NCBI GenBank assembly: GCA_965233175.1 | Contig: CBDDRW010000099.1 | Coordinates: forward strand, 1,121 to 65,120 | From: an uncultured bacterium | Lineage (GTDB): Bacteria; Nitrospirota; Nitrospiria; Nitrospirales; Nitrospiraceae | Length of the DNA: 64,000 nt | Direction of reading: 5' to 3' | Shown: positions 1 to 64,000 of the stretch, one piece after another | Layout of the letters: each line of letters starts with the position of its first letter | Position numbering within the stretch: position 1 is the first letter of the stretch | Notes under the pieces: model-generated | The model's database searches: none | Told to the model about the DNA's origin: nothing | The model's input: the letters and a program-made list of their open reading frames with translations, nothing else | Program-made: the position numbers and the translations under genes

Positions 1-285
1 CAGAAGGGTTTCATCTTGATCGATGTCAGATCTGCGGAAGAACATGCGACAGGATTCATTCCCGGAACCGATTTGAATATTGAGTTCAGGGAAATTCAGG
101 CTCGGCACCGGGAGATCGGAGCCCAGCCCGATGACCATCTGGTCGTCTATTGCCAGTCCGGCCACCGGAGCAACATTGCAGCAGAAACACTGGCTGATTT
201 GGGTTACCGTCATGTCTACAACGTCACCGGCAGCATGAACGCCTGGCTCGCGGCAGGCTTTCCCATTGAATCGGGACACCACTGA
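1..285 (+). CDS. Rhodanese-domain sulfurtransferase; the 5' end runs off the window
   Basis: Frame is open from nt 1 (QKGFILIDVRSAEE...). Active-site loop CQSGHRS. ORF track 16..285. Confidence 0.8.
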   Translation, partial: QKGFILIDVRSAEEHATGFIPGTDLNIEFREIQARHREIGAQPDDHLVVYCQSGHRSNIAAETLADLGYRHVYNVTGSMNAWLAAGFPIESGHH

Positions 286-377
286 AAGCAGCTTTTTTAG
301 TTTCTCTATTGGTTATGCTCAGGTCCTGACAGAAATCGAAGAACGAACAACCTGTTGGATTCTCGGATGGGACTGGC

Positions 378-686
378 TCACTTACACTGGAATTGAATGC
401 CCCACCGACGCTCCTCCACGACTTCCTGCGCACCTGGTACCGGGCTGACTATACGAGTTCGCCCTTTCGTTTCCCCCTCGCGCACGATGGTATAGGGTCC
501 GCCGCATTTCTCCTTCATCAAAGCGAGTGCATCCGTTCGAAACGAGGAGAGCATCACTCCCTGTTCGCCCGTGAAGGGATAGGCGACAATCCCCCCGTCC
601 TCTCTTTCCTGAAGCAATTTTGCTCCCTCGCCACAACCAGCCAAGGCAAGGACGAGAAGCAGGGAGACGCGTGACCATATCTTCAT
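378..686 (-). CDS. Small lipoprotein, function unknown
   Basis: Internal Met at 686 gives MKIWSRVSLLLVLALAGC, a signal peptide plus lipobox LAGC. ORF track 378..737. Confidence 0.55.
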   Translation of the reverse strand: MKIWSRVSLLLVLALAGCGEGAKLLQEREDGGIVAYPFTGEQGVMLSSFRTDALALMKEKCGGPYTIVREGETKGRTRIVSPVPGAQEVVEERRWGIQFQCK

Positions 687-751
687 GTTGTCGCGTAGGA
701 CCCCGGGCGCGCACATGAATCCTTCCCTTTCCCCCATACGTTCGGCATTTG

Positions 752-1174
752 CTATATCCCCCGTCCAGAGCCGTCCAATTCCGGTTTGTTACCCGGGAGA
801 ATTTTATTCAGCGCGGACCGATACTCGCCCATGCGCCCCTGATCGCTTCGCCTGACTTCTATTTCTTGATCGCGCTGCATCCGTTCGAGATGATCGAGTA
901 CCGAGAGGAGCGGATGAACGGAGCCAAGCAATCGACCGACCTCGAAGGCTTCCAGCGATTCCACAAATAATTCGTTTAAACTTTTATAAGGAGTTCCGGC
1001 GCTCTGGCTCCGGAATCGGGAAGCGATATCTTCATACTCCTCGATAGCCTCTAGCCTGGGCTTTACACCGCTCGGCACAGCCGACAGATGGACAACGGGT
1101 GGTAGCTTGGACGCATAGACCTTCAACTGGGCAACCAATCCACCCATTGCGTCCAGCACATCGGCAGTCTGCAT
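752..1174 (-). CDS. Hypothetical protein; start uncertain
   Basis: ORF 752..1321 overlaps the rluD 3' end by 100 nt. Met at 1174 (MQTADVLD...) removes the overlap. No recognisable motif. Confidence 0.35.
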   Translation of the reverse strand: MQTADVLDAMGGLVAQLKVYASKLPPVVHLSAVPSGVKPRLEAIEEYEDIASRFRSQSAGTPYKSLNELFVESLEAFEVGRLLGSVHPLLSVLDHLERMQRDQEIEVRRSDQGRMGEYRSALNKILPGNKPELDGSGRGI

Positions 1175-1220
1175 GAACTCATCCTCGGGCGCATCGATCA
1201 CGCCACATGAGCAAGGCCTG

Positions 1221-2192
1221 TCAAGATCTTCTGGCGCCGTGAGGAGGCGTGAGGCAACCAAGAGCCTGAACAGCCTGCTCCATATCTGATGGAAACGGTT
1301 TTGTATACTCTTGAAACTCACCGGTAGACGGGTGACGGAATCCTAAAGTCCTTGCATGCAACATCACACGGGAAATCTCGACCTCCTCTACTGTACAGAC
1401 TTTTTTCCCGCCATAGGTCTGATCTCCTAGAATGGGATGACCCAAGGAAGCGAGATGCACGCGGAGCTGGTGAGTCCGGCCAGTGCGCGGGTATAACAGC
1501 ACGTGGGCAGCGAGTTTGCCAAACCGATGGTCGACCTTGTATTCCGTCACGGACTCCTTGGGGCGTGCTGTGTGGGCAGAGAACTTTTTCCGCTCCTTCT
1601 TGTCACGGCCAATCGCAAGCTCGATCAACCCATGTCCCTTTTTCGGCACGCCTGAAATTAGAGCCTCGTACACCCGAGTAATCGTGTGCTGTTTGAATTG
1701 AGCTGAAAGAGCCCGATGGGCTTCGTCCGTCTTCGCGATGACCATCACGCCGGAGGTATCTTTGTCCAGGCGATGAACCAGCCCTGGCCGTTCTTTCCCG
1801 CCGATCGTCGACACGGTACCGCCGGACGTCTGAAAATGATGGAGGAGGGCATTGACCAATGTGCCGGCCCAATGACCCGGCGCAGGATGGACCACGAGGC
1901 CGGCTGGCTTGTTTAAGAGCAACAACACCTCATCCTCATGCAGAATCTCGAGTGGAATCGACTCACCCTTGAGTTCCAACGGCTCCGCTTTCGGAATGTC
2001 AAAGGCGATCGTGTCACCGGGCTTGATCTTGTGACTGGACTTGACGGCCTGACCGTTGATTCGCACCCGCCCTTGCGCAATCAACCGTTGCAAGGCGGAT
2101 CGCGATAGCTTGGGTTCACGATTGACCAAAAAAATATCCAACCGCTTAGGCAACTCGCCAGCCGTCACGACAAACTCGGTCACCATAAACAA
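1221..2192 (-). CDS. rluD: 23S rRNA pseudouridine synthase, RluA/RluD family, with N-terminal S4 domain
   Basis: HRLDKDTSGVMVIAK catalytic-Asp motif; the S4-like N-terminus (RLDIFL...SRSALQRLI) and the 323-aa length fit the family. Confidence 0.92.
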   Translation of the reverse strand: MFMVTEFVVTAGELPKRLDIFLVNREPKLSRSALQRLIAQGRVRINGQAVKSSHKIKPGDTIAFDIPKAEPLELKGESIPLEILHEDEVLLLLNKPAGLVVHPAPGHWAGTLVNALLHHFQTSGGTVSTIGGKERPGLVHRLDKDTSGVMVIAKTDEAHRALSAQFKQHTITRVYEALISGVPKKGHGLIELAIGRDKKERKKFSAHTARPKESVTEYKVDHRFGKLAAHVLLYPRTGRTHQLRVHLASLGHPILGDQTYGGKKVCTVEEVEISRVMLHARTLGFRHPSTGEFQEYTKPFPSDMEQAVQALGCLTPPHGARRS

Positions 2193-2519
2193 ATTGCCCT
2201 CACCAATACGTCCGCGCCACGCTACTGCAGCGCGAGGCTCAATTGCAATCAGGAGGCCGGCATAGTCATACGCCGACCTGCCACTCTTATGGACTCTTCA
2301 GTCTGATCGGACTAGGCTGACACCCACCAAGCCGGTCCCATGCCAACAAGAATGCAAGACCATAAAGACGATGAATGTCAAATAGACTTTTGGCAGGTGA
2401 GGCTACAGAAACATCACGAGATGATATCGGAAGGGATGCCCTCATGACGGAGAAACTATTCGCGAGTACCACCATCACTTCATGGATGGTGGGGACAACG
2501 ATGGCCTGAATGCTCCTCC

Positions 2520-2855
2520 TCAGTCGAACGCGCTGTCCCCGATGTCTGTGAGCCTGTCATGAGAAAATACATTCATTGCCTGACCAACCAATCGAGGTCG
2601 CCCTGCGCGGAGCGCGTTCTTTCGTTGCGGAAAGGGACCTTGACGCAAGGATTCTATCTCCGTCAGGGAAGTCCGAAGGGACTGAGCGATCAGCCATGCG
2701 AGCTTCAAACTAGGGCTCCAATACACAGCATTGCGCAGGCGATCGACTAGATCGCCAGGAAGGCTCACAGTGAGCCGGACCATTCGAGGTTTACGGATCT
2801 TTCGGTGCCCACTCTTAGTCGAATGACTCGAAACGGCCGGATCGGTTCGTAACAT
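2520..2855 (-). CDS. Putative ribbon-helix-helix (ParG/CopG-like) DNA-binding protein
   Basis: MVRLTVSLPGDLVDRLRNAVYW... resembles an RHH N-terminal strand-helix. The tail FPQRKNALRAGRP resembles ParA-stimulating tails. The real start may be the internal Met at 2783. Confidence 0.35.
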   Translation of the reverse strand: MLRTDPAVSSHSTKSGHRKIRKPRMVRLTVSLPGDLVDRLRNAVYWSPSLKLAWLIAQSLRTSLTEIESLRQGPFPQRKNALRAGRPRLVGQAMNVFSHDRLTDIGDSAFD

Positions 2856-3347
2856 AGCGTTTCTCTCCCGGTTATGCTGAAGTGAATAATCTCAGGACTA
2901 TGGCCTCATCTCATGTCGAGCCCGCTTCTCTCAGATTGGGGACCGCGCCGCTACAAGGGCAGGACGCGACCCCGATGGCAGAAGCGTGTGGCGGCGGGAT
3001 GGCTCCGGACGGGCATATCCAGAGGTAGTCCCACCTGAGTGAGAGACATGCGCCTCTTGAGTGGGGACCCACCGGCAGCTCGCTTCGCCAAAAATCGTCC
3101 AGTCTGTATTCATAGCACTCTCGCCCTGATGTCCATGCAAGCAACACCTATACCAAGATTTGTTCAATGTAAATATTCCGCGTCCTATGCTGTAAGTCGT
3201 TGAGCACATGTGGTGAGGCCAGGGAGCCGTTAAGACGAGGCATCGGGCAGGAGAGTATCTAATTCGGTACACTTCGCATTCTGAAAGATACAGGCACAGG
3301 ACAAGGCGGCAGAGGAAAGCGGCTGAAAGTCAGAAATGGAGCGCGAT

Positions 3348-3860
3348 CTATTGGTGAAGATGTTTCATCGCGGCGGCGCAGAGAAGGATGAAGAGACCGA
3401 TCCAGAACGCGGCTTGCTGGAAAGGAATCGCTTCGTAGGATTCTTCTTTGTTTTCTTCTACATCATCGGATTTGAAAAGCACCGAGTAGAGAAAAAGCGT
3501 GAGAAGACAGAGGACGAGAAACAGTTTCACAAAAAAGACTGTCAGATACTTCGCATGGTGCTGGATTCCGCTGCCGGTCTGCGCGGTAATGAGCTGATTG
3601 ACATAGTGGAAATTGATGCCACCGGTAAACAGCAGGATAAGGAGCAGAATACCCGCGACTTTCTTGTAATGCTGATAGAACGCATCGGTGATTGGCTTGA
3701 TCTGCTCCTTGGCCACTGCGTGCTTCAGCCCAGGAGTCACAGCCATGAAAAGAAATGCGACTCCACCGATCCAAATGACCGCTGCAGACAAGTGCACCCA
3801 ATGATTGAGGATTGGAATCAGTGTATTGAGATCTGTGACGAGACTTAGAAGTGCGTCCAT
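3348..3860 (-). CDS. CopD/HemJ-clan integral membrane protein
   Basis: About 4 TM helices. HWVHLSAAVIWIGGVAFLF (His...W-x-GG) is typical of the CopD/UPF0093 clan. The mirror plus-strand ORF 3336..3848 was rejected. Confidence 0.6.
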   Translation of the reverse strand: MDALLSLVTDLNTLIPILNHWVHLSAAVIWIGGVAFLFMAVTPGLKHAVAKEQIKPITDAFYQHYKKVAGILLLILLFTGGINFHYVNQLITAQTGSGIQHHAKYLTVFFVKLFLVLCLLTLFLYSVLFKSDDVEENKEESYEAIPFQQAAFWIGLFILLCAAAMKHLHQ

Positions 3861-3963
3861 TCTGAAGATCGTTAACCGTTATTCGTTGACCGTTAACCGA
3901 AAGTCTGAATCGAATCGGACTTAAATAATATCGCGTTTCACGATTAACGTCTCACGATTAACG

Positions 3964-5349
3964 TCAAAATTTGAAGACCGGGGCATCGTTGCCGAATCGT
4001 TTCTTACGGAGTTCTTCCATCAGCTCGATAGTAATTAAGGGAATGCGGTTCTCGCGTGCGTGCTTTTCAACGCCTTTTTTCACCATGGCGCGCAAGAAAT
4101 AGGGAATTCGGCTGAGCCGTGCCTCTGAATCTTCATCCCACGCCACGGAGCTTTCTTCAGGCGTATTAAATGCGACTTTGATCTTCTCGCCGCCCTTTGG
4201 GGTGTACAGACACCATTGATCTTCGTCCAGCCAGTCGCCGTGATCGACGTAGGGGCGTGCGCGGCAACCACCACAGATATCGGTGTATTCGCAATCGCCG
4301 CACTTACCTTTCAGCTGAGGATAGCGGAAGGAATTGAAGACGTCGGACCTTTCCCATAGATCGACGAAGCTGGTCTCGCGAATATTACCGGCGGACAACG
4401 GCATGTAGGGGCACGGGGTCAACTCGCCGTTAGGGGTCACACGGGCGTAGTTGGTGCCGGCGAGGCAGCCTCCCCCCATATAGCCAGTCGCTTTCGTGAT
4501 CGGAGAATTCGGATCTTTTTCATACGCAAGCCGTTTGAAATGCGGCGCACAGCGGGCTCTGACGAGCATACCTTTGTAATTATCCTGACAATTGACTAGG
4601 TAACCGAGTACCTCTTCGTATTGTGTTGGGGTGATGTCGGTCAGTTCCTCGCCTCGGCCGGTGCAGACCATAAAAAAGACATTGAGCACTTTGGCGCCAA
4701 GTTGGTGCGCCCAATCGATTACCGAGGGCAGCTCCTGGTAATTCATAGGCTGTGCGCTGAAGTGCACTTGGAAAGCCAGCCCGTTCCGCTTACAGGCCTC
4801 GATGCCGGCAAGCGCGGCCTCCCATGCGCCGGGCACGCCTCGGAAACGATTATGTTTCTGAGAGTCGAGTGAATCGATACTGATGCCCATGCCCATCACG
4901 CCGATCTCGACCAAGGTCTTCGCCATTCGATCATCGATCAACATACCGTTGGTTCCGAACACCACCATGAAACCGAGTTTCACGGCATGCCGCGCGATAT
5001 CAAGGATGTCGGGGCGGACAAGTGGTTCGCCGCCCGTGATCACGAGGAGGCAGCCTTTGTTGACCTCAGCAATCTGATCAATCAGCTTGTAACACTCTTC
5101 CGTCGAGAGTTCATCGTCCCCGCCGGCGGATTTCGTCGTCGCATCGAGATAACAGTGGTCGCACTTGAGATTGCAGCGCTTCGTGAGGTTCAGCGCGATG
5201 AGATAGGGCTTGAAGTCATCGACTGTTCGGCCATCGTGCGGCGCAGCAGCCATAGATGGCGGGCTAAAGAACTGCGAGACCTGTTGCTGGATATTGCCGA
5301 ATGCGCCCGCTGCAGACGGGGCATTGAAAATTGGAAGCGATTTACCCAT
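3964..5349 (-). CDS. Radical SAM enzyme with SPASM domain and a C-terminal PCP_red-like module
   Basis: CNLKCDHCY (CxxxCxxC); SPASM cluster motif CGDCEYTDICGGCRARPY. C-terminal VAWDEDSEARLSRIPYFLRAMVKKGVEKHARENRIPLITIE matches the ChlB/BchB C-terminal domain pattern. Confidence 0.88.
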   Translation of the reverse strand: MGKSLPIFNAPSAAGAFGNIQQQVSQFFSPPSMAAAPHDGRTVDDFKPYLIALNLTKRCNLKCDHCYLDATTKSAGGDDELSTEECYKLIDQIAEVNKGCLLVITGGEPLVRPDILDIARHAVKLGFMVVFGTNGMLIDDRMAKTLVEIGVMGMGISIDSLDSQKHNRFRGVPGAWEAALAGIEACKRNGLAFQVHFSAQPMNYQELPSVIDWAHQLGAKVLNVFFMVCTGRGEELTDITPTQYEEVLGYLVNCQDNYKGMLVRARCAPHFKRLAYEKDPNSPITKATGYMGGGCLAGTNYARVTPNGELTPCPYMPLSAGNIRETSFVDLWERSDVFNSFRYPQLKGKCGDCEYTDICGGCRARPYVDHGDWLDEDQWCLYTPKGGEKIKVAFNTPEESSVAWDEDSEARLSRIPYFLRAMVKKGVEKHARENRIPLITIELMEELRKKRFGNDAPVFKF

Positions 5350-5458
5350 AGTTTAGAAGAAATGTGGAATTCTCAATTAGGCGTGGTGACTGTGTGATTC
5401 GGGGAAATTGGCTGTCCGGTCAATTCCCCATTCCACATTCATCATTCAAATTGCAAAG

Positions 5459-7567
5459 TTACGATTTTGTCTTGCCGGTCAGGTTGGCGATCATGTCTTT
5501 CAGGTTTCCGGTTTTCATGGCTTCCGCCATGTAGTCCTTGGCCAGTTCGATGCCCTCATGAGCCACTTCGGCCGTAATGGCCGTGACACCGATCTTATCG
5601 GCATGTTTTTCGATAAGGGCACGCGTACAGTCGCGCATAAACCCTTCAGGAGCTCGTTCGAGCCGTGATTGCGCCTCCGGCGTCCACGTGTAGGAAGCCA
5701 CTGAAGCAGGTTCCACCACGTGGCCGTTCTCCTGACCATTCTCTTGCGAGATCGCCGCTCTGTTGGCGCCATTCGTAGCAGCTGTTACAGTCGCCTTGGC
5801 TTCGGTCGAAGTGCCGGTCCCCTTATTCGCAAAAATAGGCGTGTAGTCCTCTGAGGCTGCCTCCTGAATCATGGGCGCGGCATACTCCAGCGTGATCGTG
5901 GTCATACCGAGCTTACGAGCAGTCTTCTCGATTTTAGCCTTGGCGCGCCGACGTTGGTAGCCGGCTGGGACTGCACGGATTCCATCTTTGGCGTCTTTGG
6001 TCCATTGCATAGGGACATCGTCGTAGGCCAGGTCGGTTTCGAGGACCCCTTCCACATGGGCCGCCGCTTCGAAAAGCTTCTTGTCAACCAGTTTGAAGCG
6101 CTCGCCTCCTGCGGCACAGACCGGGCACTTCACAGGCGTCTCGCCCTTCCCGATGTAGCCACAGCCGTCGCAGACGAAGTAATCCTGAGTCATCCGGTCT
6201 AAATAGGCCTGAGTATTGGCACTCACTTTTGGCTTCTCCTCCACGATCTCAGTCATCATCCCGCTGAGCGTGGAACCCATAAGATCCTTCATCACAGATT
6301 CGTCGGCCTGCATCTTGTTGCGGTCGATGCCGGCGGCATCCAGGCTGCCGCCCAGCGCACGCATCGCATCCATCGCGCCCTTGGGCAGAAGATGTCCCAC
6401 AGCCGTGTCGACGACGGTATTACTGATAATGGTATGGCCCTTCTCGATGGCGTAGCGGTGAATCGCGGTCTTGGCAACGCCTCTGGCAAATACGGGGATC
6501 TTTTCCATCCGGCGGAGGGCTTCCTCAGTCCAGGCAATCGTGTATTCCGCCAACGTATCGATCGGCGGCACATATTTCCGGTTCGACACGAGAATATTAC
6601 AGGGGGCGGACCGCAAGAGATTTTCCGTGTTGCTACCGATGTCCATATCCTCGTCGCTGTGCACGCCGATCCGTCCGACGATCAGCAAGGCTGGGATATC
6701 TTTGCGTACGTATTGAATGATCTTCTCGAAGGCCTTGCCATCCAACAGAGTGGTCTTCACGTCGGTTTGTTCGCCCTGAGCGATTTCACGGCAGATATCC
6801 AGGTGCGACTGATAGATCTTTGCAAGGCCGCTGTCGATAATTTCCTCGTGGAGTTTTTCCTGCTCTTTGAATCGGAACACCTTGCCGGCTTCCTCGTTGA
6901 GGACACCGGAAATACTGTGGAAGGCGGCATAGTGGAAATAGGGATCGAAGGCAGAGATCGCCTCGACCGGCATATTGAATGCTTTGCCCAGCGCCAGGCC
7001 GGTCATAAGGCCGCCGAACGAATAGGGGCTGCCGTCCACCGCCACCACGATTCTTCCGCCGGTCATGGGTTGAGTTTGCTTGATGATCAGCATGTCAGAA
7101 TTCCGCACGCGACGCAGCACGCGCTCGGTGTTGCTGCCGATGACACTGTCCTTCACCGCGCCGACCCCCAAGGCGCCCATGATGACCAGGTCGTAAGCAT
7201 TGGTATTGATGTCTTCGGCCAACACCTTCCAATTCCGACCTTCGAGAGAACGACGCTCGATAGGCAGGTTGTTTTCCGCACATTTCTTATCAACATAGTC
7301 GAGGTAGGAATCGGTGATGATCTGGAGCCCGCGGGTAATCAACGAATCGTGGATTTGGCGCTGCCGGTCGAGTTCTTTTTCATCGTGGTACTCCTCAGGC
7401 AAGCCTGCTTCCATCTGCTTGAAACGCTTGTCGTGCATTTTGGCTGCATAGACGTGGCTCCCCACGATCTTCGAACCAAAGGTTTTGGCAAAATGAACTC
7501 CGACATCGACAGCCGTATTGGAATGGTCGGAATTATCGACCGGTACATAGATCGTCTTATACATCAA
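5459..7567 (-). CDS. Tandem universal-stress-protein (Usp) domains, 3 PCP_red-like modules and a Cys4 zinc ribbon
   Basis: Usp 1 spans aa 1-165 and Usp 2 aa 170-330 (VPVDNSDHS..., VAVDGSPYS..., GSNTE motifs). PCP_red-like W-T-x-E/D-A modules lie at about aa 344-390, 520-568 and 626-675. Zinc ribbon is CDGCG...CPVC at aa 466-484. Confidence 0.85.
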   Translation of the reverse strand: MMYKTIYVPVDNSDHSNTAVDVGVHFAKTFGSKIVGSHVYAAKMHDKRFKQMEAGLPEEYHDEKELDRQRQIHDSLITRGLQIITDSYLDYVDKKCAENNLPIERRSLEGRNWKVLAEDINTNAYDLVIMGALGVGAVKDSVIGSNTERVLRRVRNSDMLIIKQTQPMTGGRIVVAVDGSPYSFGGLMTGLALGKAFNMPVEAISAFDPYFHYAAFHSISGVLNEEAGKVFRFKEQEKLHEEIIDSGLAKIYQSHLDICREIAQGEQTDVKTTLLDGKAFEKIIQYVRKDIPALLIVGRIGVHSDEDMDIGSNTENLLRSAPCNILVSNRKYVPPIDTLAEYTIAWTEEALRRMEKIPVFARGVAKTAIHRYAIEKGHTIISNTVVDTAVGHLLPKGAMDAMRALGGSLDAAGIDRNKMQADESVMKDLMGSTLSGMMTEIVEEKPKVSANTQAYLDRMTQDYFVCDGCGYIGKGETPVKCPVCAAGGERFKLVDKKLFEAAAHVEGVLETDLAYDDVPMQWTKDAKDGIRAVPAGYQRRRAKAKIEKTARKLGMTTITLEYAAPMIQEAASEDYTPIFANKGTGTSTEAKATVTAATNGANRAAISQENGQENGHVVEPASVASYTWTPEAQSRLERAPEGFMRDCTRALIEKHADKIGVTAITAEVAHEGIELAKDYMAEAMKTGNLKDMIANLTGKTKS

Positions 7568-7720
7568 AGTGTCTCCTCAGGATGCCCTTCAGGCAGGGCG
7601 AACGAGAGTAATTATGAAAATTTCCAAACGGTTGACGTGCTTTCCACGTCTCAAAGAACGTGTATGCTAGCACCGGTCTGAATTCGAATGCAAGGTATCG
7701 ATGCAGGCAGCAGAACGACG

Positions 7721-9349
7721 TTATGATGCGGGGGTAACAACAGATCGTTCACCTGGATCATTTGCGGAGCGAATCGATTGTCGGGAGCGGAGGATCTCTT
7801 CCAAAGATAAGAGCGCATCGCGTCCGGAGTTCCCCTCAATCCCTCGAATCAAATTCTTGTCGGCGTATTGGCCCGATTCTTTCGGGGCTTGAGAGAGGGA
7901 TCCCGTCCACTTTCGTGGGTCCCTGCTTCCCTCTTTACGCTCCCAGGCACGGAGGCAGGCCTTGGCGATAAATGAGTTCAGCGGTGCCGGGTTATACAAG
8001 AGCTTCCTGATACTCGTCGGAGTCAGCATCAGGGGATTATAGCCGGCTGAGAGGTACCCTTCTTCCAATAGCCGTTGTTCCAGATCGGTATTCGGCTGAA
8101 TGCCTAAAAAGAACATGAGGGGAAAGACTCGCTCCTCACCCAGGATTGAGGCAACTTTTTTATAGGACTCCACGCTTTGGAGCAGAGACTCCTCGGTTTC
8201 TTTCGGGCTGTTCAAAGAGTAGTTGAGAATGACCTTGCCTTTGAATCCGGCTTCCGCCAGATAGCGGCAACCATCGTATAGCCGCTCAAGCTTGAATCCC
8301 ATATGGAGGTCGTTCAACACCATTTGGGAGCCCGACGTAATAGCGACCTCAAGATCGCCGACGCCGGACCGGACCATGAGTTTGGCCAACTCTGGGGTGA
8401 TCAGCGACGTCCTGATATAGCCGGACCATTCGATCTCCAGCTTCTCTGCGAGAATCCGTTCAAGGATCTCGGTGCATTGGGGATAGGCTTCTTTCCCGGT
8501 AATAAACTGGGCATCCGTGAACCAGAACCGCCTGGCACCCCATTGATGGTAGTGCTGAGAGATATCCTTGACGACCATGGAAGGTGGCCGATAGCGGACT
8601 CGCTTCCCTTCGATGTAGGGATAGAGACAGAACGCGCAGTCGTACGGGCAACCTCGCTTCGATTGGACCCCGATGGATTCGTCCAGATACTCTCGATGTT
8701 GCGGGAAAATCGAGGTCAGGTAGGGTAAATCGACAGTCAGCGCATCAAGCAGAGCCGGCGAGCCCTGCTGGCCCTTTCGAATGGTCTTCCCTTCCCGAAG
8801 AATGTAGCGTTCGTTCTCCAGCGACTGGCCTTCTATGACTTTGAGAATCGCGTCTTCCCCTTCACCAAGAATCCCAATGGTGCCTTCCGGAAGCTTCAGA
8901 ATGAGCTGATCGGCAAACGCGGTAAAGGCCCCGCCACCGATCATGATTTGCGCCTTCGGAAACTCCTTCGCGATCAACCAGGGATAGGAAAGCGCTGCCC
9001 GGATATGGCTGTAGTAACGATAGAGCTGCTTCACCCCCGCAAACGAGGCGGCAACCCGCTTGAGTGGATTGCTAGCAAAGTAGAAATTAAACGCGTGTTC
9101 CAACGAGGAGTCTCCCTCGTGCGGGGAAAAGATCTGAATGTCGCGCCAGGAGAAACAGACGAGGTCCGGTTTGAACTCGGTCGTCGCATCGCGAACCGCA
9201 CTGAGCCGATGGCCATCGGGGAAAAGCGACAGGTCAATAATGCGCTGCCGCACGTCCGGCTTGCGTCGATGAATAAAATCAGCGAGATAGGTTGCCCCGA
9301 TGGGGTAGACCTTCTTGCATGGGAGAAAAATATATAGAATCGATTCCAT
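7721..9349 (-). CDS. Class B (B12-binding-domain type) radical SAM enzyme, BchE-like architecture
   Basis: SKRGCPYDCAFCLYP (CxxxCxxC) follows a Rossmann-like N-terminal domain of about 230 aa; 542 aa. Confidence 0.82.
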   Translation of the reverse strand: MESILYIFLPCKKVYPIGATYLADFIHRRKPDVRQRIIDLSLFPDGHRLSAVRDATTEFKPDLVCFSWRDIQIFSPHEGDSSLEHAFNFYFASNPLKRVAASFAGVKQLYRYYSHIRAALSYPWLIAKEFPKAQIMIGGGAFTAFADQLILKLPEGTIGILGEGEDAILKVIEGQSLENERYILREGKTIRKGQQGSPALLDALTVDLPYLTSIFPQHREYLDESIGVQSKRGCPYDCAFCLYPYIEGKRVRYRPPSMVVKDISQHYHQWGARRFWFTDAQFITGKEAYPQCTEILERILAEKLEIEWSGYIRTSLITPELAKLMVRSGVGDLEVAITSGSQMVLNDLHMGFKLERLYDGCRYLAEAGFKGKVILNYSLNSPKETEESLLQSVESYKKVASILGEERVFPLMFFLGIQPNTDLEQRLLEEGYLSAGYNPLMLTPTSIRKLLYNPAPLNSFIAKACLRAWERKEGSRDPRKWTGSLSQAPKESGQYADKNLIRGIEGNSGRDALLSLEEILRSRQSIRSANDPGERSVVTPAS

Positions 9350-9423
9350 CGCGTTCTCAGTTAGACGTTCTCAGTTCTGAGTTCCGAACAACTCAGAACT
9401 CAAGACTCAGAACTAGGCACTGG

Positions 9424-10197
9424 CTATTTGGTGGCTACATGGATCGCCACGATCCCGCCGCTCAGATTTCGATACATCACCTGACGATAGCCTACGTCGA
9501 GGAGCATCTGTTTCAAGCGTTCCTGATCCGGGAAGTTCCGAATGGAGGCCGGAAGATATTCGTACACGCCGGTCGTGTCATGCGCTACTTTTGTGCCGAC
9601 CCAGGGAAGAAGCCGGAACGAATACCAATCGTATAGAGCCCGCAGCCACCCAAAGATCGGTCGGGAAAACTCCAGGCACACAAACCGCCCGCCTGGTTGC
9701 AAAATTCGGTGAATATCCGTGAGCGCTTGCCGAAGATTACCCACATTCCTCATACAAAACCCTGTCGTCACAGCATGAAACGTCCCATCGGGAAATCCCA
9801 GATGTTCGGCATTGGCTTCGAGGCAGGTAATCTTCTGTCCCAGGCCCCGCACGGTGACTTTCTTCAGGCCTTCGACCAGCATGGCATGGTTCAGATCGGA
9901 GGCAATGACGCGGCCATTGGTCCCCATGCGCGGTTCGACCAACAGCGCGAGATCGGCTGTGCCGGATCCGACGTCGAGCGCCCTGCCTCCCGTAGTGACG
10001 GGTACATAGGAGGCGGTAATCTTCTTCCATCGGTAGTGGAGTCCAAAGCTCAGGAGCGTGTTGTTGAGGTCGTAGACGCTAGCGATCGACGTAAACATCC
10101 GCTGAACGGCTTGTTCACGGGCCGAGCCAGTCCAAGTCGAGACGGCTTGGGCCGGAGGCGTGGCTGATGAAACCGGGGGTTCTTCAAGCTTGAGCAT
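9424..10197 (-). CDS. ubiE: Demethylmenaquinone/ubiquinone C-methyltransferase
   Basis: UbiE signature YDLNNTLLSFGLHYRWKK; SAM motif ALDVGSGTADLA. Confidence 0.9.
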   Translation of the reverse strand: MLKLEEPPVSSATPPAQAVSTWTGSAREQAVQRMFTSIASVYDLNNTLLSFGLHYRWKKITASYVPVTTGGRALDVGSGTADLALLVEPRMGTNGRVIASDLNHAMLVEGLKKVTVRGLGQKITCLEANAEHLGFPDGTFHAVTTGFCMRNVGNLRQALTDIHRILQPGGRFVCLEFSRPIFGWLRALYDWYSFRLLPWVGTKVAHDTTGVYEYLPASIRNFPDQERLKQMLLDVGYRQVMYRNLSGGIVAIHVATK

Positions 10198-10301
10198 GCC
10201 GCGATGGTTGCACTCGCTTCAACGTGTTGTCAAGCATGGATTCGCCTGCCTAGAGTCGCCTGCCGCTTGGTGAATGTGAAGACCTCTGACAGGAAACATT
10301 C

Positions 10302-11717
10302 TTGGCGAATCAAAGGATGAAAATCCTTGTTACTGTTAGGAAAAACGATTATAGGTGCTTCCAGAATATGGCACGCAGATTTTTTCGCTCTTCCATACAA
10401 GAACTAGAAGCGTTGTGTAAGGAGAAACACAACAACGTCGATTTTCTTCTTGTGTTGGAAGAAGAGCTGAGCCATCGGAAAACTGAGCGTGCAGCAAGAT
10501 TACGCAATCAGATCAAGGAGAGACTTGCGGTATTGAGACCCGGAACACCCTCGCGAGAGCAGGTTTCTGCAGAACCACCGCCACCTCAATCATCTCAGCA
10601 TCAATCGGTTCCTCACCCGCACGAAAAGCAAGAGCCGTCCCACCCTCATCCGCTTCGCCCTGAGAATCCTGTTGTAGGCCTACCCTCCGGGGGTAAGGGA
10701 GAGCCTCCGCCGCTGCCACCAATTACTAACAGACCGGACGATGTTCTTTCGGCATGGACAGCACTGGAAGTCCTTTCGCCACCTACCTACGTCGGGTCCG
10801 AAGACTTAGCTGGAGGTGATAAGAGAAGAGTCTCCACTCTAAACGAGCAGTCTCTTCCGTGGGAGCGAGGTGAGAAGTCACGGCCGAATCAACGTCTTTA
10901 CTATCAGGTCGTTCTCGGCTCCATAAAAATGGGATCAGCGATAGGCCGTCTCATCGAACGATATGGTGACAGTCGCGAGGAGAGGCCAGGGGTTCGTGGG
11001 AAAGCGGTTCTTGCTATCATTGTGGTTAATCGCCAGGGCCAGCTCGTTGAGTCGCCAGCAGTTGGGATTTCTAGCTTCGGCTGGGGCGTAATGTCCGCGC
11101 TAAACGGCGAGTTGGCAGACCTTGGGCGATGGCCAGACGTTGAATCACCGTTGGTTGATCGAACCGAGAAGCTCCTTCTCGGAATAGTGCCGGGAGATGA
11201 AGACAGAGAGGAACATCGAGCACGTCCACTTACACGAGCGGCGCTGTTTGCCGCATACGAGGCACTTGTCCATGAACTGGGTTTGCCAAGGGAATGGGTC
11301 GAGCCAGCGGAGTTTGCAATTCGTTCATACGTCTATTTCAAAGATCCTAACCCACCAGAGCCTCTTTTACTCAATAGCTTCTTTCTCGCCGACCTCGCGC
11401 TCGCTCAAAAGCTATTCGCAGCAGGCAAAGCGCCACAGAATCTCCGACGTTATCTCGGCGTCGAACGTCCACAGCACCGTCGGGATTTGTTGCACGATAC
11501 CGCCGCATTGGCAGAAGCTGTTAGCCCAGGTTTCACCAATCCCTCACGCTGGCCTGGCATAGGCCGTTCCCCGCTAGTATTACTTCAGCAAGCAGCCGTC
11601 AACCTGTCATTCCGAGAAACGAAGACTGGTGGGTTGCTCGGTATCAATGGGCCACCTGGCACTGGAAAGACGACGTTGCTTCGAGATCTGGTTGCCGGAG
11701 TGGTTACTGAAAGCTGA
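10302..11717 (+). CDS. SF1 (Upf1/DNA2-like) helicase, N-terminal segment: unknown 450-aa region plus Walker A; ends at a frameshift
   Basis: The ORF ends 17 codons after GPPGTGKTTLL, so a Walker A motif has no helicase core behind it in this frame. TTG start per ORF track; ATG alternatives at 10317 and 10368. Confidence 0.75.
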   Translation: MANQRMKILVTVRKNDYRCFQNMARRFFRSSIQELEALCKEKHNNVDFLLVLEEELSHRKTERAARLRNQIKERLAVLRPGTPSREQVSAEPPPPQSSQHQSVPHPHEKQEPSHPHPLRPENPVVGLPSGGKGEPPPLPPITNRPDDVLSAWTALEVLSPPTYVGSEDLAGGDKRRVSTLNEQSLPWERGEKSRPNQRLYYQVVLGSIKMGSAIGRLIERYGDSREERPGVRGKAVLAIIVVNRQGQLVESPAVGISSFGWGVMSALNGELADLGRWPDVESPLVDRTEKLLLGIVPGDEDREEHRARPLTRAALFAAYEALVHELGLPREWVEPAEFAIRSYVYFKDPNPPEPLLLNSFFLADLALAQKLFAAGKAPQNLRRYLGVERPQHRRDLLHDTAALAEAVSPGFTNPSRWPGIGRSPLVLLQQAAVNLSFRETKTGGLLGINGPPGTGKTTLLRDLVAGVVTES

Positions 11718-13902
11718 AGTAATGGCTAAATTCGACGATCCAGAGACTGCATTCGAGCATTCTGGAGAAAAACTCAAGGCTGGTGCGAGCTGGATTCATC
11801 TCTATCGGCTGAATCCAACATTGCGTGGGTTCGAGATGGTCGTGGCATCATCAAACAACAAAGCTGTCGAGAACGTGAGCGCAGAGCTTCCGAGCCTTAG
11901 TGCCATTGCAAATGACGCCCAGGAGCTGCGCTACTTCAAGACGCTGTCTGACGCAATGCATCAATCTGATACCTGGGGAGCTATTGCCGCTGTATTAGGC
12001 AATATGCAGAATCGCAGCCGATTCAAGCAGGTCTTTTGGTGGGACGACGACAACGGACTTAGCAACTACTTACGAGCTGCAACGGGTTCAGCCAAAGACA
12101 TAGAAATAACCGATCCAGAAACAGGGCATGTCGATCATCGAACACCACGCATTGTCGAAGCAGAACAGCCTCCATCTAGCCGAGAGGAAGCCCTCGAACG
12201 GTGGAAGAGCACCCGGAAGCGATTTCTGAAGGCGTTGGGCGAAAGCCGCCGCCAGCAAACATGGTTAGAGGGCCTTTACGCCGAGTTAAAACGAGTGCCT
12301 GAGTTGGCTCAGGGGGAAGCGAGCACCAAAGCGCAATTTGATGCTGCAATAAAAACCGTCCAACAACACAAAGATGCGGAATCGATAGCGCAGCAGGCAG
12401 AAACCGAAGCAGGGCATCAGCTTGAATATACAGACCAAGAGCTTCGCGCGCATGGCTTGGCAAAGCCGGGATTTTGTGCGCGATTGTTCAGAACACGCCT
12501 TGCACGCGAATGGTCAGACAAGTTGACATCTCTTCGCGCCAATCATCGCGGAGCGAAGATGCAACACACAAAAACAACTGCGGAGCGCCAGCGCATCAAA
12601 GATGAACTCCGTCCGGCGGTGCTCGAACAACAGAACGCCGAAACTGCCTGGCAAGCGGCTTGCGCACAACATCAGCAGGCGAAGCAACGACTTGTTGAGG
12701 CTCAGGAGCAGGGGGTTATCCTTGCAGATGATGCGTTCTTCTCGGCAGAGCACGGCAAGCGGCACCAAGTAACACCGTGGTTTTCTCCATCTGCCCAACG
12801 CCTGCGTGACGAGGTTTTCATTTCCGCGATGGCGATGCACCGTGCTTTTATTGACGCAGCTGCCAAGCCCTTGCGTCACAACCTCGGAGCCTTGATGAAT
12901 GTGTTCACGACACAGACGCTGCAAGGCCATGAGAAACAGGCGTTGCTACCGGATTTGTGGGCCTCACTTTTCCTTGTGGTGCCATTGATCTCAACTACAT
13001 TTGCATCTGTCAACCGAATGCTAGGCAAGTTGCCACCTGAAAGTCTCGGCTGGTTGTTTGTGGATGAGGCTGGCCAAGCATTGCCGCAAGCTGCGGTTGG
13101 CGCACTCTTGCGAACTCGCCGAGCCGTTGTTGTTGGCGACCCTGTTCAGATTGAGCCAGTGGTTGCGCTTCCTGATACATTGACACAGGCCGTCTGTCGC
13201 CGCTTTGGTGTAGACCCTGACCACTATTCGGCCCCATCAGCTTCAGCACAAGCCCTCGCTGACTCTGCGTCCTCCTACACCACTGAGTTCCAAACCCATG
13301 TCGGCAGTCGGAATGTCGGTGTGCCGTTGTTAGTACATCGCCGATGTTCAGAACCGATGTTCAGTATCTCCAACACGATAGCTTACTCCGGGCTGATGGT
13401 GTCTGCAAAATTGTCGAAGCCATCTGCCATTCGTGATGTGCTTGGTCCCTCTGCATGGATTCACGTCGAAGGCAGCGGTGAGGATAAGTGGTGCCGAGAG
13501 GAAGGCGACGAAGTTCTGCGCATGCTCCATCAATTAAAGCAAATGGGTGTAAAACCAGACCTATATGTCATCACACCTTTCGTCATTGTCGCAGACCGAT
13601 TACGCCAAACGATACGTGAGAGTGATGTGCTCGGAGGATGGGTCAGTGATGATGAATGGCACTGGATCAACGAGCGAATTGGTACCGTGCATACCGCACA
13701 AGGACGTGAAGCTGAAGCGGTCATTCTTGTACTAGGAGCACCGCACCCAACACAAACCGGCGCTCGTGGTTGGGCTGGTGGCCGGCCGAATTTACTGAAC
13801 GTAGCCGTCACACGCGCAAAGGAAACTATTTACGTTGTCGGCAACCGGCAGCTTTGGCGTGAGGCCGGTTTATTCAGAGAACTTTATAGGCGGCTTCCAT
13901 GA
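11713..13902 (+). CDS. SF1 (Upf1/DNA2-like) helicase, C-terminal segment: motifs Ia to VI
   Basis: VASSNNKAVENV (Ia), FVDEAGQA (II), VVGDPVQIEP (III), TVHTAQGREAEAVI (V), NVAVTRAKETIYVVG (VI). The frame continues from the previous ORF if one A of the run at 11710-11712 is removed. Confidence 0.88.
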   Translation, partial: AEVMAKFDDPETAFEHSGEKLKAGASWIHLYRLNPTLRGFEMVVASSNNKAVENVSAELPSLSAIANDAQELRYFKTLSDAMHQSDTWGAIAAVLGNMQNRSRFKQVFWWDDDNGLSNYLRAATGSAKDIEITDPETGHVDHRTPRIVEAEQPPSSREEALERWKSTRKRFLKALGESRRQQTWLEGLYAELKRVPELAQGEASTKAQFDAAIKTVQQHKDAESIAQQAETEAGHQLEYTDQELRAHGLAKPGFCARLFRTRLAREWSDKLTSLRANHRGAKMQHTKTTAERQRIKDELRPAVLEQQNAETAWQAACAQHQQAKQRLVEAQEQGVILADDAFFSAEHGKRHQVTPWFSPSAQRLRDEVFISAMAMHRAFIDAAAKPLRHNLGALMNVFTTQTLQGHEKQALLPDLWASLFLVVPLISTTFASVNRMLGKLPPESLGWLFVDEAGQALPQAAVGALLRTRRAVVVGDPVQIEPVVALPDTLTQAVCRRFGVDPDHYSAPSASAQALADSASSYTTEFQTHVGSRNVGVPLLVHRRCSEPMFSISNTIAYSGLMVSAKLSKPSAIRDVLGPSAWIHVEGSGEDKWCREEGDEVLRMLHQLKQMGVKPDLYVITPFVIVADRLRQTIRESDVLGGWVSDDEWHWINERIGTVHTAQGREAEAVILVLGAPHPTQTGARGWAGGRPNLLNVAVTRAKETIYVVGNRQLWREAGLFRELYRRLP

Positions 13903-13992
13903 AGCAAATTCCTGTGAACGCGGATTGCTCGGTCAGAGTTAAACTGAGACCCACGTGACTTCTGTACACCCACTGTAGTCTAAGCCCCATGT

Positions 13993-13998
13993 TATAAT
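13993..13998 (+). promoter_or_regulatory. Candidate -10 box (TATAAT) inside a conserved 17-mer CATGTTATAATCCCGCC
   Basis: Perfect TATAAT lies 79 nt upstream of the ATG at 14077. The same 17-mer (16/17 identical) recurs at 15088-15104. Confidence 0.4.
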
Positions 13999-14076
13999 CC
14001 CGCCCGTCCGCGAGACTGATTTGAGAGTGCCCTAGATCTAAACGGACCCTAATAGGCTGAGCAAGGAGGTAGTTCC

Positions 14077-14994
14077 ATGTTTGGTTCCCTCGCGATTGAA
14101 ATTTCGATCAGCCTTTCGCTGCTTTATCTCTTGTTAGGGTTGATGTGCTCCGTTCTGAACGAATGGGTGGCCGGTGTCCTGAATATGCGAGCGAAGAATC
14201 TCTGGGACGGTGTGCGGAATTTATTGTATGACTCGGAGGGAACAGGACTGGCCAAACAGTTGTACGACCATGCTCTGGTCAAGAATTTGGGAAAAGCCGG
14301 CGCGCTCCCCTCGTATGTTCCTTCTCGGAACTTCGCGTTAGCACTGTTCGACCTGGTTGCCCCGGTGAAGGACTCGACAACCACGAGAACGATACAGGAT
14401 ATTCGGAATGCGATCGCCGATATTCCAAATCCACAAGTCAAAAGCGCACTGGTCGCCTTGATTGACGAAGCTGGAGACGACCTCAAAAAGGCGCGGGAGA
14501 ACGTGGAGCGATGGTATGACGACGCAATGGATCGTGTGTCCGGGTGGTATAAGAGAAAAACCCAGGTCTTCATCCTGCTATGGGCACTCGCGGTGACCTT
14601 GTCGGTTAATGCCGATACGATCTTAATCGCGAATACGCTCGCTCATGACGCCACATTGCGCGCGTCATTGGTTGCAATGGCAGAGGCGACGGCCAAAGAG
14701 CCGCTGCCTCAGGATGCTAAGGGAACGACGGAACGAGTCCAGCAGATGTCTTCCGAGATTAAGAAATTGGGGCTTCCAATTGGATGGTCCTCTGACGCCA
14801 AAGACCCGACGTCTGTTCCTGCTGGGATCGGAGGGTGGGCACTCAAGATTATCGGTCTATCGCTTACGGCGATTGCTGTTTCTCTTGGGGCCCCATTTTG
14901 GTTCGATGTCTTGAATAAACTGATCAATATTCGTTCTGCCGGCAAACAGCCGGAGAAAGCGCATCACGAAAAAGACCCGGCCAGTAATAAATAG
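14077..14994 (+). CDS. Integral membrane protein, function unknown
   Basis: Strong SD (AAGGAGG) 7 nt upstream. TM segments lie at the N-terminus, at about aa 165-190 and about aa 255-285 (GAPFWFDVLNKL). Confidence 0.65.
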   Translation: MFGSLAIEISISLSLLYLLLGLMCSVLNEWVAGVLNMRAKNLWDGVRNLLYDSEGTGLAKQLYDHALVKNLGKAGALPSYVPSRNFALALFDLVAPVKDSTTTRTIQDIRNAIADIPNPQVKSALVALIDEAGDDLKKARENVERWYDDAMDRVSGWYKRKTQVFILLWALAVTLSVNADTILIANTLAHDATLRASLVAMAEATAKEPLPQDAKGTTERVQQMSSEIKKLGLPIGWSSDAKDPTSVPAGIGGWALKIIGLSLTAIAVSLGAPFWFDVLNKLINIRSAGKQPEKAHHEKDPASNK

Positions 14995-15092
14995 TTCACG
15001 AGTTAGAAACTTTTTCGCCATAAGACTGCGAATAACGCCTCTTTATCCAAAGTTCATTTTGGTGTGTCCTCCGCTCCTAGATTCTCACATGC

Positions 15093-15098
15093 TATAAT
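15093..15098 (+). promoter_or_regulatory. Candidate -10 box (TATAAT) 10 nt upstream of the uvrA ATG
   Basis: CATGCTATAATCCCGCC at 15088-15104; the ATG at 15109 begins [15 protein letters not shown]. Confidence 0.4.
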
Positions 15099-15108
15099 CC
15101 CGCCTCTG

Positions 15109-17616
15109 ATGCAGAACTCGATCGTCATTAAAGGGGCACGGGAGCACAATCTCAAGAATATCGACGTCACGATCCCGCGTGACCGGCTCGTCGTGATCAC
15201 AGGGCTGAGCGGGTCAGGCAAGTCCTCGCTGGCCTTCGACACGATCTATGCCGAGGGGCAGCGGCGGTATGTCGAGTCGCTCTCAGCCTATGCTCGTCAG
15301 TTCCTTGAACAGATGGGCAAGCCCGACGTCGATTCGATCGAAGGTCTCTCGCCCGCTATTTCCATCGAACAAAAGAGCACCAGCCACAATCCCAGGTCCA
15401 CGGTCGGTACCGTCACAGAAATTTACGACTATCTCCGTCTCCTGTTTGCCCGGGTTGGGCGACCCTCTTGCTTTCAGTGCGGCGAGGACATCACCGCGCA
15501 GACCGTGCAGCAGATGGTCGATGCCATCGGCTTGCTGCCGGAAGGAAGCAAATTTCAGCTCGTAGCTCCAATCGTTCGAGGCAGGAAAGGGGAGTACCGA
15601 AAAGAATTGCTCGACATGCGACGGGCCGGCTACGTCCGGGCGAGGGTCGATGGTCAGCTGGTGGACTTGGGCGAGGAACTCGCGCTCGATAAACAGAAAA
15701 AACACACGATCGAGATCGTCGTCGATCGATTGGTGATGAAACCCAGCGAAGCGTTGACGCGCCGGCTGGCCGATTCGGTAGAGAGCTCGCTGAAACTCGC
15801 CGGCGGGCTTGTCGGAGTGCTGACGGACAACGGGAAAATGTCACTGTATAGCGAACGATTAGCCTGCATCCGCTGCGGCGTCAGTTACCCGGAAATCACT
15901 CCGCGCGTCTTTTCGTTCAACAGCCCGCACGGAGCCTGTCCTGCTTGCGACGGCATCGGCTACGCCATGACGCCCGGCTCTGCGGACGATGAAGACTTCA
16001 CGTTGTTGGAACCCTGCGAGGTGTGCAAGGGTGCGCGGCTGCGGCCTGAAAGCCTATCGGTCAAGATATCAAAACAGTCGATTGCGGAGGTGACGCATCT
16101 CTCCGTGCGAGCCGCCGCCGACTTCTTCGCATCGTTGAAATTCACCGAGCGCGAATTGACGATTGCCCATCGCATTTTGAAAGAAATTCGCGAACGGCTT
16201 GGGTTTCTCGTCAACGTCGGGCTGGACTACCTGACCTTGGATCGTGCGGCCGCCACCTTGTCCGGTGGAGAAGGGCAACGCATCAGGCTCGCCACGCAAA
16301 TAGGATCCGGTCTTGTCGGCGTCCTCTACATCCTGGATGAGCCTTCAATCGGTCTGCATCAACGGGATAATCGGCGCCTGCTCCAGACCTTGCTGCGCCT
16401 GCGCGACTTGGGCAACACGGTGGTCGTGGTCGAGCACGATGCTGAAACGATGATGGCGGCGGACCATCTGCTGGATATGGGGCCGGGAGCCGGGACCCAC
16501 GGAGGCCAGGTCATTGCCCAGGGCACGCCGACCGATGTCATGGGGAATCTCGATTCGCTGACAGGCCAATATCTCAGAGGCACGCAGATGGTCAGCCTGC
16601 CTCGCCGCCAGCGAAAGGCTAAGGGGCTGCTGTCCATTGTGGGGGCGAAGAAACACAACCTCAAAGGGATGACCGCCAAGATTCCGCTCGGCCTGCTCAC
16701 CTGTGTGACCGGGGTGTCCGGGTCCGGAAAGAGTACGCTGGTGCTCGAAGTGCTGTTTCATTCCCTCTCCCAGTTGCTCTATCACAAAAAACCAAAGATC
16801 GACGGCTGCAAGGAGCTGCTGGGCGCCGACGCGCTGGATAAAGTGATCGACATCGACCAGTCCCCGATCGGCCGAACTCCGCGGTCGAATCCGGCGACCT
16901 ATACCGGTCTCTTCAGTTTTATCCGGGATCTGTATTCCAATCTGCCTGAGTCCCGCGTGCGGGGCTATAAACCAGGCCGCTATAGTTTCAATGTGAAGGG
17001 TGGACGCTGCGAAGCCTGCCAGGGCGATGGGTTGATCAAGATCGAAATGCATTTCCTGCCGGATGTCTACGTGACCTGTGAGGTCTGCAAGGGACAACGG
17101 TACAACCGAGAGACGATGGAGATTCACCATAAAGGAAAAAGCATCGCCGACGTGTTGAATATGACGGTGGACGACGCCGTCGAGTTCTTCGAGCATATCC
17201 CGTTCATCAAGCGAAAGCTCGACACCTTGCACGATGTCGGGTTGCACTACGTGAAACTCGGCCAATCAGCCACGACGCTGTCCGGGGGCGAGGCGCAACG
17301 AGTCAAACTCTCACGCGAACTGTCGAAGCGTCCGACCGGTCGCACGATGTACATCTTGGATGAGCCGACGACCGGGCTTCACTTTGCCGATGTGCAACGG
17401 TTGCTGGATGTGCTGGATCGGTTAGTCGAAACCGGCAACACCGTGGTCGTGATCGAACACAATCTCGATGTGATCAAGAACGCCGATTGGATTATCGATC
17501 TCGGGCCGGAAGGCGGCGAGCGCGGCGGTGAGATCGTGGCCGAAGGGCCACCCAAGGAAATCGCTAAATCGAAGCGGTCGTATACAGGGCAGGTGTTGAA
17601 AGAAGCAGGGGTATGA
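15109..17616 (+). CDS. uvrA: Excinuclease ABC subunit A, a variant lacking the insertion domain
   Basis: [34 protein letters not shown]; two ABC modules ([24 protein letters not shown]). 835 aa from the Met at 15109. Confidence 0.95.
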
Positions 17617-17623
17617 GCGGGGT

Positions 17624-17806
17624 GGAAGGGTGGATCTTTCGGGAGTCGGTATAATGCGTTGGAGAGGGACTGCCAATCTCCCCTTACTGCAAACCGCGTG
17701 CTCCTCTGAAGCGCGACCGAGGGTCGCATGCCGTCGCACAGCGGCACTTCTCTGGCTGTCATCTTCCTGTGCCTGCTATGCCGACTCCCGAAAGATCCAC
17801 CCTTCC
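17624..17806. repeat. 183-bp element bounded by perfect 26-bp inverted repeats (MITE-like or structured RNA)
   Basis: GGAAGGGTGGATCTTTCGGGAGTCGG at 17624-17649 is the exact reverse complement of 17781-17806. Confidence 0.9.
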
Positions 17807-17906
17807 ATCCCGCAAGAAGGAATGGGCGAAAGTGACTGACGGCGCAAATTGCCATCAGCCGCTTTCCGTTTTATTCGGAGAATAAAGTGACTCATTTGAA
17901 ATTGTT

Positions 17907-18254
17907 ATGGATCACTGGGTGATTGTTAATTTGCTTGAGAATCCGTCCTTTGCCGCCCCAAAAGCTAAAATTATCTCGCTCTGCAAGAAAGGGTTTTGTG
18001 TTTTGGTTCTAAACAATTTGGTATGTGCACGATCATTAAGAGATGGCAATAAGGTTAGAGCCAAGGACCTTTGCGCTAAGATCGAAGCTCTTTCAAAACA
18101 AGTTCCCTGTCTCTGGATTAGACCCAGGACGGAATTGCAAGAAAACGAGGTAGCTGAAGCGTTCTTTAGAATTATGGTGGTGGTGTATCAGAAGGGAAAT
18201 CCTTTTCGCGATGAAGCCGTTGCCATAACACAGATGACAGGCGCATCCTACTGA
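17907..18254 (+). CDS. Hypothetical protein in an AT-rich patch
   Basis: ORF only; no motif recognised. Confidence 0.3.
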   Translation: MDHWVIVNLLENPSFAAPKAKIISLCKKGFCVLVLNNLVCARSLRDGNKVRAKDLCAKIEALSKQVPCLWIRPRTELQENEVAEAFFRIMVVVYQKGNPFRDEAVAITQMTGASY

Positions 18255-18282
18255 ACAAGACCTGGTCGATCTACAGCACGCG

Positions 18283-18468
18283 GTGGGGGTCGTCCCGTAT
18301 GTTGACGTTGCGGTTCTTGATGGTAAATTCTGGAAATATGCTTTGACCGTCAAAAAGAATTGGAAGGGCGCGGAGCCGTTGGCTAAATGCTTTGATAATG
18401 TTACCGCCGCATTGGATTGGATCGAAAAAGAAGCCGTCCTCCACACTGATCATCGCTTCCGTGTCTAA
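18283..18468 (+). CDS. Hypothetical small protein
   Basis: ORF only (GTG start); lies 29 nt after the previous ORF. Confidence 0.25.
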   Translation: MGVVPYVDVAVLDGKFWKYALTVKKNWKGAEPLAKCFDNVTAALDWIEKEAVLHTDHRFRV

Positions 18469-18655
18469 TCTCACCTCATTCCCTCTCAGTTTCCTCTGCT
18501 ACATGCAACAATGCCCTTGTTATGACAAACAAGGGATAGTCCTAGGTGTCTTTGTATAGGTGATGGCTGTACTTTCAATACATCATCACCTTACGTGTAG
18601 GCAAATAAGGGACATCGAGCAAGTGAAACGAGGATATTGAGAAGGAGGGGGCAAC

Positions 18656-19069
18656 ATGGGAAGAACATTGTGGTGTTTGCTCATCGTGGGCAGCTGTCTG
18701 GGTCTATCGGCGTGTAATACGACGAAGGCGACGATAGACAGTACCGTCAAATTCTTTTCGAGCACCAGTCCGAACTCACTGTTCACCGCCGATGGAATGG
18801 TCGAACCTAAGCAAAGGATCAATCTGTTCGCGGGAGTGACCTATGAGAATCTGCGCCAAGAAGCCGCGGCTGGGAGTGGTCAATATGTCACAGCATTGGC
18901 TGTGTTGTATGGGGTGCCTGTGGCCCAACGTGAAGACTTTGGGCGGGTCTTGCAACAACGGCATACCGAATTGTTTGCCGCCGACCTCAAGGAAGACTCC
19001 CAAGCACATCTCAAGATGGTCAGCGTCCTCAACCGCGTTCTTGCCGGCGAGGGATTGGCAAACCAATAG
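18656..19069 (+). CDS. Lipoprotein, DUF3015-like
   Basis: SD GAAGGAGGGGG. Signal peptide plus lipobox LSAC. The segment NLRQEAAAGSGQYVTALAVLYGVP resembles DUF3015 proteins; family assignment is from memory. Confidence 0.55.
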   Translation: MGRTLWCLLIVGSCLGLSACNTTKATIDSTVKFFSSTSPNSLFTADGMVEPKQRINLFAGVTYENLRQEAAAGSGQYVTALAVLYGVPVAQREDFGRVLQQRHTELFAADLKEDSQAHLKMVSVLNRVLAGEGLANQ

Positions 19070-19225
19070 ATCAATGGATGATGCATTGGCGAGGAACAAA
19101 GGATGAATGGGAACGATAGTGACGGTTCTATTTTGTGGCTGCTCGACGTCCCTCTGTAGGTCTCCTTATGGTTTTGAGAAAGTGAAAAGGCAGCGCGCAG
19201 AGTGGTCACAAAGAAAGGAAACATC

Positions 19226-19612
19226 ATGATGTCTCGTAAGACGGGATTTCTACTACTTGCTGCCGTTGCGCTGGGTTCGTTGCCTGTACTGGCCGCTGAT
19301 ATAGAGATGCAGGTCGTGGACAAGAATTGCTGGGTCGAGATCTTCGAGGATGACAACTTCGATATCAACGATCCGCATGTCAAGCTGCAGGGGCCGAAAG
19401 AGTATGCGACGTTGAAGAATCTGTCCGGCAAAGACTGGAGCAATGACATCGAAAGCGTCATTGTCGGGTCCAACGCCACGGTGGTGGCTTATGAAGATAA
19501 GGATTTCAAGGGGACGGAACTTGCCTTCGCTGCGGGCCAGCATGTCCCCAATCTCGGCAAGCTCGACATGGCGAACGATATCGAATCGATGAAGATTACC
19601 TGCGGGAAATAA
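19226..19612 (+). CDS. Secreted beta/gamma-crystallin-like domain protein
   Basis: Signal peptide MMSRKTGFLLLAAVALGSLPVLAAD. Two Greek-key-like repeats (EIFEDDNF...SNDIESVIV and VAYEDKDFKG...ANDIESMKI). Confidence 0.65.
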   Translation: MMSRKTGFLLLAAVALGSLPVLAADIEMQVVDKNCWVEIFEDDNFDINDPHVKLQGPKEYATLKNLSGKDWSNDIESVIVGSNATVVAYEDKDFKGTELAFAAGQHVPNLGKLDMANDIESMKITCGK

Positions 19613-19628
19613 GCCGGGTGGGGTGAAT

Positions 19629-19665
19629 ACCGGATGTTGTTCTCGCACGAAGAGCAGCATCCGGT
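19629..19665 (+). terminator. Stem-loop 17 nt after the stop codon (15 bp including 2 G-U pairs); no U-tract
   Basis: ACCGGATGTTGTTCT pairs with AGAGCAGCATCCGGT. Confidence 0.4.
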
Positions 19666-20076
19666 AATCGCATTCGTTGCTGAGAGCGTACATCTCGTTC
19701 AGTCTCACGACCAAGAGACACTCTGACTGCCGCCAACAGTTCAACCGAAAAATCTCATTCGCCGACAACGGAGTCGTTCAGCTCGCCTGAACTTTTCATT
19801 CCATGGTTCTCGAGGATACATCTCGACGGATGTGTCGGCATTCCCCAAATTGGCGTGCTCGTCGCGAAGAATCTGCCTGAGTATCCCGTCATTGCGAGTA
19901 ATGGAGCTGCTGGAGGATGCGAGGCTGCGGTCCCAAAACAGGAGGCGCATTCACGATGCCCGGGTCAGTGTAAGTCACGTCTGAATCGTGGGTAATTAGA
20001 CTCGGATGATGCTATGAGGTCGTCGATATGAACCCATTCTTTGCACGATTGTCTTCTGTAATCTCATCAACACAGA

Positions 20077-20376
20077 CTAGGGGCGCCAGAATGCCTCCCA
20101 ATCCTCTTGCCGAATTTGTAATGCTCGAAGCACATCGACTGGAAGACCTGTGGATACCTGAGCCTGGGCTTCATACCCTACTATTTGTTTGTGCAAAATG
20201 AACGCCATGGCTTTTAAATGCTGGAGGCTCAGCCGAACCGTGGCCACCCGTTCAATGGGCGGCGGAACGCCAGGAGCGACCGGATTGGCCCCAGAGACTT
20301 GAAAATTCAGCGTACACCCGAGCGGCCCAAGGTTGAGTTGAAATTGGTCGGCATAGACATCAGGGGTTTCAGCCAT
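20077..20376 (-). CDS. DUF3467-like small protein
   Basis: The Met at 20376 is preceded by a GGAGG SD. YADQFQLNLGPLGCTLNF... resembles DUF3467; family assignment is from memory. Confidence 0.55.
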   Translation of the reverse strand: MAETPDVYADQFQLNLGPLGCTLNFQVSGANPVAPGVPPPIERVATVRLSLQHLKAMAFILHKQIVGYEAQAQVSTGLPVDVLRALQIRQEDWEAFWRP

Positions 20377-20681
20377 ACGTCCTCCTAGAAAATTTGGTTG
20401 TTCGAGCGAAGCGATATTAGCGTTCATGATGGGATGTGGTCAATGGAGTAAACCCTGCGCCAGCACCGGCTTCCCGCCTCAATCGGCTTATCAAGCCTAC
20501 CCCCTTTTCCGCTTGAAGCGACAAGGGTTCGCCCGTAAAATGCCGCCTGCTTCTTGTCGATTCTGCGGAGAGACCATGCAGAACTTCGGACAATCACGCA
20601 TTCGGTGTTCAGACCGGCCGTCCACTCCGCCAAACAGACACGCGGGGTCCCTGCCTCAGGACATCAAGGATATGGTGGTCT

Positions 20682-23219
20682 ATGTCATCTAAAGAAAAAA
20701 AACGCGGGCAGACGAAGGAAGTCTCTAAGCCGGCAGAGCCTGCTCAAACGACCGGTACGGCTGAGGACTTTGAGAAACTCGGTGTGTTCTATCTGGGCCG
20801 GCCATACGATCTCGTCGCGAAACAGGCGAGGCCAGGCTGGCTACTCTACGATTCCAAAGACTTGGTCACGCACGCCGTCTGCGTCGGAATGACCGGCAGC
20901 GGGAAGACCGGTCTCTGCATCGGTCTGCTCGAAGAAGCGGCGATCGATGGGATTCCTGCCTTGATCATCGACCCGAAAGGCGATCTCGCCAACCTGATGC
21001 TAAGCTTTCCACAGCTTCGCGGGGAAGATTTTGCACCATGGGTCAACGAGGACGATGCCCGCAAGAAGGGTCTCTCGTCGACCGACTACGCGACCCAGCA
21101 AGCCGACATGTGGAAGAAAGGCTTGGGAGATTGGGGCCAAAGCGGCGAGCGAATTCAAAAACTCCGCGATGCGGCCGATGTGGTGGTCTACACGCCTGGC
21201 AGCAATGCAGGCATTCCTGTGTCTATCCTTAAGTCCTTTGCGGCGCCGTCGCACGAAATTCTGGGCGATCCTGAGATGTTGCGCGAGCGGATCAGCACGA
21301 CGGTCACGAGTCTGTTGGGTCTCATCGGCGTCGAGGCCGACCCGATCAAAAGCCGCGAACACATTCTGCTCTCGACGATTCTCGGCCATGCATGGAAGGC
21401 AGGACAGGATCTGGATCTCGCTACATTGATCCAGCAGATCCAGACGCCGCCAGTTTCCAAGATTGGGGTGTTGGGTCTGGATTCGTTCTATCCCTCAAAG
21501 GAACGCTTTGCTCTCGCCATGCAGCTGAATAACTTATTAGCCTCACCGGGATTTTCTGCCTGGTTGGAAGGTGACGCGCTCGACGTGGATCAGATGCTCC
21601 ATTCGCCTGGAGGCAAGCCGCGGCTCGCCATTTTTTCGATCGCACATCTCAACGATGCAGAACGCATGTTTTTTGTCACATTGCTGCTAAGCCAAACGCT
21701 TGGCTGGGTGCGGGCACAGTCCGGAACGACCAGCCTCCGTGCCATCCTCTATATGGACGAAATCTTCGGCTATTTCCCACCCGTTGCCAATCCGCCGTCG
21801 AAGCAACCCTTGCTTACGTTGTTGAAGCAGGCCCGCGCGTTCGGTCTAGGCGTAGTGTTGGCGACACAGAATCCCGTTGATCTGGACTACAAAGGCTTGG
21901 CCAATACCGGTACCTGGTTCATTGGACGCCTGCAAACTGAACGAGATAAGGCGCGCGTATTGGAAGGATTAGAGGGTGCCGCCGCAAGTAGCGGAAAAAA
22001 GTTCGATAAACAGGCGATGGAACAGACTCTGGCCGGTTTAGGCAATCGTGTGTTTCTCTTGAACAATGTGCATGAAGATGCACCGGAAATCTTTCAGACA
22101 CGATGGACTCTCTCATACCTTCGAGGACCCCTCACGCGGACGCAGATCAAGACCCTCATGGATCCCGTGAAGCGTGAAACGTTAAATGTAAAACGTGAAA
22201 CGTCTGACACCTTTCGCTCAGCACTCAGCACTCAGCACTCAGTTCTCAGCACTCAGTTCTCAGCACTCCAAGCTCGTCCCATGCTCCCACCCGATGTGCC
22301 GCAGCATTTTACCCCTGTACGAGGGAGACAACCGAATGGCAGCACGTTGGTCTACCAGCCGATGTTGCTCGGTGCGGCACAGGTACGCGTATCAGACAGC
22401 AAGGCCGGCGTCGATGTAACGCAAAATGTGGCGGTGCTTGCACCGATCTCGGATGGTGCGGTGGCGGTAGACTGGGGTCAGGCCATGGAAGCGGGCTTGG
22501 ACGTGGCTGATCTGGAGTCGGTGCCCGCAGATAGTGCGCAGTTCGGTGCAATTCCCAGTGCAGCAAGCAAAACAAAAAGCTATGAGACGTGGCGCAAGGA
22601 TTTTACCGGCTGGTTGTTTCGAAATCAGAAAGTCGATCTCTTCAAAAGCCCCAGTACAAAAGAAGTCTCCTTGCCCGGTGAATCTGAGCGAGACTTCCGT
22701 GTGCGGCTGCAGCAATCCGGCCGTGAAGCACGGGACAAACAATCGGATAGCCTGCGTCAAAAATACGCACCGAAGATTGCCGCCCTGCAAGATCGGATCA
22801 GGCGCGCAGGACACATGGTCGAACGGCAACAAGCAGAATCTCGTTCCAGTCAAATGCAAGCGGCGATTTCTGTGGGCGCCTCAATTCTCGGTGCGTTTCT
22901 GGGAAGAAAAACGATCAGCGCGACGAACATCGGCCGCGCGGCTACTGCGATTCGTGGGGCAGGACGTGCGATCAAAGAATCGAAGGATGTGGGGCAAGCT
23001 GAAGAGAATGTCTCAGCGCTCCAGCAGCAACTGGCCGACCTCGAATCTCAGTTTAAGATGGAGACCGATGCCCTCGCTGCCGCAACCGATCCCCTCACCG
23101 AGACATTCGACACCGTCTCTCTCAAACCCACCAAGGCCAACATCGCCGTGAAACTCGTCGCCCTTGCCTGGACACCTCATTGGCAGGACGGGAGGGGTGT
23201 GCTGACACCGGCTTGGTAA
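20682..23219 (+). CDS. HerA/FtsK-superfamily (DUF87/DUF853-like) P-loop ATPase with a long C-terminal extension
   Basis: Walker A GMTGSGKTG followed by IIDPKGDL; Walker B ILYMDEIFGYF; LATQNPVDLDYK. C-terminal coiled-coil-like region. Confidence 0.85.
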   Translation: MSSKEKKRGQTKEVSKPAEPAQTTGTAEDFEKLGVFYLGRPYDLVAKQARPGWLLYDSKDLVTHAVCVGMTGSGKTGLCIGLLEEAAIDGIPALIIDPKGDLANLMLSFPQLRGEDFAPWVNEDDARKKGLSSTDYATQQADMWKKGLGDWGQSGERIQKLRDAADVVVYTPGSNAGIPVSILKSFAAPSHEILGDPEMLRERISTTVTSLLGLIGVEADPIKSREHILLSTILGHAWKAGQDLDLATLIQQIQTPPVSKIGVLGLDSFYPSKERFALAMQLNNLLASPGFSAWLEGDALDVDQMLHSPGGKPRLAIFSIAHLNDAERMFFVTLLLSQTLGWVRAQSGTTSLRAILYMDEIFGYFPPVANPPSKQPLLTLLKQARAFGLGVVLATQNPVDLDYKGLANTGTWFIGRLQTERDKARVLEGLEGAAASSGKKFDKQAMEQTLAGLGNRVFLLNNVHEDAPEIFQTRWTLSYLRGPLTRTQIKTLMDPVKRETLNVKRETSDTFRSALSTQHSVLSTQFSALQARPMLPPDVPQHFTPVRGRQPNGSTLVYQPMLLGAAQVRVSDSKAGVDVTQNVAVLAPISDGAVAVDWGQAMEAGLDVADLESVPADSAQFGAIPSAASKTKSYETWRKDFTGWLFRNQKVDLFKSPSTKEVSLPGESERDFRVRLQQSGREARDKQSDSLRQKYAPKIAALQDRIRRAGHMVERQQAESRSSQMQAAISVGASILGAFLGRKTISATNIGRAATAIRGAGRAIKESKDVGQAEENVSALQQQLADLESQFKMETDALAAATDPLTETFDTVSLKPTKANIAVKLVALAWTPHWQDGRGVLTPAW

Positions 23220-23266
23220 TAGACCGCCGACCCGTTTGAACCCGATACATTCTCGTAACCCTTGTA

Positions 23267-23830
23267 TCAGTGCTTGCGATCTTTCTGCATGATTTTATCG
23301 GTCCATGCGAGGAGGATCGCCGAACCAAGGAATGTCATGTGGATGAAGATCTTCCACTTGATATGTTCAGGGTCTTCATGCTCGATGTCAACGAAGGATT
23401 TGAGCAAATGAATGCTTGAGATGCCGATCAGGGAGGCCGCAAGTTTAATCTTGATGGTGCCGGGATCGATGTGGGTCAACCATTCAGGTCGATCGGCATG
23501 CCCATCTAAATCCAGTTTACTGACAAAGGTGGCGTAGCCGCCGATGATCACCATCGTAAGCAAGTTCGCCACCATTGTGACATCGATCAACCCCAGGACG
23601 CCCAGCATGAACACGGTCTCCTGCTGCTGGTTGATGTGCCGGATCATCTCCCACAATTCAATGAGAAACTTGTACGCGTACAGCAGTTCGGCCACGATGA
23701 GGCCGCCATACAGTGGCGCTTGAATCCACCGGCTGGCAAACACGATGGTCTCAAACAGATACTCGACGCGGTTCATGGGAGCATGTGGGTGCTTCACGGC
23801 AGGGGATTCTGACGATGAGGAATGAGTCAC
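23267..23830 (-). CDS. yqhA: UPF0114 (YqhA) family membrane protein
   Basis: FETIVFASRWIQAPLYGGLIVAELLY matches the family signature. An alternative start is the Met at 23776. Confidence 0.78.
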   Translation of the reverse strand: MTHSSSSESPAVKHPHAPMNRVEYLFETIVFASRWIQAPLYGGLIVAELLYAYKFLIELWEMIRHINQQQETVFMLGVLGLIDVTMVANLLTMVIIGGYATFVSKLDLDGHADRPEWLTHIDPGTIKIKLAASLIGISSIHLLKSFVDIEHEDPEHIKWKIFIHMTFLGSAILLAWTDKIMQKDRKH

Positions 23831-23925
23831 GGGGCGCTATCCTAGTTGGCGAGAGAGGGAGCTGTCAATGCGAATGACTGCGCTGAGGTCATGAGAGTTG
23901 TCGCTGCAACGCAGTAGAACGTTGA

Positions 23926-24336
23926 TCAATCAGCCAGCGTGGCAAAGGGGGATGCCGCCGGTTCGACCTGGCTAGGTGGGGCACACAGAAGATGAAGCGT
24001 CTGGATGATCTTTTGACCCTCCGTGGCCTTCTCTAGATAGAAATTGGCTCCGGCAAGAGAGCAGGCCGCCTGGTCGTCGCGCGAAGGGTCATCCGTGACG
24101 ATAATGATGATCGGCGGGATCATCAATCGTTTGATATGTCGAAGTACCTCGATGCCGCGGCCGTCTCGAAGGACCGCGTTCATGATGGCAATATCCGGTT
24201 TGCGATTCAGAATCATGGCGGTGGTTTCTTCTGAGCCGGACGATTCTCCTACTACCTGCAAATCGGCGATCTTTTCAAGTCGCTTCTTCAGTTTTTCACG
24301 AAAATAGACATCTGTGTCGGCTAGAACAATAGTCAT
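23926..24336 (-). CDS. Stand-alone receiver domain with Asn in place of the phospho-acceptor Asp
   Basis: CheY fold motifs are present (ADTD acidic pocket, VT, LEK), but beta-3 reads PDIAIMN rather than ...D. Confidence 0.78.
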   Translation of the reverse strand: MTIVLADTDVYFREKLKKRLEKIADLQVVGESSGSEETTAMILNRKPDIAIMNAVLRDGRGIEVLRHIKRLMIPPIIIIVTDDPSRDDQAACSLAGANFYLEKATEGQKIIQTLHLLCAPPSQVEPAASPFATLAD

Positions 24337-24490
24337 ATATTTTTACCAGTGAATGATACGACTCTCTCGGATGCTATAGGAAAATTCCCGATGCTGCGCT
24401 GATCATGCGGCACGTGCGAACGGTTCAGACCTGCACCGCTATTCCCCGTAACCCACAGACTCTGTGTGTGCAAGCAAGCCATTGTTGTGG

Positions 24491-25138
24491 TCACTCAACT
24501 AAGCGATGGTCGAGGGCATAGCGGATCAGTTCGGCGGTAGTCGTGAGCTGAAGTTTATCCAGGAGCCGAGCGCGATAAGTGCTCACCGTCTTAATACTCA
24601 GAGCGAGGGACTCGGCGATGTGCCGGACGGACTGGCCCTGGGCTAACAAGATAAAGACTTCGAATTCTCGTTCAGACAAGGTGTGATGGCCGGGGCGAGT
24701 GGGATGCTTGGTCAGACTGCCAGCCATGTACTCGCCCAGGGAGGGGGTCACATACATGCGGCCGGCCAGAACCTGCGTGACGGCTCGGGCCAATTCGTCC
24801 GGTACGGTCTGCTTGGAGAGATAGGCCATGGCGCCGGCGCGAAAGGCCCGCACGGCGTATTGCTCTTCAGTGTGCAGACTCAAGACCATCAATGGAAGAT
24901 CAGGGGCGAGGCTGTGTAACTCGCAGAGCAGTTCCAACCCACTCTGATCCGGCAGGCTAATGTCCACAATGGCCAGATCCCACGTCTCCTGCTGCACCGC
25001 CGCAATCCCCTTCTGCCCGGTATCCGCTTCCCCGATCTCGACGTGCGAGAGGGCTTTCTCCAGAATCTGCTTTACACCCAGGCGCACCACCTCATGATCA
25101 TCGATGAGAAGGATTTTCACCACCTGCGTCCCAATCAT
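24491..25138 (-). CDS. NarL/FixJ-family response regulator
   Basis: REC domain (LLIDDH, DLAIVDISLPD) plus LuxR-type HTH (LSEREFEVFILLAQGQSVRHIAESL). Confidence 0.92.
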   Translation of the reverse strand: MIGTQVVKILLIDDHEVVRLGVKQILEKALSHVEIGEADTGQKGIAAVQQETWDLAIVDISLPDQSGLELLCELHSLAPDLPLMVLSLHTEEQYAVRAFRAGAMAYLSKQTVPDELARAVTQVLAGRMYVTPSLGEYMAGSLTKHPTRPGHHTLSEREFEVFILLAQGQSVRHIAESLALSIKTVSTYRARLLDKLQLTTTAELIRYALDHRLVE

Positions 25139-26331
25139 GAGACGAATCCCTCAGCAACAGGTACCGAGGCGCAAGCCGTGGTGCCACCCCCAGGCTTGCC
25201 CACGATCGAAAAATGGCCCCCGAGGAGGGTGGCCCGTTCTTGCATGCCGCGCAGCCCACAGGAGTTCGACGTGGACAGATTCTCCATGGTAAGACCCTTC
25301 CCGTTATCCGTCACGACTAAGGTCACCTGCCCGGCGTCCTGAGACAGCTGAATGTGCACCTGCGAGGCGGCCGCGTGCCGCGTCACATTCGTGAGCAATT
25401 CCTGCGTGGTGCGAAATAACGCCTCCGCCACATCGGCGGGCAGCACGGTGGAAGCCACCGCCGGGGCCACGTCGATCGTACAGCGGGTCCCGGTGCGCTG
25501 CTGAAACGTCGCCCCCAGGCACTCCAACGCCGGGACCAATCCGAGATCGTCCAACATAGCAGGCCGCAGCGCCGCCGCAGTCTCCCGCACGGCTCCCAAC
25601 AGGGCATCGACCGATCTCGACATCATCTGAACTTTGCGCACAAGCTCCGCAATGGCAGAGGGCATCAACGCGGGCGTGAGGGTCACGCCACACCACGCCA
25701 AATCAAATTTCAAGCCGGTCAAGGCCTGTCCAAACTCATCGTGCAACTCCCGGGCAATTCTGCGCCGTTCCTCTTCCACCGCGCTCTGCACCCGGCGAGC
25801 CTCGCTCCGAACTTGAGCCTGCACAGGCCGGGGTGCCTCTTCCTGCACGGTCTCGGAGACGACGACGGTTCCGATCGCCATGAGTCCCAATATGTTCCCG
25901 TACTGCCCCACCACCTGTGTCATATTCCAGGAGAGCCTCGTCTGAAAGCCTGTGCGCCCCATGAGGGGAAACTCACATCCTCTCACCTCGCCCCCGTCGG
26001 TTACGCGTGCGAGTGCAGCCAGAAATGCCGCTCGCGCCTCAACCGGGACATACCGATCCACATAGCGGACCCCCAGCACTTCGTGCGCGCTCCAGCCGGA
26101 GATGATTTCCGCCGCACGATTCCACCCCAGAATGATGGATTCGGGCGAGAGCAGGAGGATCGCACCGCTGGAGGCATCTAGGAGGGTGCGATAGCTCGCG
26201 TCCAGCAGCTCCCCGAGGTTCGGAGGCAGCGATGGGACATGGACGGTCTTGAGTCTCCCGTTCGGCCTCACGCCGCGACTGCGCGCATAAGGCGAGGCGA
26301 CCGTGACAAAGCGAGGTCGTGGATGTTTCAT
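25135..26331 (-). CDS. PAS-containing HisKA_3 sensor histidine kinase
   Basis: H-box ARELHDEFGQALTGL; HATPase N and G boxes. 4-nt overlaps with both neighbouring genes. Confidence 0.88.
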   Translation of the reverse strand: MKHPRPRFVTVASPYARSRGVRPNGRLKTVHVPSLPPNLGELLDASYRTLLDASSGAILLLSPESIILGWNRAAEIISGWSAHEVLGVRYVDRYVPVEARAAFLAALARVTDGGEVRGCEFPLMGRTGFQTRLSWNMTQVVGQYGNILGLMAIGTVVVSETVQEEAPRPVQAQVRSEARRVQSAVEEERRRIARELHDEFGQALTGLKFDLAWCGVTLTPALMPSAIAELVRKVQMMSRSVDALLGAVRETAAALRPAMLDDLGLVPALECLGATFQQRTGTRCTIDVAPAVASTVLPADVAEALFRTTQELLTNVTRHAAASQVHIQLSQDAGQVTLVVTDNGKGLTMENLSTSNSCGLRGMQERATLLGGHFSIVGKPGGGTTACASVPVAEGFVS

Positions 26332-27239
26332 ACGGGTGTAAGGATCGGTTCAAGGTAAATATACGCCGTGATACACGTGCCTCGCCCCACGGTGGATTGG
26401 ACGTTTAAGCGGCCCCCGATTTTGCGCATCCCGTCCTCCATCCGTGCGAATCCTGCTCCCTTTTTCGCTTCAAGGCCGACGTCGAATCCGGCTCCGTCAT
26501 CGCGAATGCTCAGTTGGACGCGGGAACCAAGGTGCCGGAGGGCGATCACGATACGCGTGGCCTGAGCGTGACGCACACTGTTGCTCAGAGCATCTCGTGT
26601 GATCATGACGAGTTCACGGGCCTCTTCCCCGGTCAGAATCTCCTCTGCCGTCGGGTCGATCCCGATACGAATCTGTACATCACTCACTTCCTCAATGGCC
26701 TGGACGAGAGCGTGTAATTCGGAAACCAGCCCAAAAGACTCCACCGGATCGGCCTCCACACTCAGAATCATCCGCTGGATGTCTTGAATAAGCCTATTCA
26801 GTTGGCCGGCCGCCTGATTATGAGCGCCGAACCCAGACACTGGGCCTGCAGGATGTAATTCAGAGTGCTGTTCAAGGGTCAACCTAATCGCGTAGAGGGC
26901 TTGCAGCACAGAATCGTGCAATTCTCGTCCAATGCGACCGCGGTCGTGAAGCAAGGCGCTCAATCGTTGCTCAGATGCCTTGAGACCGGAGATGAGGCTG
27001 CTTCCAACCTCTTCTCTCAATAATAGGCAAGCAGCAGACTCACCTTCGTCAGAGGACATTCCCTGCGCATACATTGTGCGCGGGGTCACCCGTGTGCCGA
27101 TACCGTGCCGAAATCCGTCCATAATCCGTAACCCTCTTCGGTCTTTCATTGTCTGAATTTCCCTTATTAGCAACACCCCAATGACCTGAGCATCTTCAGC
27201 CTTCGTTCTCATACATAGCCCTGCAGCTTGGAATCGCAT
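26328..27239 (-). CDS. Soluble HisKA_3 histidine kinase without a recognisable sensor domain
   Basis: H-box GRELHDSVLQALYAI; HATPase (NSVRHA, DDGAGF, GGRLNVQS). Confidence 0.8.
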   Translation of the reverse strand: MRFQAAGLCMRTKAEDAQVIGVLLIREIQTMKDRRGLRIMDGFRHGIGTRVTPRTMYAQGMSSDEGESAACLLLREEVGSSLISGLKASEQRLSALLHDRGRIGRELHDSVLQALYAIRLTLEQHSELHPAGPVSGFGAHNQAAGQLNRLIQDIQRMILSVEADPVESFGLVSELHALVQAIEEVSDVQIRIGIDPTAEEILTGEEARELVMITRDALSNSVRHAQATRIVIALRHLGSRVQLSIRDDGAGFDVGLEAKKGAGFARMEDGMRKIGGRLNVQSTVGRGTCITAYIYLEPILTPV

Positions 27240-27267
27240 TACTTATACGTAACACCACGCATTTCGT

Positions 27268-27289
27268 CACCTGGCGGATCCGCCAGGTG
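27268..27289. promoter_or_regulatory. lux-box-like 22-bp perfect palindrome upstream of luxI
   Basis: CACCTGGCGGATCCGCCAGGTG. The core ACCTGGCGGATCCGCCAGGT matches the V. fischeri lux box ACCTGTAGGATCGTACAGGT at 15/20 positions. Confidence 0.6.
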
Positions 27290-27366
27290 AACAATATGTT
27301 CAAATTTGTGACTCTGCGGGCTAAGTCCTCGCTTCATTGTGTTCAAATTTGTTGGAGGTGATCCCC

Positions 27367-28053
27367 ATGAGCAACGAAATTAGGCAGGAATCCAGACAGA
27401 TCGCATTTTATGAAGGGGAGTTTTTGGTTAAGGCGCTCGAAAGCGAGGAGGAGTTACGGCAGGCTTACCATCTTCGACATCGAGTCTTCGCCGAGAAGCT
27501 CAGATGGGTGCCGGAGACAAATGACCAGCTTGAGTCCGACATCTATGATGCGTGGAGTACCTCGATTGGCCTTTTCTCTAACCAACAATTGTTCGGGATG
27601 GTAAGGATGACACCAGCCCCGTTCCCATTTATGCTAGAAAGCGAGTTCAGCGGATGCCTGGTTGGGTCACATCGCGTTCGTAAGAATCTCGATACTGCCG
27701 AAATTACCCGCCTAGCTGTAGATCCGGCAATTGCCGACCGCGGTCTTTCCGCAAGGCTGATGCGGACAATTTTCAAGGGCATGTATCAATGGACCCTCGC
27801 GAATCATATTCGGTATACCTACCTGGTGGTTGAGAATAGACTGCTACGTGCGGTGCAGCGAATAGGCTGGCCCTGTCATGCGATCGGTGCTCCCGTCGCC
27901 CTTCCTCCAGCGGATGTGCTCTCGGTTGGAGCACTCCTCGATCTCGACGAGTTTCGCTCAGATGCAGCAGCTAAGCGTCCCGGGATGCTGGACTGGCTGA
28001 ATGCCACGGAGCCAGTCACGACGGAAACCATGGCAAACGCTTGGGACGCGTGA
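27367..28053 (+). CDS. luxI: Acyl-homoserine-lactone synthase (LuxI family)
   Basis: LRHRVFAEKLRW...ESDIYD...GMVRMTP...FMLESEF...EITRLAV match conserved LuxI blocks. GGAGG SD upstream of the ATG. Confidence 0.85.
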   Translation: MSNEIRQESRQIAFYEGEFLVKALESEEELRQAYHLRHRVFAEKLRWVPETNDQLESDIYDAWSTSIGLFSNQQLFGMVRMTPAPFPFMLESEFSGCLVGSHRVRKNLDTAEITRLAVDPAIADRGLSARLMRTIFKGMYQWTLANHIRYTYLVVENRLLRAVQRIGWPCHAIGAPVALPPADVLSVGALLDLDEFRSDAAAKRPGMLDWLNATEPVTTETMANAWDA

Positions 28054-28117
28054 TCATTTTTGAATTGAGATGAGAAGCGCTCCCGACATAGCGAACGAAA
28101 TCGTTGGAGAGAGATGG

Positions 28118-28933
28118 CTAGCTTGCGCTTGGAAGGCCATGCAGGACGGGAAGCCCATGTTCCATAGCTTGGGCAACTGCCTGTGAGCGGGAAGTCACAT
28201 CAAGCTTAGAGAAAATGCTCGCAAGATGGAATCGCACCGTTCGCTCTGTGACCCCAAGAATCTGACCGACTTCCCAGTTCGTCTTGCCATTCTTAATCCA
28301 ATTCAGGATGGTCACTTCGCGTGGGGACAGTTCTTTCACGCACTTTTCTGTCGCAGGAGCATCCTTCCGGGCTGTTCTCAACAGGGCAAGATGGAGATGG
28401 TGACCGAGATACTCTATGAGTTGAGCATACCGTTCAGCGTTCACCTCTTCTTCTCCTGCAAAGGAGAAAAACGTGGCGAGACCGCAGGCCGGGTCGATTG
28501 AACTGGTGGTGATCCCATCGGCCAGGCCAAATCCCCTGGCGGTTTCGATAAATTCTATCTCCTCGTCGGAGGTTGCTCGCTGGTAAGTCTGTCTCCAGAT
28601 CTGGGTACCGGAATATTGAGAGGCCGCTCGGAACACGGGGTCAACGCCGGCATACCCATTCTTCCAGTAGAGGTAGAGCCATTCGTCCGGATAGCTCACA
28701 TTGACGACATTCGTGAAGCCTTCAAATTTTCCACTAGGACTCAGGCGCGCCAGCCCACCAAGGAGACGGTTGAACGGAAACAGCTCTTGAAACCGAATCA
28801 TTGCGTCTCGCACATCATCCGCGGTCTCCGATTGAGCGGCGTAGTGAAAGACTTCTAACGCATGTTGACATTCCTGTTTTGAGAAATCGTCGAAGAGCTG
28901 ACTTGGAAGAGGGTACTTGAAACTTAGTGCCAT
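28118..28933 (-). CDS. luxR: LuxR-family AHL-responsive transcription regulator
   Basis: N-terminal autoinducer-binding-like domain (W..Y...D.VF..A) plus C-terminal HTH LSPREVTILNWIKNGKTNWEVGQILGVTERTVRFH. Confidence 0.88.
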   Translation of the reverse strand: MALSFKYPLPSQLFDDFSKQECQHALEVFHYAAQSETADDVRDAMIRFQELFPFNRLLGGLARLSPSGKFEGFTNVVNVSYPDEWLYLYWKNGYAGVDPVFRAASQYSGTQIWRQTYQRATSDEEIEFIETARGFGLADGITTSSIDPACGLATFFSFAGEEEVNAERYAQLIEYLGHHLHLALLRTARKDAPATEKCVKELSPREVTILNWIKNGKTNWEVGQILGVTERTVRFHLASIFSKLDVTSRSQAVAQAMEHGLPVLHGLPSAS

Positions 28934-29106
28934 GATAATCTCCTACTCAATGAGGAGGACTAGCGACGGCGCGTAGTATACACTGGTCGTTCGTCAGATT
29001 GAACATCTATTTTTTCATTCTTGAGTAAGGCCAAAAAGCCCTATCGAGGTTCTCTATTTTTACAGATAACATCACCTCTCTTTCTTCCTAAGGAGCATGA
29101 GCGTCT

Positions 29107-30462
29107 ATGAACTTGGTATTGTGCTCTGCGTTCCTCATGGTGGTTCTTTTCCTCCCATCAAATACTTTCGCACAAGCTATCCGATTTCAACCGCAAGGAG
29201 CGGCTGCGAACGGTCAAGGAAATGCCTTTGCTGCTCAGGCGGACGACGCCTCGGCGATCCACTTTAATCCGGCTGGATTGACTCAGGTAGAGGGCGTCCA
29301 GAGTATTGTTGGTTCGACTCTCATGGGAGGGTCGATCAAATACAAGAGCCCGGCCGGTGGCGATACACGAGGTGACTTTGGTGGGAGCATCATCTCTCCA
29401 CCTCCAAGCCATTTCTACATGAGTGCCAATCTTGGAGCCCTTGGTGCATCGACATTTTCACCCGTGACAGTGGGGATCGGTCTTACTTCGCCATTTGGTT
29501 CGAACACCCGCTATCCTGTCGATGGTCCCTTCAATTCTTCTGTCACCTATTCAACGCTTCCGCTCATCGACATCAAACCAACCGTGGCCTTTAAACTTCA
29601 TGATCAGTTGGCTATCGGGGTCAGCGCAGACATTTATACCTTTGCAAGTTTTCTCGGTGAGGGCCATGTTGAGCAGCGACTCGTATGGCCAGGCGGTTTG
29701 GGTATTCCGCCAGGTTCCTTCATGGAGTTCAGTGGAAACGGGACGGCAGCAGGATTTACCGCGAGCATGCTGTATACACCGCTGCGTAATGCGGAGGGCA
29801 AGCCGATCGCCTCGGTGGGGCTTGTCTATACTAGTCAAGCGGTTCTGCCTCTCAACGGAACCTTCTTTGCCAATGGGACGAAGGTGGCCGATGCCTCCAC
29901 AACGCTCGTGTTACCGCAAATCTATAGAGGAGGGATGGCCGTGTGGCCAGTGCGGGATCGGGAACATGAATGGAAATTGGAGGTCGATGTCGAGTATGTC
30001 GGCTGGAAGTCCGTCAGGAACTTTGATCTTCACCTGTCCAACGGTGCCGTGCTCCCGCAACCGCAACAGTGGAAGACTGTGCCCGTCGTGGCTATCGGCA
30101 CCGAATTCAAATGGCTGAACCCCGCGTGGTTGCCGCACTGGAATGTGGCCATCCGATCAGGCTACACACGAACTGAGGACCCTGTCCCTGACACGACGTT
30201 CAACCCAGGGGTGATTTCTTTATCGTCCAACGCGCTGTCCTTAGGAGCTGGGTTTTTGTGCAAAGATCAGGGCCGATTTTTTGGAATAGTGGCCTGCAGC
30301 GGGGTATCCGCGCTTTGGCCAAAGGGGATTGGACTCGATGTGGCATTCCAGGAATGGTTCTATGAGTCACGGGCGGTTGATGGGAACCTCAACCCCACCG
30401 TAGACGGGTCCTACCATGCCTATGTGCATTTGGGAACCGTCAGCGCCAAATTCATATTTTAG
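29107..30462 (+). CDS. Outer-membrane hydrophobic-compound channel (FadL/OmpP1/TodX family)
   Basis: Signal peptide; GQGNAFAAQADDASAIHFNPAGL N-terminal hatch motif; C-terminal Phe. Confidence 0.82.
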   Translation: MNLVLCSAFLMVVLFLPSNTFAQAIRFQPQGAAANGQGNAFAAQADDASAIHFNPAGLTQVEGVQSIVGSTLMGGSIKYKSPAGGDTRGDFGGSIISPPPSHFYMSANLGALGASTFSPVTVGIGLTSPFGSNTRYPVDGPFNSSVTYSTLPLIDIKPTVAFKLHDQLAIGVSADIYTFASFLGEGHVEQRLVWPGGLGIPPGSFMEFSGNGTAAGFTASMLYTPLRNAEGKPIASVGLVYTSQAVLPLNGTFFANGTKVADASTTLVLPQIYRGGMAVWPVRDREHEWKLEVDVEYVGWKSVRNFDLHLSNGAVLPQPQQWKTVPVVAIGTEFKWLNPAWLPHWNVAIRSGYTRTEDPVPDTTFNPGVISLSSNALSLGAGFLCKDQGRFFGIVACSGVSALWPKGIGLDVAFQEWFYESRAVDGNLNPTVDGSYHAYVHLGTVSAKFIF

Positions 30463-30512
30463 TAGACTGCTAGGACACGACCGGTCAATCCTGACACTCT
30501 GCACACTACACT

Positions 30513-30538
30513 GCGCATGTTCGGAATCGAACATGCGC
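30513..30538. terminator. Perfect 11-bp stem with 4-nt loop between convergent genes
   Basis: GCGCATGTTCG-GAAT-CGAACATGCGC lies between the FadL-like stop (30462) and the uvrC stop (30552). Confidence 0.5.
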
Positions 30539-30551
30539 GGAATCATCACAT

Positions 30552-32378
30552 TCAACTGCGAGACGGATTCGTGTCCGAGATAGTTTTTCGTATTTCCAAG
30601 ACGGTCTCGGCATCGAAACCGAAAGCCGCCAATTCGTCGTCCGTGGCGGCAGCAACATTCGTCAGACTGCCATATTGTTTGAGCAAGCGGGCCCGTGTGA
30701 TTTTGCCGATGCCCCTGACCTGATCGAGCGACGAGGCGATCAAGGCCTTGCCACGTAGCTTGCGATGAAAGGTGATCGCAAATCGATGTGCCTCATCGCG
30801 AATCCGTTGCATGAGATGGGTGGCCGGGGAGTTCGCCCGAAGCACAATAGGATTTTTTCGCCCTGGGATAAAGATCCGCTCCTCTTTGTCACCTTTGGCC
30901 TTGGCTAAGCCGATGATGGCCAAATCTGGTTGACCAGCCTGTTTCAGTGCCTCGATCGCAGCAGACAGCTGTCCCAGCCCTCCATCGATCAGCACAAGGT
31001 CCGGTTTAGTGAGGTGTTCGCTGTCGCGATAACGCCGCATGACGACTTCCTGCATACTGGCAAAATCATTGGTCCCAGTCACAGTTTGAATTTTGAACCG
31101 GCGGTAGTCGGCTTTCTTCATCTGCCCGTCTTCCCATACGACCATGGACGCAACGGACTGATTACCCATAGTGTTCGAAATGTCGAATCCCTCAATGCGG
31201 CGAGGCGCGATATCCAGGCGTACGAGCCGCTTGAGTTCTTCAACAGCCTGCCGTCCGATTTCTTCGTCTCGCAAATGATTGGCGACAGCGGCGCCGGCGT
31301 TCTCTTCCGCCAGAAGAAGTAATTGGTGCTTCACGCCTCGCTCGGGTGCCACGACGCGGACGGCGGCTCCTCGTTTACCTGAAAGCCACTCTTCGATCAC
31401 CCTGGCATCGTCGAGATCGACTGGGATAAGCAATTCTTTGGGCGGTTGGCCATCTTTGTTGTAGAACTGCTCGATCGCTGACCGAACAAGTTCCTCGTCG
31501 CCGGCATCGGCTGAATGGGGCCAGAAGAAGTCTTTCCGTCCGATCAACAGACCGCCTCGTACAAAAAGGATCTGGAGATCGACCGCCGACCCTTGCCGTG
31601 CCAGTCCGATCACGTCTTGGTCTGTCGTCGTCGTCTGGGTGATGCGTTGCTTCTCAAGCGTACGTTCGATGTTGAACAGTCGATCGCGTAAGCGCGCCGC
31701 CTCCTCGAAATCCTCACGCTCCGCCGCCGCTTCCATCTGTGTCCTCATGTCGTCCAGCAGTTCTCGGTCGCGCCCTTCCAAAAACTGTCGGACCTGCGCG
31801 ACGATATGATGGTAGTCCTCTTTCGATTGATTGCCGGTGCAGGGCGCCATGCACCGTTTGATCTCGAATTCGATACAGGCCCGTTCCGCCTTGCCGTCTA
31901 TGAGGATCGTGCAAGTGGCCAACGGGAAGGTTTTCTTGATGACTTTCAATGTCTCTCGCAAGGCTCCTGCCGGGGTGTAAGGCCCATAATACAGTGCGCC
32001 GTCTTGTTGCACGCGGCGAACGATCGAGAGGCGGGGGAAATCTTCTTTGATCGGCAGGCGAAGATAGGGGTATTGCTTATCGTCCCGTAAGACCACGTTG
32101 AAACGGGGCCGATGCCGTTTAATCAGATTGCTTTCAAGGATGAGCGCTTCGAGTTCCGATCGGGTGACGATCGTTTCGATATCCGCAATGTGACTGGCTA
32201 GGACGGTGGTCTTCGGAGAGTGATCAGTCCCTTTTTGAAAATAAGATCGCACTCGATTGGATAGAACTGCGGCTTTCCCGATGTAGAGCAATTCACCCTG
32301 TCCATCCCTGAACAGATAGGCCCCAGGCTGGTCTGGCAGATGGTCAAGTTTGGATTGAAGATCGGCAGAGAGAGCCAT
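30552..32378 (-). CDS. uvrC: Excinuclease ABC subunit C
   Basis: GIY-YIG N-terminus (PGAYLFRD...LYIGKA), UvrBC motif, C-terminal (HhH)2. The Met at 32378 has a GAGG SD. Confidence 0.95.
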   Translation of the reverse strand: MALSADLQSKLDHLPDQPGAYLFRDGQGELLYIGKAAVLSNRVRSYFQKGTDHSPKTTVLASHIADIETIVTRSELEALILESNLIKRHRPRFNVVLRDDKQYPYLRLPIKEDFPRLSIVRRVQQDGALYYGPYTPAGALRETLKVIKKTFPLATCTILIDGKAERACIEFEIKRCMAPCTGNQSKEDYHHIVAQVRQFLEGRDRELLDDMRTQMEAAAEREDFEEAARLRDRLFNIERTLEKQRITQTTTTDQDVIGLARQGSAVDLQILFVRGGLLIGRKDFFWPHSADAGDEELVRSAIEQFYNKDGQPPKELLIPVDLDDARVIEEWLSGKRGAAVRVVAPERGVKHQLLLLAEENAGAAVANHLRDEEIGRQAVEELKRLVRLDIAPRRIEGFDISNTMGNQSVASMVVWEDGQMKKADYRRFKIQTVTGTNDFASMQEVVMRRYRDSEHLTKPDLVLIDGGLGQLSAAIEALKQAGQPDLAIIGLAKAKGDKEERIFIPGRKNPIVLRANSPATHLMQRIRDEAHRFAITFHRKLRGKALIASSLDQVRGIGKITRARLLKQYGSLTNVAAATDDELAAFGFDAETVLEIRKTISDTNPSRS

Positions 32379-32502
32379 CGGGTTACCTCGCTTCCGCAAT
32401 CAGCAAGAGAAGAGCGCGTGCCTGGTACCATTCTAAAGCTCGAGGCACTCTAGGGCAACCAGGTTGCAGGACTGACGCGAGAGTTGACGGCTGATGGCCC
32501 GC

Positions 32503-33372
32503 TCAGCGCAAACTACGCACGAAGGAGGGACTGAGACTTCCCTGCGCGACTTCCGCAACAGGCCCCTTCATGGTGAGACTAAAGTCTGCGGCGACCTCGA
32601 TGTGAAGACTACCTCCCGGCATCTTGACTGTGACGGGGCTCTTGACTAACCCGAGCCGGACGGCGGCGCTCGCGGCGGCGCAGGAGGAGGATCCGGAGGC
32701 CTGGGTTTCTCCAGCACCGCGCTCCCAGATCAGGATGAAGAGTTCTCTTGGGCCGGTCGGCACGGCCAGTTGCACGTTCGTTCGCTTTGGGAACAGGACG
32801 TGATGCTCTAATGCCGGTCCCAATCTCAGGAGATCCTCTCGGGACCAGGATTGCCCGACCGGTTTGAAGACGACACAGTGGGGATTACCGACGCTGACTC
32901 CGGTAAAGGTCAGGGATTGGCCTGCGGCATTGATAGGCTGTTCGATCAGTTCGCTGGCCGTGAGGGTGCAGGGAAGGGCGGCAGGCTGGAACGTCGCCCG
33001 GCCCATTTCGACGGTGATCAAACTCGCATCCCCATGCCTGTCTATATGCAGCGCAATCGTGACCAGTCCGCCTTTGGTCTCGACGGTGAAGCGCGTCTTT
33101 TTCGTCTTGCCGGTCGCGTGAAGATAGCGGGCAAAGATACGCAGCCCGTTGCCTGATTTTTCCGCCTCGCTACCGTCAGGGTTGAAGATCCTCAGGCCGA
33201 AGTCCGCTTTCTTTGACGGGACTAGCGCAAGGATCCCGTCGCTGCCGAGTCCCCAATGACGATCACAGACGGCGTTGATCCTCGACGGGGTGAGTGAGAA
33301 CGACAGTTCTTTGGAGTCCATCACCACATAGTCATTGCCCAGCCCATGCCCACGGAAGAATCCGTTCTTCAT
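32503..33372 (-). CDS. dapF: Diaminopimelate epimerase
   Basis: GLGNDYVV and GNPHCVVF motifs; catalytic-Cys context GSSSCAAA. Confidence 0.88.
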   Translation of the reverse strand: MKNGFFRGHGLGNDYVVMDSKELSFSLTPSRINAVCDRHWGLGSDGILALVPSKKADFGLRIFNPDGSEAEKSGNGLRIFARYLHATGKTKKTRFTVETKGGLVTIALHIDRHGDASLITVEMGRATFQPAALPCTLTASELIEQPINAAGQSLTFTGVSVGNPHCVVFKPVGQSWSREDLLRLGPALEHHVLFPKRTNVQLAVPTGPRELFILIWERGAGETQASGSSSCAAASAAVRLGLVKSPVTVKMPGGSLHIEVAADFSLTMKGPVAEVAQGSLSPSFVRSLR

Positions 33373-33541
33373 GCGCAGCTCCTTGAATAGAGAAAAACAG
33401 GGGATGAGATACCTAGCATGAACCGCGGGGGGAGGGAAAGAGGTACGCGACGTGTGACTTAGGAGACTGCGGAAAAACTCGATTTATACAAAAATGCCGT
33501 TGGAATCTTTTTCTTATGGCGCTGATGTTAAAACAGTTTCA

Positions 33542-33659
33542 GGATGCTCAAAAAGGCCGTTCAGCAAGGCCGCAGCGAGCGAAGAGGCGAGGCGTACGCT
33601 TCGGTACGTTGAGCCTCTGAGCGACGCGAGAACGCCGCTGGCGGACTTTTTCAGCATCC
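33542..33659. repeat. 118-bp imperfect-palindrome repeat element, copy 1
   Basis: GGATGCTCAAAAA...TTTTTCAGCATCC termini. About 90 percent identical by eye to 46019-46136. It ends 2 nt from the stop codon of the gene at 33662. Confidence 0.9.
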
Positions 33660-33661
33660 TG

Positions 33662-34060
33662 TTAGACGATCTTGACGTCTAATGGGCGCTCGATAAGTTC
33701 AACTTCGTATCCGTCCGGGGCATCAATGAAAATGAAGCGGCTGCCGGAGGATGTCCGCGTCGGGCCGTCTGTCACCTTGATACCTTTGGCATTGAGTGAC
33801 GCAATGGTGTCGTCGAGGTTCTCTACCTGAAACGCGAGATGGATGAGATCTTCCTGCACTGTGACTGGTCCGCTCGGCGGAAAACTGGTCAGCTCGATCA
33901 GTTCCTCGCTGTTGGGTACCTTGAGAAAGGCCAGGTGCGAACCACGCGGCGACGTCTTCCGCTCCAGCACCTCAAGCCCGAGCACATCCGTATAGAACTG
34001 GATCGTCTGTTCCATGTCGCTGACCCGCATGCGGGTGTGGAGAAGCTTTTTGACTTGCAT
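33662..34060 (-). CDS. VOC/glyoxalase I family protein
   Basis: HTRMRVSDMEQTIQFY...LAF...ELIE pattern of the glyoxalase fold. Confidence 0.8.
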   Translation of the reverse strand: MQVKKLLHTRMRVSDMEQTIQFYTDVLGLEVLERKTSPRGSHLAFLKVPNSEELIELTSFPPSGPVTVQEDLIHLAFQVENLDDTIASLNAKGIKVTDGPTRTSSGSRFIFIDAPDGYEVELIERPLDVKIV

Positions 34061-34070
34061 AGACTCCTTC

Positions 34071-34544
34071 TTACTTTCCCCTCACCGGGCCGCTGGTCTT
34101 GCGCAGCAGGATTTCGGCACTGCCAGGGATCAGAAAGTTCGGCATCGGGCCAACCTCCTGGTAGCCCTGTTTCTTGTAAAATTTCCGGCCCTGGTCGTTG
34201 AAGTCCGATACACAAGCGAACAAGTTCTTGACCCTCGCGAAGACGAGTGCTTCAACGTGGGCGAGCAATTGTCCACCGAGTCCCTTGCCTCTTGCCCAAT
34301 CCGCCACTCCAAACAGTTCCAAATAGTCACCGAGCAGGAATTTCTGGCGAACGATCGCGATGCCGGCCACGCTGCCGTCCTGTTCCGCGACAAAACTGTC
34401 ACGCCCCTGGGGTAGTGGTGTGAAATAGACCTCCCAATCTTTGGCTCGGTAGTCCAGACGTTTCCAAGGATCGGCGTCTGTTAATAATTCCACGACGGCG
34501 GCTCGATCGTCCGCCGCCATGGGCCGTATGATCGGCTGAGTCAT
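34071..34544 (-). CDS. GNAT family N-acetyltransferase
   Basis: Acetyl-CoA motif RGKGLGGQLLAHVE; 4-nt overlap with the upstream gene. Confidence 0.8.
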   Translation of the reverse strand: MTQPIIRPMAADDRAAVVELLTDADPWKRLDYRAKDWEVYFTPLPQGRDSFVAEQDGSVAGIAIVRQKFLLGDYLELFGVADWARGKGLGGQLLAHVEALVFARVKNLFACVSDFNDQGRKFYKKQGYQEVGPMPNFLIPGSAEILLRKTSGPVRGK

Positions 34545-35254
34545 GGCATTGCTTTGCCACAGGATAAGAGCTCGCTCACAGTCATAGGAGTAAGATTCCG
34601 ATCCGGCAAGAGATGTTGATGGAGATCTTGCACCACCTCATACGTATGTTGGCCCTTCCCGTTGGCATGCATCACGATCACGCTTCCCTTCCGGACAAAC
34701 CGCTTCAGGCGACTCTCGATTTGGATCGCCGTGAGCGTGGGGTCGGGATCGCCGGACACAACATTCCACAAAATGAATTGGAGGCCGAGTGCTCGGGCCA
34801 CATTGACCGTATCGTCGTTGAACTCTCCGTAGGGAGGACGAAACAGGGTCGCGTCATGTTGGTACTTGCTTTTGAGCAAGCGAACCGGTCCGAGCATTTC
34901 TTGCTCCTGCTCCACCGCCGAATGGAACGGCATGTGCACGTGGACCTCCCCATGGGTACCGACTTCAAAGAACGGAATCCGGAGGAGCGCCTTTACTTGT
35001 TCGTCGTGTTTGGTCATCCATTTCCCGGACATGAAGAAGGTGGCGGGAATCTTCTGCTCAATCAAATAGTCGATCAGCGCCTGATCGTAGCCCCCTCCCT
35101 TCTGCACCGGGCAGAGATCGAATGTCAACGCAACTCCTGGACAAGAGGGAGGGCCTGACTTGATCACTTGGGCCTGCGTGAAAGTAGGGATCGCTGGGAC
35201 CAGCAGCATGGTAATGACGAGGCCCAGCATCCCTGACGAGTGGCGTGATCGCAT
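34541..35254 (-). CDS. Polysaccharide deacetylase (NodB homology domain), secreted
   Basis: Signal peptide; ALTFDLCP and THGEVH metal/catalytic motifs. Confidence 0.8.
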   Translation of the reverse strand: MRSRHSSGMLGLVITMLLVPAIPTFTQAQVIKSGPPSCPGVALTFDLCPVQKGGGYDQALIDYLIEQKIPATFFMSGKWMTKHDEQVKALLRIPFFEVGTHGEVHVHMPFHSAVEQEQEMLGPVRLLKSKYQHDATLFRPPYGEFNDDTVNVARALGLQFILWNVVSGDPDPTLTAIQIESRLKRFVRKGSVIVMHANGKGQHTYEVVQDLHQHLLPDRNLTPMTVSELLSCGKAMP

Positions 35255-35500
35255 GGTGATGAGTATACCCGATCCGGAGGCTTCGGAAAAAACGATTGTA
35301 CGTTGAGGGTCTCGACGATGCGAGAACGACGCAGAGGAAAAGGTGCGTCCCTGGGCAAGGAGGCTGTCTTGGCAGACTCAGGGCGGGCGGGTGACATAGT
35401 CGCCAGGGTCGCAAGGGTGGGAAGGGAGACTTTTTCAGCAGCCTGTACGGAGGTGAGTCTGCCGTTGACGCTGGAATTCCCCTACTGTTACGGTGAAGCC

Positions 35501-36652
35501 ATGGCGTTGCCTAATTGGAAAATCGGCCGGGCGCTTGGCATCCCGATTCACCTGCATGCCTCCTGGTTTGCCGTATTCTTCTTTGTCACCTGGTCATTAG
35601 CAACAGGCTATTTACCCGACACACTGCCTGGTCTATCGGCACCACGCTATTGGGGAATGGGTGGTATTGCTGCCCTCCTGTTGTTTCTCTCTGTCCTTCT
35701 GCATGAACTAGGACATTCGTATGTGGCGCTGCGCTATCAGATCCCCATCAGACAGATTACCTTGTTCATTTTCGGGGGGATGGCGCACATGGGGAAGGAG
35801 CCTCCCAGTCCGCGGGCCGAGTTTTTGATCGCAATGGCGGGGCCACTCGTCAGCTTGATCCTGGGAGCCGTTTGTCTCGGCGGAGCCATGGCCATGGAGT
35901 CAATATTTTCACAACCAGGCATGAAAGGGCTCATCGTCCTTGGGAGTCTACTGGGAATGGTGAATATGCAGCTTGGACTGTTCAATCTGATCCCGGGGTT
36001 TCCGCTAGACGGAGGGCGGGTGTTACGGGCTGGCCTGTGGGCCCGAAACAAGGATTTTCATCGAGCCACCAGCCAGGCTGCATTTGCGGGAATAGGATTC
36101 GGTATCGCGCTCGGGTTGATCGGTGTGGTCTTGATTGGAGCAGCCTGGTCCGGGATTCTGAGTCAGTCCATCACGACGAACGGGGTTTGGCTCATGTGCA
36201 TTGGCACATTCCTCTTTGTCGCAGCCTTGACACACAAGCGGCAGACAGCCCCGCAGATGTTGTTGACGTCGGTGGCCGTCCGTGAAGTCATGGTCCAGCG
36301 CCTCGTGACCTTGCTGCCGGACATGAGTGTGCAGGACGCGGTCGATCAGTACTTTGTCGCGCAGGGATATGGCGAATTCGCTGTGTGCGAAGAGAGGCAG
36401 ATTCTGGGGGTGATCACAGTGCGAGACGTACAGGCGCTTCCTACGGCCCTCTGGTCATGGCGCCGCGTGCGCGAGATGATGCGCCCGATGTCACCGACGC
36501 TCTGCATCCCTCCGGATTGGTCCGTCATGCAGGCGATGGACCGCATGGCCCAAGCTGGCTTTGATTGTCTCGTGGTGATGGAGAACGGGGAGATGGTTGG
36601 CCTCATCACCCGGTCGGCTATCGCACAGTACGTACAGTTGCATAAAGCGTGA
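35501..36652 (+). CDS. Site-2 (M50) family metalloprotease with tandem CBS domains
   Basis: HELGHS and NLIPGFPLDGG motifs; C-terminal CBS pair. The Met at 35501 (MALPNWKIG) was chosen over the long N-terminal extension. Confidence 0.85.
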   Translation: MALPNWKIGRALGIPIHLHASWFAVFFFVTWSLATGYLPDTLPGLSAPRYWGMGGIAALLLFLSVLLHELGHSYVALRYQIPIRQITLFIFGGMAHMGKEPPSPRAEFLIAMAGPLVSLILGAVCLGGAMAMESIFSQPGMKGLIVLGSLLGMVNMQLGLFNLIPGFPLDGGRVLRAGLWARNKDFHRATSQAAFAGIGFGIALGLIGVVLIGAAWSGILSQSITTNGVWLMCIGTFLFVAALTHKRQTAPQMLLTSVAVREVMVQRLVTLLPDMSVQDAVDQYFVAQGYGEFAVCEERQILGVITVRDVQALPTALWSWRRVREMMRPMSPTLCIPPDWSVMQAMDRMAQAGFDCLVVMENGEMVGLITRSAIAQYVQLHKA

Positions 36653-36746
36653 GGCGTCAAAGGTGAAACGGACAAGGTGGGGGAAACCAGGAGGTTGAAC
36701 GGATTTGTCCTTTCACCTCTTACGTTTCACCTTTTACGCCGTACGC

Positions 36747-38150
36747 TCATTCATTCGCCTTGGAGACGGATATGTTCTGCGCAATAGAAATACGCACCAG
36801 ATGCACCACCAGCAGAAATCCATAGACGACGCAGAAGAACTTGAACGTCGCGCGGTAGAAATCCGATAGGAGGATGGGAAGACAGAGGGCAAAGAGGAGA
36901 CTTGCGATCAGCGTCATGAAGGTCAGCCGTTTACAGAATTCATGGGAGGCTTCCCGCCCGATCTGTTTCAGGGCGCGGGCATACCGATCGGCTCGTTGAA
37001 GTTTGGCTGCTTTCAAGGCTCCTTCCGCCGCACCCCAATAGCGTAAATAGCCATAGCCAACCAGGATCAACAGCCAAGGTGCTGCCCACAAAGGCCAATA
37101 GGTTGGACCTCCGTATGTTTCACTGGCAAGCAGGGCAGCGAAGGAGGGGGCATAGAGCAACCCCAACACCAGCGGCAGAATGCGCTCATCGTTCGGACGC
37201 TCACCCTCCGGTCCTCCATGAATCAGTTCACGCTCAAAGAGCGGATATCCATACTTGAGCACGACAAGCGCGATCGCTGCACTCATGGTTTTATCCGGAA
37301 CATAGCGAATCCAGTTCTGAAACCAGTTCACGATCCACCAACTCAGACTGTCACCCCACGTCAACCCAAAGAGGGAGTCGAGATAGAGATGCGCCGTCTG
37401 TTCCCATTTGAGCACACGCTGGCTCACGGACTCGGCCACGTCAGGGTTCAAGGCAAAAATCGTTTGCTCATGCAATGCCGCTTGGATCACAGTTCCCGGC
37501 AAACTCATGACGAGCGCGCCGCCGACACCAAAGATGTACAGGAACCAACCATGGGAGAGAGCGGAATTGCGCCCGGTGCGGAGATAGGTCTGAAAGCCGA
37601 GTTGCCTCGCCATCCAGCCCCAATAGAATGCGCCGGCGATGTTGACCAGCGACCAGGGGAAAATGACCACATCTCCCCCTGTTTCTGGGTACAATAACCA
37701 GTTCACAACGGAATTCGAGAGGAGCGCGACAATGGCCCCCCACCAGGGGCCCAAGAGAAACGCCACGAGTGCTGTTCCTGTCATATCGAGAAACAGGATA
37801 CTCTCCAAATGCCGGCTCAACGTCAGCCCAATGTAGTTGAGCAGCAGGCCTGCTGCGACGATGACGCTGGTTTCGTACAAGAGCAGATAGGAAACCCCTC
37901 GGAGGGGTTTTGATGAAAAAAACCCGGTCGTCGAAGGCGAGTCAGCAGTCGCACGCTCGATTGGGGACGGCGATTTTCGTTCCTTCTTCGATGTCAGCGA
38001 CGTAAAACGGGCTTTGACTTCGAGTAGCTTCTCCAGAAGAGTCAATACCGTCGCGATGAAGCCAACGACAGTGCCGCCAAGCATGAGCATGTCTTTGCTG
38101 AAATCGTCGAGCATGAAGCGGCTCCTTGTATCGGGTGCTATTGTAGCCAC
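36747..38150 (-). CDS. Polytopic membrane protein, function unknown
   Basis: At least 8 hydrophobic segments; no motif recognised. Confidence 0.6.
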   Translation of the reverse strand: MATIAPDTRSRFMLDDFSKDMLMLGGTVVGFIATVLTLLEKLLEVKARFTSLTSKKERKSPSPIERATADSPSTTGFFSSKPLRGVSYLLLYETSVIVAAGLLLNYIGLTLSRHLESILFLDMTGTALVAFLLGPWWGAIVALLSNSVVNWLLYPETGGDVVIFPWSLVNIAGAFYWGWMARQLGFQTYLRTGRNSALSHGWFLYIFGVGGALVMSLPGTVIQAALHEQTIFALNPDVAESVSQRVLKWEQTAHLYLDSLFGLTWGDSLSWWIVNWFQNWIRYVPDKTMSAAIALVVLKYGYPLFERELIHGGPEGERPNDERILPLVLGLLYAPSFAALLASETYGGPTYWPLWAAPWLLILVGYGYLRYWGAAEGALKAAKLQRADRYARALKQIGREASHEFCKRLTFMTLIASLLFALCLPILLSDFYRATFKFFCVVYGFLLVVHLVRISIAQNISVSKANE

Positions 38151-38271
38151 GAAGGGATCTCCCCACCAGAAAAAGTCCAGAAGCCAACAGGCTGATTTGG
38201 TCTAGGTAGTTGGCCTGGTGAGTCTCGTCCGATTGAGAAAACCGATGACACCAGAAGGACCCGTGATCTTC

Positions 38272-39156
38272 TTATGCCGACGGATTCTTCGGTACGGCAT
38301 GGTCTGACTGCACAGCTCTCGTCACGGCGGCTGATAGGACCTGCGCCTGCTGCTGGAGACGATGGGCGACCTCGGCGCCGAACAGCAAGAGGGCCGCGGA
38401 GTAGTACACCCATAAGAGCAGTAGAATGACTTCCAAAAGTGATCCATAGAGGTCACCGTAGACGGTCGCGTAGGTGCTATAAATCACGAACAAGAGTTTG
38501 GCAGCGACCCAGAGCAGGCTGAACGTCAGAGCCCCGATCATCGCCTCACGCCATTTTGGCCGCCTCCGAGGAACGAGCCGATACAATCCAGTGACTGAGA
38601 GGAAAGCCAGTGAGAAGGGGAGCGTATAGGCAAGAAACAGATCATGGGCTGCCAAGGCCAGGAGATCGAGCCCCCAGAGTCTTGGTGCATATCCCGTTAT
38701 AAAATTGACAGTTTGGGTTGCGATGTAGGAGAGAATCAATATCAGTCCGGTCACGCCGACCGAGGCCACCGCGATGGCGGTTGAGATGAGGGGATGGCGG
38801 CGCCAGGTACTTTCGAATACGACATTCAGCGCATAGTCAAGTTCGTAAAACACCAATCCGCCGAACCAGGCGAAGGTGAGAAATACGGCCCACCGGACGG
38901 TTTCCAACGCGCTCACTCGATGCAATTCCTTCACAACATGTTCTCCCATCGATGGGAGGAAGCCTTTGAGGAAACTGAGAAGGACCTGTTCCCCGATCAC
39001 GTCGTGACTCACCACAAAGCTCAGCCCATAGAGCAAGAGGAATACGAGCGGAAAGAGAGAAAGTAATGAGAAAAATGCAAGAGAGGCCGCTAGACTGGCG
39101 CACCCATGGCGCAGAAACGATCGAGCAAGATCTCGGAGGAAACGAAAAATCCGCAT
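38272..39156 (-). CDS. YihY/BrkB family membrane protein
   Basis: ASLAFFSLLSLFPLVFLL N-terminal signature and 6-TM layout. Confidence 0.82.
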   Translation of the reverse strand: MRIFRFLRDLARSFLRHGCASLAASLAFFSLLSLFPLVFLLLYGLSFVVSHDVIGEQVLLSFLKGFLPSMGEHVVKELHRVSALETVRWAVFLTFAWFGGLVFYELDYALNVVFESTWRRHPLISTAIAVASVGVTGLILILSYIATQTVNFITGYAPRLWGLDLLALAAHDLFLAYTLPFSLAFLSVTGLYRLVPRRRPKWREAMIGALTFSLLWVAAKLLFVIYSTYATVYGDLYGSLLEVILLLLWVYYSAALLLFGAEVAHRLQQQAQVLSAAVTRAVQSDHAVPKNPSA

Positions 39157-39237
39157 AAGATGCGAAAGGTCAAGGGCGTATCATCAACCTAACATGAGTC
39201 GCGCGCTCATGCACATACCGTCAGACGAAAGGATGAA

Positions 39238-40725
39238 TTATTTAAGAGTCAGGACAGATTGGAGCGCAAAGCTGACGAGAGGGTTGGGAAAGAGGCCGAA
39301 CAATATCACCCCCGCGACCGCGCATGCCAACACGAAGGAGAGGGTCGGTGAAGTGACGAGGTGTGGCGGCGCAACGGAAGAAGGGCTTGGATCGCGCATA
39401 TACATCACCATCACCACCCTCATGTAGTAGTAGGCTGATACCACGGCGAAAATCAGAGCGATGGCGGCGAGCCAGGCCAACCCTGCTTCGACTGCGGCCA
39501 TGAACACATAAAATTTTCCGATGAACCCGGCGGTCGGGGGAATGCCTGCGAGCGAGGCCATGAAAATCAGCATGAGAAAAGCCGCGAGTGGCTGGCGCTT
39601 TGCGAGGCCTGTAAAATCCTCGATCTCTTCTCCTTCAAGTCCACCTTTCCTCAGCATGCCGATGACGGCGAAGGCCCCGAGCGTCATGAAGGAATAGAGG
39701 ACGAGATAGATCATGATACTCGCAAGGCCGGGCGTTCCCCCGGACAGGCCGACGCCCCGACCTGCCGCCACAAAGCCGATCAATGCGTACCCGGCATGCG
39801 CGATACTGGAATAGGCCAGCATCCGTTTAATGTTCGTTTGCACAATGGCAACAACATTGCCGAGCACCAGCGTGACGACGGATATGAGGAGAAACAGAAG
39901 CGACCAATCGGCCTTGAGCCCACCAAGTCCTTCGACGAAGACACGCATAAACGCAGCGAAGCTCGCGGCTTTTGCGGCGACCGCCATGAAGGCTGTGACA
40001 GAAGTCGGTGCGCCCTGATAGACATCGGGTGTCCACATGTGGAACGGCACCGCCGCGATCTTAAATCCGAACCCCACTGCCATCAGGATCGTGGCAATCA
40101 ACACAAGAGGATCGTCCGCCCCACGAGTTCCAATCGCGCTGGCGATCGTTCCCAGCTTGGTGCTGCCAGTCAGACCGTAGAGCAGTGAGATGCCATACAG
40201 CAGGATCCCGGAAGAGAAAGCGCCAAGCACAAAGTATTTCGCTGCGGCCTCTAACGAGCGAGGCTTCGACCGATTCAGACCGGTCATCACATAGAGCGAG
40301 AGAGACATCAGCTCGGTGCCCAAGTAAATCGTCAGCAAATCGACACCGGAGATCATGACCATCATGCCGGAGAGGGCGAGGAGAATGAATCCATAGTACT
40401 CGCCGAGGTGTATACGCTCCGCTTTCAAATAGGGCCGCGACATCAAAATGGTCAGAGCCGCCACGCCACAGAGTAGGATTTTCCAAAATCTTGCATAGGG
40501 ATCGATCACAACCAATTCGCTGAATGCAGACACTCTGGCATTCAGTGAACTAATCTGGCCGATGATGATACCGAGACTGATCGTGAGCGCACCGACACTC
40601 AGCCAGGCCAGGAGGTCTCGCCGTGAAGCGGGCGTGATGGGGTCTAATGCGATAACGAGACAAGCCGTGACGACGACGATGAGTTCAGGAAGCAGAAGCA
40701 AGAGGTCAGCGCCGTACACACTCAT
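39238..40725 (-). CDS. nuoN: NADH-quinone oxidoreductase subunit N
   Basis: Antiporter-like subunit. Start at 40725 (MSVYGADLLLLLPE) forms an ATGA overlap with the nuoM stop. Confidence 0.9.
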   Translation of the reverse strand: MSVYGADLLLLLPELIVVVTACLVIALDPITPASRRDLLAWLSVGALTISLGIIIGQISSLNARVSAFSELVVIDPYARFWKILLCGVAALTILMSRPYLKAERIHLGEYYGFILLALSGMMVMISGVDLLTIYLGTELMSLSLYVMTGLNRSKPRSLEAAAKYFVLGAFSSGILLYGISLLYGLTGSTKLGTIASAIGTRGADDPLVLIATILMAVGFGFKIAAVPFHMWTPDVYQGAPTSVTAFMAVAAKAASFAAFMRVFVEGLGGLKADWSLLFLLISVVTLVLGNVVAIVQTNIKRMLAYSSIAHAGYALIGFVAAGRGVGLSGGTPGLASIMIYLVLYSFMTLGAFAVIGMLRKGGLEGEEIEDFTGLAKRQPLAAFLMLIFMASLAGIPPTAGFIGKFYVFMAAVEAGLAWLAAIALIFAVVSAYYYMRVVMVMYMRDPSPSSVAPPHLVTSPTLSFVLACAVAGVILFGLFPNPLVSFALQSVLTLK

Positions 40726-42284
40726 CGCGATGGGCCTTGAGCCGTAAGCGGCTCTGTGCCGCCCACCAGCAGTGACTCCGTCGTCCCTCCGGCGGAGGGC
40801 TGGGCAGTCGGCGCAATTTTCGCGCGGGACATGGAGGCAATCGTGTTGGTCACACTCTGATGCATTCGACTGACGAACGGATTGGGGTAGAGCCCGATCC
40901 AAAATATCAACAAGACAAGTGGAATGAGGGTAGCGAACTCTCGTTGATTCAAATCACTGAGTTTCGGGAGATGGTGTGGGGATGGGACCCCGAAGACCAC
41001 ACGTTGGACCATCCAGAGAAGATAGGTGGCGGCGAGGATAATGCCCAACGAGGCCAGGGCAGTCGCGACCTTGCTCCAGAGGAACGTGCCGACAAGCACC
41101 AGAAATTCTCCGACAAAACTATTGGTACCGGGGAGGCCGAGCGAGGACAGGGCGAAAATCACCAACAGCGTGGCATACAGCGGCATCGGCGCCGCCAATC
41201 CGACATTGTCGGCAATCAACCGGCTATGGGTGCGCTCATAGATGATCCCAACGCAGAGGAATAGCCCGCCTGTCGTGATCCCATGATTAACCATTTGGAG
41301 GACAGCGCCTTCGATCCCCTGCTGGTTCAGCACAAACAGGCCAAGAGTCACGAACCCCATATGGCTCACGCTCGAATAGGCGATCAATTTCTTGAGATCG
41401 ACTTGGGCCAGTGCCATATAGGCGCCGTAAATGATCGCGATGATGGAGAGGGCGACCATCATGGGCGTGAAGGCACGGCTGGCATCGGGTAACATCGGCA
41501 AACTGAATCGCAAGAATCCATAGGTGCCCATTTTCAGAAGAATACTGGCGAGAATGACGCTGCCCGCGGTTGGAGCCTCGACGTGCGCGTCCGGAAGCCA
41601 GGTGTGAAATGGAAACATGGGGACTTTCACCGCGAACGCGGCGAAGAATGCCAAAAAGAGCCACGTTTGCAGCGACGCCGGGTAAGTGCCTTGGCTGAGG
41701 GCAAGGATGTCGAACGTGTGTCCTCCATAAAAGTACAAAACGAGGATGGCCACCAATAACAGTACGCTTCCTGCGAGGGTATACAGAAAAAACTTGATGG
41801 CCGCATACAGCCGGTTGGGTCCTCCCCAGACACCGATCAGGAGGTACATCGGAATCAACATGGCCTCCCAAAATATGTAGAACAAGACAAAATCCAATGC
41901 GACAAAAACCCCCACCATGGCCGTCTCCATAATGAGCAGGACGGCCATAAAACCTCGTCGACTTGTGGTGATCGTATTCCAGGACGCTAAGACGCAGAGA
42001 GGCATGATTCCGGCAGTCATTAAAACCAGCGGGAGGCTGATTCCATCGAGACCCAGGCTATAGTAAATGGGAGGGGAGGTGATCCAGGCGACATGTTCGG
42101 TGAACTGCATCTGATTGGCCTGTGGATCGAAGAGCCACCAAAGTGGAACGGCAACCAACAGGTCTGCGAGGGTTGCGGCCAATGCAATCCAGCGCGCGGC
42201 CGATTCTGTCACGAAATACAGGGCGACAGCTCCCGCAAGGGGCAGCACGAGAAGGAGTGAAAGCCAGGGCAAGGAACTGGTCAT
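40722..42284 (-). CDS. nuoM: NADH-quinone oxidoreductase subunit M
   Basis: Antiporter-like subunit (WLPDAHVEAPTAGSVILA). Confidence 0.93.
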   Translation of the reverse strand: MTSSLPWLSLLLVLPLAGAVALYFVTESAARWIALAATLADLLVAVPLWWLFDPQANQMQFTEHVAWITSPPIYYSLGLDGISLPLVLMTAGIMPLCVLASWNTITTSRRGFMAVLLIMETAMVGVFVALDFVLFYIFWEAMLIPMYLLIGVWGGPNRLYAAIKFFLYTLAGSVLLLVAILVLYFYGGHTFDILALSQGTYPASLQTWLFLAFFAAFAVKVPMFPFHTWLPDAHVEAPTAGSVILASILLKMGTYGFLRFSLPMLPDASRAFTPMMVALSIIAIIYGAYMALAQVDLKKLIAYSSVSHMGFVTLGLFVLNQQGIEGAVLQMVNHGITTGGLFLCVGIIYERTHSRLIADNVGLAAPMPLYATLLVIFALSSLGLPGTNSFVGEFLVLVGTFLWSKVATALASLGIILAATYLLWMVQRVVFGVPSPHHLPKLSDLNQREFATLIPLVLLIFWIGLYPNPFVSRMHQSVTNTIASMSRAKIAPTAQPSAGGTTESLLVGGTEPLTAQGPSR

Positions 42285-42375
42285 CGGTCAATAGTCAATT
42301 GGCAATGGGCATTGGCAAGAGAACCGCTGTGCATGATTCCCCTGGACCAGTAACCGTCGACCATTGACGCTCCTT

Positions 42376-44274
42376 TTATAAGAATAAGAACATCGTCACA
42401 AGGACGACTGCCCCCAGCGCCATGCCAAGTGCATAATGTTGCGCCTGCCCGCTTTGCATGAGCCTCAAGAGCCACCCTCCCCAAGCGATCGCGCGGGCCA
42501 CGCCGTTCACCGCACCGTCGACCACGTTCACATCCACACGCTTCCATAGCTCGGTTGCGACATACAACGTGGGGCGGACGATTGTGCGATCGTACGCCTC
42601 GTCGACATACCACTTATTCAGGGAGGCTCGATACAACGACTGCCACTGTCGAGCGAATCGATCCGGTAGCGTGGGGTTGAGCACGTAGACATAATAGGCG
42701 CCGGCGATTCCGAGTAATCCCATGGCCGTCGCCACGACCATGATGCTGACGCCGACTCCTCCCTCATGAGCGACTCCGCCTGCGTGGGTTTCGAACATCG
42801 GTCCAAGAAAATCCGGAATGCCCAGATAGCCTGTTGCGATGCTGAGAATGGCAAGAATGATCAGCGGAAGAGTCATCGTCGTTGGAGATTCATGGATGTG
42901 GCCTGCATGATGAGGGTCGACATGCGAGGGACCCCAAAACGTGACGAAGACCAGCCGGAAGCTGTAGAACGCCGTCATCAACGCCGTTACGAGGCCCAAG
43001 ATCGTCAACCATTGACCGAGCGGTCCAGCCGACCAGGCCGAGATCAGCAAATCGTCCTTGCTGAAGAACCCGGACGTCAGGGGAAATCCTGCAAGGGCGA
43101 GCGAGCCCACGACAAATGTCCAATAGGTGACCGGCAATTTGTCCTTCAGCCCTCCCATGCGTTGCATGTCCTGTTCATGATGCAGGGCAATGATGACGGA
43201 CCCGCAACCAAGGAACAGGAGGGCTTTGAATGCGCCGTGGGTCAGGAGATGGTACATGCCGGATGCATAGGCGCCGAGCCCACATGCCATGATCATGTAC
43301 CCGAGTTGGCTGACCGTGGAGTACGCCACCACACGTTTGATATCGGTCTGGGTTAAGGCGATGGTCGCCCCCACGACCATGGTCACGCCTCCGGTAAGCG
43401 CCACCACCGTCATGGCGGTGGGAGACAGATTATAGAGTGGCGCCAAGCGTGCAACCATGAACACGCCCGCCGTGACCATTGTCGCCGCATGAATAAGCGC
43501 CGAGATAGGGGTAGGGCCTTCCATCGCATCAGGTAACCAGACATGGAGCGGCACTTGAGCCGATTTGCCGATCGCACCCGTGAACAAGAGTAGACAGATG
43601 AGTGTGAGAACGGAGACGTCCCATGTTCCCCCAAATGGTCCGAGAATATTCATCACGTCGCCGGCAGATTCGTGCGCACGAGGGAAAATTTCCTGGTAGT
43701 CAAACGATCCGAAGCTGTACCAGACCAAGAGGAGCCCGAGCATGAAGCCGAAGTCGCCGATGCGGTTGACGAGGAACGCCTTCGTGGCCGCAGCACAGGC
43801 AGTCGGACGATCGTACCAGTGGCCGATGAGCAAATAGGAACAGAGTCCGACGGCTTCCCAAAAAATGAAGAGTTGCAGCAAGTTGTCGGCCATCACCAAC
43901 ATCAGCATCGAGAAGGTAAAGAGGGCGATATAGCTGAAGAAACGGGCATAGCCAGGATCTTCGCGCATGTATCCGATGGTATAGATATGGACGAGAGAGC
44001 TGACGGTCGTGACGAGGAGCAGCATCACAGCGGTGAGTCGGTCGATAGAGAAGCCGATGTGAATATCGAGGATGCCGGAGGTCAACCAGGTGTAAAGTGG
44101 GAAGCTCGTCTGGTGGCCGTTCGCGACGTCGAAAAAGACCAAGAGCGAGAGGAGCCACGATACGAGGACAGCCGGAACCGCGACGAGATGGGCATTGTCC
44201 TTGATCCAATGGCCGAAAAGCCCGAGTATCAGGAACGAGACTAGTGGAAGAAGCGGAATGAATTCGTACGTCAT
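42376..44274 (-). CDS. nuoL: NADH-quinone oxidoreductase subunit L
   Basis: 632 aa; WLPDAMEGPTPISALIHAATMV; C-terminal lateral-helix region. Confidence 0.93.
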   Translation of the reverse strand: MTYEFIPLLPLVSFLILGLFGHWIKDNAHLVAVPAVLVSWLLSLLVFFDVANGHQTSFPLYTWLTSGILDIHIGFSIDRLTAVMLLLVTTVSSLVHIYTIGYMREDPGYARFFSYIALFTFSMLMLVMADNLLQLFIFWEAVGLCSYLLIGHWYDRPTACAAATKAFLVNRIGDFGFMLGLLLVWYSFGSFDYQEIFPRAHESAGDVMNILGPFGGTWDVSVLTLICLLLFTGAIGKSAQVPLHVWLPDAMEGPTPISALIHAATMVTAGVFMVARLAPLYNLSPTAMTVVALTGGVTMVVGATIALTQTDIKRVVAYSTVSQLGYMIMACGLGAYASGMYHLLTHGAFKALLFLGCGSVIIALHHEQDMQRMGGLKDKLPVTYWTFVVGSLALAGFPLTSGFFSKDDLLISAWSAGPLGQWLTILGLVTALMTAFYSFRLVFVTFWGPSHVDPHHAGHIHESPTTMTLPLIILAILSIATGYLGIPDFLGPMFETHAGGVAHEGGVGVSIMVVATAMGLLGIAGAYYVYVLNPTLPDRFARQWQSLYRASLNKWYVDEAYDRTIVRPTLYVATELWKRVDVNVVDGAVNGVARAIAWGGWLLRLMQSGQAQHYALGMALGAVVLVTMFLFL

Positions 44275-44390
44275 CTAGGAGTCGTCTCTCGTCGTTCGGT
44301 CCTCGCGAAGCGCTGCAAATGAGAAGTGTCCCACTACACACAATCCGTCAGTCACGAACGACGCTTCACGTTTCACGACAGACGGTTTCT

Positions 44391-44693
44391 TTACCATTTC
44401 AGTAATTGAAATTCGTCGATGTTGATTGCAGATCTGGCGCGGTACAAGGCAATGATGATGGCCAATCCGACCGCGACCTCTGCGGCGGCAACCGTGAGGG
44501 CAAAGAAGACAAAGACTTGCCCTGCGACGTCGTGGAAATACTGTGAAAAGGCGACAAAATTAATATTCGTCGCATTCAACATGAGTTCGACGGACAACAA
44601 GATGATGATGATGTTCCGGCGAAGGAGGACCCCGACGAATCCGGTCAGGAACACGATACCACTGAGAATTAAATAATAACTTAGAGGAACCAT
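44391..44693 (-). CDS. nuoK: NADH-quinone oxidoreductase subunit K
   Basis: 100 aa, 3 TM; [14 protein letters not shown]. Confidence 0.92.
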
Positions 44694-44752
44694 GCGATAC
44701 TCACTTATGATTTTTCACTGTTCAATTCCGGTCATCACTGAACAGTGACCGT

Positions 44753-45262
44753 TCAACACTCGCCGATGTCTTTTTTGGCAAGCATGATCGCGCCAATCAT
44801 CGCGACGAGCAAGATTAGGGACGCCACCTCGAACGGAAACAAATAGGTGGAGTAGAGCACGTCCCCTATCGCTCCAGCATTGGTCGTCCCCCCTACAGTC
44901 GTCTCTGCGCCGGTTGCCACGACAGGAGCTTTCCAACCTTTCATCACCGTGAGAATAATGGCTTCAATGATCAGGGTCGCCCCCACGACGCCTGCCATAG
45001 GCCATTGCCGATGGTAGCGATCGTCTTGCCGCAGATTGAGCAGCATCACGACAAAGAGATAGAGGACCAAGATGGCGCCGGCATACACGATGACTTGAAC
45101 GGCCGCAAGGAACTCCGCGTGAAGCGTGACGTAGAGCCCCGCCACGTGAAAAAACATGATCAGCAATGCCAGCGCGCTGTAAACGGGATTGCGCAGCGCA
45201 ACGACCAGCACCGATGCCGCCGCAATCACGAACGCAAAATAGAAAAAGAATACCTGCTCCAT
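44753..45262 (-). CDS. nuoJ: NADH-quinone oxidoreductase subunit J
   Basis: 169 aa; NPVYSAL and VQVIVYAGAI motifs. Confidence 0.9.
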   Translation of the reverse strand: MEQVFFFYFAFVIAAASVLVVALRNPVYSALALLIMFFHVAGLYVTLHAEFLAAVQVIVYAGAILVLYLFVVMLLNLRQDDRYHRQWPMAGVVGATLIIEAIILTVMKGWKAPVVATGAETTVGGTTNAGAIGDVLYSTYLFPFEVASLILLVAMIGAIMLAKKDIGEC

Positions 45263-45370
45263 GTACGCCTCTTTCTCTATGCCTTAGGAGCCTGCCGGCC
45301 CCACAGTCCGTGGCGCGTCCCACGACGTGGCTCGAAACGGCGAGCCCTTCGAACCGTGAACATGGGCAAT

Positions 45371-45910
45371 TCAGCCGGGTTTTTGCGGCAGGTGCTTGAA
45401 CGCGACGTTGAAGAACGCCACATTCGGATGTTGGAGCTCCAACTGCTTTTCTCGAACCGGGAACGACCGGTCGCCGATGGCGAGCAATTGCTCCTTATTG
45501 AGATGCAGTTGCCGCTTGTCGTACACAGACCACTCGAATTCACGCGTCATGCCGAGAGCATCCACCGGACACGCATCAACGCACAGCCCACAGAACAGGC
45601 AGCGGGTCATGTCCATGTAATATTCTTTCGAATAGCGCTTCGTGGGCTCGCCCGGAACCTCCGCACTGACCACTCGAATGACTCGCGAGGGGCAGGCGGC
45701 TTCGCACAGATCGCAGCCGACACATTTTTCTGTTCCGTCCTCGTACCGCAACAACGCCAGCATCCCGCGATAGTTATCAGGCAACGTCCGCTTTTCATGC
45801 GGGTACTGCTCGGTGACCGGCCGATAGTGCAGCATATGCGACATCGTCGCTTTCATCCCGATGAGGATTTCGTAGAAGGTGATGGTCTTGATCCACGCTT
45901 TGAACGTCAT
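45371..45910 (-). CDS. nuoI: NADH-quinone oxidoreductase subunit I (2x[4Fe-4S])
   Basis: CVGCDLCEAACP and CLFCGLCVDACP. Confidence 0.93.
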   Translation of the reverse strand: MTFKAWIKTITFYEILIGMKATMSHMLHYRPVTEQYPHEKRTLPDNYRGMLALLRYEDGTEKCVGCDLCEAACPSRVIRVVSAEVPGEPTKRYSKEYYMDMTRCLFCGLCVDACPVDALGMTREFEWSVYDKRQLHLNKEQLLAIGDRSFPVREKQLELQHPNVAFFNVAFKHLPQKPG

Positions 45911-46018
45911 GATGATCCGGTCCGTGTCTTCTGTCTGTTTATTCGCCGCTCTTGTGTATCTCGTTGATTTCGATGTCTGTGTCTCTTACCTCAAAACGAA
46001 CGGCGCGCACAGATCGCC

Positions 46019-46136
46019 GGATGCTCAAAAATGCCGTCCAGCGCGGTCGCAGCAAGCGAAGAGGTGAGGCGTACGCTTCGGTACGTTGAGCCTCTGAGCG
46101 ATGCGAGAACAACGTTGGCGGACTTTTTCAGCATCC
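46019..46136. repeat. 118-bp imperfect-palindrome repeat element, copy 2 (inside the nuo operon)
   Basis: Same termini and core as 33542-33659. It ends 2 nt from the nuoH stop codon. Confidence 0.9.
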
Positions 46137-46138
46137 TG

Positions 46139-47263
46139 TTAACCCCTCGGAAAGAAATACAGAGTAATCGACGTGATGATGATGTTCGCCAATGCGATCG
46201 GCAGCATGACCTTCCAGCCGAACCGCATCAATTGATCGTAGCGCAGCCTGGGCAACGTTGCTCGTATCCAAATGAACAAGAAGAGGAAAAAATACACTTT
46301 CGCCGCAAACCAGATGATGTGTTCTATCCAGGACAGCTGTTCGAGGCCGACATACTCGAAGATCGTGCCAGGATAGGGGGCGTTCCAGCCGCCCAAGAAC
46401 AGCGCGGCAGCGACGCAAGACACGAGAGTCATATTGGCGTATTCAGCGCTGACGAAGAAGGCGAACCGCATACCGCTATATTCCGTAAAAAATCCAGCTA
46501 CAAGTTCACTTTCCGCTTCCGGCAGATCGAATGGGATACGGTTCGTCTCGGCCACGGCAGAAATGATGAAGACGACAAAGGCGAAAATTTGAGTGTGGAT
46601 CGGGAAGAATCCGTCAGGACGGCCTCCCCAAATGAACCAATGCCAGAATCCGCCCGCCTGAGCCTCTGTGATTTGCACCAGACTGAGGGTGCCCGCCAAC
46701 AGCAGCACGCCGACGAGCGCCAGCCCGACGTTTAACTCGTAGCTGATGACCTGGGCTGCGGCACGCAAACCTCCCAGCAATGAATATTTGCTGTTGGAGG
46801 CCCAACCTCCCAGAATAATACCGTAGGCGCCGATCGAGGCAATCGCCAGAATATACAAGACCCCGATATTGATGTCGGCGACGACGAAGGGCTTGATCGT
46901 CATCCCAAAAACGTCCAAGGTCAAATTCGGGCCGAATGGAATGACGGCAAATCCGATCATAGACACGACCATCGTCAGCATTGGTGCCAGAGCAAACATC
47001 GCCTTGTTCGCGCCGGCCGGCACAATGTCTTCTTTAAAGAATAATTTGATGCCGTCGGCAACCGGTTGGAGAAGTCCGTACGGACCGACTTCCATCGGGC
47101 CCATACGATCCTGCATCCAGCCAAGCACCTTCCGCTCGAAATAGGTCAAGGTCGCGACCGTGATCATTACAATGCTCATCTCTGCCAGTATCTGGGCGAA
47201 CGAAACCGCGAGCCGCAAGCTTAACTCCGTCACGACAACACTCCCGGATGACAAATAGAACAC
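46139..47263 (-). CDS. nuoH: NADH-quinone oxidoreductase subunit H
   Basis: FERKVLGWMQDRMGPMEVGPYGLLQPVADGIKLFFKED; GTG start. Confidence 0.92.
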   Translation of the reverse strand: MFYLSSGSVVVTELSLRLAVSFAQILAEMSIVMITVATLTYFERKVLGWMQDRMGPMEVGPYGLLQPVADGIKLFFKEDIVPAGANKAMFALAPMLTMVVSMIGFAVIPFGPNLTLDVFGMTIKPFVVADINIGVLYILAIASIGAYGIILGGWASNSKYSLLGGLRAAAQVISYELNVGLALVGVLLLAGTLSLVQITEAQAGGFWHWFIWGGRPDGFFPIHTQIFAFVVFIISAVAETNRIPFDLPEAESELVAGFFTEYSGMRFAFFVSAEYANMTLVSCVAAALFLGGWNAPYPGTIFEYVGLEQLSWIEHIIWFAAKVYFFLFLFIWIRATLPRLRYDQLMRFGWKVMLPIALANIIITSITLYFFPRG

Positions 47264-47282
47264 ACCATAGATCTTCGCCTAA

Positions 47283-49949
47283 CTACGTTGTTTTCATCAC
47301 TGACACGGACGCTGTCCGAAAGGATGGAACTTTTGTATCGGGATCGACGACACAGTCAAAGAGCCGTAGGGCACCCTGCGCAAAATGATCGGGGAACCAT
47401 GCCAAACCCTCAGGCACACGGTCGAAGACTTTCACCGTGGTGGTGAATTCACCCCGGCTATTCGAGAGGCGGACTCGATCCCCCGTATTGAGACCAAACC
47501 GTGCCGCATCCACGGGACTCATTTGCAAGAATCCGCTCGATTCGACCTCCAACAATCCCTTCGAATAGGTCGAAAGCTTCCCTGAATGGAACAGGCTCTG
47601 GACCAGCCCAAGCTCGACGGTTCCCTCCTGACACACAGCTCGCGCTGGCAGAGTATACCGACTCGAAAGGTCCCGGCGATACCCATCGGTGACATACCGT
47701 CCGACAACCATAGGATTCACTGCGGGAGGGATCGGCGAGGGGCCGAGCGATCCGTAACCAGAAATCACGGCCCGGATCTCTTTGAGAATCTCTTTGCTCT
47801 CGCCGTATTCCAAGGGCACGCCGGTGAACACAGAGATAGCCGACAGGATTTCCCAGTCTGGCCGGCTGTCTCCAAGCGGATCGATCGCAGGCCGAACAGC
47901 CTGGACGTGGCCCTCCGTGTTCGTGAAGGTCCCGGCCTTCTCCATAGCGGGGGCGGCTGGGAGCACCACATGGGCAAGCGCGGCCGTTTCAGTAAGAAAC
48001 AGTTCCTGGCACACAAGAAGATCGAGTTTGCTCAGCGCCTCTTTGACTCCAGTCTGGGGCGGAAGGCTCCCGACAGGATTTTCTCCGATGACGAAGAGGC
48101 CCTTGATGAGCCCGGCTTGCGCACGATCGATCATCTCGATGAGTGTGGCCCCTGCAGCCGACGGAAGATCCTCTTTCCAGGCCCGAGTGAGCTGCGCGCG
48201 CGCATCCAGATCTGTGAGATCATGTGCACCCGGCAGCAGTGCGGCAACCGCGCCCATCTCAACCGCCCCTTGATCGTTATTCTCCTCCGCCAAGGGAGCA
48301 AAACCGCAACCCTGCGCGGTCAACTTCCCGGTCAGGAGAAGCAGATCCAGGAGATTGACACACATGCCGTAACCGCCTTGGCTACGGAGCAATGTCTGAC
48401 CGGCAAGCACGACAACTCGACGCCCTCCGGCCAGTGAGGCGGCCATCTGAGCAAACGATTCCCGCGGTGTCCCGGTGATCACAGCCAGATCGTCCCAGGC
48501 CAGTTGCTGGACAGCGTGCGAAACGGCTGAGACATAGTCCGATCCCCGCTGCTGGATTGTATTGTCGACGTGGCCGCCTTCAACCACTGCCTTCAGCAAG
48601 CCCAGGATCGCTGCGCCGAACTGCGACGGTGCCATACAAATGTGTTGTTGGGACAGGTTAGAAATGTTGCTGATCGTGCCGATCGCTGGTTGTATCGCCT
48701 CAATCGTCAACAGTGTCGCGCCCTGTTTCTTGACGGCTTCTTTTACTTTTAGCCCGGTAATCGGATTGGTTTCTGTAATGTTGGTACCGATGAGGAGAAG
48801 CACATCTGCTTGCACGATGTCCTCGAACGCCACAGTCCAGCGATGGGTGCCCTGCACCAATCGCATCGCCTGCACCCCATTGATATGGCCATATCGTGCG
48901 CTGCTGTCGAGATTATTCGTCCCGATGGTAAGGCGCATAAATTTCTGGAACAGATACAGTTCTTCATTGGTACAGCGGCCGGAAATCAGTCCGCCGAATG
49001 CCTGAGGCCCATGCGCGAGCTTGAGCCGTTTGGTCTGTTCGGCCACAAACTCCAGCACTTCTTCCCACGTGGCTTCGACCAGCGTACCGTTCCGCCTGAT
49101 CAACGGATGGGTCACTCGGTTGGGATGGCTCGTCGCACGAAATCCAAAAAATCCGCGCGCACACAAATCTCCGCTGTTCCGACCGGCGCCATGGGCGCTG
49201 TTCACCTCGATCAACTCCTGGTCCTTGGTTTGGACCGTGATTTGACACCCATCTCCACAAAAATTGCAGACGGTGTCGGCGCGTTTGAGCATCCAGGGGC
49301 GATATTCGTACATCGAGAGCCGACTGACGATAGCGCCGACTGGACAAATCTGCACGCAGCCGCCGCAGAATTCGCAGTCCAGGGGATGGGAACCGAATGA
49401 CTTGATCTCAGTCATCGTACCTCGTCCGACCGGGGCGAGGGCCTTGACGTCCATGACCTCGTCGCAATAACGGACACAACGCAAACATTGCACGCACCGG
49501 TTCATCTGCGTTTCGATGAGAGGGCTGAAATACTCTTTCTGGAAAATGCGCTTGGTTTCCTCAAACCGGCTGGTCGCGGTGTACTGATGGGAGAAGTCCT
49601 GAAGGTCGCACTTCCCACCCTGATCGCAGACCGGACAATCCAACGGATGATTGGCCAGGATGAATTCGAGCACCGATTTGTGAGCGTTGTGCACGACCGT
49701 CGTGGCAGTCCGAACAGCCATGCCTTCGGTCGCCACGGTGCTGCAAGAGGTCTGGAGTTTCGGCATCCGTTCGACTTCGACCAGGCACATGCGACAGTTC
49801 GCATCCGGCTTGAGTTTCGGATGGTAGCAGAAATGCGGAACCATCACGCCGACTCGGCGAGCGGCTTCGATCACCAGGGTGCCTTTCGGCACCGAGACGG
49901 ATATGCCATCGATCGTTAAGCGGACGGTTTCTGTCGTAGCATTAACCAT
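47283..49949 (-). CDS. nuoG: NADH-quinone oxidoreductase subunit G
   Basis: N-terminal 2Fe-2S and 4Fe-4S Cys motifs plus a molybdopterin-oxidoreductase-like domain; 888 aa. Confidence 0.93.
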   Translation of the reverse strand: MVNATTETVRLTIDGISVSVPKGTLVIEAARRVGVMVPHFCYHPKLKPDANCRMCLVEVERMPKLQTSCSTVATEGMAVRTATTVVHNAHKSVLEFILANHPLDCPVCDQGGKCDLQDFSHQYTATSRFEETKRIFQKEYFSPLIETQMNRCVQCLRCVRYCDEVMDVKALAPVGRGTMTEIKSFGSHPLDCEFCGGCVQICPVGAIVSRLSMYEYRPWMLKRADTVCNFCGDGCQITVQTKDQELIEVNSAHGAGRNSGDLCARGFFGFRATSHPNRVTHPLIRRNGTLVEATWEEVLEFVAEQTKRLKLAHGPQAFGGLISGRCTNEELYLFQKFMRLTIGTNNLDSSARYGHINGVQAMRLVQGTHRWTVAFEDIVQADVLLLIGTNITETNPITGLKVKEAVKKQGATLLTIEAIQPAIGTISNISNLSQQHICMAPSQFGAAILGLLKAVVEGGHVDNTIQQRGSDYVSAVSHAVQQLAWDDLAVITGTPRESFAQMAASLAGGRRVVVLAGQTLLRSQGGYGMCVNLLDLLLLTGKLTAQGCGFAPLAEENNDQGAVEMGAVAALLPGAHDLTDLDARAQLTRAWKEDLPSAAGATLIEMIDRAQAGLIKGLFVIGENPVGSLPPQTGVKEALSKLDLLVCQELFLTETAALAHVVLPAAPAMEKAGTFTNTEGHVQAVRPAIDPLGDSRPDWEILSAISVFTGVPLEYGESKEILKEIRAVISGYGSLGPSPIPPAVNPMVVGRYVTDGYRRDLSSRYTLPARAVCQEGTVELGLVQSLFHSGKLSTYSKGLLEVESSGFLQMSPVDAARFGLNTGDRVRLSNSRGEFTTTVKVFDRVPEGLAWFPDHFAQGALRLFDCVVDPDTKVPSFRTASVSVMKTT

Positions 49950-49961
49950 GGTTCTGTTGAC

Positions 49962-51266
49962 TCAATGTCTTCCTGCTGGCTCCAGCTTGATCAGGTTCGC
50001 GGCCTCCGCTTCCTGAATCAGCGCGACATATTCAGCCCGCCAATGTTTGAGCGTGCCCATAATCGGTGCTACTGACGCATCGCCGAACGCGCAAACCGTT
50101 CGGCCCTCGATGTTCTTGCATAGATCGACCAAGGTTTCAAGGTCCTCCATCCGCCCCCGCTTCGCGACGATTCGGCGCATCGTTTGTACCAACCATGAGC
50201 TTCCTTCGCGACAGGGGCTGCACTTGCCGCAGGACTCATGATAGAAAAACTCCATGAGCCGGAGCGCGGCCCACACCATATCGGTACCCTCTTCCATCAC
50301 GGTCACCCCGCCGGAACCGAGCATGGAGCCGGCTGCGGCGACAGACTCAAAATCGAGCTTGACGTCGAGATGGTTTGGCGTGAGGAATGGCGCCGACGCT
50401 CCTCCCGGGATGAAGGCCTTGAGTGGTTTCTCGGAACGCATCCCTCCAGCTTGCTCGTAAATCAACTCACGGAAGGTGACCCCCATCGGCACTTCATAGT
50501 TCCCAGGCCGTTTCACATGGCCGCTGACACAAAACACTCTGGTACCGGTGCTCTTCGGTGGGGAACCGATCGATGCGAACCATTCGGGTCCCCGGCCGAC
50601 GATGTGAGGAAGGTTGGCCAGGGTCTCGATGTTGTTCACCACGGTCGGTTTGTTATAGAGACCGTGTGTCGCCGGAAAGGGAGGCTTGACGCGAGGCAAG
50701 CCGCGCTTGCCTTCGAGTGACTCCAACAGGGCCGTTTCTTCTCCGCAGATATAGGCGCCGGCGCCCCGGTGCACCCACACATTGGCGGTGATGCCTGTGC
50801 CCAGGATATTCGTACCTATGTAGCCGGCGGTCCGCGCTTCGGCAATCGCCTGCTCCAAGATCTTGGCCCCGAGGACAAACTCGCCCCGTATATAAATGTA
50901 GGCGGTTTCTGCCCCGATCGCATAGCAGGCGAGTACGATACCCTCCAAGATCTGATGGGGATCTCGCTCGATGAGCTGGCGATCCTTGAACGTGCCCGGT
51001 TCGCTCTCGTCCGCGTTGCAACAGAGATAGCGCGGGCCCTGATAGCCTTTCGGCAGGAATCCCCATTTCACACCGGTGGGAAAACCTGCGCCGCCGCGCC
51101 CCCGAAGCCCTGATTTCATGACCATGGCAGTGACTTCAGCCGGTGGCACCTTCCCGACAATCTTGCGGAGCGCTTGATAGCCGCCCGCGCGTTCGTACTC
51201 TTGGAGCGACCCGGTATAGCCAGGCTGCATCATGTTCTTGAGCAATATCAGTTCGTGCTTGGGCAT
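49962..51266 (-). CDS. nuoF: NADH-quinone oxidoreductase subunit F
   Basis: GLRGRGGAGFPTGVKW (FMN/NADH site); ESCGKCSPCREG (N3 cluster). Confidence 0.95.
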   Translation of the reverse strand: MPKHELILLKNMMQPGYTGSLQEYERAGGYQALRKIVGKVPPAEVTAMVMKSGLRGRGGAGFPTGVKWGFLPKGYQGPRYLCCNADESEPGTFKDRQLIERDPHQILEGIVLACYAIGAETAYIYIRGEFVLGAKILEQAIAEARTAGYIGTNILGTGITANVWVHRGAGAYICGEETALLESLEGKRGLPRVKPPFPATHGLYNKPTVVNNIETLANLPHIVGRGPEWFASIGSPPKSTGTRVFCVSGHVKRPGNYEVPMGVTFRELIYEQAGGMRSEKPLKAFIPGGASAPFLTPNHLDVKLDFESVAAAGSMLGSGGVTVMEEGTDMVWAALRLMEFFYHESCGKCSPCREGSSWLVQTMRRIVAKRGRMEDLETLVDLCKNIEGRTVCAFGDASVAPIMGTLKHWRAEYVALIQEAEAANLIKLEPAGRH

Positions 51267-51339
51267 AAATTCAGCGTGAAACGTAAAAAGTGAAAGGTGA
51301 AAGGCTGTCAGAGCTCCGTATTCCAGTACATCCCACGTT

Positions 51340-51876
51340 TTACATCCCCGGCTTTGCCTGGGCCGGTTCAGGCCACATAAACGGACCTGTCTTGAGTGAG
51401 CAGGTCCCGTTTTCTTTGAGATCGGCTAGGATTCGGTCGAATGTTTGCTCTGTGAGCCGTTCATAATAGTCATCGTTGACCTGCATCATCGGCGCAGTGC
51501 CACAGGCAGCAAGGCATTCGACCGCGCTGAGGCTAAAGAGTCCGTCAGCCGTCGTCTCGCCCGGCCCGATGCCGAGTTTCGTCTTGACCCACCCGATCAC
51601 GGTATCCGACCCAGCCAGCGCGCACATCAGGGACTTGCAAACTTGAAGATGAAATTTCCCCACGCGCTTGAGATTGAGCATCGTATAAAACGTGGCCGTC
51701 TCATAGACTTGGGGCGGGGTCAAACGCAAGAGACCCGCGATCTCCTTCATCGCCGCCTCGGAAATGAAGCCCTCATCCCGCTGCGCCAAGTACAGCAAGG
51801 GAATCAACGCCGACCGCTTCACCGGATAGCGGCTTATGATTTCCTCAATTTCCGTTGCGTATTTCTCTTTCAACAT
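51340..51876 (-). CDS. nuoE: NADH-quinone oxidoreductase subunit E
   Basis: 2Fe-2S motif C...C...CLAACG. Confidence 0.92.
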   Translation of the reverse strand: MLKEKYATEIEEIISRYPVKRSALIPLLYLAQRDEGFISEAAMKEIAGLLRLTPPQVYETATFYTMLNLKRVGKFHLQVCKSLMCALAGSDTVIGWVKTKLGIGPGETTADGLFSLSAVECLAACGTAPMMQVNDDYYERLTEQTFDRILADLKENGTCSLKTGPFMWPEPAQAKPGM

Positions 51877-51973
51877 TGAGTCCTCTTCTCCGACCCCTCG
51901 TGAGACGTAAGGGGTGAGGCGTAAGGGGTGCGACCTTTTCTCTCGCCTGACGCCTTACGTTTCACACCTAACG

Positions 51974-53725
51974 TCATCTGTCACATTCCCCCATTACGAC
52001 ATCGTAGGTCCCGAAGATCGTGATGATGTCGGAAATCAGGTAGCCCCGTGCCATGTGGTCGAAAGCGCCCATATGGACGAACGACGGCGCGCGAATCTTC
52101 AGTCGGTAGGGGCGAGGGCTGCCGTCGCTGACGATAAAGAATCCCAACTCGCCCTTCGGGGCCTCCGTCGCACAGTAGGTTTCGGCCTTCGGTGGCTTGA
52201 TACCCTGGGTGTAAATGATGAAATGGTGGATCAGGCTTTCCATGTCCCGCATGACCAGTTCCTTGGGCGGCGGGATATATTGCGGCGCTTCGGCCATAAT
52301 CGGCCCCGCCGGCAGCTGATCGAGGCATTGTGCGATGATCCTGGCGCTCTGACGCATTTCTTCCATGCGGATCCAATACCGGTCGTAGGTGTCCCCGTTC
52401 TTGCCGATCGGCACTTCCCAATCGACTTTGTCGTACACGCCGTACGGCTCAACCTTGCGGACATCGTAGGCGACACCCGACCCTCGCAAGACCGGACCGG
52501 TGCAGCCGAAACTGATGGCGTCCTCGGCCGAGAGCACGGCGATATTCTTTGTACGGCCGAGCCAGATGCGGTTCGACGCTATGAGCGAATCGTATTCCTT
52601 GACCTTTTCCGGAAAGGTCTCGAGGAAGGCCTTCATCCGTTGAACCAGCTCAGGGGTAAAATCGCTATCGACACCGCCGATGCGATAGTAGTTCAGGGTC
52701 AGCCGGGCCCCGCAGAGCTTTTCGAACATGTCCAATAGTGTTTCACGCTCCCGAAAGGTCCAAAAAAACACGGTCATGGCCCCGATATCGAGGGCCTGCG
52801 TACCGAGCCAAAAGAGGTGTCCGATGATGCGTTGCATCTCAGCCACGAGGGTCCGGATATATTCAGCCCGGATCGGCACCTCGATCTCGAGGAGTTTTTC
52901 CACCGCACGCACGTAGGCGTAGTTGTTGGACATCGCGCAGACATAGTCGAGCCGGTCCGTGTGAGGGATGATCTGCATGTAGGTCAGGCCCTCGCACAAT
53001 TTTTCGACACCCCGGTGTAGATAGCCGAGGTCCGGTGTCGCCTTCACAACCCGTTCGCCGTCCAGCATGAGCACGACACGCAACACGCCATGGGTGCTCG
53101 GATGTTGCGGGCCCATGTTCAGCAGCAACTCCTCTTTCCGCTGAGAAATGGGTACGTCAGGCTCAGCGCGAAAGACGCTTTTCTGCTCTTCGGAGAATTC
53201 GCTCTCGATGACATTGACCGAGGCTTCGTCAAGTCTGGGAATAAACTCGAATTTGCTGCGCCAGCCACGCCCTTCGGTCGGAAAGTCTTTTCTCAAGGGG
53301 TACCCTTCGTCATAATCCTCCGGCATCAAAATACGTCGGAGATCGGGGTGGCCGGAAAAGCGAATGCCCATCATGTCGTACACTTCGCGCTCCAGGAACT
53401 CAGCTCCCTTCCAGACTCCAGTGACCGACGCAATCGTCGGGTCGTCTTCCGTAAGGCGCGCCTTGAGGCGCAAGCGCTGCCGAAGAGGAAGCGAGTGCAA
53501 ATGGTAGACGACTTCGAACCGCATCTGATCTTCTGGATAATCGACCGAACAGATATCCGTCAGATGGTCGAAGGCCGCCTCCGGCGCATCATGCAAATAG
53601 CGCGCAATCTCTGAAAGATGCGCAGCCGCCACGGAGACAGCGGTCTCGGCACGTGCGGCATCCGTACGGGTCGCGAGGATCGCATCTGGAAATTTCGCCT
53701 TCAGACTGTCGAGCAGAGCTTGCAT
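51974..53725 (-). CDS. nuoCD: Fused NADH-quinone oxidoreductase subunits C and D
   Basis: NuoC-like aa 1-165 (EREVYDMMGIRFSGHPD) and NuoD-like aa 200-583 (NMGPQHPSTHGVLR...LHRGVEKL...GECDR) lie in one ORF. Confidence 0.93.
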   Translation of the reverse strand: MQALLDSLKAKFPDAILATRTDAARAETAVSVAAAHLSEIARYLHDAPEAAFDHLTDICSVDYPEDQMRFEVVYHLHSLPLRQRLRLKARLTEDDPTIASVTGVWKGAEFLEREVYDMMGIRFSGHPDLRRILMPEDYDEGYPLRKDFPTEGRGWRSKFEFIPRLDEASVNVIESEFSEEQKSVFRAEPDVPISQRKEELLLNMGPQHPSTHGVLRVVLMLDGERVVKATPDLGYLHRGVEKLCEGLTYMQIIPHTDRLDYVCAMSNNYAYVRAVEKLLEIEVPIRAEYIRTLVAEMQRIIGHLFWLGTQALDIGAMTVFFWTFRERETLLDMFEKLCGARLTLNYYRIGGVDSDFTPELVQRMKAFLETFPEKVKEYDSLIASNRIWLGRTKNIAVLSAEDAISFGCTGPVLRGSGVAYDVRKVEPYGVYDKVDWEVPIGKNGDTYDRYWIRMEEMRQSARIIAQCLDQLPAGPIMAEAPQYIPPPKELVMRDMESLIHHFIIYTQGIKPPKAETYCATEAPKGELGFFIVSDGSPRPYRLKIRAPSFVHMGAFDHMARGYLISDIITIFGTYDVVMGECDR

Positions 53726-53828
53726 AATCGCCGTTACACGTCAGACGTAACATGTGAAACGTGAGAGTTGTGAGAACCGTGCGATTGTGCCGTCCCCCAC
53801 ACCTCACTTCTCTTTCGAATCTTCTGGC

Positions 53829-54308
53829 TCATCGCACGAATACTTTCTCTCGCTGGATCTTTTCTTGTAGTTTGAGCAATCCATCGAGCAACGCTTCCGG
53901 GCGGGGTGGACAGCCCGGCACATAGACGTCAACCGGAATAATCTGGTCCACACCCTGAACCACGGCGTAACTGTTGTAGTGATTGCCTGAGGTGGCGCAG
54001 GAACCCATAGAAATGACGTACCGCGGTTCCGGCATCTGATCGTAGATGCGGCGGATCACCGGCGCCATCTTGCGTGTCACCGTCCCGGCGATGATCATGA
54101 GATCGGCCTGTCGTGGGGACGCTCGAAAGACACCGGCGCCGAAACGATCCAGGTCGTACCGCGACGAGACCGTGGCAATCATCTCGATCGCGCAGCAAGC
54201 GAGGCCGAACGTCATGGGCCATAAGGCTGACTTCCGAGACCAATTTACGACTGCGTCCAGATTGGTCGTCAGGATATTCGCCTCAAACTGTCTCTCCAGA
54301 AAGCTCAT
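53829..54308 (-). CDS. nuoB: NADH-quinone oxidoreductase subunit B
   Basis: GLACCAIEM and GCPPRPEAL (N2 cluster ligands). Confidence 0.95.
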
Positions 54309-54480
54309 CTCTTCTACTCCACCAATAACTGGAAGGGGATCGTCGGGATGCCGTTCACTGCGCGCGTCGAACGAGGGCCTCTGGCCGTTCTCACCCGCCC
54401 GGCTTCGCGGCGCCTAGACGCCGCGTTCCCAATTGGCCGCGCGTTCCGCGAGCACGAAGGGCGTCCCGATGATCGCCTGC

Positions 54481-54852
54481 TCAATCCCATTCGAGCGCCC
54501 CCTTCTTCCAGGCGTACCAAAATCCGGCCAGGAGGATGATGATGAACACGAGCATCTCGATGAGGCCCAGCAGGCCGAGCGACTGAAACCGAATGGCCCA
54601 GGGGATCATGAAGATGACCTCGATATCGAACACAACGAACAGCATCGCGATGATGTAGTAGCGCATGGGAAACTGGATACGCGCATCGGAAAACAGCGGG
54701 CTTCCGCTTTCATAAGGAGTCAGTTTGGCTCGATAGGGGCGATTCGGCCGGACGAGCCTACCGCCGAGCAGTGCGAAAGCGCCGAAGGTCAGACCTACGA
54801 CAATAAACAAGAGAATGGGTATATAATTCTCAGGAATGCTCGTGCTATCCAT
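54481..54852 (-). CDS. nuoA: NADH-quinone oxidoreductase subunit A
   Basis: 123 aa, 3 TM; PYESG and RFQ motifs. Confidence 0.9.
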   Translation of the reverse strand: MDSTSIPENYIPILLFIVVGLTFGAFALLGGRLVRPNRPYRAKLTPYESGSPLFSDARIQFPMRYYIIAMLFVVFDIEVIFMIPWAIRFQSLGLLGLIEMLVFIIILLAGFWYAWKKGALEWD

Positions 54853-54911
54853 GCGAGCTCCGAGAAGCGTGATCTGGCCGATACAAGATCATGGTGTTGT
54901 CCTTACAGAGG

Positions 54912-56096
54912 TCATGCTGCGGAACAGCCTGCCAGCGCCGAACCGAAGAAGGGCTTGAATTTCAAGCCGTCAAGTTCCGGACGACTGATGCCCTTGTGTT
55001 GAACGAGCACCTTAAACGTGCTGCCCATGCCATTTGGCTTGAGGAGATGAATCGCGGCGCGAAACTCAGGACTATCCGGCTCCAATTTCTCGATCATCTT
55101 TTCAACCCCAAGTCCCATCAGAAAACTCATTTGGTTCGTAAATCCCGTCACCTGAAGTCCAAAGGCTTCACCCGCAACAGCCAGACTCGTAAAATCTACG
55201 TGCGCGGTCATATCCTGCTGGCCGACACGAATATATGGATCATCGTTCGCCTGTTGCCTGAAATAGCAGAGGAACGTGCCGTCCTTCCGGTCAGACCCAT
55301 AGAGATCCTGGGCTGTATGGCCATAATCGACGGTCAAGACAAATCCACGATCCATCCGCTGACCCACCTGCTCCATCCAGTCCATTGCGAGGAGATTGAC
55401 TTCGGTTCTGTAGCCTTCCGGCCACACAGTATTGAGATGCTGGAGATAGTGAGCAATCGCGGCCGAAGACAAGGGTTTGACGCATTCCACAAAGCGTCCG
55501 TCTCGGTAATCTACAAAGAGTTCTTCAGTCCGTCCGTCCTTGACTTGAACCCGGTGCACCGGAAAGGCATCGATCAACTCATTGCTGAAGAACAGACCGG
55601 TTACGCTCTGCGGGGCCAGTCGATCGAGACCGTCCATCCAAGTGACAAGACCAGGCGTGCTGGACCAGGAGGCTAAGTTCTGACGCTGTAGTTCCCGCAT
55701 CACTGGGCTCCGTTCGATCAGGACATAATGGACGCGCGAGGAGAAATCATCCTGATCAGCATGGATCGCCGCGAGGCAATCGCGAGCTAACAAGCCTTTA
55801 CCGCCACCGATTTCAACAATCGTGAACGGAGCGGGACAACCCAATACTTCGTCCATTTGTCTGGCTTGCCCCGCAATCGCACGGCCAAGAATCGGATGCA
55901 CGTCGGAGCTGGTGTAGAAATCGCCGGACCAGCCGATACGCTCGTGGTCCAGATCGTCCGATCGGCGCATGTAATAGCCGTATTGAGGGTGATAGAGTGC
56001 CAGCTCCATGAAGCGGGCAAAGGGAATCGGTCCGTTTCTGGTGATTTCTAATGAAATGGCAGCAACAAGTTCAGGATACCCGGTTGTCACAACCAA
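54912..56096 (-). CDS. SAM-dependent methyltransferase, DUF185 / MidA / NDUFAF7 family
   Basis: PFARFMELALYHPQYGYYM N-terminal signature; SAM motif IVEIGGGKGLLARD. Immediately upstream of nuoA on the same strand. Confidence 0.8.
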   Translation of the reverse strand: MVVTTGYPELVAAISLEITRNGPIPFARFMELALYHPQYGYYMRRSDDLDHERIGWSGDFYTSSDVHPILGRAIAGQARQMDEVLGCPAPFTIVEIGGGKGLLARDCLAAIHADQDDFSSRVHYVLIERSPVMRELQRQNLASWSSTPGLVTWMDGLDRLAPQSVTGLFFSNELIDAFPVHRVQVKDGRTEELFVDYRDGRFVECVKPLSSAAIAHYLQHLNTVWPEGYRTEVNLLAMDWMEQVGQRMDRGFVLTVDYGHTAQDLYGSDRKDGTFLCYFRQQANDDPYIRVGQQDMTAHVDFTSLAVAGEAFGLQVTGFTNQMSFLMGLGVEKMIEKLEPDSPEFRAAIHLLKPNGMGSTFKVLVQHKGISRPELDGLKFKPFFGSALAGCSAA

Positions 56097-56783
56097 CTCC
56101 TCTTAATTTCCTTCTCTGGATACCCTCACGGCTTCTGGCAATAAGCTCCATCCCATCGACAACACACGAGAAGTGACACCAATAGCCGAGGAGACACCCC
56201 ACCCCTCCCTCTCGAAGGGTCAACACAGGGCTAAAACTGGCTTAGATTAGCCTTGAGCTTGCGAGTAAGTCAAGGCGGAGGGTATTGGAATCTCAGGCGA
56301 ATCTCTCGGTTCGTGTGAGAAGAACACTCCAGGAAAATATTCGCGATGCAAGGAACGGAATGACACCACCCTGACGTAAGGCAGGGGCCCTGACGTCAGG
56401 CGTTATGGCTTGCCGAGGTCGCCGCCCATGGATATCCGAATCAGGTGTCATGGATCAAGAAACCCGGCAAGCCCCTATCGTGAAATAGGGATATTTAGTA
56501 TAATACTTATCTGCCATCTACCCAAGGGAAAATCCGTTCTCTGGGCGGTGCATCCATGGTCGTGCAATCTCTTCGATCTCGTCCGCTTACCCTCACAATG
56601 TCAGCCGCTGAGCTACATGGGATGAAGGCGCCCTCTGTTTAGATTTGCACGCCCGAGAGAATGCCAATAGATCTGAATTGAAGAATGTCGCTATTGCGCG
56701 GAGACGACGGGTTTACATAGATCTTCAGCCGATGCTATATCGCGTACGACCGGAGCAGCAAGGCGATCCGCATCATTGATGCG

Positions 56784-59519
56784 ATGAGGGATATCACGAT
56801 GCAGAAGCGAACAGAAGAGGTGGTGCTGAGTATCGCCAAAGGTATCTCGACCGTGGCGGGTCACATCTTCTTTCATTCACTGATGGAACATCTGGCAAAA
56901 AGCCTTGGGGCCGACTATGCGTTCATCGGTGAGCTGATGAAGGGGCGCCCAGGTCGGGTACGAACTCGCGTCGTGTGGGGACAAGGCCGTCTTGCGGATA
57001 ATTTTGAATATGACTTGGCCGGCACGCCTTGCGCCGATGTGGTACGGCAGAATCTCTGCGGCTATAGAAGCGGGATCCAGCAATTGTTCCCGCTCGATCA
57101 ATTATTGGCCGACATGCAGATCGAGGGGTACGTCGGCACGCCTCTGCACGATGCCCACAGGAGAACGCTGGGTCTCTTGGTCGTGATGTTTCAGAAACCC
57201 GTGGACAACTTAGCCCTTGCCGAGTCCATATTGAATATCTTCGGCGTACGCGCTGCGTCGGAATTAGAGCGTCAACAAAGAGAGGAGGCCCTGCGCGAGA
57301 GCGAACAGCGCCTGAACCTGGTACTGGAAGCGACGAGTTCGGGGGTGTGGGATTGGAATGTCCAGACCGGGGAAGTCTATTTTGACGACCGATGGATCAA
57401 GTTGTTGGGCTACAGCCCGGAAGAAGTCTCGCATCATGTGGATTTCTGGGAGCAGACCGTCCATCCAGAGGATCTGCCACGCATCCGTCATGCATGGCGA
57501 GACCACTTCCATGGCCAGTCGCTGCTCTACGAATGCGAATATCGTCTGCGGACCAAGTCGGGGGTATACCGTTCGAATTTGGATCGGGGGAAAATCGTGG
57601 AGTGGGATGCCGACGGCCGGCCACTCCGCATGGTAGGCACCAACACGGATATCACCAATCAGAAACAACTTGAAACCCAGTTGCAACTCATTCAATTCGC
57701 AATTGATCGCGCCGCGGACGCAATTTTCATCGCTGATACGCACAAGCGCTTTCTGTACGTGAACAACGAGGCCTGTCGGTCACTCGAGTATACAAGGGAC
57801 GAGCTGATGAAACTGACGGTTTTTGACATTGCTCCATCTCACAAATCGGAGACGTTCCAGAAGCGGTTTCATAGTCTCAAAGAAGCCGGAGTGGTGCGCT
57901 ATGAGACCATTCACCGAACGAAGTCTGGCCGCGATATTCCGATCGATCTCACGGTTACCTTGTTTGAGCTTAACGGTACGATTTCAATGTGCGCCGTCGC
58001 GCGCGACATCACCGAACGTAAACGGACGGAGCAAGAGCAAAGCCGGCTCATCGGGGATCTGACCCGGTCGCAACAGCACTTTCAAGCCCTCTTCAACTGG
58101 ACTCCCTCGGCTGTCGGGATCAGTACACTACCGGAAGGCCTGTTGTGTGACGTGAATGAGGGATTTTGCCGGCTGACCGGATATGCGCGGGAGGAAGTGA
58201 TCGGTCGCTCGACGTTAGAATTGGGGTTGTGGGCCGATCCATCGGAGCGTGCGATTGTGCTCAAAGAAATTCGGGAACAGGGCCATCTGCACAATCGGGA
58301 AGGGCTGCTCCGAACCAAGTCAGGAGAGATTCGCACGCTCATGGTCTCCGTCGATTCGATCCAACTCGGGTCCACTCCCTGCTTGATCTATCTGAGCCAT
58401 GATATCACCGAGCGGAAGCGGGCGGAGGAGGCGTTGCGTGAAAGTCAGCAGCGATTCAGAGAACTCGCAGAGAACATCAAAGAAGTGTTCTGGATGTCTG
58501 ATCCTCAGAAGAATGAAATACTCTATGTCAGTCCTGCGTACTGGCAAATTTGGGGACGGACCTGCGAGAGCTTGTACGCATCGCCACGGTCTTGGCTGGA
58601 GTCCATCCATACGGAGGATCGAGCACGAATCCTCGATGCCGCTGTGACCAAACAGACCGCCGGCACCTATGATGAAGAATATCGTGTCGTGCAGCCAGAC
58701 GGGACCACGAGATGGATTCATGACCAAGCCTTTCCCGTCCGAGATGCAGCCGGAACAGTGTGCCGCATCGTCGGAATCGCGGAGGATATTACCGAGCGCA
58801 AACAGGCTGAGGGCCAGGCTCAGCGATCTTTAGAACAGCTCAGGGAACTGACCGGACAACTAGAAATGGTTGAAGAGTTGGAACGCAAACGGATCGCACG
58901 GGAGCTCCATGACGAGTTTGGTCAGATGATCACCGCCCTCAAGCTGGACCTCACATGGTTGAGCCGCCAGCATGACCAAGCGGGAAACGGAAGGCAGCCA
59001 GAAGCATTCGCTTACAGGCTGGAGGCCATGAAAAAGGTGGTGGACGCTCTGGCGCAATCTACCAGGCACATTGCCAGTTCCCTGCGTCCCAGCGTCCTGG
59101 ACGACCTCGGGTTGGTCCCCGCCCTGCAGTGGCAAGCGCGGGACTTTCAGGAGCGGACGGGCCTCGAATGCGAGGTCCGGCTCAGTGACGACGTCGCCCA
59201 GCTGCAGATCGACGACGCCACAGCAACGGCTTTCTTCCGCATCGCCCAGGAACTTCTGACCAACATCATCCGTCACGCGCATGCGCAGCGCGTGGAAATC
59301 AGCCTCTCGGCTGACAATGGTGTCCTGGCGATGATCATCAAAGACGATGGAATAGGGATTACGGAGAAGGACTTGGCCAAGCCGACGTCGTTCGGTCTGC
59401 GCGGTATTCAGGAGCGAGCAACGCTCATCGGAGGAGAAATCGAGATAGATGGCGCTCCCCATCAAGGGACTAGCGTGACCCTGCGTGTCCCCCTTAACCG
59501 ACTAGGTAAGGCACCGTGA
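56784..59519 (+). CDS. GAF, multiple PAS, HisKA_3 sensor histidine kinase
   Basis: GAF-like N-terminus; 4 PAS/PAC units each ending in DIT(E/N)RK; H-box ARELHDEFGQMITAL; HATPase motifs. Confidence 0.9.
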   Translation: MRDITMQKRTEEVVLSIAKGISTVAGHIFFHSLMEHLAKSLGADYAFIGELMKGRPGRVRTRVVWGQGRLADNFEYDLAGTPCADVVRQNLCGYRSGIQQLFPLDQLLADMQIEGYVGTPLHDAHRRTLGLLVVMFQKPVDNLALAESILNIFGVRAASELERQQREEALRESEQRLNLVLEATSSGVWDWNVQTGEVYFDDRWIKLLGYSPEEVSHHVDFWEQTVHPEDLPRIRHAWRDHFHGQSLLYECEYRLRTKSGVYRSNLDRGKIVEWDADGRPLRMVGTNTDITNQKQLETQLQLIQFAIDRAADAIFIADTHKRFLYVNNEACRSLEYTRDELMKLTVFDIAPSHKSETFQKRFHSLKEAGVVRYETIHRTKSGRDIPIDLTVTLFELNGTISMCAVARDITERKRTEQEQSRLIGDLTRSQQHFQALFNWTPSAVGISTLPEGLLCDVNEGFCRLTGYAREEVIGRSTLELGLWADPSERAIVLKEIREQGHLHNREGLLRTKSGEIRTLMVSVDSIQLGSTPCLIYLSHDITERKRAEEALRESQQRFRELAENIKEVFWMSDPQKNEILYVSPAYWQIWGRTCESLYASPRSWLESIHTEDRARILDAAVTKQTAGTYDEEYRVVQPDGTTRWIHDQAFPVRDAAGTVCRIVGIAEDITERKQAEGQAQRSLEQLRELTGQLEMVEELERKRIARELHDEFGQMITALKLDLTWLSRQHDQAGNGRQPEAFAYRLEAMKKVVDALAQSTRHIASSLRPSVLDDLGLVPALQWQARDFQERTGLECEVRLSDDVAQLQIDDATATAFFRIAQELLTNIIRHAHAQRVEISLSADNGVLAMIIKDDGIGITEKDLAKPTSFGLRGIQERATLIGGEIEIDGAPHQGTSVTLRVPLNRLGKAP

Positions 59520-59543
59520 AGGGAGAAATGGGAGCCAGAGATT

Positions 59544-60176
59544 ATGTTGAGAATCCTCGTTGCTGACGACCATGCCATCGTCCGCCAGGGATGGAAACAG
59601 ATTGTCGCGGAAGGCTTCGAACAGATGGTTGTGGTGGAAATCGAAACAGGACGAGGCGTGCTCGATTCCCTGAAGGATATGTCTTGCCACGCGGTGGTCT
59701 TGGATGTGGATCTGCCGGACATCAGCGGTCTCGACGTCCTCCGACAACTGAAAGCTTCCCGACCTGACTTGCCGGTTGTCATGTTGAGTTTTCACACGGA
59801 GGCGGAGTATGCCATTCGTGCCTTCAAAGCAGGCGCTTCCGCATATCTGACGAAAGACAGCGCTCCAGACGAACTGCTGGCTGCGCTGAAGAAAGCGTTA
59901 CAGGGAGGCAAATACGTCACGGCGTCCTTGGCTGAAATGTTGGCCGGAAGTCTGGGAAGCGATACTCCGACGTTACTGCATCAGACACTCTCGGACCGGG
60001 AACTTGAAGTCCTCTGCCTGCTAGCCAAGGGCAAAACCCTCACGGAAATCGCCGACCAGCTGTGTCTCACCGTTTCGACGATCGGCACGTACCGGACCCG
60101 CCTGCTTGACAAGCTGAAACTACGCACGACCGCGGACCTCATACGCTACGCCGTTGACCACCGTCTGACTAACTGA
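59544..60176 (+). CDS. NarL/FixJ-family response regulator
   Basis: REC plus LuxR HTH. Clear paralogue of 24491..25138 (…DLIRYAVDHRL). Confidence 0.92.
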   Translation: MLRILVADDHAIVRQGWKQIVAEGFEQMVVVEIETGRGVLDSLKDMSCHAVVLDVDLPDISGLDVLRQLKASRPDLPVVMLSFHTEAEYAIRAFKAGASAYLTKDSAPDELLAALKKALQGGKYVTASLAEMLAGSLGSDTPTLLHQTLSDRELEVLCLLAKGKTLTEIADQLCLTVSTIGTYRTRLLDKLKLRTTADLIRYAVDHRLTN

Positions 60177-60305
60177 CCTTTCCTCCCCTCCAGCACGACC
60201 ATCACATGACCCCTCTCCCTGCTCTCTGTGCGGCCTCCTGTCAGAAAAAACACGACAAGAGATTCGCGGTTCCTATGATGTGATGTCTAGAAATTAGCAG
60301 GCATA

Positions 60306-60728
60306 ATGTGCCTCAAGCTGAGGACTCAGGGCGAAGCTCGCGGCCGGTACAGGAGACCCCTCCTGAAGGTGGTCATCGCCGACGATGCAATCACGTTTCG
60401 CGAGCGGGTAAAAATTCTACTCGCCGACCTGCCTAAGGTCCAGGTTGTTGGAGAGTCCGGTGACGGAATAGAAGCCTTGCAAGTGATTCTGGCGTAGCGG
60501 CCAGACGTGGCGATTCTGGACATTCAGATGCCGGGCGCGAGCGGTGTTCAGGTATTGCGAGAGATCAAACGCGCGATCCCCAAGACGATCGTCATCATGG
60601 TGACGAATGCCAGTTCACCGGAATATCGAACGTGCTGTCTGGACGCGCGCGCAGACTTCTTCTTCGACAAGGCTGATGAATTCGAGATGATCCAGCATAT
60701 CATTCGAGATTTGTTGATACGGGCATGA
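60306..60728 (+). pseudogene. Single-domain CheY-like receiver interrupted by an in-frame TAG
   Basis: ORFs 60306..60497 and 60507..60728 are in the same frame. Read through they give ...EALQVILA*RPDVAILDIQMPGASG..., one intact receiver. Confidence 0.7.
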
Positions 60729-60941
60729 GCAGAGCTTGATGCGACTGTTCGGATCGTCGCCGCAACGTTCCAGCACCCTCACCCTGGCGCTTCGTATTCC
60801 GTATTTTTCGAACAGCCTCCGACTGCGACCAACGATTCCCCGACAGCAGAATCCGTGTTTCGCTGATGGCCTGCTCGCGGCTACTCCCGCATGCTGGCAC
60901 GGCACCAACCACTCACTCGATTGATCACAGAAGGACTATCC

Positions 60942-62954
60942 ATGAAAGTTGTCATTGCGGATGATGCGTCGGCCGTACGCGACCGGCTGAGCGCACTGGT
61001 GGGAGAGATACAAGGAATCGAAATTGTCGGGACGGCTGCGACCGCGAGCGAGGCCCTCGCCCTCGTCGAGACCCACCAGCCCAACGTGGCCATCCTCGAC
61101 ATCCGTATGCCGGAAGAAGGCGGGATCGCGGTCCTGCAGCGGATCAAGAGTCAAAAGTTCGGTCCGATCGTCATCATGCTGACGAATTACGACGAAAAGG
61201 AGTACCGAGCCGCCTGCCTTTCCGCCGGCGCCGAATTGTTTCTTGACAAAACTCACGGCTTGGATCACGTCGTCCCGCTTATACGGGGTCTGAGCAAGCA
61301 GTTTCATGCGCTGCACACCGAAATTGCCGCCCATAAGCAGACCTCTGCGGCGCTTCAGCAGACCAGCGAGCAGCTTCGGGAAACGATGGAGCGATTCCAT
61401 CTCGCGGTCCGCGGTTCAACCGATGGCCTCTGGGACGTCGCCTTTGTGCCGGGTGAACCCTGGCACGACCCGGCTCAACCAGTGTGGTATTCTTCACGCC
61501 TTCGGGAGATGCTCGGTTTCAAGGAGCATGAGTTCCCCAACGTGCTCGGGAGTTGGGATGCGCAGCTACACCCCGACGACCGAGCACGAGTCTTCGCCGC
61601 CGTCACGGCGCATCTCGATCGTCAGACACCTCGGTACGATATCGAATACCGGTTGTTTACCAAGGCGGGGGGGGAGCCCTGCTGGTTCCGCGCGCGCGGG
61701 CAAGCCCTTTGGGACGAATCCGGACACGCCATCCGCATGGCAGGGACACTGAGCGATATTACCGACCACAAGCTTTTCGAAACGCGGCTGCTCCAAACAC
61801 AGAAGATGGAATGTTTGGGCCAGCTGGCCGGCGGCATTGCGCACGATTTTAACAATGTTCTGACGACCATTCTTGGCTATAACGATGTGCTCCTGGGATT
61901 GCTCTCGCCAGAAGATCAGCGTTACGATTTCGTTCGGGAGACACGCAAGGCGAGCGAGTATGCTGTCGCGCTCACAGGCCAACTGTTGGCCTTCAGCCGG
62001 AAGCAGACCCACCATCCGCAGATGCTGGACCTGAATGCGTTGATCAGAAATATAAGTGAGCTGCTCTGCCGGTCGCTTGGAGGCCACATTGAGTTGGTGA
62101 CGCACTTGAATCCCTCGTTGAGACCCATTTTCTCGGATTCCAACCAGATCCAGCAGGTCCTCATGAATCTTGCGATCAACGCCCGCGACGCCATGTTCCG
62201 CAGGGGGACCCTCACGATAGAGACAGATGAAATCGAGCTGGACGAGGCTTTTACTCTCCAGCATGAATCAGTCTCGCCCGGTCCCTATGTGATGCTTGCA
62301 GTGGCCGATACCGGCTGCGGCATGGATGAGGAAACCAAGCTCCACATCTTCGAACCCTTCTTCACGACGAAGGGGGACCGAGGAACGGGCCTGGGTCTCG
62401 CCATCGTCTACGGGATCATCAAGCAAAGTGGTGGAAGCATCTGGGTCGATAGTGAACCTGGGAGAGGCACCACGTTTAAGATCTACTTTCCTCGCATTCC
62501 GCAGGGCGAGGACAGAACAGCGGACTCGTTGTCTGCTCAAAAGGAGGCTCCGCGAGGTGCCGAGACCATCCTTCTCGTCGACAATGAATGCGCGATGCGT
62601 AGTATGGCCAAGAACGTCTTGGAGTCTTTGGGGTACACCGTGTTGGAGGCGGGCGGCGTCGGTGAGATTCAAGAGATCCTACGGAAATACTACAAGCCAA
62701 TTCATCTGCTGGTAATCGAGGTGGCGATGTCGAAGATGCTCGGCCGGGAGTTGACCCAGAAGGTGCTGAAACTGCTGCCTGAGACAAAAGTGATTTTCAC
62801 GGCGAGTTACACGGAGGCCTGTGCCACGGCGGAGGGCTTGATGGACCCGGGCGGTGCATTTGTGCAGAAGCCGTTTACGATCCTCTCGCTCGCGAGCAAG
62901 ATCAGAGCGTTTCTGGATACGACAACGCCGACGGCGACGGACGGCGAGGAATAA
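60942..62954 (+). CDS. Hybrid histidine kinase: REC, PAS, HisKA, HATPase, REC
   Basis: MKVVIADD...VAILDIRMP; H-box GGIAHDFNNVL; GTGLGLAIV; C-terminal ILLVDNE receiver. Confidence 0.9.
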   Translation: MKVVIADDASAVRDRLSALVGEIQGIEIVGTAATASEALALVETHQPNVAILDIRMPEEGGIAVLQRIKSQKFGPIVIMLTNYDEKEYRAACLSAGAELFLDKTHGLDHVVPLIRGLSKQFHALHTEIAAHKQTSAALQQTSEQLRETMERFHLAVRGSTDGLWDVAFVPGEPWHDPAQPVWYSSRLREMLGFKEHEFPNVLGSWDAQLHPDDRARVFAAVTAHLDRQTPRYDIEYRLFTKAGGEPCWFRARGQALWDESGHAIRMAGTLSDITDHKLFETRLLQTQKMECLGQLAGGIAHDFNNVLTTILGYNDVLLGLLSPEDQRYDFVRETRKASEYAVALTGQLLAFSRKQTHHPQMLDLNALIRNISELLCRSLGGHIELVTHLNPSLRPIFSDSNQIQQVLMNLAINARDAMFRRGTLTIETDEIELDEAFTLQHESVSPGPYVMLAVADTGCGMDEETKLHIFEPFFTTKGDRGTGLGLAIVYGIIKQSGGSIWVDSEPGRGTTFKIYFPRIPQGEDRTADSLSAQKEAPRGAETILLVDNECAMRSMAKNVLESLGYTVLEAGGVGEIQEILRKYYKPIHLLVIEVAMSKMLGRELTQKVLKLLPETKVIFTASYTEACATAEGLMDPGGAFVQKPFTILSLASKIRAFLDTTTPTATDGEE

Positions 62955-63299
62955 GGGCTCACGACAGGAGCTGGGAGATGCCGCAGGTACTGATCACTGA
63001 TCGAGGAATGCCTCGGTGCGGAGGATGGTTTATGATTTTTGTCGCTGATCGATCACCGGACAGCACAGTCGGTCTCGCCCTCTCCCAAAAGAATCCAGTT
63101 AACCCAGCTGCAGTGAACCTCTTCATGCCGGAAAAGACGGAATCAATCCATTATAGAACTCATACGAACACAGTAGGACATGTCTTCACCATAACCGTCG
63201 GCGGACAGAGCAGACTCTTCTCTCTTGGACCCACCGCATTCGTCTTGGGGGACAGGTGTTGTTTTTCCGTGCTCTGGGTAGCCCCACGAAAGAGAAAGC

Positions 63300-63968
63300 A
63301 TGAAACCAGTCAGAGTTTTGATCGTGGACGATTACGAAGTCGTTCGAGTGGGGTTGCAAACCATGCTCAGCCGAGAGGGCAGTATCAGTGCCGTCGGCGA
63401 AGCGGCTACCGCCGCGGATGCCGTTGCTGAATGCTGCCGCCTCCGACCGGATGTAGTCCTGATGGATGTCCGCTTGTCCGGCGGGAGCGGAGTGGATGCC
63501 TGCCGTGCGATCAGAGATTCCTGTCCTGCCACGCGTGTGCTCTTTCTGTCTTCCTATGAAGACGATGAGGCGGTGCTCGCTGCGGTTTTAGGAGGGGCCT
63601 CCGGCTATCTGTTGAAGCACGTGGACGCCGAGGGGTTGCTGAGAGCTATTCATGCCGTCGCTCAGGGCCAGTCGGTCCTCGATCCAGCCATCACTCAGCC
63701 AATCTTGACACGCATGCGGTTGCAGAAAGAGGCGGCGTCAGAGCCTCAACGGACGACCCTTTCGGCCCAACAGCAGCGCGTTCTCGCGCTCATGGCCGAG
63801 GGGAAAACAAATAAGGAGATCGGCTCATCGCTCGAACTAAGCGATAAGACCGTGAAGAACTATATTCGATTCATCTTTCAGAAACTGAACGTGACTCGAC
63901 GTACCCAAGCAGCGGCCCTGTTCATCCGTGACTCCCCATTAGAGAAGCGTTCAAGTCTACAATCCTAA
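63300..63968 (+). CDS. NarL/FixJ-family response regulator
   Basis: VLIVDDYEVVR, VVLMDVRLSGGSG, and LuxR HTH LSAQQQRVLALMAEGKTNKEIG. Confidence 0.92.
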   Translation: MKPVRVLIVDDYEVVRVGLQTMLSREGSISAVGEAATAADAVAECCRLRPDVVLMDVRLSGGSGVDACRAIRDSCPATRVLFLSSYEDDEAVLAAVLGGASGYLLKHVDAEGLLRAIHAVAQGQSVLDPAITQPILTRMRLQKEAASEPQRTTLSAQQQRVLALMAEGKTNKEIGSSLELSDKTVKNYIRFIFQKLNVTRRTQAAALFIRDSPLEKRSSLQS

Positions 63969-64000
63969 AACATGGAATAGATCTGGAGGACCGTTCAATC

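Follow-up and report, generated by a model that had tools for sequence, protein, structure and literature searches.

Two putative respiratory-cofactor modules, one for methyl-plastoquinone and one probably for heme, adjoin in a five-gene cluster of a Nitrospiraceae bacterium

We analyzed a cluster of five genes in a 64,000-nucleotide stretch of DNA from an uncultured Nitrospiraceae bacterium (the window). On balance we favor reading the cluster as two respiratory-cofactor modules that came to lie side by side in the Nitrospira lineage: a quinone module (module a, 7721-10197) and a probable heme module (module b, 3348-7567). That the two are separate units is very probable. The original prediction proposed a single pathway from all five genes. 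Its layout and domain calls stand: five consecutive ORFs, all on the minus strand, occupy exactly 3348-10197, and Pfam matches exceed the gathering score for Ubie_methyltran, Radical_SAM, SPASM, Usp and PCP_red. The single pathway is not upheld: outside Nitrospira relatives the arrangement splits into two modules. In order of transcription, the features are:

9424-10197, minus strand: mpqE, 257 aa, SAM-dependent C2-methyltransferase of methyl-plastoquinone biosynthesis (UbiE/MenG family)
7721-9349, minus strand: Slr0320-like class-B-type radical SAM protein, 542 aa, candidate enzyme of methyl-plastoquinone biosynthesis
7664-7693, minus strand: promoter-like element in front of the Usp-PCP_red gene
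5459-7567, minus strand: Usp-PCP_red protein, 702 aa, presumed partner or carrier of the SPASM enzyme
3964-5349, minus strand: AhbD-like radical SAM/SPASM enzyme with C-terminal PCP_red, 461 aa, proposed variant of coproheme decarboxylase (heme b synthase)
3348-3860, minus strand: CopD-clan membrane protein, 170 aa, proposed porphyrinogen oxidase analogue or membrane electron sink

The first gene almost certainly encodes MpqE. Its product scores 400.8 bits against NCBIfam NF052510 (MpqE; cutoff 335) and 224 bits against Pfam Ubie_methyltran, above the gathering score. MpqE is the characterized C2-methyltransferase of the methyl-plastoquinone (mPQ) ring, and orthologues from three other Nitrospirota have been verified in E. 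coli (PMC11874023). The genes of this pathway are named mpqA, B, C, D, X, Q and E (Elling et al. 2025, PMC11874023). [quoted passage not shown] The cluster had been thought to contain no characterized members. This holds for most of its genes, with MpqE as the exception: its orthologues belong to a quinone operon that has already been characterized experimentally (PMC11874023).

The second gene encodes a radical SAM (rSAM) protein with a CX3CX2C motif (CPYDCAFC, residues 234-241) and a Radical_SAM match above the Pfam gathering score. Its description as a B12-type enzyme stands in part: the best NCBIfam relatives are all B12-binding rSAM families, but the Pfam B12-binding match is below threshold (26.2 versus 32.1 bits). 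The top NCBIfam match is NF045585 (rSAM_slr0320), with 437.6 bits over residues 2-473. Because this is well under the cutoff of 775, we place the protein in a clade separate from Slr0320. Relatives are scarce, with only 62 representative clusters at E<=1e-30 among 1.84 billion proteins.

In Nitrospira as in divergent lineages, the rSAM gene immediately follows an MpqE-class gene. This pairing was seen in at least 19 species-level Nitrospira genomes and persists in metagenome loci whose rSAM shares just 44-77% identity, as well as in lineages of 36-71% GC where the other three genes are not nearby. Module b is absent from at least 4.9 kb after the rSAM in L107, L109, L112, L118, L121, L126, L130 and L138, and the UbiE-like partner passes the MpqE cutoff in all eight divergent pairs scored (348-400 bits; L108, L109, L112, L118, L119, L121, L130 and L138). 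In 25 of 81 pairs, no more than 20 bp separate stop and start. In a sister clade of the rSAM, a UbiA-family prenyltransferase gene lies directly 3' of it in 16/16 loci. No quinone genes were found near the rSAM in four family members (L086, L110, L111 and L125) or in the neighborhoods of cyanobacterial Slr0320-family copies. Farther homologues lie in apparently unrelated clusters of several B12-rSAM genes.

From the adjacency to mpqE without module b and the UbiA pairing in the sister clade, we infer that the rSAM probably works in mPQ synthesis. MpqE would methylate ring position C2, as established for its orthologues, and the rSAM would fill a gap in the Nitrospira route, most likely by methylating C5/C6 of the ring wherever MpqQ is absent, with methyl groups derived from SAM and passed through cobalamin. 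The narrower assignment as a ring C-methylase is tentative, falling somewhat short of an even chance; some B12-type rSAM enzymes are not methylases. MenK, MqnK and MenK2, which methylate the menaquinone ring, offer a parallel in the proposed rSAM methylation of a respiratory quinone. They are class C (HemN-like) enzymes with no known cobalamin domain, and share no sequence relationship with the window's class-B-type protein.

Two known systems resemble module a more closely. Slr0320 of Synechocystis PCC 6803, the radical SAM protein of photosystem II high-light acclimation described by NF045585, has the same architecture and is homologous over residues 2-473. Its deletion slows QA- to QB electron transfer, which puts the phenotype on the plastoquinone acceptor side of photosystem II; quinone methylation was raised as a speculation by the authors of that work (PMC8065906). 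The cyanobacterial plastoquinone methylase has been reported as uncertain or redundant. Identity to the window protein is only 37-38%, and Slr0320 lacks the quinone gene neighbors that the window rSAM has in mpqE. The other system is the Leptospirillum cluster, ordered mpqA-mpqC-cobalamin rSAM-mpqE, whose rSAM was assigned no step and not assayed by the mPQ authors (PMC11874023). There (LFE_2124) as here a B12-type rSAM adjoins mpqE, a likeness of rSAM type and position, but the window cluster has neither mpqA nor mpqC. The mpq genes of other Nitrospirota were stated not to be co-localized (PMC11874023), whereas the mpqE-rSAM pair is widely conserved.

Between the two modules lies a promoter-like element, TTGCAT-N16-TGnTAnnAT, with its -35 hexamer at 7693-7688 and its -10 hexamer at 7669-7664 on the minus strand. 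Its columns are invariant in an alignment of Nitrospira loci (A4). It occurs 106-152 nt 5' of the Usp-PCP_red start in 57/84 loci, including loci where metK rather than the rSAM is upstream and loci without mpqE, and has only 60 matches in 2.2 Mb of locus sequence. A scan with a generic promoter consensus did not flag it. The gap between the rSAM and Usp genes is never below 136 bp (67 loci). Module b would thus be transcribed from its own promoter. The five-gene order is confined to Nitrospira relatives, and the three module b genes occur without mpqE or the rSAM in nine Nitrospirales loci.

The central enzyme of module b is the 461-aa SPASM protein, with CNLKCDHC at residues 59-66 and CGDCEYTDICGGC at residues 350-362. 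Radical_SAM, SPASM (41.3 bits) and one stretch of PCP_red (E 2.5e-14, residues 404-448) all exceed Pfam gathering scores. Its rSAM and SPASM core aligns end to end with NirJ2 (329.8 bits) and AhbD (312.9 bits), both under the curated cutoff of 500; peptide maturase models give about 145 bits or less. AhbD/NirJ2 decarboxylates coproheme in the siroheme-dependent route and in some coproporphyrin-dependent ones. Its cysteines for two auxiliary clusters are conserved in the window enzyme, and alignment A1 shows no variation at the cluster cysteines. In a tree with genuine AhbD (581.9 bits, AhbC adjacent) and NirJ2 (589.5 bits) as references, the PCP_red-bearing SPASM proteins are monophyletic and sister to AhbD/NirJ2. 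A methanogen sequence that groups with AhbD/NirJ2, and has a paralogue about 1 kb further downstream, also falls under the cutoff (362-386 bits), so a score below it does not exclude AhbD activity.

The window clade differs from AhbD/NirJ2 in bearing one to three C-terminal PCP_red domains and in being mostly partnered by a separate multi-PCP_red protein, usually with Usp domains. Brocadia instead has a single fusion protein with three PCP_red copies on the rSAM itself. No AhbA, AhbB or AhbC gene lies near the window enzyme, and in Proteobacteria the clade is coupled to a HemY-type oxidase. That coproheme or heme is the substrate of the SPASM enzyme is slightly more likely than not. It would oxidatively decarboxylate the two propionates of Fe-coproporphyrin III to yield heme b. 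The suggested link to tetrapyrrole enzymes holds for the SPASM enzyme and for PCP_red.

The 702-aa partner has the Pfam domain order Usp, Usp, PCP_red, rubredoxin-like zinc ribbon, PCP_red, PCP_red. Both Usp stretches and all three PCP_red stretches (E 1e-30) exceed gathering scores. With repeats starting at residues 346, 522 and 628, and at 404 of the 461-aa protein, the predicted distribution of four PCP_red copies over two proteins is confirmed. Two features had escaped the original prediction: a rubredoxin-like CxxC...CxxC domain (RUBY_RBDX, residues 464-492, CxxC at 466 and 481), and G-x2-G-x9-G-S in each Usp domain (residues 131 and 298), which we take to be the Usp ATP-binding motif. 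The rubredoxin-like domain is missing from the Usp proteins of the HemY-type proteobacterial loci and therefore cannot be a universal electron acceptor. PCP_red is the same 45-residue helical module as the C-terminal domain of the DPOR subunit ChlB/BchB (PF08369). The window proteins lack the nitrogenase-like NB-protein core of that subunit; here, in non-phototrophs, the module is combined with domains of the Usp, rubredoxin-like and rSAM types. Like the homologous BchB C-terminus, the PCP_red helices may dock the two proteins or cap a tetrapyrrole; we presume that the Usp-PCP_red protein is a partner or carrier of the SPASM enzyme.

The sharing of PCP_red among partner proteins recurs across phyla, as had been expected: the Usp-PCP_red and SPASM-PCP_red genes are adjacent in Gallionella, Sulfuricellaceae, other Proteobacteria, SAR324 and Rhodothermales. 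In six proteobacterial loci (L036, L040, L081, L082, L083 and L092), the SPASM gene is followed, at tight spacing, by a gene of HemY type. The four copies tested pass TIGR00562 (230-251 bits, cutoff 97.85); L040 was assigned by clustering with L036 and L092 by Pfam Amino_oxidase. These operons lie inside cytochrome c-rich islands with EB_dh, cytochrome b, bd-like oxidase or CcmH genes. From the sister relationship to AhbD/NirJ2 and the HemY-type third gene, we infer that module b is a variant terminal heme module.

In the window, the operon place of HemY is taken by the 170-aa membrane protein, whose start overlaps or abuts the SPASM gene stop in several lineages. Its four hydrophobic segments are predicted transmembrane helices, the first with an invariant His23; W21, G32, G33, P43, T79, G80, G81, N83, Y105, K112, P146, F147 and K166 are also invariant in the family. 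Of the earlier CopD/HemJ-like label, the CopD part is borne out by the family, in which CopD and DUF4149 match 11/12 members (best E-value 3e-7), though the window protein itself is below threshold (21.8 versus 32.1 bits). The HemJ family (PF03653) gives no match at all. HemJ is likewise a small membrane protein of four helices, the first of which has a heme-binding His, and HemY, HemG and HemJ are a known case of non-homologous enzymes for one step, protoporphyrinogen/coproporphyrinogen oxidase. In the HemY place, the CopD-clan protein could serve either as a functionally analogous oxidase or by accepting electrons at the membrane; that it is itself a porphyrinogen oxidase we regard as unlikely.

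Could all five genes serve mPQ after all? Module b would then carry out decarboxylation of prenyl-4-hydroxybenzoate and C1 hydroxylation by oxygen-independent radical chemistry at the membrane. The published route in Nitrospira and Leptospirillum lacks both a decarboxylase (MpqD/X) and a UbiH-type hydroxylase (PMC11874023), AhbD decarboxylates its substrate oxidatively, a lipid substrate would suit a small membrane protein, and at least 19 Nitrospira genomes and many metagenome contigs carry the five genes side by side. We nevertheless consider this improbable: module b also occurs outside Nitrospirota, Brocadia included, and away from mpqE in the nine Nitrospirales loci; divergent mpqE-rSAM pairs lack it; the conserved element and gap divide the modules; and the HemY-type coupling, the nearest families and PCP_red all come from the tetrapyrrole side. 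The converse, that the rSAM belongs to module b and its adjacency to mpqE is incidental, is very improbable. Several class-B rSAM enzymes, such as BchE and the bacteriochlorophyll C-methylases, modify tetrapyrroles, and in Nitrospira the gene lies between mpqE and the Usp-PCP_red gene. But the rSAM keeps with mpqE where the modules part, has no counterpart at proteobacterial, SAR324 or Rhodothermales copies of module b, lies upstream of the promoter-like element, and pairs with UbiA in its sister clade; the BchE model, to which the original prediction had related it, gives just 41.8 bits.

Rather than bulk heme b, module b might tailor or deliver a tetrapyrrole for one class of respiratory protein (e.g. 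bd-like oxidases or EB_dh-type cytochromes), or make a modified heme. The module sits among cytochrome c, EB_dh, bd-like oxidase subunit I, cytochrome b and CcmH genes in L081, L083, L092 and L045; its SPASM clade is distinct from genuine AhbD and under the AhbD cutoff; multi-copy PCP_red proteins resemble carriers more than enzymes; and a second terminal route in Proteobacteria would be redundant because they normally own the protoporphyrin-dependent pathway. Yet a HemY-type gene paired with an AhbD-like one corresponds to two of the three steps that end the coproporphyrin-dependent route, Nitrospira module b does not adjoin cytochrome genes, and the operon holds no candidate for an extra modifying activity, so we rate this as fairly unlikely. 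That the SPASM enzyme is a peptide (RiPP) maturase, with PCP_red recognizing a peptide or protein substrate, is the most doubtful proposal. Its AlphaFold model (moderate, pLDDT 65.5) resembles generic SPASM enzymes, and the closest solved structures are the peptide-modifying PqqE, SuiB, SkfB and anSME, but these neighbors are generic because no AhbD structure exists. The AhbD/NirJ2 scores are far higher than those of any peptide maturase, and the stretches of about 100 bp between the genes are too short to hold a precursor peptide gene.

For Nitrospira and its relatives, the preferred reading is thus of two cofactor modules side by side. The quinone of module a is already known: it is the recently discovered respiratory quinone mPQ. 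The undescribed enzyme set of module b would most likely finish heme synthesis.

All five consecutive minus-strand genes of the original prediction, which read them as one undescribed cofactor-tailoring pathway, are present in the ORF listing, and every motif quoted for them is found in the window proteins. The genes are:

9424-10197, minus strand: mpqE (UbiE-like), 257 aa; Ubie_methyltran (Pfam)
7721-9349, minus strand: Slr0320-like radical SAM (rSAM) gene, 542 aa; Radical_SAM (Pfam)
5459-7567, minus strand: Usp-PCP_red, 702 aa; two Usp, three PCP_red and one rubredoxin-like RUBY_RBDX domain (Pfam)
3964-5349, minus strand: SPASM-PCP_red rSAM gene, 461 aa; Radical_SAM, SPASM and PCP_red (Pfam)
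3348-3860, minus strand: CopD-like membrane protein, 170 aa; CopD below threshold (Pfam)

We treat these genes as two modules: mpqE with the 542-aa rSAM gene (module a, on the quinone side), and the remaining three genes (module b, probably heme). The window proteins are 88-98% identical to proteins of Nitrospira or Nitrospiraceae MAGs. A plus-strand ORF at 3336-3848 (170 aa) that mirrors the CopD-like gene was rejected as an artefact; homology backs the minus-strand frame only.

Most of the domain labels proposed earlier hold in Pfam (Radical_SAM, SPASM, Usp, PCP_red and Ubie_methyltran), but B12-binding (PF02310) on the 542-aa rSAM reaches 26.2 bits against a gathering score of 32.1, over residues 126-169 only, and CopD (PF05425) on the 170-aa protein reaches 21.8 against 32.1. 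The four PCP_red copies in two proteins are borne out by PF08369 (gathering score 32.5), which passes in both: 105.9 bits (E 1e-30) over three stretches of the 702-aa protein, with repeats beginning at residues 346, 522 and 628, and 53.5 bits (E 2.5e-14) in the 461-aa protein, with a repeat beginning at residue 404. Usp (PF00582) matches two stretches of the 702-aa protein above threshold (106.6 bits). Each Usp domain contains a G-x2-G-x9-G-S motif (residues 131 and 298), which we take to be the ATP-binding motif of this family.

An insertion of about 4.8 kb occupies 10198-15063 of the window; in related Nitrospira loci uvrA directly adjoins mpqE in divergent orientation. The insertion, possibly a small mobile or defence island, holds three ORFs:

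10302-11717, plus strand: 471 aa, no family match
11629-13902, plus strand: 757 aa, weak SF1-helicase matches including IGHMBP2 and Hhe anti-phage
14077-14994, plus strand: 305 aa, no family match

To survey the neighbourhood, species-representative genomes were scanned with the SPASM-PCP_red alignment, and the five window proteins were then compared by tblastn with the loci found (designated by L-numbers), viewed as windows of about 20 kb around the matches. At least 19 Nitrospira-type loci keep all five genes in synteny. In nine further Nitrospirales loci (L020-L022, L024, L026-L029, L041) there are only Usp-PCP_red, SPASM-PCP_red and the CopD-like gene, with no mpqE or rSAM gene within 10 kb. 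Outside the phylum, the Usp-PCP_red and SPASM-PCP_red pair occurs in Gammaproteobacteria, Hyphomicrobiales, SAR324 and Rhodothermales. The expected conservation across phyla thus applies to this pair, but the full five-gene set is confined to Nitrospira-type loci. Brocadia has three PCP_red copies fused onto an rSAM protein, and a zetaproteobacterium encodes a separate protein with three PCP_red copies.

Other neighbours were also recorded. In L020-L029 and L041, metK (SAM synthetase) and ahcY (SAH hydrolase) lie upstream of Usp-PCP_red in divergent orientation; downstream come the der GTPase gene and a gene for a small cytochrome c. In L084, a SPASM-PCP_red gene whose product is 58% identical to that of the window is followed by a hemerythrin gene (L084:9326-9757); no Usp-PCP_red gene adjoins it, and V-type ATPase and NiFe hydrogenase genes are nearby.

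Intergenic gaps, measured across all loci, are as follows.

Gaps between adjacent genes (loci; minimum gap; median gap; pairs within 20 bp)
mpqE to rSAM: 81 loci; -4 bp; 70 bp; 25
rSAM to Usp-PCP_red: 67 loci; 136 bp; 162 bp; 0
Usp-PCP_red to SPASM-PCP_red: 62 loci; -8 bp; 4.5 bp; 35
SPASM-PCP_red to CopD-like: 63 loci; -4 bp; 70 bp; 12

In the aligned gap between rSAM and Usp-PCP_red, the element TTGCAT-N16-TGnTAnnAT is invariant and is followed by a GGAGG ribosome-binding site. In 57 of 84 loci, among them the three-gene Nitrospirales loci with metK rather than rSAM upstream, it precedes the Usp-PCP_red start by 106-152 nt; the 2.2 Mb of locus sequence contain just 60 matches to it. Its positions in the window, from cross-species alignment, are:

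7693-7688, minus strand: -35 hexamer of the promoter-like element
7669-7664, minus strand: -10 hexamer of the promoter-like element

Because the element is conserved in position, also in the three-gene loci with metK upstream, this computational evidence suggests that module b has its own promoter-like element, older than its juxtaposition with mpqE and rSAM. On the gaps and the element, the modules are probably two transcription units, between which read-through may still occur. The element was found only through cross-species alignment. A generic promoter and terminator scan returned fewer promoter-like sites than in shuffled sequence and no convincing terminators between genes, and an Rfam scan of 2500-11000 (E<=1) found no riboswitch or other RNA element.

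The 257-aa UbiE-like protein, part of what the original prediction saw as an undescribed pathway, belongs to a known family. It scores 400.8 bits on the NCBIfam MpqE model NF052510 (cutoff 335), with residues 25-257 aligned to profile positions 2-234 of 234, and also passes the UbiE/MenG models (TIGR01934, 218.9 vs 158.35; PF01209, 224.4 vs 20.1 bits). The gene is mpqE, the predicted C2-methyltransferase gene for conversion of plastoquinol to methyl-plastoquinol.

Methyl-plastoquinone (mPQ) is the respiratory quinone of aerobic Nitrospirota, described in 2025 (Elling et al., PMC11874023). C2 methylation by MpqE was demonstrated in E. coli, and M. noduliformans is cited for the plastoquinol to methyl-plastoquinol step (PMC11874023). 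Nitrospira and Leptospirillum lack the MpqD/X decarboxylases, the pathway has no known C1-hydroxylase, and the C5/C6 methylase MpqQ occurs in only a subset of aerobic Nitrospirota (PMC11874023). [quoted passage not shown] In Leptospirillum the gene order is mpqA, mpqC, a 'cobalamin-binding radical SAM methyltransferase', mpqE; this rSAM gene was neither tested nor given a pathway step there, and the mpq genes were said not to be co-localised in other Nitrospirota (PMC11874023). The cyanobacterial plastoquinone decarboxylase and hydroxylase are already assigned (PMC11874023, PMC12998194). According to a later paper, the mPQ hydroxylase still has no assigned enzyme and the cyanobacterial plastoquinone methylase is uncertain or redundant (PMC12998194).

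A minus-strand run of ORFs at window 42376-54852 resembles the nuo (NADH:quinone oxidoreductase) operon, by size and N-terminal sequence only; this putative run would use the quinone made by module a.

For the 542-aa rSAM protein, the best family is NF045585 (Slr0320), annotated as 'photosystem II high light acclimation radical SAM protein'. The match covers residues 2-473 with 437.6 bits, below the cutoff of 775; a genuine cyanobacterial Slr0320 (P0367) scores 1063 bits. The CX3CX2C motif is present (C234, C238, C241), Pfam Radical_SAM scores 54.2 bits, and the best NCBIfam relatives are all B12-binding rSAM families. A specific kinship to BchE was rejected (TIGR02026, 41.8 bits against a cutoff of 481). 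The family is very small: 62 representatives at E<=1e-30 among 1.84 billion representative proteins, mostly fragments. About 10 relatives are full-length, at 32-55% identity, among them cyanobacterial P0367, a Nitrospirota MAG, and one sequence each from Thermodesulfobacteriota and Omnitrophota.

Gene context came from a metagenome scan with the family alignment. An MpqE-type gene lies directly upstream of rSAM in many loci whose rSAM is only 44-77% identical to that of the window and whose GC content ranges from 36 to 71%. In eight such divergent pairs (L108, L109, L112, L118, L119, L121, L130, L138), every UbiE-like partner passes the MpqE cutoff (348-400 bits). Module b is absent from at least 4.9 kb after rSAM in L107, L109, L112, L118, L121, L126, L130 and L138. 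In a sister clade, a UbiA-family prenyltransferase gene, to which NCBIfam gave no specificity, lies directly downstream of rSAM in 16 loci (L089, L093-L106, L170). These are peat and soil metagenome contigs, with a GC content of 57-63% in the three checked. No quinone gene was found near rSAM in L086, L110, L111 or L125 or near the cyanobacterial copy, and the neighbours of the cyanobacterial and the 55%-identity Nitrospirota copies are uninformative. Distant relatives (30-33% identity) in the Omnitrophota-like L090 and L091 sit among three to five clustered B12-binding rSAM genes and were excluded as belonging to another system. Those clusters also carry NAD-dependent epimerases and a Peptidase_U32 protein, from the family of oxygen-independent UbiU/UbiV hydroxylases.

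From homology and gene pairing, we infer that the Slr0320-like rSAM family probably works in prenyl-benzoquinone biosynthesis. The most economical assignment for the window rSAM, as a candidate role, is ring C-methylation at C5/C6, because in cyanobacteria only the methylase is uncertain and in Nitrospirota MpqQ is patchy and methionine supplies the methyl groups. Against this role stands that not every B12-type rSAM enzyme is a methylase, and that the cobalamin-binding domain scores below threshold in Pfam. In a slr0320 knockout, electron transfer from QA- to QB is slower under high light, and its authors speculated on plastoquinone methylation (PMC8065906). The Slr0320 phenotype lies on the plastoquinone acceptor side of photosystem II; the window rSAM is a homologue below the equivalog cutoff. 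That the B12-type rSAM instead acts on a tetrapyrrole is unlikely, because its gene keeps company with mpqE rather than with module b.

In module b, the 461-aa SPASM-PCP_red protein aligns end to end with NirJ2 (TIGR04055, 329.8 bits) and AhbD (TIGR04545, 312.9 bits), both below the cutoff of 500. We take both names to denote heme b synthase, the radical SAM decarboxylase of Fe-coproporphyrin III. As controls, a deltaproteobacterial AhbD (L047) reaches 581.9 bits, its neighbour AhbC 654.8 bits, and a Syntrophomonas NirJ2 (L056) 589.5 bits. A methanogen sequence that groups with AhbD/NirJ2 and has a paralogue some 1 kb downstream also falls below the cutoff; the sub-cutoff scores are therefore compatible with AhbD activity, since this sequence reaches only 362-386 bits. 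The window enzyme shares the rSAM and SPASM cysteines with AhbD but differs by its scores. The rSAM cysteines (C59, C63, C66) are invariant within the family alignment, as are C267, C295, C313, C350, C353, C359, C362 and C380, the SPASM cysteines for two auxiliary [4Fe-4S] clusters; Pfam SPASM scores 41.3 bits.

A neighbour-joining tree of the rSAM/SPASM cores, without support values, has three groups: AhbC-like paralogues, canonical AhbD/NirJ2 without PCP_red, and a monophyletic PCP_red-bearing clade sister to AhbD/NirJ2. In the loci examined, no AhbA, AhbB or AhbC gene is near any member of the PCP_red clade. AhbD is found in organisms with the coproporphyrin-dependent route that lack the rest of the Ahb pathway (review, PMC13564367). 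The PDB holds no AhbD structure, and the best sequence match there is PqqE (6.9e-18). An AlphaFold model (pLDDT 65.5) has generic SPASM enzymes as Foldseek neighbours; these neighbours of the predicted fold carry no substrate information.

The third gene of module b varies between lineages. Six proteobacterial loci (L036, L040, L082, L083, the Gallionella locus L081 and the Sulfuricellaceae locus L092) encode Usp-PCP_red, SPASM-PCP_red and then a flavin amine-oxidase protein. This protein passes the protoporphyrinogen oxidase model TIGR00562 in all four tested (L036, L081, L082, L083; 230-251 bits, cutoff 97.85); the HemY-type call rests on clustering with L036 for L040 and on Pfam Amino_oxidase for L092. 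The HemY-type gene directly follows the SPASM gene in these six loci, with spacing from a 4-nt overlap to 87 bp, and does not do so in Nitrospira. We infer that a HemY-type oxidase and an AhbD-like decarboxylase would cover two of the three last steps in heme synthesis by the coproporphyrin-dependent route.

The proteobacterial operons lie within cytochrome c-rich islands with EB_dh, cytochrome b, bd-like oxidase subunit I or CcmH genes. Islands in L081, L083 and L092 (Gallionella/Sulfuricellaceae-type) and in L045 (SAR324) have a multi-heme cytochrome c with EB_dh and other cytochrome c genes, and the first three add a beta-propeller protein (Lactonase/nos_propeller) of 584-585 aa. Further island genes encode bd-like oxidase subunit I (L083, weakly L045), cytochrome b (L081, L092) and CcmH (L083). 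In Rhodothermales (L042:6477-7214) and SAR324 (L045:11284-12210), a soluble domain of about 245 aa, with no Pfam or NCBIfam match, is encoded after the SPASM gene; the SAR324 form ends in a fused PCP_red domain. This soluble protein is a third kind of partner besides the HemY-type and CopD-like proteins.

The third gene encodes a small CopD-like membrane protein in Nitrospirota and in two lineages without assignment (L032, L085); the start of this gene and the SPASM stop often overlap. Of the four hydrophobic helices of the protein, the first contains an invariant His23. The window copy fails the curated models, with 27.6 bits against 195 on NF033808 in addition to its low PF05425 score. CopD and DUF4149 match 11 of 12 family members, which supports a probable clan-level relatedness to CopD only. 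The HemJ label did not survive: PF03653 has no match in any of the 12 members at E<=10, and there is no solved relative. Because the CopD-like gene holds the operon position that HemY occupies after the SPASM gene, the protein might, speculatively, be a non-orthologous displacement of HemY or a membrane electron acceptor. The rubredoxin-like domain of the Usp protein was considered as a universal electron acceptor. It is present in Nitrospirota, L085, SAR324 and Rhodothermales and absent from the HemY-type proteobacterial copies, and so is not a universal part of the mechanism.

A single pathway from all five genes would be a largely radical-based route to the high-potential quinone mPQ. The AhbD-like rSAM, Usp-PCP_red and CopD-like proteins would form an oxygen-independent system for decarboxylation and/or C1-hydroxylation of the prenylated ring, and the Slr0320-like B12 rSAM would add the C5/C6 methyls. 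We consider this quite improbable and disfavour it. Module b extends beyond Nitrospirota, the sole phylum with detected mPQ proteins. It shows coupling to HemY, is found apart from mpqE in other Nitrospirales, and is preceded by a promoter-like element of its own. A serious alternative to a heme-synthesis role is that module b tailors or delivers tetrapyrroles for neighbouring cytochromes and does not serve bulk heme synthesis. That the SPASM enzyme is a RiPP maturase finds no support beyond the generic structural neighbours.

MpqE and the rSAM beside mpqE in Leptospirillum are already known. Conservation of the mpqE-rSAM pair far beyond Leptospirillum is new, as is the homology of this rSAM to Slr0320, with a sister clade that pairs with a UbiA-family prenyltransferase. 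The other three genes are, also as a new finding, an independent cross-phylum AhbD-like/PCP_red module, of which we found no description in the searchable literature. That literature contained no paper joining PCP_red with radical SAM, or anammox with AhbD, and the papers naming Nitrospira with AhbD or coproporphyrin held nothing on Nitrospira heme synthesis. Both modules resemble known kinds of system, and neither is a categorically new pathway.

Each module offers a clearly testable candidate for a biosynthetic step still awaiting its enzyme. For mPQ, described only in 2025, several steps in Nitrospira have no enzyme, and the cyanobacterial plastoquinone ring methylase is unsettled; the conserved mpqE-rSAM pair, the prenyltransferase sister clade and the slr0320 phenotype point to one small candidate family that can be assayed in existing E. 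coli strains. Module b, with a HemY-type or a CopD-like third gene, is found widely among cytochrome-rich chemolithoautotrophs (Nitrospira, Gallionella, Sulfuricellaceae, SAR324 and anammox bacteria). Should it prove to finish heme synthesis, the terminal steps would have a variant so far unrecognised, which might bring in a porphyrinogen oxidase of a new kind and might give the ChlB C-terminal domain a role outside photosynthesis.

Follow-up and report, generated by a model that had tools for sequence, protein, structure and literature searches.

A frameshifted Upf1-like helicase gene at the ubiE-uvrA junction of a Nitrospiraceae genome, from a mobile family remotely related to Mokosh MkoC

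Relationship to Mokosh and other described helicases

Mokosh type II anti-phage defence consists of a single protein, MkoC, which carries a C-terminal PLD nuclease (HxKx4D), and Mokosh defence needs both the helicase and the PLD active sites (Millman et al., preprint, 10.1101/2022.05.11.491447). A large helicase gene in a 64,000-nucleotide stretch of Nitrospiraceae DNA (contig CBDDRW010000099.1; hereafter the window) had been linked to Mokosh-type systems in a preliminary description, and this link stands for the helicase module, for which MkoC is the best PADLOC model, but not for the system as a whole. The MkoC profile matches the 3' ORF of the window gene with an E value of 1.8e-48 and an intact relative, P0001, with 1.4e-60; residues 402-1167 of P0001 align in one stretch to positions 248-949 of the 1136 in the profile, covering helicase and arm. 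Like MkoC, the family of the window gene forms a single-gene unit with an Upf1-like (COG1112) SF1 helicase, and the alignment runs through the whole helicase module, the long insertion that separates motif Ia from motif II included. In contrast, the first ~247 profile positions are unmatched, the family having its own N-terminal region of ~420 aa instead, and positions 950-1136 (~187 positions, the PLD nuclease) are unmatched as well. No PLD Pfam domain was found in the window ORFs or among the domains listed for 120 homologs, and the protein ends 27 aa past motif VI, so that no space is left for such a domain. Since the defining PLD nuclease is missing, the window helicase is not a Mokosh system, and we rejected its membership of type II even though the helicase of that type is present. 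Profile alignments show that motor and arm are homologous to the helicase module of MkoC; at about 0.3 bit per position, however, the match scores only modestly, so the family is a remote sister of MkoC and not a member. Mokosh type I (MkoA and MkoB), in which the helicase protein bears a Ser/Thr kinase domain and the adjoining gene, MkoB, specifies a PLD nuclease, was likewise rejected, as there is no conserved neighbour and no Pkinase or PLD match; MkoA profiles match the RecA2 part only.

Several other helicases were compared. The helicase-nucleases Nhi, Hhe, Upx, and DNA2-like proteins, in which a nuclease domain such as PD-(D/E)xK or Vsr/HEPN is joined to the helicase, were rejected on the grounds that neither signature nor fold searches matched the N-domain to a nuclease; in PADLOC, Hhe and, for relatives, Nhi gave only short P-loop or motif-level matches (E 1e-3 to 1e-6) and Upx gave none. 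The eukaryotic SF1B enzymes (SETX/Sen1, UPF1, IGHMBP2, DNA2, Aquarius, and ZNFX1) share the two RecA domains, motifs I-VI, and insertions in RecA1, whereas the window helicase has no CH domain, DNA2-type nuclease/Fe-S domain, or N-terminal SETX solenoid, carries an antiparallel coiled coil of ~180 residues with a conserved tip in place of the 1C 'stalk/prong', and belongs to a family that is bacterial, mobile, and patchy. A 964-aa 'DEAD/DEAH box helicase' from Klebsiella (for example WP_246863407.1) shows 35% identity over a segment that starts at LLNSFF and continues to the C-terminus, taking in Walker A, the coiled coil (arm tip KPGLLANLF), and RecA2; PADLOC likewise matches it best to MkoC, and it also has no PLD. 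Missing from it are the helical module at the N-terminus, the linker, and the alpha/beta subdomain of the N-domain, and it is encoded in the transfer region of 549 IncFIB/IncHI1B conjugative plasmids, between traG and other transfer genes.

The split gene and the architecture of its protein

All features below lie on the forward (+) strand. The locus had been described as a helicase of about 1200 aa at 10302..13902, but this interval is not a single ORF: the ORF list shows 10302..11717 in one frame and 11629..13902 in another, split by a 2-bp deletion. The deletion (11711..11712) removed AG from GAAAG[AG]CTG just past Walker A: DNA alignments read GAA--AGCTG in the window versus GAAAGAGCTG in four close relatives (L008, L001, L090, and L155), which are all intact at this position. 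The 5' part (10368..11717; ORF list and homolog conservation) runs from an ATG (MARRFF...) to a TGA that is a premature stop generated by the deletion, and the 3' part (11713..13902) continues in the +1 frame from AEVMAKFDD to the stop and contains motif Ia, the 1B/1C elements, the coiled coil, and RecA2. The true start is most likely ATG 10368 rather than TTG 10302, because homolog conservation begins at that methionine; AGGTG is found 10-14 nt 5' of it. Frameshift repair yields a protein of about 1177-1180 aa. As it stands, the copy in the window, split past Walker A, is very probably non-functional, and because it is broken it permits no inference about activity in the source organism.

An assembly or sequencing error could also have produced the gap, in which case the gene would be intact and functional in the source organism; we regard this as possible though somewhat doubtful. 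The 2-bp gap is the sole disruption within the gene, and the lost AG sits in a short AGAG repeat behind an A run, a context prone to indel errors on some platforms, although slippage at AGAG occurs as a natural mutation too. The dN/dS of the repaired copy (0.16-0.21) is the same as among intact copies and therefore gives no signal of decay, but a recent inactivating mutation would leave dN/dS equally unchanged. Moreover, no further obvious split genes are present elsewhere in the window, so the assembly is not generally indel-ridden.

The repaired protein is an SF1B Upf1-like ATPase/helicase. Motifs I, Ia, II, III, V, and VI were all located, in order, with motif I in a different frame from the rest, and those quoted in the preliminary description could be assigned coordinates: motif I/Walker A (GPPGTGKT) at 11649..11672, motif II/Walker B (VDEAGQA) at 13060..13080, motif III (GDPVQ) at 13135..13149, motif V (TVHTAQGRE) at 13684..13710, and motif VI (VAVTRAK) at 13801..13821. 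Pfam AAA_12 matched above its cutoff (E 9.6e-13) and AAA_11 at its cutoff (E 4.6e-06, 27.0 bits), and sequence profile searches of the PDB returned Upf1, IGHMBP2, Sen1, and Dna2 (E 8e-10). A full-length AF2 model was built on P0001, which is 94% identical (pLDDT 85, pTM 0.79); it predicts two RecA-like domains with accessory insertions in RecA1, in an Upf1/Sen1/IGHMBP2-like structure. With this full model, Foldseek matched SETX best (9e-15), followed by Upf1, Dna2, and IGHMBP2 (1e-11 to 1e-9), while Aquarius and ZNFX1 also fell within the overall range of 9e-15 to 2e-7. The dN/dS of the helicase overall (0.16-0.23) points to a protein under selection.

The N-terminal region begins with a conserved three-helix module (aa 10-56; 10395..10535; AF2 pLDDT 81-94) in which E33 and R37 are invariant in alignments A2 and A3. 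A P/Q/H-rich linker, predicted to be disordered, follows (aa 58-111; 10539..10700; pLDDT about 30) and varies in sequence and length among homologs; the P/Q/H-rich stretch remarked on earlier corresponds to 10575-10661 and shares this predicted disorder (pLDDT about 30). Linker and helical module together (aa 1-115) have a dN/dS of about 0.4. The family-specific N-domain (aa about 117-400, ~300 aa; 10716..11567; pLDDT mostly >90) has a dN/dS of 0.10 and is under strong purifying selection, and its position is constant in proteins of ~1100-1250 aa across the family. An alpha/beta subdomain comes first, and a helical segment ('LLNSFFLxDL...RWP') then connects to LLQQAAVN (11580-11603). Searches of Pfam, NCBIfam, PADLOC, PDB, and BFVD gave no match to the N-domain, and the observation that the N-terminal region is unrecognised extends to the first ~420 aa in Pfam, NCBIfam, and PADLOC. 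Residues kept family-wide are W, G, P, one E, one D, and two S, with no known nuclease signature among them, and signature and fold searches recognised no effector domain. The preliminary description was right that there is no nuclease partner, and no nuclease domain is present either.

Between motifs Ia and II, the model of P0001 predicts an antiparallel coiled-coil arm of about 178 aa (12169..12702), with helices at 606-698 and 711-783 and a composition rich in A, E, Q, R, and L. A Q/A/E/R-rich, probably coiled-coil insertion of about 230 aa had been proposed here, and such a coiled coil is confirmed. The arm would reach ~13 nm, as estimated from helix length, and its tip carries the conserved motif KPGF(W/C)ARLFRT (12463..12495), whose residues are invariant or nearly so in alignment A3. 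Foldseek returned weak matches to the dynein stalk and to Lamassu LmuACB. The helicase may be compared with SMC/Rad50-type ATPases and the dynein stalk in having a long antiparallel coiled coil that emerges from an ATPase and ends in a conserved tip; however, the ATPase fold is another one and the arm has no hinge or zinc-hook motif, and the resemblance is architectural, not homologous.

Insertion between ubiE and uvrA and distribution of the family

The gene is flanked by ubiE and a uvrA-like gene, as first described. In close relatives these two genes are directly adjacent and the site is empty at 52 of 64 loci, which makes the helicase an insertion; it is found at the ubiE-uvrA locus in only 3 of 80 loci. 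The empty-site relatives L100, L093, L097, and L106 align to the window until about 10146-10160 and resume at 15088. The uvrA promoter keeps its -35 box (TTGTCAAG) at 10227, and the -10 box occurs at 13988-14004 and at 15088-15104. The helicase was inserted as a single gene (approximately 10236..13985) that separates the -35 box of this promoter from the -10 box, at a hotspot where related strains have other cargo. A separate 1.1-kb cassette (13988..15104) lies outside the helicase unit, with a 17-nt direct repeat (CATGYTATAATCCCGCC) at each end (13988-14004 and 15088-15104); these repeats are the uvrA promoter's extended -10 box. The cassette carries a 305-aa membrane ORF (14077-14994) that occupies the site without the helicase in five relatives, whereas L001 and L008 have a PIN/antitoxin pair in its place; we therefore rejected this ORF as a helicase partner and regard the cassette as independent.

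Base composition agrees with the AT-richer 5' end and commoner A/T-ending codons noted earlier. GC3 is 0.48 and 0.52 in the two halves of the helicase versus 0.64-0.71 in the neighbouring ubiE, radical-SAM, and uvrA genes, about 3 SD under the large ORFs of the window (about 0.65), and the first 300 nt have a GC content of 0.507 versus 0.553 for the window. The suggestion of horizontal acquisition is thus upheld by empty sites, atypical GC3, and scatter over many phyla and plasmids; it also survives the proposed refutation by core-gene status at this locus or by housekeeping homology of the N-terminus, neither of which was found. In the source genome the helicase gene is accessory, recently acquired, and currently disrupted.

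The description of the gene as a stand-alone orphan is half correct: it stands alone, but its family comprises at least 541 clusters at 50% identity. Members occur in at least 564 species, about 0.3% of species representatives, among Proteobacteria, Verrucomicrobiota, Acidobacteriota, Bacteroidota, Actinomycetota, Firmicutes, and Nitrospirales, and are present in genomes of Bartonella, Rickettsiaceae, and Paracaedibacteraceae. Full-length members with the N-domain were found on 16 plasmids (including those of Rhizobium, Agrobacterium, Xanthomonas, and Acidiphilium) and the helicase module on 777, of which 617 are predicted to be conjugative. The family appears in current defence catalogues only as partial MkoC matches.

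The helicase is a single-gene unit. No neighbour is conserved: flanking families each reach at most 7 of 87 loci, neighbours are oriented at random, and the 150 nearest neighbours fall into 110 Pfam families, none with more than two occurrences. Wider neighbourhoods at 79 genome loci hold mostly ordinary metabolic and regulatory genes, with Resolvase as the commonest flanking Pfam family (3 of 150 proteins), so that the signal expected of a defence island is weak. Toxin-antitoxin genes often lie nearby, and SngC, BrxH, Zeta-toxin, and SLFN-helicase genes are included among the nearest ones. In Nitrospira CP060499 the helicase has a transposase and a Dam methylase as neighbours, and a prophage-type island of Klebsiella Kp4866-6 contains, in order, two integrases, a 1209-aa member of the family, and then a Gabija-like pair and a DEAD/ResIII helicase. 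The association with defence genes is anecdotal.

Possible roles of the intact protein

Taken as a whole, we lean slightly towards the reading that this is a mobile single-gene family whose copy here was broken by a 2-bp deletion, and whose intact protein acts as a nucleic-acid surveillance or conflict factor, in anti-phage or anti-plasmid activity or in competition between mobile elements. By analogy with the superfamily alone, the motor would load on single-stranded RNA or DNA and translocate 5'->3' on ATP. The N-domain and the tethered helical module may gate or target the motor, and the conserved arm tip may contact a partner molecule or a second protomer. As a helicase without a nuclease, the protein would exert its effect by unwinding or stripping replication or transcription intermediates, or by passing them to host nucleases.

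An anti-phage or conflict role is plausible but unproven; the evidence for it is indirect, since the PLD is absent, the copy is frameshifted, and the neighbourhoods are ordinary, and our literature search found no experiment on this helicase family. Only tentatively can we go further and propose that the family is an unrecognised, nuclease-free, single-protein system of immunity or inter-element conflict, drawn from the helicase stock of Mokosh type II, in which an N-domain of new fold senses or effects and the arm couples recognition to the motor.

The helicase might instead serve the mobile element and not the host, as a plasmid, ICE, or prophage factor that processes or protects transferred ssDNA or RNA and acts in establishment, anti-defence, or the exclusion of rivals, with chromosomal copies as remnants. 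The many conjugative plasmids with the helicase module, the full-length members on plasmids of the four genera named above, those in Bartonella, Rickettsiaceae, and Paracaedibacteraceae, and the serine recombinases and transposases among the neighbours are in keeping with this, and a role in plasmid biology fits the Klebsiella transfer-region helicase, with its 35% identical shared segment beside traG, as well as defence does. However, most chromosomal copies, including that of the window, are solitary insertions without a relaxase, T4SS, or integrase in the vicinity, only 16 plasmids carry the full family with its N-domain, and carriage on plasmids and prophages does not discriminate between the two roles because defence genes are common cargo there; we consider a factor serving the element unlikely. 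A housekeeping repair or RNA-quality-control helicase functionally tied to uvrA is highly improbable and largely refuted by the presence/absence data, for although the gene adjoins a uvrA-like gene and its closest solved relatives (Upf1, SETX, and Dna2) are eukaryotic housekeeping enzymes, ubiE and uvrA are mostly adjacent without it (52 of 64), its neighbours in other genomes are unrelated, few species representatives (about 0.3%) carry it, its GC3 is atypical, and it is frameshifted in the window with no visible replacement.

In searches with PADLOC-type profiles, this family matches about 60% of the MkoC model, and 'Mokosh type II' annotations made automatically in environmental genomes may therefore include PLD-less members of it. 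If intact members protect against phages or plasmids, Upf1-like helicase immunity would be possible without the PLD that Mokosh requires, and a new domain fold would be added to the defence repertoire. Such a finding would also bear on how Mokosh, and the eukaryotic piRNA-pathway analogues proposed for it, recognise their targets.

Reading frame and anatomy of the helicase gene

The preliminary description placed a single helicase of about 1200 aa at 10302-13902. The helicase is indeed present, but not as one ORF, as the interval 10302..13902 contains two long plus-strand ORFs in different frames, 10302..11717 (471 aa) and 11629..13902 (757 aa). The 5' ORF ends in ...GPPGTGKTTLLRDLVAGVVTES followed by a stop, and the 3' ORF goes on as ...AEVMAKFDDPE... 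and bears the remaining SF1 motifs. Aligned at the protein and DNA level with its closest relatives (protein identity 88-94%), the window has GAA--AGCTGAAG where the loci L008, L001, L090, and L155 have GAAAGAGCTGAAG (VVTERAEVMAKF). Because these four relatives carry the two bases that the window is missing, a 2-bp deletion at 11711/11712 appears to cut the helicase gene in two just past the Walker A motif; around 11690-11730, the deleted form reads GAAAGCTG and the undeleted form GAAAGAGCTG. A programmed frameshift was ruled out because every relative has a single uninterrupted ORF. The window copy of the gene is probably dead. We give a real but minority chance to an assembly error in place of a biological deletion: dN/dS is unchanged in the window copy, which is compatible with such an error but equally with a very recent mutation, and other obvious split genes are absent from the window. 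A lookup for recurrence of the frameshift found no record of the window ORF in the assembly collection.

Homolog conservation sets in at ATG 10368 (MARRFF...), upstream of which lies AGGTG, and TTG 10302 appears to be a mere ORF boundary. Elsewhere on the minus strand, two pairs of same-strand ORFs overlap in different frames, at 752-2192 (by 101 nt) and 39238-42284 (by 181 nt), and each may reflect over-extended start codons or a frameshift.

The Pfam scan found AAA_11 and AAA_12 in the helicase ORFs, and every SF1 motif quoted in the preliminary description was located. A profile built from 70 full-length homologs matched only Upf1, IGHMBP2, Sen1, and Dna2 among PDB sequences. The AlphaFold2 model of P0001, an intact Nitrospira homolog 94% identical to the window protein, has a pLDDT of 85 and a pTM of 0.79 and matches SETX (9e-15), Upf1, Dna2, IGHMBP2, Aquarius, and ZNFX1 in Foldseek; since the model resembles these proteins, the enzyme is an SF1B Upf1-like helicase, and its motor is complete. 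P0002 is a further intact Nitrospira member, and others are the genes of Rhizobium gallicum pRgalIE4872c and Klebsiella Kp4866-6. Counting residues from the ATG, the model comprises a confident three-helix module (aa 10-56), a disordered linker (aa 58-111), a well-predicted alpha/beta plus helical N-domain (aa ~117-400), RecA1, which holds the Walker A motif, a pair of very long antiparallel helices (P0001 residues 606-698 and 711-783) whose tip loop bears a conserved KPGF(W/C)ARLFRT, and, after this coiled-coil arm, RecA2. The linker is the P/Q/H-rich stretch described earlier, found at 10575-10661, and differs in length and sequence between homologs; an A/E/Q/R-rich stretch likewise lies between motifs Ia and II, where such an insertion had been reported. 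dN/dS is about 0.4 in the first 115 aa (helical module and linker), 0.27 in the coiled coil, and 0.10 in the N-domain, which is constrained like the motor.

The N-terminal region had been described as lacking a recognizable family, and its first ~420 aa gave no significant match in Pfam, NCBIfam, and PADLOC scans. Nothing significant was found for the N-domains of 63 diverse members against Pfam at E<=1 (a DUF7382 match in four of the 63, E 0.004, was taken as noise), for a profile of the domain searched against PDB sequences at E<=10, or for the confident AlphaFold2 model of the domain against PDB and BFVD in Foldseek. Searching 1.84 billion representatives with phmmer retrieved 541 clusters, and all 150 of those listed either have the domain at residues ~100-400 of ~1100-1250-aa proteins or are fragments. 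Among members as little as 24% identical, the positions that are still conserved are chiefly W, G, and P, together with a single E, a single D, and two S, and no nuclease-type catalytic signature was found among them. A reading of the domain as a PD-(D/E)xK or other nuclease was rejected, as the members conserve neither a D...(D/E)xK nor an H-based motif, and is further weakened by VVVDxxG, which has N for D in the window and several relatives. The final third of the domain (LLNSFFLxDL...RWP...LLQQAAVN) is common to a shorter plasmid helicase.

Relation to Mokosh

By its original description, Mokosh combines an Upf1-like helicase with a PLD nuclease, which in type II sits C-terminally in the same protein, and defense needs both the helicase and the PLD active sites (10.1101/2022.05.11.491447). 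According to a later preprint, Mokosh II is monomeric and its phage range is narrow. For the Mokosh mechanism or PLD-less variants, the literature yielded only the paper that first described Mokosh and a single comparative nuclease-NTPase preprint.

The Mokosh-like motor suggested by the preliminary description agrees with PADLOC, in which the top model is MkoC, the single protein of Mokosh type II (E 1.8e-48 for the window 3' ORF). P0001 matches MkoC at E 1.4e-60 in a single stretch, with protein residues 402-1167 corresponding to profile positions 248-949 of 1136. Matches to the MkoA, Hhe, and PDC-S37 profiles, and for relatives also to Nhi, are short and at motif level only. Whereas MkoC has a C-terminal PLD, the window helicase ends 27 aa past motif VI, and the last ~187 MkoC profile positions go unmatched. 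The PLD Pfam domain was found in none of the 120 homologs listed, consistent with the earlier remark that no nuclease partner is seen. Because the PLD, the defining Mokosh feature, is missing, the family is a sister of the MkoC helicase module and not a Mokosh system. It comprises PLD-less MkoC-like helicases bearing an N-domain without known relatives.

Distribution and genomic neighborhoods

A relative was found in at least 564 of 185,579 species representatives, among them Alpha-, Beta-, and Gammaproteobacteria, Verrucomicrobiota, Acidobacteriota, Bacteroidota, Actinomycetota, Firmicutes, Gemmatimonadota, and Nitrospirales, and the N-domain is kept in relatives down to about 27% identity. 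Full-length members are carried by 16 plasmids, including those of Rhizobium, Agrobacterium, Xanthomonas, and Acidiphilium and one Klebsiella plasmid. The helicase module is found on 777 plasmids, 549 of which are from Klebsiella, with conjugative IncFIB/IncHI1B plasmids as the listed examples. On one of these, the Klebsiella pneumoniae plasmid p_dm770b_NDM1 (IncFIB/IncHI1B), a 964-aa relative at 6326-9220 lies directly past traG in the conjugative transfer region; this helicase is MkoC-like and PLD-less and has the same coiled-coil arm, and a described function for it was not found. It is conceivable, albeit unlikely, that the function of the helicase benefits plasmids or other mobile elements in their own right.

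In the Klebsiella 'phage' Kp4866-6 (OK490421), two tyrosine integrases precede a 1209-aa family member, which is followed by a Gabija-like GajB/GajA pair (UvrD helicase and OLD/TOPRIM ATPase) and a DEAD/ResIII helicase. The stretch 6124-20747 of Kp4866-6 is an integrase-flanked island that also holds a 406-aa ORF without known function, and SieB lies further upstream. In Nitrospira CP060499, the helicase gene adjoins a transposase and a Dam methylase.

No conserved partner of the helicase was found by all-against-all BLAST of flanking ORFs from 87 loci or by Pfam and PADLOC scans of the 150 nearest and 150 next-nearest neighbors. The most frequent flanking cluster occurs in 7/87 loci, neighboring genes are randomly oriented, and the 150 nearest neighbors include 110 Pfam families, each seen at most twice. 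Defense-type neighbors are present (SngC, BrxH, Zeta toxin, PIN, and an SLFN-like helicase). The wider neighborhoods hold mainly ordinary genes, with Resolvase as the top Pfam family (3/150), and the defense-island signal is therefore anecdotal, not statistical. The family is horizontally mobile and constitutes a single-gene unit.

The ubiE/uvrA locus and the proposed role of the helicase

We compared 80 metagenomic loci with ubiE 77-94% identical to that of the window. Both ubiE and uvrA are visible in 64 of these, and the two genes directly adjoin each other (gap under 300 bp) in 52, whereas insertions 0.8-6.4 kb long are found in the remaining 12. Only three of the 80 loci contain the helicase, namely L090, one of the 12 with inserts, and L091 and L155, in which uvrA falls beyond the contig end. 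Comparison with empty sites indicates that the helicase splits the uvrA promoter (TTGTCAAGG, about 17 nt, TATAAT), with the -35 box staying at 10227 beside ubiE and the -10 box lying beyond the helicase. GC3 is 0.48 and 0.52 in the two helicase ORFs versus 0.64-0.71 in neighboring genes, some 3 SD lower than in the window's large ORFs, in agreement with the claim that A/T-ending codons are commoner. The proposal of an accessory, horizontally acquired gene is upheld by the direct adjacency of ubiE and uvrA in most relatives, and a housekeeping role is very improbable, being largely excluded by the presence/absence data across loci.

Between helicase and uvrA, a 1.1-kb cassette (13988-15104) holds an ORF (14077-14994) for a 305-aa membrane protein without a family match. 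The cassette is bracketed by 17-nt direct repeats, CATGYTATAATCCCGCC, at 13988-14004 and 15088-15104, which are the uvrA promoter's extended -10 box. It occupies the gap alone in five related metagenomic loci, and a PIN/antitoxin pair takes its place in the two closest helicase-bearing relatives; therefore, the membrane ORF, which is also missing from the other helicase loci and has its own duplicated promoter, is not a partner of the helicase, as had been suggested, but an independent cassette. Since the cargo is so varied (the helicase, the membrane protein, a PIN/antitoxin pair, and further inserts as long as 6.4 kb), the ubiE/uvrA intergenic region is an insertion hotspot. This divergent region is short: most empty sites have about 54 bp between the ends of the aligned genes.

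The adjacent uvrA-like gene (15109-17616) has its true start at ATG 15109 and encodes only 835 aa, with the UvrB-interaction domain present and the UvrA DNA-binding insertion domain unmatched; the product may be a short variant or a paralogue of UvrA. In L001 (ENA contig_24934), the closest long relative, the helicase is followed by 126 bp left over from the 5' end of uvrA (4667-4791). This locus has two uvrA copies, and in the stretch 8427-12581 the 3' end of the second is fused to a second helicase copy, of which the 3' two-thirds are present, the junction lying within about 10 bp of the window's frameshift site at a short similarity (KEIAKS / EEMAKF); either a genuine rearrangement or a chimera of the assembly could account for the fusion. 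Just downstream of uvrA, at 17700-19200, GC falls to 0.46-0.49, and the small ORFs there belong to no family except for a DUF3015 protein. An 845-aa ORF at 20682-23219 has a weak HerA/DUF87 P-loop match.

Of the defense interpretation, the accessory, horizontally acquired character, the Mokosh-like motor, and the lack of a nuclease stand, but the partner ORF does not, and a defense role is unproven. On balance, we slightly favor a mobile conflict or defense-type helicase that has been inactivated in the window. Such a helicase would use ATP to translocate 5'->3' along single-stranded nucleic acid from an invading or competing element, with its N-terminal parts gating or targeting the motor. 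The tip of the arm may contact a partner or dimerize, and the outcome would be reached via unwinding or stripping, or through the recruitment of host nucleases.

What the first reader, a model, noticed from the sequence alone, without database searches (positions are those of the whole stretch)
22165..22270. Spacer-type repeat words inserted in-frame in the ATPase gene, including seven tandem heptamers
CGTGAAACGT occurs twice, 21 nt apart (22173-22182 and 22194-22203), giving VKRETLNVKRET.
- It is followed by seven head-to-tail heptamers at 22218-22266: TCAGCAC x3, TCAGTTC, TCAGCAC, TCAGTTC, TCAGCAC.
- These encode SALSTQHSVLSTQFSALQ.
- Both word types (GTGAAACGT and GTTCTCAG) are otherwise found in intergenic spacers of this window.
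- The ATPase linker therefore seems to have captured or expanded such an element.
- The unit length is 7 nt, so gain or loss of one unit shifts the frame and truncates the C-terminal half. That is a classic substrate for slipped-strand phase variation.
Basis: seen in the sequence. Interest (0 to 1): 0.62.

Follow-up and report, generated by a model that had tools for sequence, protein, structure and literature searches.

The report
Slippery heptamer repeats in ATPase linker

Summary
ORF 20682-23219 (845 aa, HerA/FtsK-like P-loop ATPase of a Nitrospira) contains a CGTGAAA-type array (22166-22203) and seven CTCAGCA-type heptamers (22217-22268). The second is the strongest period-7 array in the 4.19-Mb genome. 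Both word families are the two commonest heptamer-array families of this genome, and elsewhere they lie in intergenic spacers.

The segment is not an insertion into a compact protein. It fills an ancient, disordered, hypervariable inter-domain linker that distant homologues also have, without heptamers. In most Nitrospira orthologues the linker DNA is a heptamer-armed hairpin, like the intergenic elements. The window's allele has non-complementary arms and does not fold.

Alleles are swapped between backgrounds that are 99% identical in the flanks. Within the window's allele type, copy number changes in exact 21-nt steps, and the window carries a lineage-specific +21.

In a sister lineage with the same allele type (at least 99.8% identical genes), short-read assemblies show an in-frame form, a form lacking exactly one CTCAGCA unit (seven contigs, at least five samples) and a form lacking exactly two left-array units. 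Both deletions break the frame.

Unit slippage that truncates the C-terminal half therefore occurs in nature. Reversible, high-rate switching could not be tested. Verdict: new variant of known kinds.

The parts
20682..23219 (+). ORF of 845 aa: HerA/FtsK-like P-loop ATPase with a C-terminal coiled-coil-rich half. A core gene of Nitrospiraceae.
   Evidence: ORF list. Pfam DUF87 24.9 bits against a cut-off of 23.2. PADLOC mad8 4e-12 and HerA models. PDB HerA 2.6e-4. Present in 75 of 85 genomes of the genus, and in the phylum sample only in this family.
20844..22001 (+). HerA-like ATPase domain (about aa 55-440; Walker A GMTGSGKTG at aa 69-77).
   Evidence: Matched stretches. Invariant columns.
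22167..22274 (+). Hypervariable inter-domain linker (V496-A531), between the conserved LMDP and RPMLPPDVPQ motifs.
   Evidence: Protein alignment of 120 orthologues. DNA of about 130 loci. AF2 predicts coil here, at low confidence. Distant homologues have a P/A/S/G-rich linker at the same place.
22166..22203 (+). Left array: CGTGAAG CGTGAAA CGTTAAA TGTAAAA CGTGAAA CGT (5.4 degenerate heptamers), encoding VKRETLNVKRET.
   Evidence: TRF. Heptamer register printed.
22182..22184 (+). TTA (Leu501) codon, at the unit where a perfect CGTGAAA repeat would read TGA in this frame.
   Evidence: Frame analysis of pure repeats. The same GTTA unit is present in all A/B-type alleles. Deleting the two units CGTTAAACGTGAAG in L149 brings a TGA into frame after VKRET.
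22217..22268 (+). Right array: CTCAGCA-type heptamers x7.4 (equivalently a 14-mer x3.7), open in all three sense frames, encoding SALSTQHSVLSTQFSAL.
   Evidence: TRF score 76/90. Top array of the genome. Frames. 21 nt longer than in relatives L035, L037, L056 and L057.
22281..23216 (+). C-terminal half (M534 to the end, 312 aa), lost in frame-shifted alleles. Gene callers repeatedly call it as a separate ORF.
   Evidence: Cluster members P0124, P0125, P0130 and P0143 start at M534; P0123, P0129 and P0136 start at M561. 2865 relatives; full-length distant homologues carry it at about residue 510 onward.

Best explanation
The 22166-22268 segment is a translated member of the Nitrospira heptamer-repeat class: 7-nt 'stutter' arrays, usually paired as inverted arms, that fill intergenic spacers. 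Here it occupies the ancient, disordered linker between the HerA-like ATPase domain and the C-terminal half of a conserved Nitrospiraceae protein.

The linker tolerates almost any peptide, so its DNA evolves by the repeat class's own dynamics. These are slipped-strand gain and loss of 7-nt units, and wholesale replacement of one heptamer 'allele' by another. Selection on the protein acts mainly as a filter: it keeps the frame, so surviving length changes are mostly 21 nt (3 units, 7 codons), and it removes stop codons (the TGA to TTA change at the third left-arm unit).

The window's lineage carries an allele whose arms are not complementary (left CGTGAAA type, right CTCAGCA type). Its right arm has expanded by three units to seven. 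That makes it the longest and most slippage-prone version seen.

Single- or double-unit slips occur in nature and produce alleles that end shortly after the ATPase domain. The site is therefore a demonstrated frameshift hot spot.

Shown: the repeat anatomy, the family membership of the words, the 21-nt steps, the allele swaps, and the natural -7 and -14 alleles.

Inferred: slippage as the mechanism, selection as a filter, and the absence of a dedicated switching function.
For: 1. Anatomy and significance.
2. Same word families as intergenic arrays. A strict lag-7 census gives 20 arrays in the genome against 0-1 for lags 8-11; the top families are AAACGTG (6, plus 4 close variants) and ACTCAGC (5). 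Exact 23-25-nt matches of the right arm occur in spacers on C37, C43, C91 and C54. 30 of 87 arrays have an inverted partner within 110 nt, against 1 in the control.
3. Orthologue linkers are heptamer-periodic (lag-7 identity about 0.5 against 0.25) and mostly fold as long imperfect hairpins (z -2 to -6). The window's clade does not fold (z +0.7 to +1.6).
4. The linker is ancestral. Distant genera and other phyla have an equally long low-complexity linker without heptamers.
5. Exact 21-nt indels separate the window from L035 (two of them) and from L037 (one). 128 of 130 linkers are in frame.
6. Allele replacement. L036 has flanks 99.0% identical over 900 nt but an unrelated linker. Runs X1 and X2 hold such a strain. 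Allele type changes 31 times on the flank tree, against a minimum of 6 and 55 for shuffled labels.
7. Stop avoidance and open frames.
8. Natural slips. L140-L146 (five JGI samples, one NCBI MAG, one ENA SPAdes assembly) differ from in-frame L147/L148 by 4 synonymous SNPs in 2514 nt plus exactly one CTCAGCA unit. L149 differs from L147 by 0 SNPs plus exactly 14 nt of the left array.
Against: - No read-level data exist for the window's own strain.
- Four assemblies of its lineage show the same 7 units, so instability of this particular array is inferred from relatives.
- The arrays are short and imperfect: 3 perfect units, or a 14-mer x2.5.
- Allele swaps with no hitch-hiking flank SNPs are not explained by simple slippage. 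No donor copy was found in the genome beyond shared words.
- Retention of hairpin potential across at least six unrelated allele types could mean the nucleic-acid structure itself is selected. A pure 'neutral filler' view does not predict that.
- The -7 allele persists across five samples with only synonymous differences. That could indicate a tolerated or even useful state rather than an accident.
Confidence: 0.6

Rival explanations
1. It is a genuine SSR contingency locus. Reversible gain and loss of heptamer units toggles the cell population between the full-length 845-aa protein and a truncated ATPase-only product of about 545-611 aa, and this variation is adaptive.
For: - The unit length is not a multiple of 3 and the tract lies inside the ORF.
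- Two independent unit-exact frame-breaking alleles occur in a lineage at least 99.8% identical.
- The -7 allele is found in at least five samples and differs from the in-frame form only by synonymous SNPs.
- The window's AAABABA unit order is most simply reached from the relatives' AABA order by +7 then +14, that is through an out-of-frame intermediate (inference).
- HerA-type ATPases are common in defence systems (PADLOC mad8 4e-12), and defence genes are a class known to be phase-variable (own knowledge).
Against: - The tracts are short and imperfect.
- The repeat sits mid-gene at a domain boundary, not near the 5' end.
- The gene is a single-copy core gene with conserved synteny, not a defence-island or surface gene.
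- 128 of 130 sampled linkers are in frame, although that sample is biased towards in-frame matches.
- The unit number is identical in four assemblies of the window's lineage.
- No within-sample ON/OFF mixture and no reversion has been shown.
- The same repeat class is overwhelmingly intergenic, where frame is irrelevant.
Confidence: 0.2
2. The selected feature is the nucleic-acid structure. On this view the heptamer-armed hairpin inside the ORF acts on the mRNA or DNA (translational pause for domain folding, partial terminator or RNase site giving an ATPase-only product, or a protein-binding array), and the peptide is a by-product.
For: - Hairpin potential is retained across at least six sequence-unrelated allele types (z -2 to -6).
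- The stem base, CCCGTGA...TCACG(T/C)CC, is conserved.
- Identical architecture occurs in intergenic elements. Earlier scan notes e1-3023616 and e1-2498539 say the same, as leads only.
Against: - The window's whole clade, and the related alleles in a sister genus (L039, L043), have non-complementary arms and no significant fold.
- The most distant orthologues lack heptamers altogether.
- There is no Rfam match.
- Inverted symmetry can arise without selection, through template-switch correction of quasi-palindromes (own knowledge).
Confidence: 0.1
3. The linker peptide is under diversifying or balancing selection, for example through contact with a variable partner or a phage product. Old alleles would be kept and shuffled by recombination, and the heptamer periodicity would be incidental.
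For: - Allele types are shared across genera (the window's type occurs in L039 at 77% aa identity).
- Allele types are scattered on the flank tree (31 changes).
- Near-identical flanks carry unrelated alleles.
- P0131 and P0121 share C-terminal variants but differ in linker type.
Against: - The DNA-level 7-nt periodicity and the identity of the words with intergenic arrays are not expected from peptide selection.
- The linker is predicted unstructured (low confidence) and is compositionally free in distant homologues.
- Convergence from a small heptamer vocabulary can mimic shared alleles.
Confidence: 0.07
4. Assembly artefact: the repeat number or the frame-shifted alleles are errors of metagenome assembly.
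For: - Long-read-style contigs (L136-L139, L150) show 1-nt indels in the linker. L138 and L150 also show them elsewhere in the gene.
- Many assemblies break at the linker.
Against: - The window's linker is identical in four assemblies.
- The -7 allele is identical in seven short-read contigs from different samples and pipelines.
- The -14 allele is a clean unit-exact deletion in a MEGAHIT contig with 0 SNPs.
Confidence: 0.03

Closest known systems
SSR-mediated phase variation (contingency loci), for example tetranucleotide repeats in Haemophilus influenzae lic/mod genes, CTCTT in Neisseria opa, and 7-bp repeats at the H. influenzae hmw promoters (own knowledge; SSR phase variation reviewed in PMC12721329 and PMC4692102)
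   Same: A tandem repeat with a unit not divisible by 3 lies inside an ORF. Unit-exact gain and loss is seen among near-clonal strains. One-unit changes truncate the product.
   Different: - The host is a free-living nitrifier and the gene is a core cytoplasmic ATPase.
- The tract is short and imperfect and lies mid-gene at a domain junction.
- The tract belongs to a genome-wide, mostly intergenic repeat class.
- Reversibility and a high switching rate are not shown.
Heptanucleotide repeat arrays and inverted pairs of bacteria: Xanthomonas GGGAATC (Rehm et al. 2015, PMC4692102), cyanobacterial STRR, Beggiatoaceae TAACTGA (MacGregor 2015, PMC4679880), Geobacter metallireducens heptanucleotide elements (PMC2700814), and LSSRs of Mrazek et al. 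2007 (as cited in PMC4679880)
   Same: - 7-nt units in several word families.
- Mostly in short spacers between co-directional genes.
- Often arranged as convergent inverted pairs able to form hairpins.
- Rapid turnover in copy number.
- The Geobacter elements are also reported inside genes.
   Different: - Here the element is translated as the linker of a conserved protein.
- It is kept at one orthologous site across a family.
- It shows stop-codon avoidance and frame-filtered (21-nt) length changes.
- No paper found describes this class in Nitrospira.
Rickettsia palindromic elements (RPE) inserted in frame in protein-coding genes (Ogata et al. 2000, own knowledge; mentioned in PMC1779305 and PMC10969869)
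   Same: A dispersed palindromic repeat is translated as part of a functional protein, in a region that tolerates extra peptide.
   Different: - RPEs are 100-150-bp mobile insertions that are present or absent between orthologues.
- Here a pre-existing linker of similar length has been overwritten.
- The element is made of 7-nt tandem units and changes by slippage.
- No insertion footprint was seen.

Membership tests
SSR phase-variable (contingency) locus | Tandem simple-sequence repeat, unit not a multiple of 3, inside the ORF or its promoter | tested here: met
   Seven CTCAGCA-type heptamers at 22217-22268 and 5.4 CGTGAAA-type units at 22166-22203, inside ORF 20682-23219.
SSR phase-variable (contingency) locus | Unit-number polymorphism between closely related strains, including frame-breaking states | tested here: met
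   -7 nt (one unit) and -14 nt (two units) alleles against the in-frame allele, with 0-4 SNPs per 2514 nt, in a sister lineage of the same allele type. In-frame differences of 21 nt occur among the window's allele group. The window's own lineage shows one state only.
SSR phase-variable (contingency) locus | High-frequency, reversible switching within a clonal population | not testable with these tools
   Only Logan contigs are available. No raw reads of the source sample were found.
SSR phase-variable (contingency) locus | Tract long and perfect enough for elevated slippage | tested here: inconclusive
   The tract has 3 perfect TCAGCAC units, or TCAGCACTCAGTTC x2.5. Slips did occur in relatives at only 3 perfect units. 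No rate is known.
Heptamer-armed hairpin / STRR-like repeat class | 7-nt periodic tandem arrays using the genome's recurrent word families | tested here: met
   Lag-7 identity is 0.65 against 0.21 at other lags. The words belong to the two top families of the genome census. Exact matches to spacer arrays were found.
Heptamer-armed hairpin / STRR-like repeat class | Array faces an inverted copy and folds into a long imperfect hairpin | tested here: not met
   The window allele has MFE -19.1 and z +0.98, and its arms are not complementary. The feature is met in most orthologues (z -2 to -6).
Heptamer-armed hairpin / STRR-like repeat class | Intergenic location | tested here: not met
   The array lies deep inside an 845-aa ORF. 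Only one other strict array of 20 is truly intragenic (C91 37281-37314).
In-frame palindromic insertion (RPE-like) | Element present in some orthologues and cleanly absent from others (insertion polymorphism) | tested here: not met
   All orthologues, and distant homologues, have a linker of comparable length. Heptamer alleles replace linker content rather than adding a block.
HerA/FtsK-like P-loop ATPase | Walker A motif and a HerA central-domain profile match | tested here: met
   GMTGSGKTG at aa 69-77. PF01935 scores 24.9 bits (cut-off 23.2). NCBIfam HerA/CedD hits are weak. PDB 8wiv HerA 2.6e-4. PADLOC mad8 4.1e-12. No specific subfamily is assigned.

The most novel reading that the evidence does not exclude
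The linker is a real heptanucleotide contingency switch in a free-living nitrite oxidiser. Unit slippage would toggle between a full-length HerA-like machine and an ATPase-only form. The frequent whole-allele replacement would reflect an active process that writes or copies heptamer palindromes at defined sites. That would make the genome-wide heptamer-hairpin class a programmable source of variation, not passive filler.
Probability: 0.15. Interest if true: 0.8.

Novelty: new variant of a known kind. Interest (0 to 1): 0.55.

Why it matters
Heptamer repeat arrays are abundant in several bacterial phyla, and their function is unexplained. This locus gives them a readable phenotype for three reasons:
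- The array is translated, so every unit change is filtered by frame. Slippage events can therefore be counted directly in metagenomes (21-nt steps, and -7 and -14 knock-outs).
- It shows that SSR-driven frame switching, usually studied in host-adapted pathogens, also happens in an environmental chemolithoautotroph that matters for nitrification.
- It offers a natural 'domain deletion' series for an uncharacterised, widely distributed HerA-like ATPase family (2865 relatives of the C-terminal half).

There is also a practical consequence. The site breaks metagenome assemblies and splits gene calls, which inflates counts of 'hypothetical proteins' of 286-313 aa.

Tried and rejected
1. AlphaFold2 on a 24-sequence alignment gave mean pLDDT 38. 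It was too poor for a fold search and was used only to note predicted coil at residues 493-565.
2. Read-level heterogeneity could not be examined. All holders are Logan contigs, and none holds the window's own allele.
3. Seven short C-terminal 'proteins' in the window's own 90% cluster looked like split genes. The four I fetched (L136-L139) are from 'contig_N' assemblies, probably long-read, with 1-nt indels; L138 also has indels outside the linker. I rejected them as evidence for frame switching. They do show further hybrid linker alleles.
4. P0196 and P0253 on long contigs were not usable. L150 has several frameshifts. L151 joins the linker hairpin to a fragment of the UPF0114 gene, which is a rearrangement or a chimera.
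5. The many 312-313-aa hits are mostly on 1-2-kb contigs. I read them as assembly breaks at the linker, not as split genes.
6. A search for a donor copy of the linker elsewhere in the genome found only shared heptamer words of 25 nt or less.
7. Rfam gave no match in the window.
8. G042's frame break is +2/-1 nt, not a unit change, in a 20-contig assembly. I left it as ambiguous.
9. GTTCTCAG alone is not over-represented.
10. Literature searches for heptamer repeats in Nitrospira found nothing.
Full report
**1. Observation**

- ORF 20682-23219 (+, 845 aa) reads ...LMDPVKRETLNVKRETSDTFRSALSTQHSVLSTQFSALQARPMLPPDVPQ...
- TRF finds a CGTGAAA-type array at 22166-22203 (5.4 units). It finds a CTCAGCA-type array at 22217-22268 (7.4 units, or a 14-mer x3.7 at 94% matches, score 90).
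- A strict lag-7 detector finds this single site in the window and none in 100 shuffles.
- Among all period-7/14 arrays of the 4.19-Mb genome, this one scores highest.
- GTGAAACGT occurs 7 times against 0.56 expected, and the five copies outside the gene all lie in spacers.
- GTTCTCAG alone is not significant.

**2. The host gene**

The organism is a Nitrospira, going by the names given to homologues.
- The N-terminal part of the protein (about aa 55-440) is a HerA/FtsK-like P-loop ATPase. Evidence: Pfam DUF87 just above its cut-off, PDB HerA 2.6e-4, and PADLOC mad8 4e-12.
- The C-terminal 312 aa has no named domain. It has 2865 relatives among the library's 50%-identity cluster representatives.
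- Full-length distant homologues of 779-825 aa carry this half from about residue 510 onward. The two-part architecture is therefore old.
- In the phylum sample the gene occurs only in the family Nitrospiraceae. It is present in 75 of 85 genomes of the genus, with conserved neighbours.

**3. The segment is a linker, not an insertion**
- In 120 orthologues that are 85-94% identical overall, the stretch between LMDP and RPMLPPDVPQ is hypervariable in sequence and length.
- The most distant Nitrospiraceae (L040, L044, L048, L050) have a linker of similar or greater length without heptamer periodicity. So do homologues of about 40-46% identity from the protein library, whose source organisms are not known (P0288, P0297, P0368 and others). 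Those linkers are rich in P/A/S/G.
- AF2 gave a poor model (pLDDT 38) but predicts coil at residues 493-565.

**4. The linker DNA belongs to the genome's heptamer-repeat class**
- A strict census gives 20 lag-7 arrays in the genome, against 0-1 for lags 8-11. The two top families are AAACGTG (the same unit as CGTGAAA) and ACTCAGC (the same unit as CTCAGCA). These are exactly the two families in the linker.
- Period-7/14 arrays are enriched outside ORFs: about half lie outside, against 16% non-coding sequence.
- They typically fill short spacers between co-directional genes.
- 30 of 87 arrays face an inverted copy within 110 nt, against 1 in the control.
- Notes from earlier stages of this scan on other Nitrospira genomes describe the same class. 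I treat them as leads only.
- In most orthologues the linker has that architecture: left arm (GTGAAAC, GTGAGGG, GGCAAGG or CGTCAAT)n, a loop, then the complementary right arm. It folds with z -2 to -6.
- The window's clade (L001, L006, L007, L035, L037) is the exception. It has a CGTGAAA left arm and a CTCAGCA right arm, no significant fold (z +0.7 to +1.6), and the strongest 7-nt periodicity (0.57-0.66).
- Only one other strict array in the genome is clearly intragenic: C91 37281-37314, translated as NVRGEGLGVRGE in a 1455-aa ORF.

**5. Signs of selection acting on a repeat background**
- A pure CGTGAAA array gives TGA every 21 nt in any frame. In the gene the critical unit is CGTTAAA (TTA, 22182-22184), and the same substitution is seen across alleles.
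- The right-arm units (TCAGCAC, GTTTCAC, CCTCACG) are open in all three sense frames. This fits their higher repeat perfection.

**6. How the linker changes**

(a) *In-frame steps.* Compared with the window, L035 (94% identical) has two exact 21-nt deletions, one in each array. L037 (86% identical) has one. All other alleles of this type have four right-arm units where the window has seven.

(b) *Allele replacement.*
- L036 is 99.0% identical over 900 nt of flanks, and 99-100% in most 90-nt windows, yet it has an unrelated linker. Runs X1 and X2 contain such a strain.
- On a tree of the flanks, allele type changes 31 times. The minimum possible is 6, and shuffled labels give about 55.
- The window's allele type also occurs in a sister genus (L039).

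(c) *Frame-breaking unit slips.* These occur in the P0039 lineage, which has the same allele type with 12 heptamers.
- L147 and L148 are in frame.
- L140-L146 come from five JGI samples, NCBI GCA_034440335.1 and an ENA SPAdes assembly. They differ from L147 by four synonymous SNPs in 2514 nt plus the loss of exactly one CTCAGCA unit. This gives ORFs of 544 aa and 286 aa.
- L149 is a MEGAHIT contig from another sample. It differs from L147 by no SNP and by the loss of exactly CGTTAAACGTGAAG, which brings TGA into frame after VKRET.

In the window itself, loss of one unit would end the protein at aa 576, and gain of one unit at aa 611.

**7. Caveats on frame-shift frequency**
- In the genus sample, breaks also occur elsewhere in the gene: G031 at about aa 297, G059 at about aa 97, and G047, G201 and G202 at several places. 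G183 has an N-gap over the linker.
- G042's linker lesion is not a unit change.
- Contigs L136-L139 and L150 are probably long-read assemblies. They show 1-nt indels, and some have them outside the linker too.
- The 80 metagenome loci were selected for full-length matches, so the figure of 128/130 in frame is biased.
- Many 312-313-aa hits sit on 1-2-kb contigs, which shows that assemblies often break at the linker.
- Four assemblies of the window's lineage share the identical 7-unit array.
- No raw reads were available.

**8. Interpretation**

The best-supported reading is that an ancient, unconstrained linker has been colonised by the Nitrospira heptamer-repeat class and now evolves by that class's dynamics, slippage and replacement, filtered by frame and stop avoidance. 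The site is a demonstrated hot spot for unit-exact frameshifts that remove the C-terminal half.

Three questions remain open:
- whether cells exploit this as a reversible switch (rival 1);
- whether the hairpin itself is functional (rival 2);
- whether the peptide is under diversifying selection (rival 3).

'Captured/expanded element' and 'unit change truncates the protein' hold. 'Inserted' and 'classic phase variation' need qualification.

**9. Comparison with what is known**

The case combines features of three known kinds:
- SSR contingency loci;
- the heptanucleotide array and inverted-pair class described in Xanthomonas and Nostoc (PMC4692102), Beggiatoaceae (PMC4679880), Geobacter (PMC2700814) and cyanobacteria (STRR);
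- in-frame palindromic elements such as the Rickettsia RPEs.

No paper describing this repeat class in Nitrospira was found. I rate it a new variant of known kinds.

Noticed in passing
window 3869-3965, 9353-9414, 36711-36738, 42296-42318, 44340-44376, 51276-51304, 51900-51965, 53740-53770: Short intergenic spacers are filled by degenerate heptamer arrays. Several form inverted pairs, for example 9353-9414 (GTTCTGAGTT...AACTCAGAAC) and 51900-51965 (GTGAGACGTAAGGG... / ...CCTTACGTTTCAC). These belong to the same class as the linker.
   Followed up: partly
genome contig C91 37281-37314 (outside the window): This is a second translated heptamer array: GTGAGGG-type units encode ...ELNVRGEGLGVRGEAQEVRG... 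inside a 1455-aa ORF (34461-38825, +). No obvious inverted arm is present.
   Followed up: partly
L151 (NCBI GCA_015903955.1, JABMDM010000019.1), locus 1860-2100: The C-terminal half of the ATPase is preceded by a complete GTAAGGG/CCCTCAC hairpin. Upstream of that lies a fragment of the UPF0114 gene's 3' end on the opposite strand instead of the ATPase domain. This is either a rearrangement or a chimeric join at the hairpin.
   Followed up: partly
window 22184/22281 (edges of the linker) in runs X1-X4 and in many 1-2-kb metagenome contigs: Metagenome assemblies frequently end or switch at the linker edges. Heptamer words from many loci also pile up there (word depth 55-310 at 22212-22259). The result is large numbers of separately called ORFs of 312-313 aa that start at M534.
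   Followed up: partly
ATPase gene at about aa 292-300 (window about 21555-21580) in G031, G202 and L150: Three assemblies have a frame break near the same position (aa about 297). In G031 it is a deletion of about 20 nt. The other two assemblies carry several frame breaks in this gene and may be error-prone. It could be a second weak spot or coincidence.
   Followed up: partly
genome contig C97 53877-53917 and upstream (outside the window): A GTGAAAC/GTTTCAC heptamer hairpin lies immediately upstream of the probable true start (MPDLRRDPIVGRW...) of an ORF that looks like galT by eye (not searched). Longest-ORF calling wrongly absorbs the hairpin into the gene.
   Followed up: no
L105/L101 versus L123/L113/L040 (a sister genus): With flanks 93-96% identical, one set has a heptamer-type linker (QKRETSNVKRH...SRMTPT) and the other a GC-rich non-heptamer linker (IKRERPAEAGQS...). 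This looks like a recent replacement between the two kinds of linker.
   Followed up: no

Follow-up and report, generated by a model that had tools for sequence, protein, structure and literature searches.

The window, that is the whole 64-kb stretch of Nitrospiraceae DNA analysed here, contains three relatives of one palindromic sequence. The first (copy 1) lies upstream of dapF, in the spacer between this gene and a minus-strand gene encoding a 132-aa glyoxalase/VOC protein (33662-34060), and the second (copy 2) lies at the end of minus-strand nuoH (46139-47263). The third is a mosaic at 35277-35445. A sequence-only reading of the window had described copies 1 and 2 as a 118-nt repeat pair (33542-33659 and 46019-46136), and this pair is real, its members differing at 11 sites (90.7% identity, blastn E 3e-38). 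The similarity, as that reading had it, runs on to a stop codon, extending through TGTTA to give 123 nt at 91% identity, and TTA at 33662-33664 and 46139-46141 is indeed the complement of the TAA stops of the two minus-strand ORFs. The palindrome itself is 122 nt in length, CAGG...CCTG (CAGGATGCTCAAAAAGG...CTTTTTCAGCATCCTG), and occupies 33540-33661 and 46017-46138. Folding of both copies bore out a single long imperfect hairpin with the apex CGTAC-GCTTCG-GTACG, with plus-strand energies of -62.1 kcal/mol for copy 1 (z -5.7, 0 of 200 shuffles as good) and -60.4 kcal/mol for copy 2 (z -6.6). The minus strands of both copies fold approximately 10-13 kcal/mol worse, at -52.7 and -47.2 kcal/mol respectively. 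[quoted passage not shown]

33459-33462, plus strand: left TSD of copy 1 (TTAG), identical to 33662-33665; the empty alleles of contigs L206 and L207 have a single 4-mer at this place.
33463-33482, plus strand: TIR-L of copy 1, GAGACTGCGGAAAAACTCGA, with 2 mismatches to the family consensus 18-mer CAGGCTGCGGAAAAACTC.
33463-33539, plus strand: 77-nt left module of copy 1, family B type (..GTTGGAATCTT..ATGGCGCTGATGT..), with homologues in other genomes.
33540-33661, plus strand: 122-nt hairpin module of copy 1, from folding, the nhmmer family model, and alignment with pair counts.
33540-33559, plus strand: internal inverted copy of the TIR, forming the left arm of the copy 1 hairpin.
33642-33661, plus strand: TIR-R, the right arm end of the copy 1 hairpin.
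33662-33665, plus strand: right TSD of copy 1 (TTAG), of which 33662-33664 is the TAA stop of the glyoxalase/VOC gene.
35277-35445, plus strand: copy 3, a mosaic (family D3), between divergent deacetylase and M50 peptidase genes.
46017-46138, plus strand: copy 2, a hairpin-only short form (CCGGATGC...GCATCCTG), in the nuoH-nuoI spacer within the nuo operon.
46139-46142, plus strand: TTAA adjoining copy 2, of which 46139-46141 is the TAA stop of nuoH.

The palindrome belongs to a family far larger than the two copies first noted. The exact 21-nt apex CGTACGCTTCGGTACGTTGAG was present in at least 118 stretches from at least 65 assemblies of a species-representative genome collection, and a profile built from clean copies and searched with nhmmer against the listed apex-bearing loci gave 176 matches, of which 131 were full length. 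With the 21-mer of the search query left out, pairwise identity between copies of different species averaged 90%. Among the matches listed, all but one contig carried the label Nitrospira, Nitrospiraceae, Nitrospirales or Nitrospirota. The exception, a 4.6-kb contig with the element (L023, CAZUGP010000029.1), was binned as an Acidobacteriota MAG and is probably misbinned Nitrospira. No viral contig or plasmid carried the element, and carriage by phage or plasmid was rejected on this basis. Rfam 15 gave no match at gathering score anywhere in the window, and a literature search returned nothing specific to this Nitrospira element.

Alignment of left flanks revealed that most copies carry an extra module of approximately 76 nt, starting CAGGCTGCGGAAAAACTCGG and usually preceded by CTAG, the start of which lies 74-78 nt left of the hairpin in about 52-53 of 57 long-form copies. 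This long form, of approximately 198 nt, consists of an 18-20-bp TIR-L, approximately 56 nt of module and then the 122-nt hairpin, whilst the short form is the hairpin without the left module. The TIR-L consensus CAGGCTGCGGAAAAACTC has its counterpart in CAGGATGCTGAAAAAGTC, which is TIR-R read on the other strand. When a 20-nt version of the consensus (...GG) is read directly against the reverse-complemented right end, CAGGATGCTGAAAAAGTCCG, 16 of the 20 positions agree. TIR-R makes up the outer arm of the hairpin, and the inner arm repeats the TIR internally in inverted form. For copy 1 the full mobile unit is 199 nt (33463-33661) between TTAG direct repeats. The element is 122-199 nt in size with no coding signature, and each end of the unit carries a terminal inverted repeat. 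Other subfamilies of miniature inverted-repeat element (MITE) were seen with the same terminal repeats, CAGGATGCTGAAAAAG, around unrelated cores such as a GGGGTAGCTGGGACGATCCCC hairpin (L026 910-1118, L064 1359-1646, L050 775-1205 and L082 4239-4423).

The tetranucleotides flanking the long form were compared in other Nitrospira genomes. They were identical at the two ends in 28 of 57 copies, against a mean of 12.5 and a maximum of 22 in 2000 shuffles. Their consensus is YTAR, with CTAG the commonest, followed by TTAG and CTAA, and TTAA the rarest. The outer positions of the 4-mer also agree between ends, position 1 in 45 of 57 copies (29 by shuffle) and position 4 in 48 of 57 (34 by shuffle), and the matched pairs include TTAG/TTAG, GTAG/GTAG and CTAA/CTAA, which excludes a duplication of TA only. 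Copy 1 in the window is itself flanked by TTAG/TTAG. These data demonstrate a 4-bp target-site duplication.

Orthologous sites both with and without the element were found. In the orientation of the glyoxalase gene, the filled allele of copy 1 reads gtcTAA[199 nt]CTAAgtcac (right flank CTAAgtcacacgtcg), and empty alleles are present in L206 (gtcTGAgaccc, gtcTGAgacccacgtcg) and L207 (gtcTGAgcccc, gtcTGAgccccgcatc), whose glyoxalases are 98% and 95% identical, respectively, to the window protein. These relatives lack exactly 199 nt plus one 4-mer, the 77-nt left module being missing along with the hairpin. A contig encoding an identical glyoxalase has a spacer of 85 nt, against 289 nt in the window. 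Elsewhere, L064 is filled (...catCTAG[198 nt]CTAGatcacc) where L026 is empty (...cgtCTACatcacc, CTAC), and L088 is filled where L100 is empty, with a single TTAA and the stop of one gene abutting the ATG of the next. There are thus three filled/empty pairs with exact junctions, two of them from other species with a clean 4-bp duplication, and the copies are both dispersed and polymorphic for presence or absence at orthologous sites. In three of four filled/empty comparisons the 4-mer of the empty allele was not YTAR (CTGA, TGA-type and CTAC), a hint that stops offering a usable site are apt to be filled. The stop is TAA in the filled allele at each of the two window sites and TGA, at the same codon, in the empty alleles of the closest relatives (L124-L134, L206 and L207).

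The interior of the element varies at a fixed insertion site. The insertion seen in the window (33459-33665) recurs, with differing interiors, in contigs whose flanks are identical and whose glyoxalase is either identical or 99% identical: in L119 (2862-3310) the apex is replaced by approximately 100 nt, and in L120 (2862-3360), L205 (1261-1790), L122 and L123 GC-rich modules of approximately 50 nt (TCACCCGCCC..GGCGCGCCGAGACGCGCC) are present in one or both arms, each replacing a few bases. Glyoxalase-dapF spacers of 85, 289, 375, 424 and 460 nt were seen, and the alleles at this site comprise an empty one and others of 199, approximately 285, approximately 334 and approximately 370 nt. All 23 occurrences of the GC-rich module were nested in an arm of the MITE, and an independent mobile element was rejected as its identity, since it is always inside such an arm and replaces few bases. 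Exchange between MITE copies appears to be the likeliest source of the interior variation.

Copies 2 and 3 depart from this pattern. Copy 2 is flanked by TTAA on the nuoH side, with no matching 4-mer at its far end, where CGAT is found (nuoH orientation). None of 26 examinable relatives has the element in the nuoH-nuoI spacer, and the remaining 106 nt of the window spacer, on the nuoI side of copy 2, have homologous sequence in the spacers of relatives, indicating that copy 2 is a hairpin-only short form placed directly after the stop. The 76 nt to its left were considered as a decayed left module, an assignment ruled out by alignment with relatives, in which they are native spacer. A few hairpin-only copies are flanked by YTAR on each side, but with 4-mers that are not identical. 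In other Nitrospira (L129, L133, L136 and L141) the nuoH-nuoI spacers are filled by heptad runs similar to the tandem heptamers CTCAGCA / GCTGAnn at 22215-22260 of the window; L126, L130-L132, L134 and L144 have GGTTTGG.../...CCAAACC palindromic spacers there instead. Copy 3 starts with a TIR-L-like sequence (GAGGCTTCGGAAAAAACG) and has only half of the hairpin core, the right one (GTACGTTGAG..GCGAGAACGACG), together with a module rich in GC (..GGGCGGGCGGGTGA..) and a TIR-R without mismatch (GACTTTTTCAGCAGCCTG); its flanks, TCCG and TACG, are not YTAR. The insertion is common to the related contigs L119-L121; gene-call spacing had suggested an empty allele in these contigs, which was ruled out by an alignment showing the copy in place.

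Proximity to stop codons is a general property of the family. CTA or TTA directly follows the right end in 85 of 131 full-length copies, and of the 129 copies whose right flank was long enough to test, 57 have at precisely this point the terminus of a long opposite-strand ORF. Of the 50 long-form copies with both boundaries defined, 35 lie against a long ORF's stop codon, 14 of them on the left and 25 on the right, with 4 counted on both sides, and since either end can abut a stop, the association belongs to the target site rather than to the hairpin end. It is because the YTAR target is duplicated that the element is so often found flush against TAA and TAG stops. The suggestion that the element supplies or targets the stop codon thus divides: the 4-mer holding the stop is targeted and duplicated, whilst filled and empty alleles do not differ in the codon position at which the gene ends, so that the element neither supplies nor moves the stop. 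Likewise, of a proposed TAA-proximal insertion preference, the proximity to stops stands and the specificity for TAA does not, the target being YTAR with CTAG the commonest form. Stop 4-mers account for approximately 24% of YTAR sites outside genes by rough gene calls, or 14% with a stricter ORF cut-off, so that the observed abutment of approximately 70% exceeds what the available YTAR sites predict by about 3-fold. The simplest reason for this excess would be that insertions into promoters and leaders are removed by purifying selection.

Terminal inverted repeats, the 4-bp duplication, orthologous empty alleles and many dispersed copies together identify a MITE, and the palindrome is, with high confidence, the hairpin module of a non-autonomous DNA transposon of this kind, specific to Nitrospira and targeting YTAR. 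Of the initial classification as a REP/MITE-type element, the MITE half is retained and the REP half dropped on account of the duplication and of a unit reaching beyond the hairpin. The element is a previously undescribed one of the MITE kind. Counting against this reading are the compensatory changes throughout the stem described below, which are not obviously required by a cut-and-paste MITE, the abutment of stops well beyond expectation, the flanks of copies 2 and 3, the former without a far-end duplication and the latter not YTAR, the unequal 4-mers of hairpin-only copies, and the failure to find an autonomous element in the DNA described below.

The mobilizing enzyme is suggested by the target. 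IS5 makes 4-bp YTAR duplications (PMC5009759). The duplications of the Nitrospira element are likewise 4 bp with a YTAR consensus (CTAG, TTAG, CTAA, rarely TTAA), and TIR-R resembles, weakly, the E. coli IS5 end that lies close to where insH1 begins (AGG-TGC-GAAcAAGTCC, score 20, 0.6% of shuffles as high). No autonomous element bounded by CAGGMTGCKGAAAAASTC repeats was found in 1.2 Mb of Nitrospira DNA, in plasmids or in viral contigs; IS copies are often missing from MAGs assembled from short reads. Within the 1.2 Mb of Nitrospira DNA, none of the copies had a transposase, IS5-like or other, beside it, and tblastn with InsH and RayT found nothing there (RayT best E 0.36). ORFs between distant TIR-like pairs in L081 and L020 were examined as transposase candidates and are ordinary genes. 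Since no autonomous partner was found in this material, we infer both mobilization in trans and the assignment to an IS5-family DDE transposase.

In the mechanism proposed, a transposase acting in trans, probably an IS5-family DDE enzyme, would bind the terminal repeats and make a 4-nt staggered cut. Integration into a YTAR tetranucleotide, with duplication of that tetranucleotide, is the step demonstrated here. A TAG or TAA stop with a pyrimidine before it constitutes a YTAR site, and duplication keeps an intact stop beside the gene, such that insertion at the exact gene end does not alter the protein. Insertions elsewhere would tend to be lost and survivors would pile up at stops, at either end of the element. 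Once inserted, the element is a passenger in the transcript or spacer, as in nuoH-nuoI, and probably diversifies through exchange of internal modules with other copies.

The best-surviving alternative is that the hairpin is primarily a functional RNA element placed after stop codons, for instance stabilizing 3' ends, serving as an RNase III site or modulating termination or translational coupling, with the element domesticated and mobility only its route of spreading. A check for covariation, which the sequence-only reading had proposed, was positive: changes on both sides were seen in 15 of 36 consensus pairs, distributed along the full length of the stem, where shuffling gave 4.0 +/- 1.5 with 0 of 500 as high, although these counts are not phylogenetically independent and arm-to-arm gene conversion could yield them too. 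One-sided changes favour wobble pairs on the plus strand (approximately 81 against 21 cells, again not phylogenetically independent counts). An RNA role would also fit the approximately 90% conservation of the interior across at least 65 species, the 3-fold enrichment at stop codons, the bias among co-directional gene pairs towards the hairpin-first orientation (33 against 11, p = 0.001) and the position of copy 2, which, lying inside the nuo operon, must be transcribed. However, all gene contexts are occupied, with 40 copies between convergent and 12 between divergent genes in addition to the 33 and 11 co-directional ones, the stop may be at either end, and the better-folding plus strand is usually not that of the upstream gene's transcript. 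There is, moreover, no U-tract and no Rfam match, and relatives lack the element at the same sites. A conserved 3'-UTR RNA structure, as had been suggested, is accordingly not needed and fits poorly with an element found in every orientation to genes, including between divergent ones. We consider it unlikely, though not negligibly so, that RNA function is the primary nature of the hairpin; the positive covariation leaves room for a secondary role.

A related proposal is that the hairpin itself is under selection, the family having been co-opted genus-wide as a post-stop-codon module or being mobilized through a hairpin-dependent step not known for IS5-type elements. The stem-wide compensatory changes, the excess of plus-strand wobble pairs and the 90% identity over at least 65 species are cited in its support, and we accord it a small but appreciable chance.

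The remaining alternatives are weaker than these. A MITE of the IS630/Tc1-mariner type, inserting in CTAG and duplicating the central TA alone, would account for CTAG as the commonest flank and TA as its invariant core, but the outer positions of the 4-mer co-vary between the two ends (45 and 48 of 57 copies against 29 and 34 shuffled), and GTAG/GTAG, TTAG/TTAG and CTAA/CTAA pairs would need non-complementary, copy-specific terminal bases; such an origin is improbable. Still less probable is a REPIN-type element, in which two inverted REPs are mobilized by a RAYT via single-stranded DNA. The similar size (approximately 120 nt), the hairpin shape, the extragenic position at gene ends and the maintained pairing all recall REPINs, and against these stand the 4-bp target-site duplication, the true TIRs on a unit reaching beyond the hairpin and the failure to find a RAYT-like ORF in the 1.2 Mb (E. 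coli RayT as above). To our knowledge, REP and REPIN elements make no target duplication.

An intrinsic terminator, or a terminator-plus-promoter cassette for flanking genes, is equally hard to sustain. The hairpin is strong, lies right after stops and is found in 40 cases between convergent genes, but the GC-rich stem is followed by no T-run on either strand, a terminator scan found no site at either window copy, and copy 2 lies between nuoH and nuoI, which need to be co-expressed. The best sigma-70 matches in the left module averaged 7.4-7.5 of 12, against 7.4 in shuffled sequence, at scattered positions. The left module was accordingly rejected as an outward or inward sigma-70 promoter, as the TTGACA and TAAGAT-like hexamers of some copies are at shuffle level and scans of the window were empty.

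Least credible of all is a small protein, either of 22 aa on the plus strand (MLKKAVQQGRSERRGEAYASVR) or from a minus-strand ORF of at least 39 codons: an ATG does stand at the same place in both arms, 67 of 80 copies keep the 22-codon plus frame intact, and the minus frame stays open through the hairpin in 70 of 80, but these open frames are a consequence of the conserved palindrome, variation is even over codon positions (0.056/0.042/0.056 and 0.067/0.051/0.054), the start codon is gone in 7 to 9 of 80 copies (approximately 10%), and AGGA directly against the ATG leaves no usable ribosome-binding spacing. The original statement that the repeat has no coding capacity therefore holds. An integron attC site was also discounted: such sites have GTTRRRY cores and end the mobile gene cassettes of arrays beside an integrase, whereas the copies flank housekeeping genes scattered over the genome (nuoH/nuoI, dapF, VOC) and have YTAR, with no conserved GTTRRRY, as right flank.

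Among known systems the element most resembles IS5-group-derived MITEs, which are likewise short and non-coding, with TIRs of approximately 18-20 bp, a 4-bp YTAR duplication favouring CTAG, many dispersed copies and empty orthologous sites, the terminal repeat being weakly like an IS5 end. It differs from them in that no parent IS was found, one end is a 122-nt hairpin formed with an internal inverted repeat copy, the interior is highly conserved genus-wide and modules are exchanged between copies. Correia elements (CREE/NEMIS) of Neisseria are MITEs of approximately 100-155 bp with TIRs and a TA-containing target, abundant beside genes and co-transcribed to form long hairpins in mRNA, with known promoter and RNase III effects. 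The Nitrospira element is similarly a small, TIR-bearing, gene-adjacent and hairpin-forming MITE with a TA-containing target, whereas its sequence is unrelated, its duplication is of 4 bp rather than of TA only, and it has no promoter signal. ERIC/IRU sequences of enterobacteria are imperfect palindromes of approximately 127 bp found in transcribed intergenic regions, including inside operons. The likeness lies in this palindromic form of similar size and in the intergenic location, also within operons; sequence and host are unrelated, and a target duplication and an extra left module belong to the Nitrospira element only. With REP/REPIN elements it shares extragenic gene-end hairpins in which pairing is kept, and differs from them in its target-site duplication and in that no RAYT was found.

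Other repeats were observed in the window. Another family of short repeats has GTGAAACGT / GTGAAAGGTGAAA as its basis (22171-22200, 36646-36747, 51273-51302 and 53737-53766), the 36646-36747 member having 34-nt inverted arms just past a gene end, and its motif also flanks MITE copies in L038 and L113. A 37-nt inverted repeat (17617-17653 / 17777-17813, 95% complementary, 123 nt between arms) was unique in the DNA compared.

In soils, waters and treatment plants, Nitrospira are the main nitrite oxidizers and complete ammonia oxidizers, and their genomes are mostly fragmented MAGs. A repeat of 120-200 nt present in many copies per genome, with three in the 64 kb of the window, accounts for spurious small ORFs and, probably, for some assembly breaks. 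Presence or absence at fixed sites, together with module variation, provides a strain-level marker of use for typing and annotation. Insertion between tightly coupled genes and in operons such as nuo may alter expression. Were the hairpin co-opted, it might for example protect or process mRNA 3' ends or uncouple tightly packed genes, and under either version of selection on the hairpin usable YTAR stop sites would tend to become occupied. As a Nitrospira MITE, the element offers a clean natural case in which a YTAR preference makes stop codons safe landing sites for a transposon.
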